Part shown: in pieces, positions 1-32,000 of the stretch
Position numbering within the stretch: the first letter of the stretch is position 1
Layout: each line of letters begins with the position of its first letter
NCBI GenBank assembly: GCA_035400625.1
Contig: DAOMZT010000004.1
Location: forward strand, 1 to 32,000
Source: an archaeon
GTDB lineage: Archaea; Iainarchaeota; Iainarchaeia; Iainarchaeales; CSSED10-239
Reading direction: 5' to 3'
Length of the DNA stretch: 32,000 bases
Notes under the pieces: model-generated
Database searches by the model: none
The model's input: only the letters and a program-made list of their open reading frames with translations
What the model was told of the DNA's origin: nothing
Made by a program: the position numbers and the translations under genes

Positions 1-2498
1 GTACGTGGGTTCTGGGTAGAGTTATCACTCCATTTTACAAAATGATAGCTACTATTTGGAATGGCAGTAACAGGCGTGCCATTACCGCCTTTTACAACAG
101 TCTGAGTAGTGGTACCTGAAAGAGTACCACCACTACCTGAAGTGTATTTTAGAGTATAAGTGGTTGAAGAAACTTGATAAGTCCCGATTACTGTCTCAGA
201 AAGTCCAGAAAATTTATTTTTAACACTAATATTAAAATCATAATCTCCTGCAACTAATGAAGAGCCAGAAGTAATTTGTACTGGAATACTAACACTACTA
301 CCTGGAATTATAGAGATTTCTGGAATTGGTGTTATTGTAAAACCTGATGGTAGAGAACTAGCAGAAATCAAAAAATCACTAGTTGAACAAACACTAACAT
401 CTCTATTTGTTACATTTAAATTGTATGTTAAGGTGTCACCTAAATTGCCTGCTTGACTTTTAGGAGTTATTGTGACAACAGGTTTTTTTCTTGTACAACT
501 TGGCATTGATAATGTTATGCTTGCATCAAAAGTTGTGTATGACAATCCAGAAGACATATCTGTAACCAGAACATTAAATTCGTATCTTCCTTCAAGCGAA
601 GGATCAGTTGTAATTTGTACAGGTATAGTCACCATTTCTCCAGGATAAAATGACCTTGTAGGGATAGGAGTTGTTGTAAACCCTGTTGGCAAATTAAAAT
701 TAAAATTAAAATCACTATTTGAACACATACTGTTATTTTTATTTAATACATTTAAATTATATGAAAATGTATTCCCCGCAACCCCTACTAGACTCCTAGG
801 CAAACTAAAATATGCATGTGGCTTATATTTCACACACTCTTGATAATTATCATTTAAATCTACATAAACCGTTGCTGTGCTTTTTGTTTTTTCCATTAAT
901 GTAATTTGAATACCAGTATAAGGATCTGTAAATGTTTGATTAACTAAAAAAGGAGCATCATTAGCAGTTTCTGTTGATGGTACTGCATCAAGCAAATAAG
1001 TTTTTTCATAAACATTATTCTCAGGCCCTAATCTTATCATTATTCCATTTACAGCAGGACTTGTAGTTGAATAATTATCAAACACATCGTGAGGCTCTCT
1101 ATAATCAACATAAATTTGCCTTTTTTGTAAATTTGGATAATTTGGCCTGTATATTTTTAAAAGCTGAGGATTTGTTGTAGGGTTCTCTATAGAAGAAATG
1201 GTATATGTTCCTGTTTGAGTAACTGTTATCATATTCTGATATGGAATAAACTGTGTATTTCCAAAACCTGTTTTAAAAAAAGCATTAAAATGTCTTCTTC
1301 CAGTTGAAGAGCCCATGGTGTCAAAAACATCTCCATACTCTTTATAAGTACATGATTCTGACAATGTCACATATTCATCTCCACTTTTACACCTATATAA
1401 ACTTGCATGACTTAAACCAAAATTATGACCCAATTCATGGTTTACATAGCCACTTTTTAATTCTTCATACCAGGATTTTTTATCTAAAACAGCAGCACTT
1501 GCTTTTCCAGGGCAACTTGTTGATGATCTTACAACATATAATACATAATCATAATTATTATATCTAAAACCATTTACCGTCGCTAATTGATTAGCTTTAT
1601 TCGCCCATTCTGCTTTTTTACAAGGATAATTATCATATGGCAAAGTATAATAGCCAAAGACGTCTCCATTTGTGTTAATATCTCCAATAAATTCTACTTG
1701 ATTGAAACTTACATCTTTAATATATGCGTTTGCAGATAAGGGTCCTGTAAAAACAATCTCTCTTACTTGTTCATGAGTCAAAGGCGGGTCATCTTGAACA
1801 TTTGCAAAATTAAGTAAAATAACTGCAACTTTTCTACTATCTATTGTTGTAGGTGTAGAATTTGTTTGTGCAGGTAAATTAAAATTATCTGGCTCATCTA
1901 AAATATCTACTGACTCATCATCTTCATCTATTAATAATATATCTTTAACTTGCACACCTTTTATTCTTACACTTGTTTTTGGTAAGAATTCATAATCTTC
2001 TATTGAACGTAGCTTAAAACTTTCCTGTTTATCAGTAATGACAAAACTCTCTTCTTCAAAATAGCCCTCTTCAAAGTAATCTGCATGATTAATTTCTATA
2101 GTCCCTTCAATATCTATTGGCTCTTCTATAAACTCTTTAAGCTCCTCTGGTATTTCCGAAATTAAATCATAATCAAGAATTTGCTTTTTTGCTTCTGTTA
2201 TATTTTTTTCTTCTAAAAGTTCATAAATTTTATTTTGTCTCTCTTCTGCAATATTTATTAAGTTGCTAACAATTTCTGGCTTTTCGGTCTCTGATGCATT
2301 TTCATAAATTTCTTTTGCATCTATTATTGTTTTTGTCATTTCAACTAAATCTGTTGGTATTTGAGAAGGCAAAACATTATCTGCTTGCCCTTTTTTTATT
2401 GAGTATCTTGATTGAAATAACATTAGAAATACAACTATAACTAAAATAAGTATCACTATAAACCAAAAAACTTTATTTTTATCTATTTTCTTTTTCAT
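1..2498 (-). CDS. Secreted or membrane-anchored zinc metalloprotease (metzincin, gametolysin/M11-like) with C-terminal Ig-like repeats; the C-terminus runs off the window
   Basis: Absent from the ORF track because it is open to the window edge. Hand translation of the minus strand from ATG at 2498 gives MKKKIDKNKVFWFIVILILVIVVFLMLF (N-terminal TM/signal anchor), then GYVNHELGHNFGLSHA (HExxHxxGxxH, nt 1407-1439), then YKEYGDVFDTMGS. Two tandem ~105-aa Ig/CARDB-like repeats follow (nt ~175-830), then ...SSYHFVKWSDNSTQNP, which resembles an InlB B-repeat module. The frame was spot-checked at several points and has no stop down to nt 3. Confidence 0.85.
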   Translation of the reverse strand, partial: MKKKIDKNKVFWFIVILILVIVVFLMLFQSRYSIKKGQADNVLPSQIPTDLVEMTKTIIDAKEIYENASETEKPEIVSNLINIAEERQNKIYELLEEKNITEAKKQILDYDLISEIPEELKEFIEEPIDIEGTIEINHADYFEEGYFEEESFVITDKQESFKLRSIEDYEFLPKTSVRIKGVQVKDILLIDEDDESVDILDEPDNFNLPAQTNSTPTTIDSRKVAVILLNFANVQDDPPLTHEQVREIVFTGPLSANAYIKDVSFNQVEFIGDINTNGDVFGYYTLPYDNYPCKKAEWANKANQLATVNGFRYNNYDYVLYVVRSSTSCPGKASAAVLDKKSWYEELKSGYVNHELGHNFGLSHASLYRCKSGDEYVTLSESCTYKEYGDVFDTMGSSTGRRHFNAFFKTGFGNTQFIPYQNMITVTQTGTYTISSIENPTTNPQLLKIYRPNYPNLQKRQIYVDYREPHDVFDNYSTTSPAVNGIMIRLGPENNVYEKTYLLDAVPSTETANDAPFLVNQTFTDPYTGIQITLMEKTKSTATVYVDLNDNYQECVKYKPHAYFSLPRSLVGVAGNTFSYNLNVLNKNNSMCSNSDFNFNFNLPTGFTTTPIPTRSFYPGEMVTIPVQITTDPSLEGRYEFNVLVTDMSSGLSYTTFDASITLSMPSCTRKKPVVTITPKSQAGNLGDTLTYNLNVTNRDVSVCSTSDFLISASSLPSGFTITPIPEISIIPGSSVSIPVQITSGSSLVAGDYDFNISVKNKFSGLSETVIGTYQVSSTTYTLKYTSGSGGTLSGTTTQTVVKGGNGTPVTAIPNSSYHFVKWSDNSTQNPR
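175..830 (-). repeat. Two tandem ~320-nt diverged coding repeats (Ig-like domain duplication) inside the protease gene
   Basis: The peptides ...GNTFSYNLNVLNKNNSMCSNSDFNFNFNLPTGFTTTPIPTRSFYPGEMVTIPVQITT... and ...GDTLTYNLNVTNRDVSVCSTSDFLISASSLPSGFTITPIPEISIIPGSSVSIPVQITS... align colinearly. The DNA similarity is visible by eye, e.g. gtaatttgtac(t/a)gg at ~270 and ~612. Confidence 0.7.
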
Positions 2499-2593
2499 GG
2501 TTAAAGCCAAAAACTATTTACTAAATAAAGGAAACAAATTATATTTAATTATATCTATTTGGTCATTCCAAAATTATTTTTTATTAGAATAAG

Positions 2594-2676
2594 CGCAGAG
2601 GCTGGGATTTGAACCCAGGTAGTCTTTCGACTCTAGCTTAGCAGGCTAGCGCGTTTGACCACTCCGCCACCTCTGC
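2594..2676 (-). tRNA. tRNA-Ser (anticodon GCU), no intron
   Basis: The reverse complement folds as acceptor GCAGAGG/CCTCTGC, anticodon stem CTAGC/GCTAG with loop CT-GCT-AA, a long variable arm AGTC-GAAA-GACT, T arm CTGGG-TTCAAAT-CCCAG and discriminator G. It forms a GC-rich island in AT-rich DNA. Confidence 0.9.
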
Positions 2677-2883
2677 ATTAATCTATTATCACGAATTCAT
2701 ATAAATTGATATCGCAGTTATCTGCAATATCTTTCCTTCAATCTTTAAGAATCCGACAATATATTTAATATTAAAAAGCTATATAAAACCATATTACTTG
2801 TGTTTTTTTCTATTTAAATATATTTCTGTATATAATATATATGTATATATCATAACAAAATAATCTATTTTGTGTGGCTAATT

Positions 2884-3591
2884 ATGAAGATAAAAGAAAG
2901 AATAGTTGTTGAGCTTAAGAATATCTATAAAATATATAGCATGGGCTCTGCTTCTAGTGTTCATGCACTTGATGGGGTAGACTTAAAAATAAAACAAGGA
3001 GAATTAATAGCAATCATGGGTCCAAGTGGCTCTGGCAAATCAACAATGATGCATATTATCGGTGCTCTCGATCTGCCTAGCAAAGGAAAGCTATACCTTG
3101 ATGGAATAGATATTTCAAACCTAGAAGAAGATAAGCTTGCAGAAATTAGAGGTAAAAAAATTGGCTTTGTTTTTCAAAATTTTAATCTTATTCCAACTCT
3201 AACTGCCTTAGAAAATGTAATGCTACCTTTGTTATTTCAAGAAAGCGATACAACCATAAAAAACCAAGAAAAACGCTGTAAAGCACTTTTAGGTCTTGTT
3301 GGCCTTGGAGATAGAATAACACACAAACCAACAGAGTTATCTGGTGGACAACAACAAAGAGTAGCAATAGCTAGAGCACTTGTTAATGATCCAGAGATTA
3401 TTCTAGCAGATGAACCAACAGGAGCACTTGATTCAAAATCAAGCCTAGAAATCATGGATCTTTTAAAAGACCTAAACAAAAACGGAAAAACAGTAATATT
3501 AATAACACACGATAAAAACGTAGCAAACATTGCAAAAAGACAAATACATCTAAAAGATGGAAAAATAGAAGAAGACATAAAAACCAAATAG
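2884..3591 (+). CDS. ABC transporter ATP-binding protein, MacB/LolD/FtsE-type
   Basis: Walker A GPSGSGKST, signature LSGGQQQRVAIARAL and Walker B ILADEPTGALD are present. The ATG at 2884 is preferred over the GTG at 2872 listed in the track. Confidence 0.92.
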   Translation: MKIKERIVVELKNIYKIYSMGSASSVHALDGVDLKIKQGELIAIMGPSGSGKSTMMHIIGALDLPSKGKLYLDGIDISNLEEDKLAEIRGKKIGFVFQNFNLIPTLTALENVMLPLLFQESDTTIKNQEKRCKALLGLVGLGDRITHKPTELSGGQQQRVAIARALVNDPEIILADEPTGALDSKSSLEIMDLLKDLNKNGKTVILITHDKNVANIAKRQIHLKDGKIEEDIKTK

Positions 3592-3598
3592 ATAAAAA

Positions 3599-4795
3599 AT
3601 GATTCAGAAAATCAAATTTGTTCTGGGAAATATACAAAGAAGAAAACTTCGAAATTGGCTAACCATACTTGGAATTGTTGTTGGAGTAATTGCAATTGTT
3701 TCTCTAATATCTTTATCAGAAGGACTAAAAAACACTATAAATGAAAAATATGATAGTCTTGGAGCAAATAAAATAACAATAACCTCTAAATATATGGACT
3801 TTGGTGGAGGACAAAGCTCTAAAGGCTTAACAGACGAAGATATTAGATCTATTAAAAAGATAAGTGATGTTGAAATTGTAAGCGGATCAATAAATGGGGT
3901 GTTAGAAACAAAATATGCTCAAAAAACACTAATGCTTTCCTATGTGTCCTATGATGCAGAAAACTTCAAAGAAATATTATCACAAAGCAATCTTGAAATT
4001 GAAAGCGGAGACTATATTTCTGATGAGAAAACAAAAGCAATAGTTGTTGGTTACAATTTTATAAACCCAGAGAAATCAAAAGATCTTTTTGGAAAAACAC
4101 TAACAATTGGAAAGAAAATAAAGATTGATGGTAGCGATTATACAGTAATTGGCGTTCTTAAAAAAACAGGAGATGCTAGGAATGACAATCAAATCTATAT
4201 GTCAAATGAAAACTTAAAAGAACTAACAAACACAGAAACCTACGATTCTATATTTGCAATTGTCAAATCAGGAAAAGATATAGAAAACACTGCAAAAAGA
4301 ATAGAGATTAGACTTGAAAAAGACAGGGGTTCAAAAGATGTTATTGTTACTTCTCCAATCCAAGAATCAAAAAACAGAGAAGAAACTTTAGGAATAGTAA
4401 CAATCGTTGTTGTGGGCATTGCTTGTATTTCTTTATTGGTTGGAGGAGTTGGAATACTTAACTCAATGTATACCTCTGTATTTGAGAGAAAAAAAGAAAT
4501 TGGAGTATTAAAAGCAATAGGAGCTAAAAAAAGAGACATATTATTGATGTTTTTATTAGAGTCTGGAATCATTGGCTTACTTGGAGGAATAATTGGTGTG
4601 ATATTGGGGTTTAGCTTGGCTTACTTAGTTAAAATAATTGCAGCATACATAGATATTACAATAAATATCTCAATAACTTTACAAATAATAATTATCGCAC
4701 TTGGATTTTCCTTTCTGATTGGAGTAATTTCAGGAATGATACCAGCATATCTTGCATCAAGCCAAGAGCCTGTTGATGCATTAAGAGAAGAATAA
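3599..4795 (+). CDS. ABC transporter permease, MacB/FtsX family (permease 1)
   Basis: N-terminal TM (LTILGIVVGVIAIVSLISL), a ~230-aa extracytoplasmic domain and three C-terminal TMs, with the FtsX-type motif ERKKEIGVLKAIGAKKRDI. It starts 7 nt after the ATPase gene. Confidence 0.88.
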   Translation: MIQKIKFVLGNIQRRKLRNWLTILGIVVGVIAIVSLISLSEGLKNTINEKYDSLGANKITITSKYMDFGGGQSSKGLTDEDIRSIKKISDVEIVSGSINGVLETKYAQKTLMLSYVSYDAENFKEILSQSNLEIESGDYISDEKTKAIVVGYNFINPEKSKDLFGKTLTIGKKIKIDGSDYTVIGVLKKTGDARNDNQIYMSNENLKELTNTETYDSIFAIVKSGKDIENTAKRIEIRLEKDRGSKDVIVTSPIQESKNREETLGIVTIVVVGIACISLLVGGVGILNSMYTSVFERKKEIGVLKAIGAKKRDILLMFLLESGIIGLLGGIIGVILGFSLAYLVKIIAAYIDITINISITLQIIIIALGFSFLIGVISGMIPAYLASSQEPVDALREE

Positions 4796-4827
4796 ATAAT
4801 TTTAAAAAACAAAAGGTGAGATTAAAA

Positions 4828-6096
4828 ATGAAAACAAAAAACATAATTATTCTGCTGTTTACTGTTATTTTACTTAATGGTGTATGTGCAGCAAACACAG
4901 ACTATGACACTATAAACTTAGTTGCAGACACTTACAACTACAGTCCTGTTCCTGTAATGCCAGGACAAGAATTTGAATTGTGGATACAATTAACAAACAA
5001 CAGCAACAGCATTGCTGAGAACATAACCTATCTATTAGATCTGGAATATCCTTTTGAAATTTCAGACTTTAATAACACAACGCAAACAATATCTAGATTG
5101 TCTCCATATCAATCAACAATAATCAAATACAAATTAAAAACAGACCTAAAAACACAAGATGGAACATACGAACTAAATTTTAAATATAGAGTGAAAAATA
5201 GCGAAATATACAATCTAAAAAAATACAAAATTGATGTGGCTTCAAAAACCTCTGTTCTTGAAGTTACAAAAACCGCGCTTTCTGATTTGTCGATTGGTGC
5301 AGATGGCACACTAAAGATAACTATCAGTAACCTTAGTGCCAGAGCAGTAAGAGATGTATTTGTAACACTTGAAGACTCAATAGGAGATTACATTTCTGTT
5401 CTTGATCTTAAAACACAATATATAGATCACATAAATGCAAACTCAGAAATTATAGCAACATACAAGATAAATGTTGCAAAAACAGTAACACAAACAAGCT
5501 ATTCTCTTCCACTTACAGTGAAATACACAAGCACTTCAGGAATTGACACAATAACTAGAGATATAGGTATAAAGATAAATGATAATCCAAAGATGGTTCT
5601 AAACATCATAAATGTTGGTGCAAACAATAACAATAAAATTTACATTGGAAACAAAGAAAAGATAGAGCTTGAAATTTACAATGTAGGAAACATTGATGCA
5701 GAAGCAGTTTATGCAGAAATGACAAGCACAATCTCTTTTGAACAACCTAAATATTTTGTTGGGGCAATTGAGAAAGACAACTATGATTCTGTAATTTTGG
5801 AATTTAATACAAAAAGAGACATTAAGCCAGGAAGCTACCCAATACAAATAACAATAAAATACAAAGACGCATCATTAAAGGAACAAGAGATAACAAAAGG
5901 CATAACTGTAGATGTTGTAAAAAATCCACAAAACAAATCTTTCTTTTCAGGAGTTTTTAGCTTCTTGATTGGTGTTATTGTGTTTGTAATAATTTTAGCA
6001 CTAATAATACTATTCCTAAGATGGGCAAATAAAGCAATATTAAAACCAGCATATGGTGGTTTAATAGAAAAGATTTTCAAAAGAAAGAAAAAATGA
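4828..6096 (+). CDS. Cell-surface protein with signal peptide, repeated Ig/CARDB-like (COG1361 S-layer-domain-like) modules, C-terminal TM anchor and basic tail
   Basis: Signal-like N-terminus MKTKNIIILLFTVILLNGVCA. Repeated beta-rich modules such as YSPVPVMPGQEFELWIQLTNNS and VTKTALSDLSIGADGTLKITISNLS. Many N-x-S/T sequons. C-terminal TM FFSGVFSFLIGVIVFVIILALIILFL followed by KIFKRKKK. GGTGAG lies 8 nt upstream of the ATG at 4828. Confidence 0.75.
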   Translation: MKTKNIIILLFTVILLNGVCAANTDYDTINLVADTYNYSPVPVMPGQEFELWIQLTNNSNSIAENITYLLDLEYPFEISDFNNTTQTISRLSPYQSTIIKYKLKTDLKTQDGTYELNFKYRVKNSEIYNLKKYKIDVASKTSVLEVTKTALSDLSIGADGTLKITISNLSARAVRDVFVTLEDSIGDYISVLDLKTQYIDHINANSEIIATYKINVAKTVTQTSYSLPLTVKYTSTSGIDTITRDIGIKINDNPKMVLNIINVGANNNNKIYIGNKEKIELEIYNVGNIDAEAVYAEMTSTISFEQPKYFVGAIEKDNYDSVILEFNTKRDIKPGSYPIQITIKYKDASLKEQEITKGITVDVVKNPQNKSFFSGVFSFLIGVIVFVIILALIILFLRWANKAILKPAYGGLIEKIFKRKKK

Positions 6097-7307
6097 TTTC
6101 AGAAAAATATAAGTCATTGATTAATCTCACCATAAAGAGCATACAGAGAAAGAAGTTAAGATCAGCCTTAACTATTCTTTCTGTAATTATAGGTATTGCT
6201 TCTGTAGTAGCCTTAGTTATTTTAAGCGAAGGATTGATTTCTGCAGTTACTGAGCAATTTGATAAAATGGGCGCTAATTCTATAATGATATTGCCTACTA
6301 ACTTTGGAAGTAACCCACACACAACAGGAAGAGTATCAAAAGATTCTATGTTAAATATGAAAGATGCAGATAATCTTTCTAAACTTGCAGAAATAGAAGA
6401 CACCTTCCCTATAATGCTTTTTACTGCTAGAGGAGAATATAAAAACGAAGAACAGTTTGTTTATGTTTCGACTATTCCTTCTGATCGTCTAGACTCTTTT
6501 ATAGATTATGTAGGTATTAAAATAAAAGAAGGCAAAAGCTTTGATGGAAAAGAAGGTCATTTTGCTGTTGTAGGTCCAAATTTTACAAAAACATATAAAA
6601 GAGAAATAAAGGTTGGAGACACAATAAAACTAAATGGTGTAAGTTTTAAAATATGTGGAATATTAGATGCAATTGGAATGGAAGAATATGATGCCACCAT
6701 TTATATTGATAGAAAAGCAGGTCTTGAAGTTAACAACTATGGGGAAACTGTAAATTATATAATACTCAAATCAAAGATAGATGCAGATGCTAGATTAGTA
6801 GTTAAAAAAGCAGAAAAAGTACTTAGTAGGAATAGAAAAGAAGACACATTTATAGTTATTAGTGCAGAGTCTTTTTTAAATTTGATTAAAATAGTCCTTA
6901 ATATTATGAGATCTATTCTTATTGCAATTGCAGGAATCTCTTTAATTGTAGCATCCCTTGGTATTGCAAACTCAGTATTTACTTCTGTTCTAGAAAGGAC
7001 AAGAGAGATTGGCATATTAAAATCAATAGGTGCAAGAATAAATGATATTGTTTTTATATTTGTATTTGAATCTGTATTATTAACTGTTATTGGTGGAATA
7101 ATTGGTTTTTTTGTGGGTATAGGCATAGCAAAGATAATTATTATCTATGCAGCAAGTAAAAACTTTACAATGCTTGCTATTAACATAACCCCTTGGCTTG
7201 TAATCTCAATCTTATTATTATCTTTGGTTGTAGGTGTTATTTCTGGGTTATTCCCTGCTAGGGCTGCAGCAAAGATGAATGTTGTTGATGCTTTAAGGAA
7301 GCAATAA
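6093..7307 (+). CDS. ABC transporter permease, MacB/FtsX family (permease 2, diverged paralogue of permease 1)
   Basis: Same architecture as permease 1, with motif ERTREIGILKSIGARINDI. The ATGA start/stop overlap with the preceding gene at 6093-6096 suggests translational coupling. Confidence 0.88.
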   Translation: MISEKYKSLINLTIKSIQRKKLRSALTILSVIIGIASVVALVILSEGLISAVTEQFDKMGANSIMILPTNFGSNPHTTGRVSKDSMLNMKDADNLSKLAEIEDTFPIMLFTARGEYKNEEQFVYVSTIPSDRLDSFIDYVGIKIKEGKSFDGKEGHFAVVGPNFTKTYKREIKVGDTIKLNGVSFKICGILDAIGMEEYDATIYIDRKAGLEVNNYGETVNYIILKSKIDADARLVVKKAEKVLSRNRKEDTFIVISAESFLNLIKIVLNIMRSILIAIAGISLIVASLGIANSVFTSVLERTREIGILKSIGARINDIVFIFVFESVLLTVIGGIIGFFVGIGIAKIIIIYAASKNFTMLAINITPWLVISILLLSLVVGVISGLFPARAAAKMNVVDALRKQ

Positions 7308-7368
7308 GACCATTTATAAATATTTCTTAGATAAAATATAATATAGACCTTTACAATATTTCATTAAT

Positions 7369-7440
7369 GCTTCTATAGCTCAGTGGTAGAGCGCTGGTCT
7401 TGTAAACCGGAGGTCGAGGGTTCAAATCCCCCTAGAAGCT
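7369..7440 (+). tRNA. tRNA-Thr (anticodon UGU), no intron
   Basis: Acceptor GCTTCTA/TAGAAGC, D arm GCTC-AGTGGTA-GAGC, anticodon stem CTGGT/ACCGG with loop CT-TGT-AA, and T arm GAGGG-TTCAAAT-CCCCC (one A-C mismatch). Confidence 0.9.
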
Positions 7441-7451
7441 TTTAACTAAAA

Positions 7452-8003
7452 TTAGTCAAATACTTTTTCTACAAGCCTTTTATATTCTTTGTACATTTGA
7501 GTATCAGAGATTTCAGAAATTTGCTCAAGAACACCGCGATAATAAATTTGTTGAGTGTCTTTTCCTACCTTAAAATGACTGAATGTCTTCTCTTCGCCAT
7601 ATTTTTCCATATCCCTATAGATGTCTCTTATATTTGATAATTTGTCTGCACATTTTAAAAGCTTAGTTTCCTTTGAAGCTGTCTTTAAATGTTCTATGCT
7701 TTCGGTTTTTCTTTCAAGCCAAGTCTTTGATTTATCTCTTTCTGTTATAGACATTACAAGATATGTTACTCTTTCTCCAAATTCTTTCCTTAATTCGTTT
7801 TCTGTTACACCCGTATGCTCTATATCTTCAACAACATCGTGGAGAAATCCAGCAACAATAAGGTCTTCATCAATAATATCATTTTTATAAAGAATAGAAA
7901 CCACATCCATAAGATGCACAAAATAAGGACAATTATTTGTCTTTCTTTTCTGGGTTTTATGTTTTTCGTAAGCAAAAACCATTGCTTTTTCTATTTTATC
8001 CAT
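7452..8003 (-). CDS. HD-domain hydrolase of the RelA/SpoT (HD_4) type, small-alarmone-hydrolase/Mesh1-like
   Basis: Matches the SpoT hydrolase-domain pattern: AYEKHKTQKRK..PYFVHLMDV...IVAGFLHDVVEDIEHTGVTENELRKEFGERVTYLV...LLKCADKLSNI. AGGAG precedes the ATG at 8003. An alternative ATG at 8015 overlaps the upstream stop (ATGA). Confidence 0.75.
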   Translation of the reverse strand: MDKIEKAMVFAYEKHKTQKRKTNNCPYFVHLMDVVSILYKNDIIDEDLIVAGFLHDVVEDIEHTGVTENELRKEFGERVTYLVMSITERDKSKTWLERKTESIEHLKTASKETKLLKCADKLSNIRDIYRDMEKYGEEKTFSHFKVGKDTQQIYYRGVLEQISEISDTQMYKEYKRLVEKVFD

Positions 8004-8011
8004 ATTTCTCC

Positions 8012-8842
8012 TCATTTCTTTCTTGTAATTTCCAATATATTATAACCTGGATTTGATATATCTGGTTTGATTTCTATCATATAAGATTTAGCTACACCTT
8101 TCCCTAAATAACTTTCTAACATTCTATAAACAGTAGGAATGAGCCTTTGTGTCTGAGCATAATTTCTTTGTAATTGTCTTAATTTAGACTTTTCTACCTT
8201 TAACTCTGATTCTGTAAAGTCAAAAGGTCTTTCATTAATATAGTGCTTGTTATTTTCTAAATAATTTTTTATCACACTATCAGAAAGTAATTGTATCTTT
8301 GCTACACCATTTGGTTTAAGCATAAGAGAACATAAAAAACAATTATATGCAATATAAGAGGTATGTATTCCTACACTCATTGGTGCTGCAACAACATCAT
8401 AATTATTTCTTAATGTTTCAATTAATTTTTTATGTGCAGGATTTTTAATATCAATTTCTTCGAGATTAAGATTCATAGAGTAATCTTTGTGTACAACTTT
8501 CTTTGCTTTATTAGATAACATTTTAGTTATGCCCATGGTTTCTATCTTTGGATTTATCTTTTTAGCATATAAATGATTCTTAAGTTCTATTAATTCTTCA
8601 CCAATACCTGCACCAATAACTAATATTTTTGGCTTTTTATTCTTAGATGGAAAATTATTAACAAGATCAGAATACAGATAATTATTATAAAATCTTTTTT
8701 TAGTTCCGATATTGTTTCCCCAAACAGATGTTTCAAGGCGCCCTTCCCTAATATCTAGATTATGATTAGCTGGTTTTCTAATCTTCCCAAAACTCTTATT
8801 CGTAATTTTTCTTTTAGGTCTTGGATTATAAAATTTTGGCAT
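8012..8842 (-). CDS. Hypothetical protein, possible class I SAM-dependent methyltransferase fold
   Basis: Rossmann/motif-I-like KILVIGAGIGEE, later YDVVAAPMSVG and LKPNGV, and a very basic N-terminus. This is weak motif-level evidence only. Confidence 0.4.
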   Translation of the reverse strand: MPKFYNPRPKRKITNKSFGKIRKPANHNLDIREGRLETSVWGNNIGTKKRFYNNYLYSDLVNNFPSKNKKPKILVIGAGIGEELIELKNHLYAKKINPKIETMGITKMLSNKAKKVVHKDYSMNLNLEEIDIKNPAHKKLIETLRNNYDVVAAPMSVGIHTSYIAYNCFLCSLMLKPNGVAKIQLLSDSVIKNYLENNKHYINERPFDFTESELKVEKSKLRQLQRNYAQTQRLIPTVYRMLESYLGKGVAKSYMIEIKPDISNPGYNILEITRKK

Positions 8843-8910
8843 AACTTGTCTTCTCCATAAATTATATACTTAAAACCATTTTATAAACATTACTTAGTCT
8901 AATTATTATT

Positions 8911-9654
8911 ATGTTGTCTGTTATTTTGTATAGTCTAATAAGCATACTTATAATCAGCACAATTTCTATTATTGGAATAACTGTTTTTTTTACAAATGAA
9001 AAGAAATTACCAAATATTCTCTTATTTTTAATCAGCTTTTCTGCAGGGGCTTTACTCGGAGATGCTTTTATTCATCTTTTGCCTGAGGCCATGGATTCAG
9101 GAATTAACCATGTGCCAATAGCTGTAATTTCAGGAATATTAGCGTTCTTTGTTTTAGAGAAATTTGTACAATGGAGACATTGTCATCAGCCAACATCTAA
9201 AGAACATCCTCACCCATTAGCAACCATGAATCTTGTAGGGGATGCATTCCATAATTTTCTTGATGGAGTGATAATAGCCACTAGCTATGTTGTTAGTATT
9301 CCTCTTGGTATCGCAACAACCGTTGCTGTTCTTTTACATGAGATCCCACAAGAGATTGGAGATTTTGGAGTTTTAGTTTATGCTGGTTACTCTAAAAAGA
9401 AAGCATTGCTAATGAACTTTATTATTTCTCTTACTGCTCTTCTAGGGGGAATTGTGGGATTATTATTAAGCAAAAGCATAACTTCTTTTTCTGGGATAAT
9501 GATTGCTTTTACAGCAGGTGGCTTTATTTATATAGCGACAGCTGACCTAATACCTGAGATGAAGAAAGAGACAAATTTTAAAAAAACAAGCATTCAACTT
9601 ATTGGTTTGTTGCTTGGTATTGGGGTTATGCTGTTGATGATATTATTGGAGTAA
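8911..9654 (+). CDS. zupT: ZIP family divalent-metal transporter (ZupT-like)
   Basis: ZIP signature LLHEIPQEIGDFGVL, HNFLDG and a polytopic membrane profile. Confidence 0.88.
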   Translation: MLSVILYSLISILIISTISIIGITVFFTNEKKLPNILLFLISFSAGALLGDAFIHLLPEAMDSGINHVPIAVISGILAFFVLEKFVQWRHCHQPTSKEHPHPLATMNLVGDAFHNFLDGVIIATSYVVSIPLGIATTVAVLLHEIPQEIGDFGVLVYAGYSKKKALLMNFIISLTALLGGIVGLLLSKSITSFSGIMIAFTAGGFIYIATADLIPEMKKETNFKKTSIQLIGLLLGIGVMLLMILLE

Positions 9655-9658
9655 AAAT

Positions 9659-11089
9659 ATGGAAAACAAAGTGAATAAAATTAAAGAACACTTAAAAAAT
9701 AATTTCTACAAATATTGGGCAGCAGGTATTTTTTTATTATTAATAATTATTGGTGCATTGTTAATATTTAAAAGCCCTACTTTGTTTTGGGATGAAGGGG
9801 TATATATAAATAATGCAAAATACATCTACTCTCTCGGAGAACAATCAACATATGAAAGTATTAGACCTCCACTTTTTCCAATAATTATTGGCTTATCTAT
9901 ACCTCTAGGCATAGATATTTTAATATTTTCAAAGATTTTTATATTTTTGTGCTTTTTACTAGGAATCTTGGCCATTTATTTAATATCTGAAAAAATACAA
10001 AAAAGCTCAGGCGTATTTTCTGCAATATCATTATTTACCTGCTCTTTAATTGTGTTTGTTTTACCACACATACTTACTGATTTTATTGTTTTAACATTTA
10101 TGCTTATTGCTTTTTATTTTTATATAAATAAAAAATATTTTCTATCTGGGTTATTTTGTGGGGTGTCTGTACTTTTAAGATTTCCTTCTGGTTTATTATT
10201 CATAATATTAGGACTGTTTTTATTTGAAAAAGACATAAAAAAAGCAATAAAAAACATATTGATCTTTGCTTCTGGATTTTTAATTCTTATAGTGCCTTAT
10301 CTTATTAGTAATAAAATCTTTTTTGGGTCTTTTCTAAAACCAATAATTAATGCACAATTGATAGTTGCACAAGGAGGATCTAATTTCTTAGGCACTGCTT
10401 GGTTTTTTATAAAGGTTCTAATAAGTCAAAATCTTATTTTGATTTTTATAATCTTGTTTATTATCCTTGTATTATCTAAAAAAATGAAAGATAAAAATCA
10501 TTACTTATTGTTAACTTTAGTTGTTGCATATTTTATATATTTTGCTCAACTACCACACTATGAAGACAGATATATCTTATTACTTATTCCTTTTGGAGCA
10601 ATAATTACCGGAATTGTAATATCTTATTTCTTGAATAAAATTTCTAATATAAAATTAAAACATTTTGTCGGTATAGCAACATTGATCTTTTTGCTAATTT
10701 TTGTGATATTTATTCTTTTAATTAGCAAAAATATATATAATATTAGCAATGGAAAAACAGAAATAAAGTTTCTTAAAGAAATTGGAGAAATAAATACAGA
10801 AAGGCTGTTTATCTACGACCCGATTACAGGAATATATTTTAATAAAAAACTAAATTGTATTGTAAATCCATACTATACAAATAAATTTATAGAGCGCTAT
10901 CCTGATGTAAATTATATGGTGCTTTCAGAGAAGCTATTTGATTGTAATAATGTAGTTTGTATGGACTGTGATGGTGCTGATCAATGCTTAGAAGAAGAAA
11001 AACTTAAAGAAACACTAAATAGGGAATGGGAAATTATAAAATCAGAAAAGCTATATGGTTTTAATTATTATATTTATTCTAAAAAATAG
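9659..11089 (+). CDS. Polytopic GT-C-type glycosyltransferase (ArnT/PMT-like) with a Cys-rich C-terminal soluble domain
   Basis: More than 10 predicted TMs. A DE motif in the first external loop (LFWDEGVYINNAKY) is typical of the ArnT/PMT_2 family. The C-terminal part reads ...FDCNNVVCMDCDGADQC.... GGAG lies upstream of the ATG. Confidence 0.6.
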   Translation: MENKVNKIKEHLKNNFYKYWAAGIFLLLIIIGALLIFKSPTLFWDEGVYINNAKYIYSLGEQSTYESIRPPLFPIIIGLSIPLGIDILIFSKIFIFLCFLLGILAIYLISEKIQKSSGVFSAISLFTCSLIVFVLPHILTDFIVLTFMLIAFYFYINKKYFLSGLFCGVSVLLRFPSGLLFIILGLFLFEKDIKKAIKNILIFASGFLILIVPYLISNKIFFGSFLKPIINAQLIVAQGGSNFLGTAWFFIKVLISQNLILIFIILFIILVLSKKMKDKNHYLLLTLVVAYFIYFAQLPHYEDRYILLLIPFGAIITGIVISYFLNKISNIKLKHFVGIATLIFLLIFVIFILLISKNIYNISNGKTEIKFLKEIGEINTERLFIYDPITGIYFNKKLNCIVNPYYTNKFIERYPDVNYMVLSEKLFDCNNVVCMDCDGADQCLEEEKLKETLNREWEIIKSEKLYGFNYYIYSKK

Positions 11090-11131
11090 ATATATAAATA
11101 AATCTAGCCCATATATATTTTAGAGAAAATA

Positions 11132-12439
11132 ATGAAAACAATAAAAGATAGGTTATTTGTGTTATTTTTGTTATCTATTGCGATATTTATCTTTATTTTA
11201 TTAATTAGTAGTTATTCTATTTTTGTTTTAATAATTGGAATGCTTGCACTTTATTTTGCAATATTGTTTTTACTTGTTTTTTTTATGTATCCTAAAACAT
11301 CAAAAAGACAAAATATTCCGAAAGTATATCCAAATGTAGCAGTAGTAACTTATGCATTCAATAATTGGAAACCAATTGAAGAAACTATAAAAAATCTTTT
11401 AAAACTAAAATATCCTAAACCACTTGATATTTATGTAATTACAGATGGTTCTTGTGATTTCCTTAAAAAATATCCAATAAAAATCATCACTATACCAAAA
11501 AAATACTTTAAAAACAGACTAAATGTAAAAGCAACAATAATGAATATCGGACTTAAAAAAATAAACACAGATTATTTCTTTTGTGTAGATGGTGACACCA
11601 TCCCAAAACCAGATGCTCTAATGAAAATGATTCCTTTCTTAGAAGAAAAAGGAGTTGTTGTGGTAAATGGTTTTTTAGTCCCATCTAATAATGATAATCT
11701 AATATCAAAAATTCAAACTATAGAGTATAACTTTAGCTGGGGACTATTTCAAAGAATCATGGGAGCAATGGATTCTATTTCTGTTGCTGTTGGAGGAATG
11801 TGCTTAATACAAAAAAAAGCATTTCATGAAGTTGGTGGATATGATGAAAATAATGTTACAGAAGATAGAGAGTTAGTTTATAGACTAAGAGAAAAAGGAT
11901 ATAAATTTAGGTTCTCTGAAGAATCTAGGGGCTACACAGAAGTTCCAACCACACACAAACAGTTGATAAAACAAAGATTAAGATGGTATTATGGAGAGAT
12001 AGATACTGCTACAAAACATAGAAAATTCTATCTAAATAAAAAATATAATATGTATGGATTATTTATTTTGCCATATACTTTATTTATGCAAATTATATCT
12101 ATTGCTATATTATTTAGATTAGTTCATTTTATTTATAAAAAATATGTTGTTTTTTACTACCATCTTTTAGTTCAGATGATTAAACAATCATATTTTACAA
12201 AACTACCATTTATATTTCCAAATTATTTACCTTCAACAACGTTCTTTTGGCTGATTATTTTTGTAATATCTATGTTTTTGATATATGTGGGTTTTACACA
12301 TAGTAAATTTAATTTAAAACCAAAATATTATTTTGCATTTTTTATATATCTGTTTTTTTATAATCTTTATTTAGGAGTTATATATTTAATTGCAATGATA
12401 CAAAATATTATAGGTGATTTTAAATGGGAAAAGAGCTAA
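11132..12439 (+). CDS. Membrane-integrated family-2 glycosyltransferase with processive-synthase motifs (NodC/HAS/CesA/PgaC-like)
   Basis: Two N-terminal TMs and about four C-terminal TMs flank a GT2 domain with the D,D,D,QxxRW set: YVITDGS, CVDGDT, NVTEDRE and QRLRW (nt 11972-11986). Confidence 0.82.
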   Translation: MKTIKDRLFVLFLLSIAIFIFILLISSYSIFVLIIGMLALYFAILFLLVFFMYPKTSKRQNIPKVYPNVAVVTYAFNNWKPIEETIKNLLKLKYPKPLDIYVITDGSCDFLKKYPIKIITIPKKYFKNRLNVKATIMNIGLKKINTDYFFCVDGDTIPKPDALMKMIPFLEEKGVVVVNGFLVPSNNDNLISKIQTIEYNFSWGLFQRIMGAMDSISVAVGGMCLIQKKAFHEVGGYDENNVTEDRELVYRLREKGYKFRFSEESRGYTEVPTTHKQLIKQRLRWYYGEIDTATKHRKFYLNKKYNMYGLFILPYTLFMQIISIAILFRLVHFIYKKYVVFYYHLLVQMIKQSYFTKLPFIFPNYLPSTTFFWLIIFVISMFLIYVGFTHSKFNLKPKYYFAFFIYLFFYNLYLGVIYLIAMIQNIIGDFKWEKS

Positions 12440-13107
12440 ACGAAAAATTTAATAAAAATATATTTATTGCAGCAATATTAATTGTTCTGATCGTATTTAT
12501 TGTTGGATTTTTCACCATCACAATATATGATAATAAAAAAAGAACAGGGCTTATGGATGAATTTAATATACTTAACCAACAGACTGGATTAGATGAAATA
12601 TATGAAATCTATTTAAAAGAAAATCCAGAGAAGAAATGTGAAATATTAAAAAGCCAACTAAATTCTATGTTAAATACAAATAATAAATTATATATTAAAC
12701 TTAAACAATATAATGAAAATGCAATAGTAAGCACAGACAATGTAATAAAATACCAATTTGTGATAACAAACATTAAATTATGGTTACAATACAATAAATT
12801 AAAGGATGAATGTGATTCAAACATCAATGTTATGCTTTATTTCTATCCAGAAATCTTTGAAGACACACCAAAAAAATCAGAATTAGACGCAAAAACAATA
12901 ATCTTTGAAAACAAATTAAGAAGCATAATGACAAATTGCGACTATTTGTCTATTGCTTTACCAGATAAAAGTGATATAGAAATTATAAACCTTATAAAAC
13001 AGGAATATTCTATTATTGATTCGCCATCAGCTTTAATAAATGGCAAAGTTTATTATAATTTAGATTTAACAACTGACTTTTATGAAGAAATAAACTGTAA
13101 GGAATAA
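12424..13107 (+). CDS. Hypothetical N-terminally membrane-anchored protein
   Basis: Single TM IFIAAILIVLIVFIVGFFTITIY, then a ~190-aa domain with 4 Cys. It overlaps the upstream GT2 gene by 16 nt and ends 2 nt before the next GT2. I recognise no family. Confidence 0.55.
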   Translation: MGKELNEKFNKNIFIAAILIVLIVFIVGFFTITIYDNKKRTGLMDEFNILNQQTGLDEIYEIYLKENPEKKCEILKSQLNSMLNTNNKLYIKLKQYNENAIVSTDNVIKYQFVITNIKLWLQYNKLKDECDSNINVMLYFYPEIFEDTPKKSELDAKTIIFENKLRSIMTNCDYLSIALPDKSDIEIINLIKQEYSIIDSPSALINGKVYYNLDLTTDFYEEINCKE

Positions 13108-13109
13108 AT

Positions 13110-13850
13110 ATGAAAATACTAATAACAATACCATGCTATAACGAAGGAAGAAAACTAGAAAAAAACATAACTAAACTTAATAACTTTCTTTCTAAAAACC
13201 TTAAAGAACCATACTTGATTGATATTGCAGACAATAACTCCAAAGACAACACTAAAGATATTGCAAAAAAACTAGAGAAGAAATATCCTACAGTAAAATA
13301 TACTTTTGTCAAAGAACAAGGAAAAGGATTAGCTATCAAGTATTCTTGGAATAATACCGGCAAAGACTATGATGTCTTGTCCTTTATGGATGCTGATCTT
13401 GCAACAGGAATAGATGCTTTCCCTGGAATGATAAAAAAGATAACTAAAGATAACTATGATTTAGTCTACGGGAGTAGATATCATCCTAAATCTAACACCA
13501 AAAGGACCATTGGAAGATATATAATAAGCAAGGGCTATCTTTTTCTACAAAAGATAATACTAGGTACTTCTTTTACAGATACACAATGTGGCTTTAAAGC
13601 CATAAAGAAAAAAGCATATTTCCAGATAAAAGACCTTTTCTTGAAGAAAAGACTTTCTGGAGACAAGAACAATATGTTCTTTGATACTGAGCTTCTGGTT
13701 TTAGCAAAATACAAGGGACAAAAGATTATTGATTATCCTGTTACTTGGAAAGAACAAAAAGAAACAAGCGTTAAGATCTTTAAGTACTCTATTCTTTTCT
13801 TAAGATATCTTTTCTATTTTAGAAAAGAAATAAAAAGAAAAAAAAACTAA
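13110..13850 (+). CDS. Family-2 glycosyltransferase, dolichyl/polyprenyl-phosphate sugar synthase-like (Dpm1/GtrB/AglK-like)
   Basis: The N-terminal ITIPCYNEG, the DxD-like FMDADL and the downstream TDTQCGFKA are typical of Dpm1/GtrB-type GT2 enzymes. Confidence 0.82.
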   Translation: MKILITIPCYNEGRKLEKNITKLNNFLSKNLKEPYLIDIADNNSKDNTKDIAKKLEKKYPTVKYTFVKEQGKGLAIKYSWNNTGKDYDVLSFMDADLATGIDAFPGMIKKITKDNYDLVYGSRYHPKSNTKRTIGRYIISKGYLFLQKIILGTSFTDTQCGFKAIKKKAYFQIKDLFLKKRLSGDKNNMFFDTELLVLAKYKGQKIIDYPVTWKEQKETSVKIFKYSILFLRYLFYFRKEIKRKKN

Positions 13851-16420
13851 TTTTTTGCTTTTGCTTTTTCTAAAAAATTTGTTATTGGGATAATGATAAA
13901 AGAAAACAAACTAAATGCCAAAACCATTAACCAATCTTTTAAAGATAAAGCCACAACATTAAAAGCATCTTGCATAAATGGATTGTATATTAAAAACACA
14001 TGTAATGCCAAAACTAAAATAATGCTTACAATTAACATGTTGTTTGAGAATAGCTTCTTTAATTTAAAAGAACCTTCAGAATTACAAGCAAATGCAAAGA
14101 TTAGTTCAAAGAAAACAATGCCTGTTAGTAATAAAGTCCTAGCATAAGATGGCTGACTAATATCAAAAGTATTGATACCCAAACTTGCATCAATATGAAG
14201 ACCATAAGAAAACAAGATTATTTCCCCTATTATCTTAACAACCAAAGCAACAATAATAAAAGTTGTAAAAGACTTAAAGGCATTACCATCTTGCTTGTTT
14301 GGCTTTCTTAACATTATATCTTTTGTTGCTGGTTTTCTACCTAGAGCAATTGCAGGCAAAGAGTCTGTTACAAGATTAATCCAAAGTATCTGTAATGCTA
14401 GTAAAGGTATAGGGAAAGCCAGAATTGCAAGTATTGCTACAATAATTAATAAATCAAAATTTACTGCAAGCATATACTTGACAAACAACAAAATATTGTC
14501 ATATATTCTCCTACCCTCCTTAATTGCAGAAATTATGCTTGAGTAATTGTCGTCTTTTAGGACAACATCAGCAACCTCTTTAGTGGCTTCTGTTCCTTTG
14601 ATACCCATGGCTATGCCAATATCTGCTTTCTTTAAAGCAGGAGCATCATTAACGCCATCACCTGTTACTGCTACAACTTCTCCTGATTTTTGTAAAAGAT
14701 CAACTATTCTGTATTTGTGATTTGGCTTTGCTCTTGCAAAGATGTCTGTTTTATAGATTAATTCTGTTGCCTCTTTATCAGACATAGAATCCAAAACATT
14801 AGCAGAAACTGCTTGAGGATTTTTAAAACCTATTTTTTCTGCTATGGCTTTAGCAGTTAATGGATTATCGCCAGTTATAATCTTAGTAACAATCCCCGCT
14901 TTTCTTGCAATACTTAGTGCTTCTTTAATATCTGGTCGTGGCGGGTCCATCATTCCAACAATACCAACAAAAATAAAATTTTCTTCTTTTTTATCTTTAA
15001 TATTCTTTATTGGCCTATAGGCAAAAGCTAATACCCTTAGAGCCTCACAAGAATATCTTTCTTCAAAATCCTTAAATTTTTTAATGTCTCTTTCAGTTAT
15101 ATTTCTTACTTTGCCTTTTTCTAAAACCCTATCACATTTGTTTATGACTTCTTCAAATGCGCCTTTTGTAAAAATCTCATAACTTCCTTCTATCTCATGA
15201 ATCGTTGACATCATTTGTCTTTGAGAAGAAAAAGGGATCTCATCTATAAATTTGTAATTGTTTGTTATTTGGGCTTTTTTTGCTAGTATCTTTAAAGCAA
15301 TCTCTGTAGGGTCTCCAAAGATTTGTTTTTCAATTTCTGCATTGTTACAGTTGTTTGCAATATCTATGAGCTTATGTGCATCAATATTATCAATTTCTTC
15401 TATATCTGTAGAGTGATAACCAGAACTTAATATTTCTTTTTCATAATTGAAAGTATAAACTTTCTCAACATTCATTTCATTTAAAGTAAGAGTGCCTGTC
15501 TTGTCTGAGCAAATAACTGTTGTTGCACCAAGTGTTTCTATTGAACTTAATTTCTTAACAATTGCGTTCTTTTTAAACATTAATTGCACGCCACTTGCTA
15601 AAGTAAGAGTCATAACTATTGGTAAGCCCTCAGGTATTGCTGAAATTGCAAGAGAAACAGAAATTAAAAAAATAGCTAATACTCCTTCTCCTCTTAACAG
15701 CCCCAAAACAAAAATAATCACAAAACTTACTATAAGGATATATATTAAAATCTTAGATAGCTTATCTATCTGAACAGAAAGATGAGTCTTTACATTTTCT
15801 TCTTTTGAAACAAGATTTACAATCTTTCCAAACTCTGTGTTTATTCCTGTTTTTTCAACAATTGCTAGACCTTTGCCACTCGCTATTGTGGTTCCAGAAA
15901 ATAATTTGTTTTTACCTTCCTCTTTACTTGTAATATCTTTTGAAACAGGAACGCTTTCTCCACTTAAGACCGACTCATCAACAACTAAAGAATAATTTTC
16001 AAGAATTTTTAGGTCTGCAGGAACCTTATCACCCTCATACACATAAACTATATCTCCTGGAACCAAGTCTTCAGAATTAATTTCTTGTTTTTTACCATCT
16101 CTAAGAACAAGAGTTGTTTTTACTAGCATTTTCTTTAAAGAATCAACAGCTCTGTCTGCTTTATATTCTTGAGCAAAACCTATTAGGCCATTAACCACTA
16201 TAATAATAAGAACCAAAACAAACTCTAGGGTATCTCCCATAAACAAAAAAATAAAAGCACATATCAAAAGAATAATAATAATTAATGATGTAAACTGGGA
16301 AATGAGTATCTTAAGAACTGTATTTTCTTTTTTAACCTCTATTTTATTATGCCCATATTTTTTAATAAGAAGCTCTGCTTCTGAAGTGGTCAAGCCATTA
16401 TTTATATTTGTTTGTTGCAT
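13847..16420 (-). CDS. P-type cation-transporting ATPase, P2 (SERCA/PMCA-like Ca2+-type)
   Basis: CSDKTGTLT phosphorylation site, TM4 AIPEGLP, ITGDNPLTA, TGDGVNDAPALKKADIGIAMG and TM6 NLVTDSLPA. Its stop overlaps the stop of the convergent GT2 gene. Confidence 0.93.
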   Translation of the reverse strand: MQQTNINNGLTTSEAELLIKKYGHNKIEVKKENTVLKILISQFTSLIIIILLICAFIFLFMGDTLEFVLVLIIIVVNGLIGFAQEYKADRAVDSLKKMLVKTTLVLRDGKKQEINSEDLVPGDIVYVYEGDKVPADLKILENYSLVVDESVLSGESVPVSKDITSKEEGKNKLFSGTTIASGKGLAIVEKTGINTEFGKIVNLVSKEENVKTHLSVQIDKLSKILIYILIVSFVIIFVLGLLRGEGVLAIFLISVSLAISAIPEGLPIVMTLTLASGVQLMFKKNAIVKKLSSIETLGATTVICSDKTGTLTLNEMNVEKVYTFNYEKEILSSGYHSTDIEEIDNIDAHKLIDIANNCNNAEIEKQIFGDPTEIALKILAKKAQITNNYKFIDEIPFSSQRQMMSTIHEIEGSYEIFTKGAFEEVINKCDRVLEKGKVRNITERDIKKFKDFEERYSCEALRVLAFAYRPIKNIKDKKEENFIFVGIVGMMDPPRPDIKEALSIARKAGIVTKIITGDNPLTAKAIAEKIGFKNPQAVSANVLDSMSDKEATELIYKTDIFARAKPNHKYRIVDLLQKSGEVVAVTGDGVNDAPALKKADIGIAMGIKGTEATKEVADVVLKDDNYSSIISAIKEGRRIYDNILLFVKYMLAVNFDLLIIVAILAILAFPIPLLALQILWINLVTDSLPAIALGRKPATKDIMLRKPNKQDGNAFKSFTTFIIVALVVKIIGEIILFSYGLHIDASLGINTFDISQPSYARTLLLTGIVFFELIFAFACNSEGSFKLKKLFSNNMLIVSIILVLALHVFLIYNPFMQDAFNVVALSLKDWLMVLAFSLFSFIIIPITNFLEKAKAKN

Positions 16421-16486
16421 AATATTAAATATATTTTAGATTGTTTTATAAATATTATCTAAGAATTATATATAGGAGGTTTTTAG

Positions 16487-17113
16487 ATGATAAAACTAAT
16501 AATATTTGATTTGTGGAAAACTTTAGCATACAGAGATGTAAATTATAGTAGTACTACAAAAATGCTTGAAGTTACAAAAGCGGATATCCCTAAAGATAAA
16601 TTTGTAAAAATGTTTGAAGAATCATTACAAACTAAAAGATGGAGAAAAGAATATCTTGCATATAAGTTGCTTTGTAAGAACATGGGACTTAAGACAACAA
16701 AAGAAAATATAGAATTATTAATGAAAATTAGAAAAGATGCTGAAAAGAAAACTAAGTTATATGATCACAGCATAAAATTATTAAAACAACTTAGAGAGCA
16801 AGGGTATAAAACTGCATTAATATCTAACGCTAGTGTTTTTGCAATAAAGGAAATTAAAAAAACTAAGCTTTTAGATTATATTGATTATCCTATATTCTCG
16901 TTTAATGTTGGAGTCATTAAACCAAATAAAAAGATATATCTGGAAGCACTAAAAACAGCTAAATGTAAGCCACAAGAAGCATTAATGATTGGAGACAAAC
17001 TTATTGATGATGTGTTACCTCCAAGAAAATTAGGAATGAATGCTTTACATTATAAAGGGAACTACGAAGAACTTAAAAAAGGGCTAAAGAAATTTAAGAT
17101 AATTGTAAAATAA
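16487..17113 (+). CDS. HAD-superfamily hydrolase (subfamily IA-like)
   Basis: Motif I IIFDLWKTL, motif II ALISNAS and motif IV MIGDKLIDDV. AGGAGG lies upstream of the ATG. Confidence 0.78.
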   Translation: MIKLIIFDLWKTLAYRDVNYSSTTKMLEVTKADIPKDKFVKMFEESLQTKRWRKEYLAYKLLCKNMGLKTTKENIELLMKIRKDAEKKTKLYDHSIKLLKQLREQGYKTALISNASVFAIKEIKKTKLLDYIDYPIFSFNVGVIKPNKKIYLEALKTAKCKPQEALMIGDKLIDDVLPPRKLGMNALHYKGNYEELKKGLKKFKIIVK

Positions 17114-17115
17114 TC

Positions 17116-17679
17116 CTAATAATCATGACCTGGGCAAAGAATTTCAAAATCTAGATCTGCCAACATATCTAAGGACTTTTCCATTTTCTTTGGCTCTGAA
17201 CTTGGAAGATCTACTCTGCCATGACCATCATAGAAAAGAGTGTCTCCTGAGTAAAGTATCTTCTTTGCAGAATCAAAAATACATATAGAACCACAAGTGT
17301 GTCCTGGTGTGTGGAGTATCTGATATCTTTTTGGAAGCTTAAGTCTTGCTACACTAATTAACTTTGGAGTGAATTTTTTGACAATTACTGGATTTAGAAT
17401 TGCACCCTCTTTATTCTTCTCTAAGAATTTAATTTCGTCTTTGTGAGCATAAAATTTTGCTTTTGGGAACAGATTAAAGTTTCCAATGTGGTCATAGTGA
17501 AGATGAGTAAAGACAACTGTCTTTATTGTTGCAGGATCTACAATACTAGTCAATTCTCTTTCAATCATTGCTCTTTCCAAGTAATTTCCTGCATCTATGA
17601 CTAGATTTAGGGGTTTTATGTAATACATGTTAGAATCACATGCAATCTTATATACTTCATCATTTATTTTTTGTAACAT
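17116..17679 (-). CDS. Metallo-beta-lactamase fold hydrolase
   Basis: THLHYDHIGN (HxHxDH), later HTPGHT and CPGHD. AGGAG precedes the ATG at 17679, so the track start at 17715, which overlaps GluRS, is less likely. Confidence 0.85.
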   Translation of the reverse strand: MLQKINDEVYKIACDSNMYYIKPLNLVIDAGNYLERAMIERELTSIVDPATIKTVVFTHLHYDHIGNFNLFPKAKFYAHKDEIKFLEKNKEGAILNPVIVKKFTPKLISVARLKLPKRYQILHTPGHTCGSICIFDSAKKILYSGDTLFYDGHGRVDLPSSEPKKMEKSLDMLADLDFEILCPGHDY

Positions 17680-17699
17680 TTTATATTGCTCCTTTTTAA

Positions 17700-19400
17700 T
17701 TAATGTGTAAACCAAAAATTAAATATTTTGTTTCCGTTTTCTGTTTTTATGGAATCTAATCTGCAAAAACCAAATCTTTCAAACTGAATAATATCTCCAA
17801 CCTTTATAGTTTCTATGTTTTTCTCTGCTAGGCCTCTTATAAGCTTATGGTCAGGGAAAAAAATGGTTGCTTGAATTGTTTGAGTATTATCTTTTGGAAG
17901 ATAATGTATTATCTTCTTTTCTCCAGAAAAGTTCTTGAAAGACAAATAATCCTCTGAGTGGAATTTGCCAGTCTTTGTTTTTGCATCATAGATAAAATTA
18001 ATATTGTCCATTAACCTTACAAGAATTTTGTCTTTAAAAGAATCTATATCTTCTTTTTCAAGAAGATACAAGCCATTTGTTTTAAAATCTCTTTTGCCAA
18101 GAGAAAGAGCAGGGTGCATCTCTAAGAAAAATGTTCTTTCCTTGTCGCCTTCTATCTTTATCTCTACTGGCTCTTTAATAAAGAAAAATCTCTTAGAGGA
18201 ATCATTTAATATTCTTTTATTATATTTGATTAAGGTATCCCATGTTAAAGTTGAGCCTGCTGCTTTTGTTATTCCACTTTCAACAACTAATTGCTTTATG
18301 GCCTCAGGAGTAAAGCCTCTCCTCTTTAATGCCCTTAAGGTTGGAAGAGATGGATCGTCCCAGCCTATCAGTTCTCCTGAATTTACTTTTTCCCTTATTA
18401 CTCTGCCACTTGATTCCATGCCTTCTAGATTAAATCTTGAAAATTCATAAGTATAAGTGTCATAAAGACCTAAAATGTTTCTAATATAATGATGAAGCTC
18501 ACTAGCCATCTCAAACTCAACTGTTCTAAATCTATGAGTAATATTGAAATAACCGTCCATAATTGGATTTTGGAAATCATACATTGGATAAATATTGTAT
18601 TTGTTTCCTATTCTCGGGTGTGGCTTATCTATTCTTCTAAATATTGTTGGGTCTCTCATCCTTGTGTTTTTATGAGACATATCTATCTTTAGGCGAAGAA
18701 CTGCTTTGCCTTCTGAATAACTTGGTAGTTCTTTCCAGTATTTTAGGTTTTCAGCAATTGTGTGATTTCTACAAGCACACTCCTCTTTTTTATTTCTTTT
18801 TTCACTTGTAACTTCTGCTGAACAAAAGCACATGTATGCCTTGTCTTCTTTTATAAGCTTCTCAGCATAAGAAACAAAAAGGTCAATGTAATCAGAAGCA
18901 TACTGAACGCCATCCCATTTAACACCTAGCCAGCCAATATCTTCAAGCATGATATCATAAAACTCAGGTAAAACATTTTCTGGGTTTGTGTCTTCAAATC
19001 TTAAGTAAAATTTGCCATTGTATTTTTCAGATAAGAGATAATTTAATAGAATTGCTTTTGCATGACCTATATGATAATATTTCTCTGGGCTCGGAGGAAA
19101 AGCACTAATTACTTTATCTCCTTTTTTGATGTTTAAAAATGCAAAAATGTCTCTTTCTACCTTGTCTTTTTTTTCAAAAAAGTCAGGGTTTAATTTTTCA
19201 AGCTCTTGCTTTTGTTTCTCTAAATCTAAAGAGTTGATTTCGGCAACAAGATTGTCCAAGATTTCGTGCAATTCTTTTTGCTTTGTTTTATATTCTGGAA
19301 TGTTTGCAAGCACACTACCAAATACAAACTTCTTATTTGCCTTGCCCTTATATTTAACAGCATTCTCTAAAACTAACTGTCTTATGTTATTATTTGACAT
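17700..19400 (-). CDS. gltX: Glutamyl-tRNA synthetase, archaeal/eukaryotic type
   Basis: HIGH motif PEKYYHIGHAKA, class-I GlxRS signature LRFEDTNPE, plus YPMYDF and HRFRT segments. Confidence 0.92.
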   Translation of the reverse strand: MSNNNIRQLVLENAVKYKGKANKKFVFGSVLANIPEYKTKQKELHEILDNLVAEINSLDLEKQKQELEKLNPDFFEKKDKVERDIFAFLNIKKGDKVISAFPPSPEKYYHIGHAKAILLNYLLSEKYNGKFYLRFEDTNPENVLPEFYDIMLEDIGWLGVKWDGVQYASDYIDLFVSYAEKLIKEDKAYMCFCSAEVTSEKRNKKEECACRNHTIAENLKYWKELPSYSEGKAVLRLKIDMSHKNTRMRDPTIFRRIDKPHPRIGNKYNIYPMYDFQNPIMDGYFNITHRFRTVEFEMASELHHYIRNILGLYDTYTYEFSRFNLEGMESSGRVIREKVNSGELIGWDDPSLPTLRALKRRGFTPEAIKQLVVESGITKAAGSTLTWDTLIKYNKRILNDSSKRFFFIKEPVEIKIEGDKERTFFLEMHPALSLGKRDFKTNGLYLLEKEDIDSFKDKILVRLMDNINFIYDAKTKTGKFHSEDYLSFKNFSGEKKIIHYLPKDNTQTIQATIFFPDHKLIRGLAEKNIETIKVGDIIQFERFGFCRLDSIKTENGNKIFNFWFTH

Positions 19401-19414
19401 ATTTATCAGGTTAT

Positions 19415-20440
19415 TTACGGGTACGCTTCTTTAATCAATTGCTCTTTTCCTTTCATTTTCTCTCTAATTGGAGAGAGTAGTTTGTCTATTTCAATTGCTA
19501 CACCATCCTTCAAATCCATTGGATGAAGTTGCTTTGAAACAAATGCTTTTTCTAATTCATCGGCGGTTTTAAATTTTAATGGACCACCCCACTTCTCTGG
19601 TCTATTAATTATGAAATCTTCGTTATTGTCTTGCTTCTGAGTCATAATTATGGTTTTTGCAAAATCCATTATACCATTATTAGAATCACCCTCTGGACAA
19701 TATGCAGATTTTAATTTATCTTGGATTGTTTTTAGATCATCAAGCAAATCAATCTTTGAATTTTGAACAGAAGAAGACATTTTTCCATCTTGTGTTAAGG
19801 CTTTCATTAATGGAAACATCACCTCTATTCTTGATTGATATCCAAGTTTAGGTAAAAACTCTCTTGCAAGGACCATAATCTTTCTTTGATCCACTCCACC
19901 TAGCTGAGCATCAACACCTAGATATTGCTCATCAAGTGCCTGCAATAATGGATATAACAATCCAGATAACATTGGATTATCTCCCATCTTTACAACATCG
20001 CTTGCAGCCTTTGTTGAATTTCTAACAGATACATAACTCGACATTTTGTATAAATCCATTATATATTCTTTATTTAATTGATAACTTGATCCTTTTATTA
20101 TTTCTATATTGCCTTTTATGCCACCTAATGATTCAATCATTGATGGAATTACAATATTATAATATTCGCATCTTTTATTTAATAATTCCCAAGGTGTATT
20201 ATCTAAAGCCCCATGAATATCAGCAATTAAAACCTTGATTTTAAATCCTGCTTTTGAAAAATCAGCAAGTTTTTGTGCCCAACAGAAATAACCTATGTGT
20301 GGTCTTCCGGTTGTCGCTGTTCCGATATATATACTTGGATTTTGTTTTGTTCTTAAAATATTAAGAAGCTCTTCTTCAGTTAATATCTCCGAAGTGTTTC
20401 TTTTGATTAATTCTAATTTTTCTTCTATTGTTAGTGTCAT
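19415..20440 (-). CDS. tyrS: Tyrosyl-tRNA synthetase, archaeal type
   Basis: Colinear with Methanocaldococcus-type TyrRS: IKRNTSEI, GRPHIGY (HIGH), YLGVDAQLGGVDQRKI, GKMSSS (KMSKS), AYCP, RPEKWGG and LHPMDLK. Confidence 0.93.
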   Translation of the reverse strand: MTLTIEEKLELIKRNTSEILTEEELLNILRTKQNPSIYIGTATTGRPHIGYFCWAQKLADFSKAGFKIKVLIADIHGALDNTPWELLNKRCEYYNIVIPSMIESLGGIKGNIEIIKGSSYQLNKEYIMDLYKMSSYVSVRNSTKAASDVVKMGDNPMLSGLLYPLLQALDEQYLGVDAQLGGVDQRKIMVLAREFLPKLGYQSRIEVMFPLMKALTQDGKMSSSVQNSKIDLLDDLKTIQDKLKSAYCPEGDSNNGIMDFAKTIIMTQKQDNNEDFIINRPEKWGGPLKFKTADELEKAFVSKQLHPMDLKDGVAIEIDKLLSPIREKMKGKEQLIKEAYP

Positions 20441-20469
20441 AATTAACCATTTTTGATTTGTATTAATTT

Positions 20470-20712
20470 TTAAAATCTATATTCTTCAAAAAATAATTTT
20501 ATTAAATATATTACAGCAAATGCAAATATTAATTTTAAAACAAATGCCCATAATGTTAATATGGTAAAAGAGTTCATCACAGAAATAAAACCAATGATTG
20601 CAATTACTAGAATCGCATAGATAAATATTGTTGAAAAGGTGTGTGTTTTAAAGTAACGACAAGTAAATATTTCTGTATACCAAGAAAGTGGTTTTGATTC
20701 GCTTAATTGCAT
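20470..20712 (-). CDS. Small hypothetical membrane protein (2 predicted TMs)
   Basis: An ORF with two hydrophobic helices (IFIYAILVIAIIGFI and LTLWAFVLKLIFAFAVIYLI). No recognisable family. Confidence 0.4.
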   Translation of the reverse strand: MQLSESKPLSWYTEIFTCRYFKTHTFSTIFIYAILVIAIIGFISVMNSFTILTLWAFVLKLIFAFAVIYLIKLFFEEYRF

Positions 20713-20750
20713 ATATAATATAAGTTAGATTATATATAAAAATAGGTTGT

Positions 20751-21083
20751 TTATCTAACTTTAGAAATAATATGGTCTATTTTTTGTTTAAGCTGAGGCT
20801 TTGGCTCAAATCCTATGATTCTGCCAATTTCTCCCCCTCTTTTCATAATCACAATGCAAGGAACTTCATCAATTTTAAACATTGTAGAAATTGGTTTGTT
20901 TTCTTCGCTATTTATTTTTAAAAATTTTACTTTATTATCATACTCATTACTCAATTCCTCAAAAATAAGGTTAAGGGATCTTGATGGCCCTGATAACGTT
21001 TCCCAAAAATATATAACTACAGGTACATCTGATTCTACAACTTCTTCCTCAAAATTGTGTCTATTACAAAGTATTACTGTCAT
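20751..21083 (-). CDS. Thioredoxin-fold protein with the active-site cysteines replaced (SGPS instead of CGPC)
   Basis: Aligns end to end with classical thioredoxin: VVIYFWETLSGPSRSL against LVDFWAEWCGPCKMI, with the cis-Pro region EVPCIVI against GIPTLLL. The ATG at 21083 follows an AAGGA and a TATAAATATA box, and the 16 upstream track codons cover that promoter-like sequence. Confidence 0.8.
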   Translation of the reverse strand: MTVILCNRHNFEEEVVESDVPVVIYFWETLSGPSRSLNLIFEELSNEYDNKVKFLKINSEENKPISTMFKIDEVPCIVIMKRGGEIGRIIGFEPKPQLKQKIDHIISKVR

Positions 21084-21204
21084 TTGTCTTTTCCTTGTTT
21101 TATATTTATAAGATAATAAATATAAAATCATTTATATTAAAAAACTTACTATTTTAAGTAAAATTAAGTTTTTTAGGTACAAAAATAAAAATAAGAAAGG
21201 ATTC

Positions 21205-21348
21205 TTATCTGAATCCTTTAAATCTATAGTCTTTAACTTTTGGAGGTTCGTTATTACACTTTAAGCAAAGCTCTTCTCCACTATCTTCATCTATTCTGTG
21301 TCTTGTTACATTTTTACAAAAAGAACACATCTTTGTTTCATATTTCAT
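21205..21348 (-). CDS. 47-aa zinc-ribbon micro-protein (CxxC...CxxC)
   Basis: Below the track threshold; hand translation gives MKYETKMCSFCKNVTRHRIDEDSGEELCLKCNNEPPKVKDYRFKGFR*. GTGAT lies 5 nt upstream of the ATG. The stop sits in the hairpin GGATTC-ttatct-GAATCC. Confidence 0.5.
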   Translation of the reverse strand: MKYETKMCSFCKNVTRHRIDEDSGEELCLKCNNEPPKVKDYRFKGFR

Positions 21349-21576
21349 GTTTTATCACGATTTATTCATTCAATTAATAAATTTCAAATTTTGATATTTG
21401 AAATATATTAGTTTATATATATTCTATGAAAAGAAAGATTTAAAATCACACTTTTTTGAAAATTCAGGGTGTTTGATTTAAAAAAACAAGTCTGATAAGA
21501 AGAGCTTAATAAAAATAAAAAGAATAAGAAAAAAATAAAAAAACAAATCAAAAAAATAAATCCATTAGTTTAAGAT

Positions 21577-21678
21577 TTATTTCTTCTTCTTTGTTGTTTT
21601 CTTTTTAGTTGTTGTTTTCTTTGCTGTTTTCTTTACTGTTGTTTTCTTTGCTACTGCTTTCTTTTTCTTTACTGCCAT
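21577..21678 (-). CDS. 33-aa lysine/threonine-rich highly basic micro-protein (histone-H1-tail-like composition)
   Basis: Hand translation gives MAVKKKKAVAKKTTVKKTAKKTTTKKKTTKKKK*. A strong GGGGTGA lies 7 nt upstream of the ATG and an AT-rich TATA-like box lies ~45-55 nt upstream. Caveat: this is a low-complexity purine-rich tract in an AT-rich genome. Confidence 0.35.
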   Translation of the reverse strand: MAVKKKKAVAKKTTVKKTAKKTTTKKKTTKKKK

Positions 21679-21906
21679 TTTTCTTTCACCCCTTTTTAAC
21701 TTTTCCTTCCCCTTACGGAAAAAATATTATATATTAATTATGATACAACAGATATATAAAGGTTTTTGTTCTCTCACACATGAATTGTTTTTCATGTTTT
21801 CCGGCAGACAAATGAAAAAAACAACATGTTTGCGAACGCAGGAAAATACTGATGTTGGCGAGCCACTCAAAAACACATGAAAATACCTACATATCTACTT
21901 TACTTG

Positions 21907-21965
21907 AGAAAAAGAAAAGAAAAAAAGAAAAAAAACGTTTCTTAACGAAATAAAAGAAAAAATAA
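21907..21965 (-). terminator. Oligo-T-rich terminator region downstream of ndk
   Basis: The minus strand reads tttttcttttatttcgttaagaaacgttttttttctttttttcttttctttttct immediately after the ndk stop. Multiple T5-T8 runs are typical archaeal termination signals, and there is a small CGTT/AACG hairpin. Confidence 0.4.
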
Positions 21966-21976
21966 TTTTTTAAAAA

Positions 21977-22438
21977 CTATTTTTCATCTTCTGCATAGAT
22001 GAAATTAAAATCAATTTTTTCATAATCAAACAATTCATGGTCTTTAAAAAATCTTGCAATTTCTATGTCTGCAGAAACCAAAGAATCAGATGCATGAACA
22101 ACATTACATTGCCCACTTAAAGAATAATCTCCTCTTATTGTTCCGGGTGCTGCTTCATATCCTCTTGTAACACCGCAAATTGCTCTAACAACAGTAACTG
22201 CATTATTGCCCTCAAGAACACAAAGAATTGATGGAGCACTTTTCATAAATTTTTTTATTCTTGGAAAAAATGGTTTGTTCTTTAGATGAGAATAATGCTC
22301 GTCTAATAAATTATCATTAAGAAACATCATTTTCATACCCACCACTTTTAATCCTTTTCTTTCAAAAACATGAAGAATTTCTCCAACAAGTGCTCTATTA
22401 AGTGCATCTGGCTTAAAAATTACCAACGTTCTTTCCAT
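21977..22438 (-). CDS. ndk: Nucleoside diphosphate kinase
   Basis: ERTLVIFKPDA, the GTIRGD region and the catalytic-His motif NVVHASDS. Confidence 0.93.
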   Translation of the reverse strand: MERTLVIFKPDALNRALVGEILHVFERKGLKVVGMKMMFLNDNLLDEHYSHLKNKPFFPRIKKFMKSAPSILCVLEGNNAVTVVRAICGVTRGYEAAPGTIRGDYSLSGQCNVVHASDSLVSADIEIARFFKDHELFDYEKIDFNFIYAEDEK

Positions 22439-22453
22439 TATATTTCATCTCCT

Positions 22454-23650
22454 TTATTTTTTTTCTAAAATGTAAATTTTTCTATTGATTTTTGAACCAC
22501 TTGGCGTGGCATATGCTATAGGGTTTTGCAATTCCAATTTTGGATTTAATGAAGAAACATCAACTAAAGAAAACCCATTTCTTTCATAGACTCTTCTATC
22601 TATAGAAATTACTTTATTATCATAAGTTTTAAAATCTGGCAATATACACACTACCCTTACTTTTTTTGGAAGATTGCTATTAAGGTTTAGAAAGACATCA
22701 TAATAAATACCATTCAATTCCTTAACAATAGTCTTTGCTTTCTCTAGATTAAGTGCTTTCTTTAAGAAAGGACCCATATATGGTTCAAAAACACAAGCAT
22801 CTGCAGAGAATTTTGTTTTTGCAGAGTTGCCTTGCATTATTTTATAGCCCCTCCCTGACAATTTAAATTCCTTAATCGCCCAAGAAACATTCTTATTGCT
22901 AGCTTCGATCATTTCTTTACTATTGTCTATGCCAATAACATTATAATTTTTAATAAGCCCCTCAATCAAGAAGGTGCCTGTACCACAGAATGGATCAACT
23001 ATTGTTTTTCCTTTTGATAACCCTAAAAGATTAATCATAATTGAAACAAGTCTAAAAGAGGTGTTATACATCTCCTTTATTACTGGTCTATTCTTGTCCT
23101 TAAAAATATTATCTTTAGGATTAAAACAAGATATTGTCTTTGCAAAATAAAATTTGTTATTAAACTTAACAACAAAAAGTTCCAGACCTTCATTTATCTT
23201 CCAAGAAAAGTAATTGTCTGGATTTGCAATGTAATTTACGCCTTCTTTTGATTTCTTCTTTGAATGTGTTATTGGCTTTTTATAAACTGCTTTTACTCTC
23301 TCTTCTTTAAATTCTTGCTTAAGAAGATCTTCAACAACATCTAATTCTTCTTCTGATACATCAATTGTTGAAATCGTATAATTAAACTTTTTTGGGCTGT
23401 TAAAATCAAGTTTGTTTATTATCTCCCTATTAGATTTAATTTTAGAAGTCTCTAGATAAACCTTTGATACTCTAACAAGCCCACCAAGCTCTTTAGTTAA
23501 TTTCTCAAAATTATGTTCTTTATTAAAATCAAGAATAAGATATTTTTCAGAATTAACAATAACAGAATAAGAGATATTATGTTTGTGCAAATAAACTGCA
23601 ATTTCTAATTTTGAAAGAGTTTTATCTCTTCCAAGAAGGAATAGATACAT
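22454..23650 (-). CDS. Trm11/TrmG10-family (COG1041-like) RNA methyltransferase homologue
   Basis: The N-terminal LGRDKTLSKLEI pattern and SAM motif I VDPFCGTGTFLIEG are present. The motif IV position reads FEPYMG (nt 22772-22786) rather than DPPYG. Confidence 0.65.
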   Translation of the reverse strand: MYLFLLGRDKTLSKLEIAVYLHKHNISYSVIVNSEKYLILDFNKEHNFEKLTKELGGLVRVSKVYLETSKIKSNREIINKLDFNSPKKFNYTISTIDVSEEELDVVEDLLKQEFKEERVKAVYKKPITHSKKKSKEGVNYIANPDNYFSWKINEGLELFVVKFNNKFYFAKTISCFNPKDNIFKDKNRPVIKEMYNTSFRLVSIMINLLGLSKGKTIVDPFCGTGTFLIEGLIKNYNVIGIDNSKEMIEASNKNVSWAIKEFKLSGRGYKIMQGNSAKTKFSADACVFEPYMGPFLKKALNLEKAKTIVKELNGIYYDVFLNLNSNLPKKVRVVCILPDFKTYDNKVISIDRRVYERNGFSLVDVSSLNPKLELQNPIAYATPSGSKINRKIYILEKK

Positions 23651-23714
23651 ATTTTTTCATTTGAAAAATATATTTTTTAAATAAAAATAAAAGAAAATAA
23701 GAAAAAGTAAAAAA

Positions 23715-24482
23715 CTACTTTTTCTTTGCAGGAGTAGCACCCTTACCTGCTGGAGCAGCACCCTTACCTGCTGGAGCAGCACCCTTACCTGCTGGAGTAG
23801 CACCCTTACCTGCTGGAGCAGCACCCTTGCCTGCTGGAGCTGCACCCTTGCCTGCTGGAGCAACAACTGCTTCTGCTTCTTTAGCAGCAGCTTCTGCTTC
23901 TTTAGCTTTTGCTCTTCTTTTTCTTACAGTTCCAACTGACTTTAAGTTGCTCTTGTTCTTTTCAACAATAACTTTCATTTTACATGGAAACTTAGAATCC
24001 ATTCTCTCAAATAATTCTTTAACCATTTTTACATTTGCTTCATCAACAAGAACACTATAGATCTTCTGACCTTTTCTTACTCTTGATGCCCTTCCAACAA
24101 CCTTACCAAAAGGACATTGACTCATTCCTGTTTGAATTCTATCAGCGTGTGCACCTTGTGCTTGTTTATTTTCTCTTAAGAAAAATTGAGGATAAACTCT
24201 TACTTTCATATAATAGTTTGTAGCAGTTAATTTCTTGTTTAGTTGTCTTACAACACTTTGTCTTACTGCTTCAATAGCATTATCCCTAATCTGTACTTTA
24301 TCCATAGTTACATAGTGTACAACATGAGTATATTCTCTAGTTCCTGTACCCATATGGAACTGTCTAATCCTCATTCCAGGTACACCACCAACAAAATTCT
24401 TTTTATGAACCTTTACTGCCACTCTTGTGTATGCTCTTTTGTTTACTTTTGGACAATAACAATGTCCTGGTCTTAATCCCAT
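23715..24482 (-). CDS. rpl10e: Ribosomal protein L10e (uL16) with a ~75-aa repetitive Ala/Pro/Gly/Lys C-terminal extension
   Basis: MGLRPGHCYCPKVNKRAYTRV...RIRQFHMG...QGAHADRIQTGM... is diagnostic of L10e. GGTGA lies upstream of the ATG. The tail is KEAEAAAKEAEAVV(APAGKGA)n...PAKKK. Confidence 0.93.
   Translation of the reverse strand: MGLRPGHCYCPKVNKRAYTRVAVKVHKKNFVGGVPGMRIRQFHMGTGTREYTHVVHYVTMDKVQIRDNAIEAVRQSVVRQLNKKLTATNYYMKVRVYPQFFLRENKQAQGAHADRIQTGMSQCPFGKVVGRASRVRKGQKIYSVLVDEANVKMVKELFERMDSKFPCKMKVIVEKNKSNLKSVGTVRKRRAKAKEAEAAAKEAEAVVAPAGKGAAPAGKGAAPAGKGATPAGKGAAPAGKGAAPAGKGATPAKKK
23727..23861 (-). repeat. Six full units plus one partial unit of a 21-nt tandem repeat, in frame in the 3' end of rpl10e
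   Basis: Unit agcacccttacctgctggagc at 23736, 23757, 23778, 23799, 23820 and 23841, with only 1-2 substitutions per unit. It encodes xPAGKGA heptads. An adjacent 18-nt duplication (gcttctgcttctttagca, ~23868-23903) encodes KEAEAA. Confidence 0.9.
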
Positions 24483-24699
24483 TTTATTTCACCTTTATTA
24501 AAAAAATAGATAAAATTGTCGAAATTTATCTTTGCTATATATAAATATATTTATATAGAAACATATTTAAATAAAACATTTTAATAAATTTTAAAAAACT
24601 AGAATCTAGAAAGGAAAAAGAGAGCCTTAAAAAAAGACCCCCTTTCTCTTTATCATTTCTTTTGGGGAAAGAAAAGTTTTTGGGGTAAAATACCTCAAA

Positions 24700-24736
24700 A
24701 ATATAATATAAGAAAGAAAAGAACAGGGACCTGTTC
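24700..24736 (-). terminator. Hairpin plus T-tract (intrinsic-terminator-like) oriented for minus-strand transcription
   Basis: A perfect 7+2+7 palindrome GAACAGG-GA-CCTGTTC at 24721-24736 is followed on the minus strand by ttttctttctt. It lies ~220 nt downstream of the DUF192 stop, inside a 470-nt gap with no convincing ORF. Confidence 0.35.
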
Positions 24737-24953
24737 TGGTAAACAGTATGTTTCTCTTCTTCCTCTTTTCTGCCTTGTATTTTATTCTTTGTGGAATTTG
24801 GTAATAGATTAACTGTATATCTTATAGCCCTAAAATCTTTATATATACTACCGGGTAGTTTTTCCAAACCTAAACAAGAAAAAGGGTTTGATTTGTGAAA
24901 TATACATAATAATTGATTTATTTTTTTGAGGTTTTTGGCTATTTTTTGTAAAT

Positions 24954-25304
24954 TTACCAATTTAGCCTATCCCCTATAGAATAAAATTTTTTACCATATT
25001 TTATAGGGAGTTCTATAATATAACGACATTTTTTCATAGGTCTAGTCATCTGCCAAGGTTTAAGCCCAAATTTGAGATCTATAATCTTCTTATTAGAATC
25101 CAAAAACAAGACATTTATTGGAAAAAACACAAAAAACATGTGTATGCTTGCACCAACTTTTGTCTCTCTTTCAAGATCAAAAATCAGACCATAATCAAAA
25201 TTCTTCTCTTTAGAAAACATCAGACCTTTAGCTCTACTAAATATATTATCTGCAATTTTATGAGATGCAATAATATTCTTTTTCTGTGAGATGTTTTTAA
25301 TCAT
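24954..25304 (-). CDS. DUF192 (COG1430) family protein
   Basis: Matches the family pattern RAKGLMFSKE...GLIFDL....SIHMFFVFFPINVLFLDSNKKIIDL...YIIELP...GD. Confidence 0.7.
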   Translation of the reverse strand: MIKNISQKKNIIASHKIADNIFSRAKGLMFSKEKNFDYGLIFDLERETKVGASIHMFFVFFPINVLFLDSNKKIIDLKFGLKPWQMTRPMKKCRYIIELPIKYGKKFYSIGDRLNW

Positions 25305-25375
25305 ATTAAATCCTTACATTTTAATTATAACCTCAAAATTAATAACATTATTTAATTTCCCGTTTTTTACTAATC

Positions 25376-27877
25376 TTAAATATTTAATTTTCTTAATAAT
25401 TGTTTTTTATTATTATAATAATCATTAACTATATTATTAAAATCCACACACTCATTTATTTCAGAATCAACTAACCACCAAAGTAATTTCTTGCGATTAA
25501 AAAACTCAGAAGTATTTATGGCTGATATTTCCAAATTGATTTTAAATTCAGAGTCTTCCTTTGAATAGAAGATTACATCATTGTCCTTTCCATTGCTTAT
25601 CTCTAATATCTTGGTAATTTGCAATTGTTCAATATTATTTACTTTTGTTCTTTCTAGATTTATTACAATTACTTTTCTATTAATTGCTTTTGCCTTTTCT
25701 GAATACTTTGGTAGCAAATCCTCTGTTAAACAAATCATTGAAAATTCATACCATTTAGTATCAAATAAATTTTCTGAAAAATTATCTAATATCAAATAAT
25801 CTGGTTTTTGAGAAATCATTTGAGAAATTATAGTTCTTTTATTAGAATCAATATTATCTAATAATAATCTCTTAACCCAGTTCTTATGTGGCAATTTAAT
25901 ATTGTCAAACGATTGTATGCTTGTAATTTTTTTATCAGGATAAAAATGAGCCAATGCCGAAATAAATAAATTTGCATCATCTCCAATTATTAATACTTGA
26001 TAATCCTCATCCATTGCTGTCCAAATATAAGAATAAATATCAATTATACCCACACCTAAATTTATTAGATTTACAGGTGTTAATGGTTCTTCCAAATTCT
26101 TTTTAATAACAAATGAAGACCTTTTATTGCTTTTGTCTCCTACAGAATATAACCCTTCAATTTTATAGCCATTTGGTAAATAGCCATTTATTGGTTGATC
26201 AGAACTTACTTTCAAACCCATTATTTTTGTTAAAGAAAGAATAAATTGATTTAATTTAAATAAATTATCAAATTTAAGATTTGTTTCCATTGCCCCATAT
26301 TTAAGATGATATACTATTATCGGCATATTTTCGCCAGAACAACTTACTTCTATAATATTCTTATCTTCTAAAATTATAGACAAAAAACCAAAACCTAAAA
26401 AATCCCTTTTAATAAAATTAAAATATAATTTTTTTTCTAAATCTGTTAAATCATAAGTTAATTTATCAATAGCTAAATCAAATGTTTTCTTAAGGTAATT
26501 ATTTAGATTTTGTTTATCTCCTTTATTTGAGATATAATTTGCATCAATAGAATTCAAAAAAATCTTTTTTATTTCAACATATATTTCTTCTTGAGAGTGA
26601 TTAAGCTCTGGTTGAATTACACTATATACTAGACCTTGAGACATCATATAATTTATATTAACAATAGTGAATTCGTCAATATTATATTTATCAGAGATAT
26701 TTATTTTATCAGTTTCAGATATTTGTGGTTTAACACTATAAACTTTAGTTATATTACTTGATTGCTGAACAACAGATGGTTTTTCTATAGTTTCTTTTGT
26801 AATTCTAGAAATTGCAGTTTTAGATAATGTTTTATCTCCTGAATCTTTTGGCAACATATAATCATAGGTTGTTTTGGGTAAGGCAATTGTTTGATTTGGT
26901 TTCTCTTCAATATGCGTTTTTATTTCATCACTATCAAAAACAATATCTGGAATAACAATTTCTTCAACATAATTGTCTAAATTTAGTCTTGATTTTTCTG
27001 ATTTTGCTTTCTTATGTTCTTTTTTATAATTATTAATATTATTTTCGACATTTTTGTTTGTATTGATTTTGCCATTATCTAAAACAAATGTAGGTTCCAT
27101 TATTTTTTTTCTAGGTGGTGTTTGTTCATATGTTGAATATCCTTTATTTACTACATCTGCAATATTTGTATCATCCCTAATAGAAAATATCTCAGGAACT
27201 TCAATTTCTTCAATTAATGCATAAATCTGATTAGCATTTTCTTTCTCTTCCTTATTTTGTTGTTTCCCAGAAAAGTGGGGTTCTGCTTTTTTAATCTTTT
27301 GCTGTTTTTTAACTTTTGCTTCAATGGCATCTAGCTTTGCATAAAGATTAGAAACTGCTGGCTTTTTTATTTGAATCTTTTCTATTTTTGGCTCATCGCC
27401 TAAAAAACTAATTGATTCAATAAATGGTTGTTCATCTTCTACTTTGTCTGTTTTTTCCTCAAGCGTAGCCAATAAAAAATTAATCTCGGGTGTGTCTTTT
27501 TCTACAATATTTTCTAAATCTGTTGCTGTCACTCTATCAGCAATATCTTGTAATCTGTTAGATATTACCTCCAGTCTTTTCTTTTCGATTTCCAATCTTA
27601 ATGCATTTTCAATATATTCTTTTGGAGTGATTGTTTCAATTGTGGGATAATTAGATTCTAAAATATCATTCGACTTTTCGTCTATATTACTTGATTTTTC
27701 TTCTTTTTTCTTAGATATGTTATGTAATTTTAATTTTGGGAGGGTTTTTACTTTGCTCTGATAGATATCAGGGGGTGTATTATCAATGGAAACATTAAAT
27801 TTCTTTGTAAGAGTCTTTTCTATTTTTTTTGGATTGGAATTATCATTAATCCTAGATAACTTTTTTAGTTCTACCAT
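25376..27877 (-). CDS. FlaI/ArlI/PilB-family (type IV filament/secretion ATPase) homologue lacking Walker A, Asp-box, Walker B and His-box residues, with a ~400-aa charged N-terminal extension
   Basis: Residues ~405-833 are colinear with archaeal FlaI: LVYSVIQPELNHSQEEIY, FIKRDFLGFGFLSIILEDKNIIEVSCSGENMPIIVYHLKYG, SSFVIKKNLEEPLTPVNLI, KLPHKNWV and KPDYLIL. The P-loop position reads IIGDDANLFISAL (nt 25955-25987). There is no GK[ST] anywhere in the protein. Confidence 0.8.
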   Translation of the reverse strand: MVELKKLSRINDNSNPKKIEKTLTKKFNVSIDNTPPDIYQSKVKTLPKLKLHNISKKKEEKSSNIDEKSNDILESNYPTIETITPKEYIENALRLEIEKKRLEVISNRLQDIADRVTATDLENIVEKDTPEINFLLATLEEKTDKVEDEQPFIESISFLGDEPKIEKIQIKKPAVSNLYAKLDAIEAKVKKQQKIKKAEPHFSGKQQNKEEKENANQIYALIEEIEVPEIFSIRDDTNIADVVNKGYSTYEQTPPRKKIMEPTFVLDNGKINTNKNVENNINNYKKEHKKAKSEKSRLNLDNYVEEIVIPDIVFDSDEIKTHIEEKPNQTIALPKTTYDYMLPKDSGDKTLSKTAISRITKETIEKPSVVQQSSNITKVYSVKPQISETDKINISDKYNIDEFTIVNINYMMSQGLVYSVIQPELNHSQEEIYVEIKKIFLNSIDANYISNKGDKQNLNNYLKKTFDLAIDKLTYDLTDLEKKLYFNFIKRDFLGFGFLSIILEDKNIIEVSCSGENMPIIVYHLKYGAMETNLKFDNLFKLNQFILSLTKIMGLKVSSDQPINGYLPNGYKIEGLYSVGDKSNKRSSFVIKKNLEEPLTPVNLINLGVGIIDIYSYIWTAMDEDYQVLIIGDDANLFISALAHFYPDKKITSIQSFDNIKLPHKNWVKRLLLDNIDSNKRTIISQMISQKPDYLILDNFSENLFDTKWYEFSMICLTEDLLPKYSEKAKAINRKVIVINLERTKVNNIEQLQITKILEISNGKDNDVIFYSKEDSEFKINLEISAINTSEFFNRKKLLWWLVDSEINECVDFNNIVNDYYNNKKQLLRKLNI

Positions 27878-27953
27878 ACCGATAACTGCACAAATATATT
27901 TATAGCAAATAATAAGTGCATTATATTTATAAATATATTTTAAGGCTTAAATT

Positions 27954-28688
27954 TTAAATAAAAGAAACAGCCAAATTACCTAAAAAAGAAAGCACATTAA
28001 AATAAGTAAGCGCTGCAATAACAACATAGGAAATTATTAGTATCAACACAAAAGGAACTAATGGGGAAACCCACACTTTTTCTATTTTATATTGTGTAGA
28101 CAACTTTTTTAATTCATATATTTGCTGTTCTGGAGAGCAATTTGGTCTTATTGTTATTTTAGAAACTACTTTATTATCTACTAATTTATATTCTTCTAAA
28201 GGGGTATAAAAATTAGTCAAACTATCCACATCTTTTGGAAAGCCAAAACTCATTAAGATTAAGCTTTCTCCTAATGGCTTATTTGGATAATTCCCTTTAA
28301 TTATATTGTAAATTAAAAATAAAACTGGGAAAAATAATGTTAGAACAGTAGACAATAAAAATACAAACGCAGTAAATAAAACAGAAATACCACTAACAAA
28401 ACTCATAGCCATTAAAGCAATAAGATCTCCTTCTCCAATATATGCATAAACCGTTATTTTTCCCAATACATAGATAATGGTTAAAAAAGCAAAAGAAATT
28501 GCAATCTGTAAGATGTACAGATATAAAAAGCCCTTAGCTATACCAAAAAAAACATTATATACAAAACCAATTACAGATATGATTAATAAAGGTACAATAT
28601 TTATTTCTCTGGTTTTTATATCTTGATATCCTAAAAAAATTAAACATATTAAACCTAAAAAAAACATGGGTAAAAATACAAGGTTCAT
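27954..28688 (-). CDS. Archaeal type IV prepilin/prearchaellin peptidase (A24 family, GxGD aspartyl protease; PibD/FlaK/EppA-like)
   Basis: Polytopic membrane protein carrying both catalytic-Asp contexts, LGYQDIKTREI and YIGEGDLIALMA, plus a soluble insert between the late TMs. Confidence 0.82.
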   Translation of the reverse strand: MNLVFLPMFFLGLICLIFLGYQDIKTREINIVPLLIISVIGFVYNVFFGIAKGFLYLYILQIAISFAFLTIIYVLGKITVYAYIGEGDLIALMAMSFVSGISVLFTAFVFLLSTVLTLFFPVLFLIYNIIKGNYPNKPLGESLILMSFGFPKDVDSLTNFYTPLEEYKLVDNKVVSKITIRPNCSPEQQIYELKKLSTQYKIEKVWVSPLVPFVLILIISYVVIAALTYFNVLSFLGNLAVSFI

Positions 28689-28690
28689 AT

Positions 28691-29692
28691 TTATCTCTTC
28701 TCTTCTTTTTCTTTAATATTTATTTTTTCTTCTTTTTCTTTAACTGGTTTCTTCTCTTTTGTTTTCTTCTGTTTTTTTGGTTCAATTGCAGTTTTAGTCA
28801 AATGCATTAAATCATTATATGCTTTTCTTTTTGTTATTCTTGCTGTTGATCTTTCAAATAATTGATCAGTATATTTTCCAGGCGGACCAAAAGAAATAAT
28901 TTGCTTTTTTAAAATCTTATTTAGTATTGCTTGATTTTGTAAAGTTGTATTGGTTTCATCAATTATTGATTTTGGCAAATCTATAGTCAAAACACCACTG
29001 CCTATTCTATCAACATAATCTGTACCTGAACCTGCAGTAACAAATTTTGCCATCTGCGCTAGCTTAATTGTTGCTGAAAATTTATAAACTAAATCATAAC
29101 TTTTCTGATCAATCTTTTGATTTAATTTATCTGCCATTTTTGAAATGCCTGCAACATTAAAGGCTCTGTGTTTTTGGATATACCATAAAAGATCCCTTAA
29201 TGTTTTTACAAAAAAAGAATCATACATATAATAAGTAATATAGCCCATCATTCCATTATAGCCCTCTACACCTACATTTTTTTCCTTTATAAATTTTTCT
29301 AGTCTTGATAACCCTAAAAGATAACTTGCTGAATTATTAATTAATCCAAATGGATGAGCTATCACGAAAAGATAATCCTTTCTCTCACACATGTCATAGA
29401 TTCTTCGCATTGAAACACTTTCTTCAAAGAAAACATTATAGCTATAAATATCTTCATTAGGTGCATAAACTAATACTTCTCCCAGATCTGTAGAAATGGT
29501 CATTCCAGGAATCAGAACATTTGCTTTTGGCTTTTCTTTTAACAAATCGAAATATGCTTTTTTTGGGTTTTTCTTTGCATTTTCTGTTATTGCTGTTCCA
29601 AGAAGATTATTTTTATTAACAAACTGCCAGTATCTTCTACTTGACTGTTTTCTTTTTAGAAATTGAGTGTTTAAATCTAAGTTACATATCAT
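28691..29692 (-). CDS. PHP-domain-like protein with most metal-ligand histidines substituted; Lys/Glu-rich C-terminal tail
   Basis: The PHP motif order is preserved but degenerate: DLNTQF (for DLHxHT), GTAITEN (for AITDH), IPGMTISTDLGEVLVY (for PGxEIS...H), VIAHPFG (retained), VEGYNG, and TAGSGTDYVDRIG (for GSDAH..G). The tail is KKQKKTKEKKPVKEKEEKINIKEKEEKR. This is a hand alignment of moderate certainty. Confidence 0.5.
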   Translation of the reverse strand: MICNLDLNTQFLKRKQSSRRYWQFVNKNNLLGTAITENAKKNPKKAYFDLLKEKPKANVLIPGMTISTDLGEVLVYAPNEDIYSYNVFFEESVSMRRIYDMCERKDYLFVIAHPFGLINNSASYLLGLSRLEKFIKEKNVGVEGYNGMMGYITYYMYDSFFVKTLRDLLWYIQKHRAFNVAGISKMADKLNQKIDQKSYDLVYKFSATIKLAQMAKFVTAGSGTDYVDRIGSGVLTIDLPKSIIDETNTTLQNQAILNKILKKQIISFGPPGKYTDQLFERSTARITKRKAYNDLMHLTKTAIEPKKQKKTKEKKPVKEKEEKINIKEKEEKR

Positions 29693-29702
29693 ATTTTATC
29701 TA

Positions 29703-30326
29703 TTATTTTAAATTTACTCTCGCATCTACTATATAAATCTCTTTTTCTGTTAAAATTACCGGGTTTAAATCTAGCTCTTGAAGATGTTTGTCTTTTGCCA
29801 ACTCGCATACCTTTTCTAGTAGCAAGATAAGCTTAGAGACAGGATAGTTCTTTCCTCTTGCAGAAAAAAACTTACTTACTTTTGTTGCATAAACCATTTC
29901 TTCTATTTCTTTTTTTGTTATTGGTAAAATCCTGATTGCTGTATCATCTAAAAGCTCTGTGTAGATGCCACCTTGACCAAAAACAATGACTTTGCCAAAC
30001 TGAGCATCATTGTTTATTCCAATAAGTAGCTCAAGACCCTTAACTTGCTTTTGAATAATTACTTTGCCTTTAACATTTTCTTTCTTTAGAACATTTTGAA
30101 GATTTTCAAAGGCATCTTTAAGTGCTTTTTTTGTATAAATGTCTGTATAAACTGCTTTACTTTCTGTCTTATGCACAAGAGATGAGCTAAGCTTAAGAAC
30201 ATACGGGAAATCAGAGAATTTATCTATATCTTTTTTGGAGATTGCTTTTGACTCCAAATATGAGATTTTATTACTCTTAATATACTTTAAAGAATCTTCT
30301 AAGTTTAACCAAGCCATTTTTTTCAC
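29703..30326 (-). CDS. Stand-alone ATP-grasp domain protein related to the beta subunit/domain of ADP-forming acetyl-CoA synthetase (ATP-grasp_5)
   Basis: FPYVLKLSS..VHKTESKAVYTDI, GLELLIGINNDAQFGKVIVFGQGGIYTELLDDTAIRILPI and ELDLNPVI match the ACD-beta pattern. No CoA-binding or ligase-CoA partner gene is adjacent. Confidence 0.72.
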   Translation of the reverse strand: MKKMAWLNLEDSLKYIKSNKISYLESKAISKKDIDKFSDFPYVLKLSSSLVHKTESKAVYTDIYTKKALKDAFENLQNVLKKENVKGKVIIQKQVKGLELLIGINNDAQFGKVIVFGQGGIYTELLDDTAIRILPITKKEIEEMVYATKVSKFFSARGKNYPVSKLILLLEKVCELAKDKHLQELDLNPVILTEKEIYIVDARVNLK

Positions 30327-30531
30327 TTTTTGTATAAAAATAATATTTAAAAACCCATATATACCTATAAATATATATATTATAAATATATCTAAATTCT
30401 TATAAAAGTTTAGATTCTAGAAATAGAACACAGGTTTTAAAATAATTGTGTTTAACTATTTTATTATTATATTTAAAATGTATCTAATTATAGACACATA
30501 TAACATACAAAAACAAAGGAGAGAAGATAAA

Positions 30532-31833
30532 ATGAAATTACATTGCCTAGGGGCTGGACAAGAAGTTGGAAGAAGCGCCCTATTATTAAAAGGCAAAGAC
30601 AACATTCTATTGGATTATGGTTTGAAACTTAATCCTACAACACATGTACAAGCAGATATGGAATTACCTGCAAAGACTGAGCACCCTAAAGCTATAAAAG
30701 AACCATTAACTGTAATTATTTTAAGCCATGCTCATCTTGATCATTCAGGGGCAATTCCATCACTTTACATAGATGCAGGCGCACCATTGTTTTTAACAGA
30801 AGCAACTTTAGAACTTTCAAATCTTTTATGGAAGGATACTCTTAAGATTGCAAAATTAACTGGAGAAGATTGTGGGTTTAAGCCTCAGCATGTAGATAAC
30901 ACAAACAACTCTGCATTCTATATAGATTACAGAGTGCCTGTACAGATTTCACCACACACAAAGATAACCTTTTTTGATGCAGGACATATCGTTGGTAGTG
31001 TTATGGCTCTTATAGAAACAGAAAAAAAGAAAATACTTTATACAGGAGACTTTAGAGCAACAGAAAGCCGGATGTTTAGAGGCTATGATAGAAGGCTTCC
31101 ACAAGTTGATGTTTTAATTACTGAGACTACTTATGCTGATGCACCACACCAAGACAGAAAAGAACAGGAAAAAGAACTAATAGATGATATAAAAGAAACA
31201 CTTGATAACAGAGGAATTGTTATTCTTCCTGCTTTTGCTATTGAAAGATCCCAAGAGCTTGTAAGTATTCTTGACAAACACAATATTAAAGTTCCTGTTT
31301 ATCTTGATGGCATGGCAAAAAAAGCAACAACTATTTTTGCACAATATCCAAACCAGTTTGTTGAATATGCAAGATTCAAAAAAGCAGTTGACAGAATTGA
31401 GTTTGTTAAAAACCAAAAAAAAAGAGAAAAAATTATTTCTGCTAATAAACCTTGCATAATCATAACAACCGCAGGAATGCTTGAAGGTGGGCCGGTCTTA
31501 GGTTATATTAGAGACTTAGGAGATGATCCAAGAAACAAAATAATTTTAACAGGTTATCAAGTAGAAGGCACAAACGGCAAAAGACTTTTAGATAAAGGAA
31601 AGCTTTACATTGATGGCAAGATTTACACGCCAAGAGCAAAAGTCACAAAACACAGCTTATCTGCACATGCTGATAAATCAGAATTACTTGAGCTTATAAA
31701 AAAAGTAAAACCAAAGAAAGTAATCTGTGTCCATGGAGATAAAGACATCACTTTTTATTTCAAGAATGAGCTTAAAAAACTTGGAATCAAAGCAGAAAAT
31801 CCTGCTGTTGGAGACATTATTGATTTGGATTAG
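30532..31833 (+). CDS. Beta-CASP / metallo-beta-lactamase ribonuclease, aCPSF2-like (no KH domains)
   Basis: MKLHCLGAGQEVGRSA, ILSHAHLDHSGAIP, DAGHIVGS, TETTYA and SAHAD...VHGD are the MBL plus beta-CASP motifs. AGGAG lies upstream of the ATG at 30532, and the track start at 30448 covers AT-rich promoter DNA. Confidence 0.9.
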   Translation: MKLHCLGAGQEVGRSALLLKGKDNILLDYGLKLNPTTHVQADMELPAKTEHPKAIKEPLTVIILSHAHLDHSGAIPSLYIDAGAPLFLTEATLELSNLLWKDTLKIAKLTGEDCGFKPQHVDNTNNSAFYIDYRVPVQISPHTKITFFDAGHIVGSVMALIETEKKKILYTGDFRATESRMFRGYDRRLPQVDVLITETTYADAPHQDRKEQEKELIDDIKETLDNRGIVILPAFAIERSQELVSILDKHNIKVPVYLDGMAKKATTIFAQYPNQFVEYARFKKAVDRIEFVKNQKKREKIISANKPCIIITTAGMLEGGPVLGYIRDLGDDPRNKIILTGYQVEGTNGKRLLDKGKLYIDGKIYTPRAKVTKHSLSAHADKSELLELIKKVKPKKVICVHGDKDITFYFKNELKKLGIKAENPAVGDIIDLD

Positions 31834-31847
31834 GGGTATATAAAAAT

Positions 31848-32000
31848 ATGGAAAGATTTTGTCCAAAATGTGGAAAGACAATTCCTGAAGAAAGAATGAT
31901 TAATAATTTCTGTTTGAATTGTTATATCGAAGACAATCAGGTAATCACTGCCCCAAAATTTGAAATCACATATTGCCCTAAATGCCAAAAACTAAAATAT
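31848..32000 (+). CDS. NMD3-family protein (N-terminal zinc-binding region), 3' end outside the window
   Basis: Hand translation gives MERFCPKCGKTIPEERMINNFCLNCYIEDNQVITAPKFEITYCPKCQKLKY..., the paired CxxC clusters typical of the NMD3 N-terminus. AGGGG lies upstream of the ATG. The ORF is open to the window edge. Confidence 0.7.
   Translation, partial: MERFCPKCGKTIPEERMINNFCLNCYIEDNQVITAPKFEITYCPKCQKLKY

Follow-up and report, generated by a model that had tools for sequence, protein, structure and literature searches.

What function can be assigned to a group of genes that encodes an apparently complete prepilin peptidase and a FlaI-like protein deprived of its ATPase motifs, with no platform or pilin gene beside them? 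This question was raised by five co-directional genes on the minus strand at positions 24954-30326 of the DNA analyzed (hereafter the window, 32 kb in its whole length). The five ORFs were confirmed at the coordinates given in Table 1 and, from the ATP-grasp gene to the DUF192 gene, they are separated by 10, 2, 76, and 71 nt. A preliminary description had tentatively interpreted them as a module with an accessory or regulatory role in a surface filament or attachment apparatus, lacking platform and pilin genes of its own. The absence is real, since neither T2SSF platform genes nor class III signal-peptide genes were found across the whole 32 kb window; however, it is not a matter of design, as the platform genes were lost. 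With a probability of roughly 0.6, we consider that the cluster arose by deletion from a type IV pilus-like operon conserved in Iainarchaeota/Diapherotrites and built around a non-catalytic FlaI paralogue. The comparison covered over 20 related contigs, the majority of them annotated as Iainarchaeota/Diapherotrites, with operon conservation followed over loci L001-L019.

Table 1. Genes, motifs and other features of the cluster (window coordinates)
Feature	Position	Strand	Evidence
ATP-grasp_5 protein, ADP-forming acyl-CoA synthetase (ACD) beta-subunit homologue	29703..30326	-	Pfam, PDB
PHP-fold protein (predicted), degenerate metal ligands	28691..29692	-	AF2 model, Foldseek, partial motifs
PHP-like motif I, DLNTQ replacing DLHTH	29663-29677	-	
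PHP-like AHPFG, kept	29345-29359	-	
PHP-like GVEGY, kept	29258-29272	-	
PHP-like conserved C-terminal peptide GPPGKYTD.LFERSTAR.TK.KAY.DL	28808-28888	-	
FlaK/PibD-type class III signal (prepilin) peptidase, family A24	27954..28688	-	Pfam, NCBIfam
Peptidase catalytic D23	within 28602-28628	-	
Peptidase catalytic GEGD88	28425-28439	-	
P-loop-less FlaI/GspE paralogue (pseudo-ATPase), 833 aa	25376..27877	-	PDB 2oap, NCBIfam, AF2/Foldseek
Low-complexity, length-variable N-terminal extension, about aa 1-383	26729-27877	-	
EEI.VPEI, conserved short motif in the extension, two copies	27188-27211, 26942-26965	-	
FlaI-like NTD and RecA-like CTD, about aa 384-833	25379-26728	-	
Walker A relic GDDANLF	25964-25984	-	
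Asp-box relic IQSFDN	25901-25918	-	
Walker B relic PDYLILDNF	25778-25804	-	
Deletion scar, 71-nt spacer	25305..25375	-	blastn vs L005; same junction in L020/L021
Relic mini-ORF ATG..TAA, MLLILRL*	25325-25348	-	within the deletion scar
DUF192 / UPF0127 (COG1430) protein, 116 aa	24954..25304	-	Pfam, NCBIfam

Assignment of the five genes

The ATP-grasp protein matched Pfam ATP-grasp_5 (136 bits, E 1.2e-39), and its nearest solved structures were ACD beta 4xyl_B (3e-22), PH1789 1wr2 (1.4e-23), and 9y43 (1.8e-24). Its true start is probably the ATG at 30317, giving 204 aa as in the orthologues, rather than the GTG at 30326. With respect to the ACD beta proteins of Ca. Korarchaeum (ACD1, 4XYL chain B) and Pyrococcus (PH1789, 1WR2), the ATP-grasp_5 domain is present at about full length and the size is similar (204-207 versus 230-238 aa), whereas the window protein lacks some 15 residues at the N-terminus and has HKTESKAV in place of their HKTDVGGV loop, and the window contains no alpha subunit. 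Nevertheless, the HKT histidine motif of typical ACD beta homologues is kept. In Thermococcales, ACD alpha and beta are encoded by separate, non-adjacent genes, and a stand-alone beta gene is thus normal. The gene (dN/dS 0.07-0.11) adjoins the cluster only in L001, L005-L010, L019, and L020/L021, an inserted DHH gene separating it from the PHP-like gene in the latter pair, and it is absent from the cluster in L011, L012, L014, L015, L017, and L031. As an ACD beta subunit it belongs to energy metabolism; it is a neighbor by synteny only, outside the conserved pilus module and dispensable to the cluster. The ATP-grasp-dependent modification suggested earlier is therefore unsupported.

For the PHP-like protein, Pfam and PDB sequence searches gave no match with any of 26 family members, and the window protein reached the NCBIfam CehA/McbA model at E 0.024. 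The top Foldseek matches of its AF2 model (pLDDT 78.6) were all PHP domains, the best being that of RNase AM (7ug9, E 2.5e-4), with Pol III alpha PHP and BAD_1165 among the others; TM-scores were modest (0.3-0.47). At the level of the fold, the model supports a PHP domain, and the partial set of PHP motifs agrees. AITEN and AGSGTDY stand in place of the D-H and GSDxH motifs, which are gone throughout the family, and in the clade of the window H.H is also gone (HTH to NTQ). The earlier assignment as a PHP-like protein with substituted ligands holds for the predicted fold and for the ligands but found no backing at the sequence level. The family (dN/dS 0.05-0.10) was found only in these relatives, in most of which its gene immediately precedes, and often overlaps, that of the peptidase; L011 and L016 have no adjacent copy.

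The peptidase matched Pfam Arc_PepC_II (39.9 bits) and Peptidase_A24 (26.9 bits) and NCBIfam FlaK_Arch (3e-12). Both catalytic aspartates are present, and D23 and GEGD(88) are invariant across 14 orthologues. The DUF192 protein matched Pfam DUF192 (52.4 bits) and NCBIfam PRK03760 (1.6e-30), and its dN/dS was 0.10-0.15.

The best PDB sequence match of the pseudo-ATPase was 2oap (E 6.6e-37). It scored 107.7 bits against NCBIfam FlaI, below the cut-off of 550, and had no match to Pfam T2SSE; its AF2 model retrieved 2oap (1.9e-26 over 453 columns) and FlaI (3e-23) with Foldseek. Walker A is missing in all of the about 24 family members (P0001-P0023, P0025), which form a monophyletic, discrete clade, while it is present in 125 of 128 remoter homologues. 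The dN/dS of the family was 0.15-0.26, the ORF is split in L001 and L003, and no description of the family was found in the literature searched. The loss of these motifs and the retention of both peptidase aspartates confirm the contrast between a catalytically dead ATPase homologue and an intact peptidase that had been drawn previously.

The operon of the relatives and the deletion of its platform genes

The gene order was kept in more than 20 related contigs, and therefore the cluster is not an accidental juxtaposition, the outcome that would have dismissed it. In the relatives the order is [ATP-grasp]–PHP-like–peptidase–pseudo-ATPase–T2SSF_a–T2SSF_b–DUF192, the two platform genes, both matching Pfam T2SSF, being present between pseudo-ATPase and DUF192 in every relative with enough contig. 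DUF192 directly follows T2SSF_b with a gap of 4-70 nt (14 related loci), ahead of the pilin genes. Class III pilins (KK[SA]IS[AP][IV]I...) were found directly 3' of DUF192 in the deeper-branching L004, L010, L012, L014, L016, L017, and L019, and with the platform genes they bear out the proposed type IV filament context. In the window and its closest clade (L005-L009, L020/21) neither pilins nor another peptidase substrate were found. Comparison of these gene orders shows an ancestral operon made up of PHP-like, class III signal peptidase, P-loop-less FlaI/GspE paralogue, two TadB/TadC-like T2SSF, DUF192, and pilin gene(s).

Peptidase, pseudo-ATPase, and the two platform genes are the core module. 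They recur in L031, at 30% identity and with unrelated flanks, and in L011 the stretch from peptidase through DUF192 is kept although the flanks are rearranged. It must be noted that much of the neighborhood conservation is confined to one phylum. The links of the PHP-like and DUF192 genes are weaker than those within the core because synteny in the same relatives extends over a wider block, from beta-CASP to NDK, and both genes are absent from L031.

The platform genes are absent from the window because of a lineage-specific deletion of ~1.9 kb, extending from the start codon of T2SSF_a to near the stop of T2SSF_b and placed at nucleotide resolution. By blastn, the window was colinear with L005 at 84-86% (window 31900-25344 with L005 4787-11340, and window 25380-21947 with L005 13251-16653). 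In the scar, the last ~8 codons of T2SSF_b and its downstream spacer follow directly on the pseudo-ATPase–T2SSF_a intergenic region and the start codon of T2SSF_a. L020/L021, independent assemblies (a JGI metagenome contig and a 287 kb NCBI MAG contig) ~98% identical to the window, carry this junction too, with 3 of the 71 nt mismatched. The deletion is in-phase and non-polar, and its junction shows 4-6 nt of microhomology. The platform genes were thus lost in one ancestral deletion which preserved read-through to DUF192.

The two strains diverged after the deletion (dS 0.06-0.11). Between the window and L020, the four retained genes showed neither stops nor frameshifts, their ORFs were full-length in both strains, and dN/dS was 0.16 for the pseudo-ATPase, 0.07 for the peptidase, 0.07 for the PHP-like gene, and 0.15 for DUF192. 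On these small counts, all four genes have remained intact and under purifying selection since the deletion. As few substitutions underlie the ratios, some relaxation is possible.

Readings of the reduced cluster

In the ancestral operon, pilins would be matured by the peptidase and assembled in the membrane at a site made of the two platform proteins. The pseudo-ATPase would keep the two-domain fold of the hexameric ATPases with no possibility of ATP binding or hydrolysis. Docked on the platform, it would serve as a non-catalytic scaffold or adaptor, and its long disordered N-terminal arm with the EEI.VPEI motifs might recruit partners. Energy would probably come from a canonical Fe-S-domain T2SSE ATPase encoded elsewhere with its own platform genes. 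These lineages do encode an ATPase of this kind together with T2SSF genes: next to the cluster in L011, on the contig that carries L019, and in the complete Forterrea genome. A search for the corresponding locus of the window's own species did not locate it, the matches falling in other organisms. Since the four retained genes are intact and under purifying selection, we infer that they still work, and in this species they would most likely act with the other, canonical system or a relocated platform.

An assembly artefact, with a full operon in the real genome, is hardly credible. De novo assemblers did omit sequence blocks inside a "secretion-related ATPase" of Forterrea (PMC5905446), and the split pseudo-ATPase ORFs of L001 and L003 might be read similarly; however, the window, the JGI contig and the NCBI MAG contig have one junction, which holds no repeat that could mislead an assembler, and differences of about 2% overall, with 3 among the 71 positions of the scar, indicate independent assembly of two or more strains. 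The accessory module of the preliminary description, never endowed with platform or pilins and with ATP-grasp modifying a component, appears very improbable too. The tight, co-directional spacing of the five genes and the adjacency of ATP-grasp and PHP-like in L001 and L005-L009 speak for it, but the relatives contradict it with platform genes throughout and pilins in many, the 71-nt spacer proved to be the scar of a deletion, and the ATP-grasp gene is the dispensable, typical ACD beta homologue described above, separated by a DHH gene even in L020/21.

The cluster could also be a decaying remnant, useless after platform loss, whose genes approach pseudogenisation and are intact because the deletion is recent. 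Half of the four-gene core is lost, pilins are not found nearby, the HTH to NTQ change removed further PHP-like ligands in this clade, and the pseudo-ATPase core differs from L020 by 8 non-synonymous and 9 synonymous codon changes, which is compatible with some relaxation. This reading is improbable in view of the full-length ORFs and low dN/dS in both post-deletion strains, the non-polar deletion, and a pseudo-ATPase rate not accelerated relative to housekeeping neighbors, nor did any other gene show a specific acceleration. Somewhat less unlikely is that only peptidase, pseudo-ATPase, and platform are functionally linked, PHP-like and DUF192 being unrelated housekeeping genes held in place by the strong local synteny of a small, slowly rearranging genome. 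The conservation of the beta-CASP to NDK block in the same relatives, the L031 core without either gene, and the lack of a PHP-like gene next to the cluster in L011 and L016 favor it, as do the wide distribution of DUF192, a family with no known function to our knowledge, and its secretion in Haloferax, where a member is a Sec-secreted glycoprotein (PMC8241124). The window protein has no signal peptide. Against it, DUF192 remains beside T2SSF_b in the rearranged L011 and lies between platform and pilin genes in seven loci, and in most loci the PHP-like and peptidase genes overlap or are ≤10 nt apart.

Comparison with known systems

The operon of the relatives has the same parts as the archaeal type IV pilus/Tad-like loci (Aap, Ups, Epd, Haloferax Pil; PMC4858521), namely a FlaK/PibD-type peptidase, a FlaI/GspE-fold protein, two TadB/TadC-like T2SSF, and class III pilins in one co-directional cluster. 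It differs from them in that no member of its ATPase homologue has the P-loop, the Asp box, or Walker B, and in that the cluster also includes DUF192 and a degenerate PHP protein; in the window, moreover, platform and pilin genes are absent. The text of the census that catalogued Haloferax Pil and related systems (Makarova, Koonin & Albers 2016; PMC4858521) mentions neither inactivated ATPases nor DUF192/COG1430, PHP, or DPANN. By Pfam and NCBIfam the window protein is a clear member of DUF192 / UPF0127 / COG1430, and no report linking this family to type IV pilus operons was found in the literature searched.

In sequence and fold, the pseudo-ATPase is closest to A. fulgidus GspE (2OAP) and Sulfolobus FlaI (4II7/4IHQ), with which it shares the N-domain motifs D.NI.E..C.G, VYH..YG..TN, LP.G, and GSSF.I.K. 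In contrast, their GETASGKTT is replaced by GDDAN---LF, a 3-residue deletion removing S-G-K, the Walker B ..VGE by ..LDN, and IEDT by IQSF. In addition, two N-domain arginines are lysines, the region past Walker B has diverged, and the ~380-aa disordered N-terminal extension occurs in the pseudo-ATPase only. In concept it would resemble PilU, a PilT-dependent ATPase (PMC6762196), and archaellum FlaH/ArlH, the ATP-binding partner of FlaI (PMC5019145), as a second motor- or RecA-family subunit which does not power assembly and depends on a primary ATPase, here presumably the canonical Fe-S enzyme. The likeness lies in the mode of working and not in family membership, as PilU and FlaH bind nucleotide through a Walker A that the pseudo-ATPase family does not have, and FlaH belongs to the distinct KaiC-like family.

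The PHP-like protein shares its predicted fold with the PHP phosphoesterases (RNase AM/YciV 7UG9, BAD_1165 3O0F) and with the degenerate PHP domain of E. coli Pol III alpha (2HNH, 4GX8), together with the motif order of an N-terminal D.H.H strand, AHP, and VE. Unlike known PHP domains, its family has no sequence-level match to any PHP model and carries a conserved C-terminal peptide of its own. In E. coli, the PHP domain of Pol III alpha has likewise lost metal ligands and acts as a protein-binding domain, which provides a precedent for a non-catalytic role of the PHP-like protein.

A motor-family protein without a P-loop

The five minus-strand ORFs of the preliminary description were confirmed, together with their intergenic gaps of 10, 2, 76 and 71 nt. 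Four of its five family assignments were backed by profile searches, while the fifth, the PHP-like protein, gave no significant sequence match and a signal at the level of fold only. The window has a G+C content of about 30%, and outside the cluster it carries the housekeeping genes of a small archaeal genome (aminoacyl-tRNA synthetases, NDK, L10e, a beta-CASP nuclease, a P-type ATPase, glycosyltransferases and a MacB-type ABC system). The positions of all features are provided in the table below.

The pseudo-ATPase is a paralogue of FlaI and GspE. Its sequence was aligned with GspE of A. fulgidus (2oap, E 6.6e-37) and also with FlaI of S. acidocaldarius, and its AF2 model (pLDDT 72 overall, 80-94 in the C-domain) has an N-terminal PAS-like domain and a RecA-like C-terminal domain. 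Since the model of residues 400-833 matched 2oap over 453 columns (Foldseek, 1.9e-26), as well as FlaI (3e-23) and CpaF (1e-17), the whole two-domain fold is retained. The Walker A P-loop (G/AxxxxGK[ST]) is missing, with GETASGKTT replaced by GDDAN(LF) and three residues deleted; PDYLILDN stands for the PDYIIVGE of Walker B and IQSFDN for the IEDTRE of the Asp box. The alignment to 2oap and FlaI stops at the Walker B position, and neither an Asp box, a Walker B (hhhhGE) nor a His box was recognised in the protein. Pfam T2SSE gave no match to it, and the NCBIfam FlaI score (107.7 bits) was below the cut-off of 550.

A HMMER search of 1.84 billion representatives returned about 22 full-length members of the family (E <= 1e-112), followed by a gap to about 1e-43. 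Walker A is missing in six of the six close homologues (45-79% identity) and in all of the numbered homologues P0001-P0023 and P0025, whereas it is present in 125 of 128 remoter ones. In a neighbour-joining tree, 17 pseudo-ATPases formed one clade against 51 canonical ATPases. As judged from these sequences, the motor-family protein of the conserved operon is catalytically dead family-wide. Residues 1 to ~383 are of low complexity and include two copies of EEI.VPEI, a motif that recurs in 12 of 17 family members. This N-terminal extension is highly variable in length (proteins of 757 to 1116 aa), and in two metagenome contigs the gene is split within it into two ORFs. For the Forterrea genome, a "secretion-related ATPase" containing internal repeats was reported to be locally misassembled (PMC5905446); gene models of this region in MAGs should be handled with care.

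With respect to the other four proteins, the peptidase is a polytopic membrane protein of the A24 family (FlaK/PibD type) and is FlaK-like in its profile scores (Peptidase_A24, 26.9 with a cut-off of 26.5; Arc_PepC_II, 39.9 with a cut-off of 29.9), with both catalytic aspartates (D23 and that of the GxGD motif, GEGD88) invariant in 14 orthologues. The ATP-grasp protein matched the ATP-grasp_5 profile (ACD beta subunit) at 136.4 bits (cut-off 27.6), its top NCBIfam matches were ADP-forming acyl-CoA ligases, and its residues 35-206 align nearly end to end with ACD beta chains (1wr2, 1.4e-23; 4xyl_B, 3e-22); no ACD alpha subunit (CoA-binding or succinyl-CoA-ligase-like) was found within the 32-kb window. 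DUF192 (PF02643) scored 52.4 bits against a cut-off of 27, and NCBIfam PRK03760 gave an E of 1.6e-30 with a score of 105, below the equivalog cut-off of 146.

Pfam searches with all 26 family members of the 333-aa PHP-like protein, and single-sequence and profile searches of the PDB, gave nothing. The top 15 Foldseek hits of its AF2 model (26 homologues, pLDDT 78.6) were all PHP proteins, at E values no better than 2.5e-4 and TM scores that were modest (0.31-0.47), and the top-ranked PDB folds were RNase AM, Pol III alpha and BAD_1165. The metal-ligand set of PHP proteins (HxH, DH, E, H, H, DxH) is incomplete: only AHP and VE are retained in the window protein, in which DLHTH has become DLNTQ, the DH motif AITEN and GSDxH AGSGTDY. 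Family-wide, AHP and VE are kept and D-H and GSDxH are lost, while the N-terminal DLHTH is retained in deep-branching members and reads DLNT[QHSK] in the clade of the window. This motif pattern fits a degenerate PHP domain.

A conserved pilus-type operon and its deletion derivative

The preliminary description had proposed neighbourhood conservation as a check of the cluster, and one gene order does recur among related loci. Contexts were obtained by looking up the encoding contigs and by scanning 185,579 species genomes. The scan yielded 15 loci, all in MAGs of archaea. Six carry an Iainarchaeota/Diapherotrites annotation, including the complete genome of Ca. Forterrea multitransposorum. The recurring order is beta-CASP (divergent), ATP-grasp (not always present), PHP-like, A24 peptidase, pseudo-ATPase, T2SSF_a (280 aa), T2SSF_b (~375 aa), DUF192 and, further on, L10e, methyltransferase and NDK. 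T2SSF_a and T2SSF_b match Pfam T2SSF, and these two platform genes are present in every relative. Genes encoding a textbook archaeal class III signal peptide (KK[SA]IS[AP][IV]I plus a hydrophobic helix) directly follow DUF192 in seven related loci (L004, L010, L012, L014, L016, L017 and L019). Some of these pilins are modular: after the class III signal peptide and the N-domain of a pilin they continue into a lectin-like domain of the concanavalin/laminin-G type (L019) or into NHL repeats (L004), as would fit minor pilins or adhesive pilins of the tip.

No counterpart of either platform gene was found anywhere in the window, and no class III pilin in the window or in L005-L009 and L020/L021. 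A scan of the window for class III signal peptides picked up only transmembrane segments lying inside a ZIP transporter, a glycosyltransferase and a MacB permease, and these were rejected as pilins. The only assembly-ATPase relative found at the window locus is the P-loop-less paralogue. The window is colinear from beta-CASP to NDK with L005, its nearest platform-bearing relative (84-86% nucleotide identity), except for a segment of L005 that is missing; this deletion explains the absence of the platform genes. The 71-nt spacer before DUF192 is its scar, composed of the pseudo-ATPase-T2SSF_a intergenic region, the T2SSF_a start codon and the last few T2SSF_b codons with their downstream spacer, joined at a TGTT(A) microhomology and leaving a 7-codon relic ORF.

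The same junction was found in two independently assembled 287-kb contigs (JGI Ga0116145_1000002 and NCBI DAOTOS010000002.1), both about 98% identical to the window and with 3 differences from it among the 71 nt of the scar. Because the junction is common to independent assemblies that carry differences, the deletion is real, a single event and older than the strain split; an assembly artefact was rejected since two strains, assembled independently, have the scar in common. A warning about blocks omitted by the assembler, given for Forterrea (PMC5905446), concerns internal repeats and is not applicable to this repeat-free junction. The cluster has arisen by deletion from a conserved operon of the pilus type. 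A metagenome scan for relocated platform genes, made with exact 8-mer patterns from T2SSF_a of L005, returned two loci, neither of them from the sample of L020.

A second, canonical system is present in relatives. In L011, the gene after DUF192 encodes a 596-aa T2SSE ATPase whose Walker A (GNTGSGKT) is intact and whose N-terminus carries a 4Fe-4S ferredoxin domain; the next two genes encode small membrane proteins, one of which matches T2SSF. This Fe-S ATPase family is widespread in Iainarchaeota (dozens of 90%-identity clusters), and members were found ~8 kb past NDK on the contig of L019 and on the 839,632-bp contig that is the complete Forterrea genome. In view of the loci in L011, L019 and Forterrea, relatives with the pseudo-ATPase operon also own an active ATPase, which has platform genes of its own. 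For the window species itself, the look-ups made here did not locate such a system. Pilus assembly may be under redox control, as the fusion to an Fe-S domain suggests.

Positions of the features described in the window and in related loci of other genomes or contigs (L numbers)
Sequence	Positions	Strand	Feature
Window	2872-7307		MacB-type ABC system
Window	20441-20750		NDK-thioredoxin stretch, part
Window	20470-20712		80-aa membrane protein, small ORF in this stretch
Window	21132-21976		NDK-thioredoxin stretch, part
Window	21205-21348		47-aa Zn-ribbon small ORF (CxxC...CxxC) in this stretch
Window	21577-21678		33-aa lysine-rich peptide, small ORF in this stretch
Window	23715-24482	minus	L10e/uL16
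Window	23727-23862		Tandem repeat of the L10e tail
Window	24535-24960		141-aa TTG ORF
Window	24607-24866	minus	Conserved block between DUF192 and L10e
Window	24954-30326	minus	Five-gene cluster
Window	25305-25375		Deletion scar
Window	25325-25348		Relic ORF
Window	25376-27877	minus	Pseudo-ATPase gene (low-complexity N-terminal extension, aa 1-383)
Window	29693-29702		Site corresponding to the DHH/DHHA1 gene
L001	2897-5375		Split pseudo-ATPase gene
L003	985-3967		Split pseudo-ATPase gene
L004	3978-5558		Modular pilin with NHL repeats
L005	~11341-13250		Segment missing from the window
L011	10080-13475		Fe-S T2SSE/FlaI-type ATPase, then small T2SSF-like membrane proteins
L019	17521-18756		Modular pilin with lectin-like domain
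L020/L021	8904-9998		DHH/DHHA1 gene
L022	10001-13303		Fe-S T2SSE/FlaI-type ATPase, then small T2SSF-like membrane proteins
L025	8001-12714		Fe-S T2SSE/FlaI-type ATPase, then small T2SSF-like membrane proteins

Other features of the locus

In L020 and L021 (about 98% identical to the window), an additional gene for a 364-aa DHH/DHHA1 phosphoesterase lies between the ATP-grasp and PHP-like genes. It is absent from the window, L001 and L005-L009, and is a second strain-level gene indel in the cluster. A 28-nt direct repeat flanking it was rejected, since it amounts to no more than an AT-rich resemblance near the ribosome-binding site and the start codon.

A block of ~200 nt between DUF192 and L10e is conserved far above the neighbouring coding DNA in the window, L005-L009, L020/L021, L029 and L030, and a core of ~100 nt is still recognisable upstream of L10e in L012 and L014. 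It is preceded by a TATA-like box (ATATATAAAGATTTTAGG) and followed by a T-run, and RNAalifold predicted a 3' stem enclosing the hairpin AACAG-GUCC-CUGUU with compensatory changes in 5 pairs; Rfam gave only chance-level matches to miRNA hairpins. The block is probably an undescribed small RNA gene, and the TTG ORF, called as a gene by JGI in L020, is probably spurious.

A tandem repeat with a unit of 21 nt (6.5 copies, 93% matches) encodes the C-terminal tail of L10e as (A/T)PAGKGA heptads, and the L10e orthologues range from 218 to 259 aa. The NDK-thioredoxin stretch is gene-free in appearance yet has 71-82% nucleotide identity in L005, L006 and L008, and contains three small ORFs. The MacB-type system, an ATPase with two MacB_PCD/FtsX permeases, brackets a secreted protein of 426 aa that is anchored at its C-terminus and has Ig-like (NPCBM-associated/HYDIN-like) domains, and together they may form an export module for surface proteins or adhesins.

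Interpretation and comparison with known systems

A hexameric P-loop ATPase seated on a platform protein is taken to power all type IV filament machines. A whole clade of DPANN archaea conserves, under purifying selection, an operon in which the position of the ATPase is filled by a paralogue predicted to be incapable of ATP binding. In our main reading, the pseudo-ATPase would act as a non-catalytic scaffold or adaptor on the platform and the Fe-S ATPase would supply the energy in trans; where the platform has been lost, the peptidase would go on functioning with the other system or with a platform that has moved elsewhere, and so, perhaps, would the pseudo-ATPase, DUF192 and the PHP-like protein. 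A bolder reading, tentative and with a probability of about 0.3, is that the P-loop-less FlaI paralogue is a genuine pseudoenzyme subunit of an archaeal type IV filament machine, a non-catalytic ring or adaptor coupling a separate Fe-S ATPase to a dedicated TadB/C-like platform. The window species would then be a knock-out of the platform made by nature, with selection still acting on the pseudo-ATPase, the peptidase, DUF192 and the degenerate PHP protein.

As alternatives to the main reading, the cluster may be a decaying remnant, the PHP-like and DUF192 genes may be there by mere synteny, or, as the preliminary description proposed, the genes may form an accessory or regulatory filament module, possibly with ATP-grasp-dependent modification. 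The pseudo-ATPase carries 41 window-specific against 11 L005-specific changes; a faster evolution of this gene after the deletion was rejected because beta-CASP (22/5) and L10e (10/1) share the asymmetry in the relative-rate test, so it is not gene-specific. None of the four retained genes is shortened in the window or in L020, which also carries the scar, and a comparison of the two gave dN/dS of 0.16 for the pseudo-ATPase (26.5 synonymous and 18.5 non-synonymous differences), 0.07 for the peptidase, 0.07 for the PHP-like gene and 0.15 for DUF192, and 0-0.08 for flanking housekeeping genes. For the core of the pseudo-ATPase these values rest on few changes (8 non-synonymous and 9 synonymous codons). 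Low dN/dS and the lack of an acceleration specific to the pseudo-ATPase argue that the four genes are still constrained, with room for a modest relaxation.

As regards synteny, the locus of P0023 (L031), a family member of 30% identity, has peptidase, pseudo-ATPase and two T2SSF genes in wholly different flanks, and the PHP-like and DUF192 genes are absent from it; in L011 the flanks are rearranged and the run from peptidase through DUF192 is preserved. From this comparison of gene orders, the peptidase, the pseudo-ATPase and the two platform genes rank first as a functionally linked core, followed by DUF192, tightly attached within the relatives, and by the PHP-like gene, attached in most of them. 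The ATP-grasp gene comes last as a dispensable neighbour, which leaves little weight for a module centred on it.

If the bolder reading is true, the pseudo-ATPase, peptidase, DUF192 and PHP protein have a platform-independent role, e.g., regulating or sharing the second system. As far as the literature searched shows, no pseudo-ATPase would have been described before in the type IV filament superfamily, and DUF192 would gain its first functional context. A pseudo-ATPase acting as scaffold or regulator of a second, Fe-S ATPase would be a new architectural principle for pilus assembly, in a group that probably depends on surface contact with hosts, and two orphan families, DUF192 and the degenerate PHP protein, would acquire roles open to testing. 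The species without a platform is a natural experiment on which parts are useful without their cognate platform. No description of a P-loop-less FlaI/GspE/PilB paralogue, a link of DUF192 to pili, the PHP-like family or Iainarchaeota pili was found in the searchable literature, and the first three are unmentioned in the 2016 census of archaeal type IV pili (PMC4858521).

Operationally, an archaeal type IV pilus locus consists of an ATPase, a T2SSF platform and class III pilins, with an optional peptidase. The operon described here is of the same kind as archaeal type IV pilus and Tad-like loci and differs from them in the loss of the motifs that define the ATPase and, in the window, also in the platform and the pilins. 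The most fitting description of the window copy is a variant of an archaeal type IV pilus/Tad-like system with a natural deletion of the platform.

Follow-up and report, generated by a model that had tools for sequence, protein, structure and literature searches.

The window, by which we mean the whole 32,000-nucleotide stretch of archaeal DNA analysed, carries on its minus strand a gene cluster that contains an intact ORF of 833 aa, hereafter the pseudo-ATPase, together with an A24 prepilin peptidase gene, two further conserved genes and a deletion scar. In order of coordinate, these features are:

24954..25304, minus strand: DUF192 gene, the conserved final gene of the cluster in its Iainarchaeota version
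25305..25375, minus strand: deletion scar, a fusion of the start of platform gene 1 (RBS and ATG) with the final ~20 nt of platform gene 2
25376..27877 (stop codon included), minus strand: pseudo-ATPase ORF (P0001), 833 aa with an ATG start, from the ORF listing, homology and orthologues
25379..26074, minus strand: degenerate RecA-like CTD (residues 602-833), fold predicted to be kept (pLDDT about 90), 54% mean pairwise identity, catalytic motifs all lost
25781..25801, minus strand: vestigial Walker B, DYLILDN (canonical DYhhhGE), residues 693-699
25898..25921, minus strand: vestigial Asp box, SIQSFDNI (canonical SIEDTxEL), residues 653-660
25952..25990, minus strand: vestigial Walker A, IIGDDANLFISAL, residues 630-642, with a P-loop 3 residues shorter and Lys-Thr gone
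26075..26728, minus strand: NTD-equivalent domain (residues 384-601), the best conserved part (68% mean pairwise identity, 57 invariant residues)
26729..27877, minus strand: N-terminal extension (residues 1-383), rich in charge and for the most part predicted to be disordered (pLDDT<50)
27878..27953, minus strand: intergenic region upstream of the pseudo-ATPase gene, with two AT palindromes
27954..28688, minus strand: archaeal A24 prepilin peptidase (PF01478 and PF06847), with both catalytic Asp contexts seen (YQDIK, GEGD)
28691..29692, minus strand: conserved protein, 303-341 aa, whose gene precedes that of the peptidase in Iainarchaeota loci

The strings quoted in an earlier note on this DNA were all located in the 833-aa translation (KLPHKNWV is residues 661-668 and EEPLTP residues 596-601), including the Walker A remnant, which that note had placed at nt 25955-25987 and which, after correction of a trivial offset, lies at 25952-25990. 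Its statement that the protein has no TM helix also stands, since the top 19-residue Kyte-Doolittle mean is 1.33. CxxC is absent throughout the 833 residues, and scanning the window for Rfam families and tRNAs returned two tRNAs only, with nothing near the gene. Public records name the family 'hypothetical protein', because PF00437 gives no match to it, or wrongly 'FlaI' or 'VirB11 ATPase'. A literature search covering P-loop-less PilB/FlaI paralogues, DPANN/Diapherotrites pili ATPases and Ca. Forterrea found no description of the family, and Makarova et al. 2016 (PMC4858521) mention neither inactivated ATPases nor DPANN. The conserved protein encoded at 28691..29692 had no Pfam, NCBIfam or PDB match.

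Evolutionarily, the part of the protein from residue ~380 to 833 is genuinely homologous to archaeal secretion/pilus ATPases, and profile and structure searches agree with the family placement that the earlier note had made from alignment by hand. A Pfam search with the full-length protein gave no match at E<=0.1, PF00437 included, and the assignment rests on phmmer against the PDB, on NCBIfam and on structure: phmmer recovered Archaeoglobus fulgidus GspE (afGspE, PDB 2OAP; E=6.6e-37, residues 475-699) and FlaI (PDB 4II7; E=5e-23, residues 384-699), and the NCBIfam FlaI model NF058587 matched with E=6e-31 at 107.7 bits, far under its cut-off of 550. The AF2 model of the ATPase-like part (pLDDT 88.5, pTM 0.86) predicts the family's two-domain fold, an NTD followed by a RecA-like CTD, and Foldseek matched this model to 2OAP (E=1.6e-31, TMq 0.80), to FlaI (PDB 4II7/4IHQ; TMq 0.71-0.74) and to CpaF. 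The earlier comparison with FlaI/ArlI was thus right as to homology, but the nearest canonical relatives are afGspE and archaeal PilB-type pilus ATPases (e.g. Haloferax PilB3), which give the best matches in both sequence and structure; the FlaI match is weaker, and archaellum genes were found neither in the window nor in related loci. Colinearity with afGspE/PilB runs through NTD and CTD into the C-terminal helical tail, which aligns with the tail of the canonical ATPase P0022, where PF23989 (PilB3_C) scores 25.2 bits, just under its 27-bit cut-off. What sets the pseudo-ATPase apart from these relatives is the loss of catalytic motifs, a disordered charged extension of ~380 aa, and a reversed pattern of conservation: in catalytic family members the CTD is better conserved than the NTD, whereas here 57 residues are invariant in the NTD and 33 in the CTD.

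All catalytic elements are substituted, as had been read from the letters, with Walker A, the Asp box, the Gly-Glu of Walker B and the His box gone. In phmmer alignments, the canonical P-loop 'GETASGKTTTLNA' stands opposite 'GDDAN---LFISA', so that a 3-residue deletion takes out GKT, and at this site the AF2 model has a strand (627-631), a short acidic turn and a helix (635-643). The shortened loop is acidic among orthologues as well (GDD/GGD, with a near-invariant D634). Walker B has an invariant Asp in place of its Gly, varies among N/D/E/S/T/Q/V at the catalytic Glu position across orthologues, and is followed by a 4-residue deletion. The Asp box has lost its acids, its Glu being Gln throughout the orthologue family, and the His-box region (EFSMICLTEDL, residues 711-721) has no aligned His and is variable among orthologues; the linker Arg of 'TIRKF' is Lys. 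GK[ST] occurs nowhere in the 833 aa, again as the earlier note had it, nor does [AG]xxxxGK, and a GK[ST] search of 23 distinct orthologues found none, which leaves no hidden P-loop. Judged by these motifs, the pseudo-ATPase can probably no longer bind or hydrolyse ATP in the canonical way.

These lesions are shared by the ~25 orthologues (39-79% identity) in Iainarchaeota/Diapherotrites, including Ca. Forterrea; all are intact and full-length with the same substitutions, so that the survey of relatives which the earlier note had suggested comes out in its favour. The loss of catalysis in the pseudo-ATPase presumably predates the diversification of Iainarchaeota. A 30% identical relative, P0227, likewise has no Walker A, Walker B Gly-Glu or His-box His, and its Asp box (SIESKPEL) keeps the first acidic residue alone. 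Two other hits that lack a Walker A were rejected as something different: in P0281 the P-loop is interrupted by an intein, and P0265, which PF00437 still recognises, has degenerated independently and less severely (GTGRTS, VGD).

In every relative examined, the gene belongs to one module, in which an A24 prepilin peptidase gene and a pair of half-size T2SSF platform genes accompany the pseudo-ATPase, with the peptidase immediately upstream of the pseudo-ATPase at all loci compared. One platform protein is always 280 aa long and is 83-84% identical where pseudo-ATPases are ~60-78% identical, and is under even more constraint than the pseudo-ATPase. Upstream regions were compared across loci, and the intergenic region at 27878..27953 is nearly identical between lineages whose proteins are only ~44% identical. 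Its TATAAATA element, ~26 nt before the ATG, lies where an archaeal TATA box would be expected for a leaderless or short-leader transcript.

The N-terminal extension is indeed charged (17% K+R and 17.5% D+E over residues 1-383), but the coiled-coil character formerly attributed to it gives way to a mostly predicted disordered segment with six conserved islands (residues 1-10, 93-107, 151-168, 172-188, 218-239 and 336-347) and no single long coiled coil; the helix EYIENALRLEIEKKRLEVISNRLQDIADR corresponds to residues 87-115.

The same genome also encodes the intact paralogue and the TadC/FlaJ-type platform genes that the earlier note had proposed searching for: a ferredoxin-fused T2SSE ATPase with its own split T2SSF platform lies ~218 kb away on the same 813-kb contig, and at another locus, L018, the active module and the pseudo-ATPase module are adjacent. 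The pseudo-ATPase is not a recent duplicate of this active ATPase, the two being 26% identical over 225 aa and the nearest canonical relatives of the pseudo-ATPase being afGspE/PilB-like. A crude motif scan for class-III signal-peptide pilins found none near either module (window, L009, L018, L029, L032), a result that counts against the pilus-machine reading given below.

Functionally, we favour, as the probable reading, a ring-type scaffold or adaptor without catalytic activity, part of a Tad/Epd-like pilus machine and probably working together with the active paralogue. The protein would be a pseudo-enzyme descended from an archaeal pilus-assembly ATPase of PilB/GspE type, its two-domain fold kept, and would presumably form or join a ring beneath the membrane platform, acting across the family as the cytoplasmic partner of the A24 peptidase and the two half-size PilC/TadB-TadC-type platform proteins, a docking or scaffold subunit free of catalysis. 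The conserved NTD and the NTD-CTD linker may contact the platform and/or another ATPase, the disordered N-terminal arm could recruit further partners through its six short conserved motifs, and the intact ferredoxin-fused ATPase would supply energy, where required, either in trans or within a mixed ring. The kept fold and the active paralogue in the same genome would also suit negative regulation, with a dead ring sitting on a platform or poisoning mixed hexamers and so blocking filament assembly by the active ATPase, and the gene's survival without its own platform would fit a target in the other system; a pure inhibitor, however, would need no dedicated, strongly conserved operon with a platform pair and peptidase across such deep divergence, and we consider this unlikely.

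The loss of that platform is an addition to what the earlier note had seen. The segment missing at the scar measures ~1.97 kb and held two T2SSF genes, whose products in relatives are 280 aa and ~375 aa long. These genes follow the pseudo-ATPase in every relative examined and are cleanly deleted in this species, and no relocated copy was found among 36 homologues; a PilB-family gene adjoining its T2SSF platform gene(s), the rule in all relatives examined, is therefore not found in the window. The pseudo-ATPase could accordingly be a relic heading for loss in this genome, its function having needed the deleted genes and too little time having elapsed. Several rates point that way. Relative-rate tests on the ATPase-like domain gave 41 vs 13, 40 vs 11 and 34 vs 13 substitutions for the focal lineage against sisters (P=1e-4 to 2e-3; Tajima tests with P0006 and P0008 as outgroups, P0005 being an unsafe outgroup in the comparison with P0002, which is nearer to it than P0001 is), unique substitutions in this region are 2-3 fold above those of sisters, and the neighbouring genes of the focal locus evolve no faster than those of L011. 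P0001 alone departs from columns that are invariant elsewhere (G586R, V546I, Q664H) and also has a 1-residue deletion, and its dN/dS is ~2.5 times that of housekeeping neighbours (Fisher P=0.003; TrkH and HAD were left out of this background for their aberrant divergence). Against decay, the two strains that share the deletion differ in this gene by 45 substitutions, 26.5 synonymous and 18.5 nonsynonymous, with a dN/dS of 0.16 (P=2e-9 vs neutrality) for the whole gene and 0.18 (P=6e-4) for the ATPase-like part alone; seven alleles are all exactly 833 aa, free of frameshifts and stops, though stops arise easily at 25% GC; and the conserved upstream intergenic element is intact. We thus regard the relic as improbable: the within-species dN/dS, with the intact orthologues, confirms that the gene is kept by selection across Iainarchaeota and is not a decaying pseudogene, the very view first taken from the sequence, and the excess of focal-lineage substitutions with the raised dN/dS means that some constraint may have been relaxed after platform loss. 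Since purifying selection persists although the platform genes are deleted, at least part of the pseudo-ATPase's function is platform-independent, and this favours interaction with the active system or the peptidase.

It is quite improbable that the protein is a sensor or slow switch rather than a pure scaffold, with a non-canonical pocket in which a nucleotide or some other phosphorylated ligand is still bound and perhaps hydrolysed, for while the RecA-like CTD fold is modelled with high confidence and has invariant polar residues (K649, Q655, D658, K669, D698, K730, R743, E759), the short acidic P-loop, the Walker B Asp and its free Glu position, the missing His box and Asp-box acids, the linker Lys and a CTD less conserved than the NTD all speak against it.

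The scaffold or adaptor that we prefer can be set beside known systems. In Tad (TadA-TadB-TadC) and in the Epd system of M. maripaludis (EpdL-EpdJ-EpdK, with the EppA peptidase), one PilB-family gene is grouped with genes for two PilC paralogues of half size and for an A24 peptidase (PMC4371748), an arrangement like that of the module described here. The difference is that their ATPase is catalytic and needed for piliation, whereas here the sole PilB-family member of the module is dead, and in the window's genome both platform genes are gone. Non-catalytic P-loop NTPase paralogues are retained as structural or regulatory ring subunits beside a catalytic paralogue in the A/V-type ATPase (B subunit) and in F1 (alpha); these belong to different families, so that the likeness is one of analogy only and a mixed ring here is conjectural. 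To our knowledge, every type IV filament machine characterised so far (pili, T2SS, archaella, Tad, Com) is driven by a catalytic PilB/GspE/FlaI-family hexamer seated on a PilC-type platform.

More tentatively, and as a possibility on the doubtful side, Iainarchaeota, together with one or more archaeal lineages further off, might have a type IV filament-like machine whose dedicated cytoplasmic motor ring is obligately non-catalytic, energised in trans or by mixed hexamers through the genome's single ferredoxin-fused PilB-type ATPase, with the disordered arm as a multi-partner tether. If true, this would amount to motor sharing by way of a dead adaptor paralogue, and to the first case in the PilB/GspE/FlaI family of a catalytic and a non-catalytic subunit paired in nature. 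A platform and peptidase module whose only family member is dead, yet under purifying selection, raises the question of what energises the platform, or which other purpose it serves, and presents the structural and catalytic roles of type IV filament motors as nature has separated them. The absence of the platform genes from this species serves as an in-nature knock-out. The family merits an annotation model of its own. DPANN archaea presumably rely on contact between their surface and other cells, and their filament systems are therefore of direct interest.

Evolutionarily, P0001 is a true homologue of the PilB/GspE/FlaI secretion and pilus ATPases that has retained their fold, and its catalytic motifs have all been lost since before its family diversified. 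It is encoded by the following feature:

25376-27877, minus strand: pseudo-ATPase ORF, intact, 833 aa

The sequence strings quoted in the earlier note were all found in P0001 where that note had placed them, and its claim that no GK[S/T] occurs in the 833 aa was borne out; the protein also lacks [AG]xxxxGK and CxxC. The N-terminal extension (residues 1-383) is charged, as had been described (17% K+R, 17.5% D+E), and P0001 as a whole has no TM helix, since its maximum 19-residue hydropathy mean is 1.33. The protein was placed in the secretion-ATPase family, as an earlier proposed profile search had asked, by phmmer and the NCBIfam FlaI model and not by Pfam, a search of which returned zero matches. 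Among PDB sequences, the best phmmer match was A. fulgidus GspE (2OAP, E=6.6e-37, residues 475-699), Sulfolobus FlaI (4II7/4IHQ) aligned over residues 384-699 with an E-value near 5e-23, and the NCBIfam FlaI model matched with E=6e-31 at 107.7 bits, far under its 550-bit cut-off. In these alignments the canonical 'GETASGKTTTLNA' stands opposite 'GDDAN---LFISA', and thus the P-loop of P0001 is substituted and three residues shorter. The C-terminal tail is colinear with that of the canonical ATPase P0022, on which Pfam's PilB3_C scores 25.2 bits, just under its 27-bit cut-off. Homology and fold are shared with FlaI/ArlI, the comparison first drawn, but the nearest canonical relatives are afGspE/PilB-type proteins.

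Structurally, an AlphaFold2 model of residues 380-833, built from 40 aligned sequences, some from the family and some from canonical ATPases, was confident (mean pLDDT 88.5, pTM 0.86). Its top Foldseek match among PDB structures was afGspE 2OAP (E=1.6e-31, TM 0.80 on the query), with FlaI (TM up to 0.74), CpaF/TadA, VirB11, PilT and PilF ranked lower, and the model has both the NTD (residues 384-601) and the RecA-like CTD (602-833) preserved. The FlaI comparison proposed in the earlier note matched the fold, with the phosphate-binding loop replaced by a very short turn, which in the full-length model links strand 627-631 to helix 635-643 at the expected site of the loop. The N-terminal 383 residues of that model mostly have pLDDT <50; their moderately confident elements (long helix 85-115, hairpin 152-169, helix 175-197 and hairpin-helix 264-293) coincide with six sequence-conserved islands.

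A search of 5.8 billion proteins recovered 20 full-length relatives (39-79% identity, 770-920 aa), none of the 20 with a Pfam domain, and HMMER, run without filters on 1.84 billion cluster representatives, recovered 16 full-length representatives of the family that score at least 398 bits; below these, scores fall sharply, to the distant relative P0227 alone at 160 bits and canonical ATPases at no more than 152 bits. Seventeen loci lie in GTDB species genomes, all DPANN and labelled Iainarchaeum, ainarchaeum, Diapherotrites or 'archaeon', with the complete genome of Ca. Forterrea multitransposorum among them. The orthologues that the earlier note had proposed to survey are full-length and carry the same substitutions, one lesion set being common to 23/23 distinct sequences: GK[ST] occurs nowhere in any of them, the P-loop has lost three residues in the focal clade and two in most of the remaining members, SIQ-x-[FY]-D stands at the Asp box, an invariant Asp replaces the Walker B Gly while the catalytic Glu position is variable, four residues are deleted after Walker B, and the His box is absent. 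In P0227 (30% identity), Walker A is missing, as are the Gly-Glu of Walker B and the His of the His box, and its Asp box (SIESKPEL) keeps the first acidic residue alone. The NTD is the best-conserved region (68% mean pairwise identity, 57 invariant residues), followed by the CTD (54%, 33 invariant residues) and the N-terminal extension (34%), and the order of NTD over CTD is opposite to that of catalytic members. Elsewhere, P0265 (610 aa), with GDAGTGRTS at Walker A, VGD at Walker B and TFDA at the His box, has degenerated independently and less severely, and PF00437 still recognises it; catalysis may have been lost more than once. P0281 (1159 aa), a canonical archaeal PilB/FlaI-type ATPase, carries a large intein-like insertion (C...HN) inside Walker A, between GK and TT.

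A peptidase and a split platform share a conserved operon with the pseudo-ATPase. Every relative examined has its genes in the order A24 prepilin peptidase, pseudo-ATPase, T2SSF (280 aa) and T2SSF (about 375 aa); Iainarchaeota loci add a DUF192 gene downstream and a conserved 303-341 aa unknown protein upstream, and the four-gene core also surrounds P0227. In having a single PilB-family gene beside two PilC paralogues of half size, the relatives' gene set follows the Tad/Epd arrangement (PMC4371748). The first platform protein never departs from a length of 280 aa and is 83-84% identical between lineages where the pseudo-ATPases are only about 60-78% identical, so the platform is clearly functional. 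About 1.97 kb holding both T2SSF genes, present in all relatives, has been cleanly deleted downstream of the pseudo-ATPase in the window:

25305-25375: deletion scar, in which the RBS and ATG of platform gene 1 run directly into the final ~20 nt of platform gene 2, from alignment to the closest relative (compare L009 12521-14535)

DUF192 begins 71 nt after the pseudo-ATPase stop, and a 7-codon remnant ORF is left. The deletion recurs in independent assemblies and in a second strain (allele P0145, locus L031), and no relocated copy was found, with 0/36 homologues of the 280-aa protein, nor any relevant cluster members, on the focal species' contigs. The platform has thus been specifically lost in the focal species and the pseudo-ATPase gene retained. 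Nearby, a 141-aa TTG-start ORF (24535-24960, minus strand), a gene in public annotations, overlaps the DUF192 start and is low-complexity; relatives have no counterpart in their calls but a gene-free spacer of about 470 nt, no Rfam RNA was found there, and the ORF is probably spurious. Ribosomal protein uL16/L10e (23715-24482) ends in about 6.5 copies of a 21-nt (7-aa, AAPAGKG) tandem repeat (23727-23862) whose number varies by strain (248 aa in L001, 254 in L031, 255 in L002). A long ORF running past the window start (1-2520, minus strand, at least 837 aa) has an N-terminal TM or signal-like segment, and its product is therefore probably a large surface protein.

The retained gene is under purifying selection. 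Between the two deletion-bearing strains it shows 26.5 synonymous versus 18.5 nonsynonymous changes and a dN/dS of 0.16 (P=2e-9 against neutrality), the ATPase-like half alone giving 0.18 (P=6e-4). Its dN/dS also exceeds that of neighbouring housekeeping genes by a factor of about 2.5 (Fisher P=0.003), the ATPase-like region has 2-3 times more lineage-specific changes than its sisters in relative-rate tests (41 vs 13, 40 vs 11, 34 vs 13), neighbouring genes show no acceleration relative to L011, and P0001 alone is changed at three columns that do not vary elsewhere (G586R, V546I, Q664H) and has a one-residue deletion; these are signs of somewhat weaker constraint. The idea of a relic in decay is nonetheless less well supported: the intact ORF, the dN/dS of 0.16 and the 833-aa length of 7/7 alleles in the 90% cluster of P0001 uphold the earlier view of a maintained pseudo-ATPase, and the gene in the window is not decaying. 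In the same comparison (L002 vs L031), TrkH (L002 3187-4620, dS 0.30) and a HAD hydrolase (L002 20765-21391; window 16487-17113; dS 0.20) have many amino-acid changes and exceed their neighbours (dS 0.01-0.14), a pattern suggestive of recombination with a more distantly related lineage; in L031, an additional gene (364 aa) separates the ATP-grasp gene from the 333-aa gene.

A catalytic paralogue, which the earlier note had suggested looking for, is encoded in the focal genome together with a platform of its own. At L018, a relative's locus, a canonical T2SSE ATPase with an N-terminal 4Fe-4S ferredoxin domain adjoins the pseudo-module, with Walker A (GNTGSGKTT), Asp box, Walker B and His box intact. 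Its focal-organism orthologue, P0161 (593 aa), is recorded under accessions of the same two NCBI assemblies that carry P0001; both lie on one 813,239-bp contig (Ga0116249_10000002), P0161 at about 452.7-454.5 kb and P0001 at about 672.7-675.2 kb, roughly 218 kb apart. P0161 is followed by a T2SSF pair of its own (238 and 276 aa), in the stretch L029 10001-13316 (about 452.7-456 kb) that also holds the P0161 gene. P0001 and P0161 are distant paralogues (26% identity over 225 aa). In L029, a VTT-domain protein gene follows the T2SSF pair, and directly upstream of P0161 is a giant-protein gene (>3311 aa, without a Pfam domain). Fusions of ferredoxin and ATPase are widespread among Iainarchaeota and Micrarchaeota matches.

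Upstream, peptidase and pseudo-ATPase are separated by a 76-nt spacer (27878-27953) that is near-identical across lineages with ~44% protein identity, and holds two perfect AT palindromes, ATATTTATAAATAT and AAATATATTT, and a TATA-like element ending about 20 nt before the pseudo-ATPase ATG. By sequence comparison only, this is compatible with the promoter that the earlier note had assigned to the gene; the spacer may be a promoter or operator, and a leaderless or short-leader transcript would be compatible with it.

Functionally, we posit that the pseudo-ATPase would serve a Tad/Epd-like filament machine as a non-catalytic subunit, whether ring, scaffold or adaptor; its NTD would be the chief functional surface, and its disordered N-terminal arm would act as a multi-motif tether. 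A cryptic nucleotide sensor, which would have to work with the lesions common to the family, and a dedicated inhibitor, for which the coexisting P0161 might be a target, are both less well supported than this non-catalytic subunit. Since the pseudo-ATPase outlives its own platform in the focal species, it probably has the active system or the peptidase as a further partner. Searches of the accessible literature found no account of this family or of any PilB/GspE/FlaI-family paralogue naturally devoid of a P-loop; public records name the family's members 'hypothetical protein', 'flagellar protein FlaI' or 'VirB11 ATPase'. The pseudo-ATPase, whose function is a proposed one, is of interest to specialists in type IV filaments and in DPANN biology.
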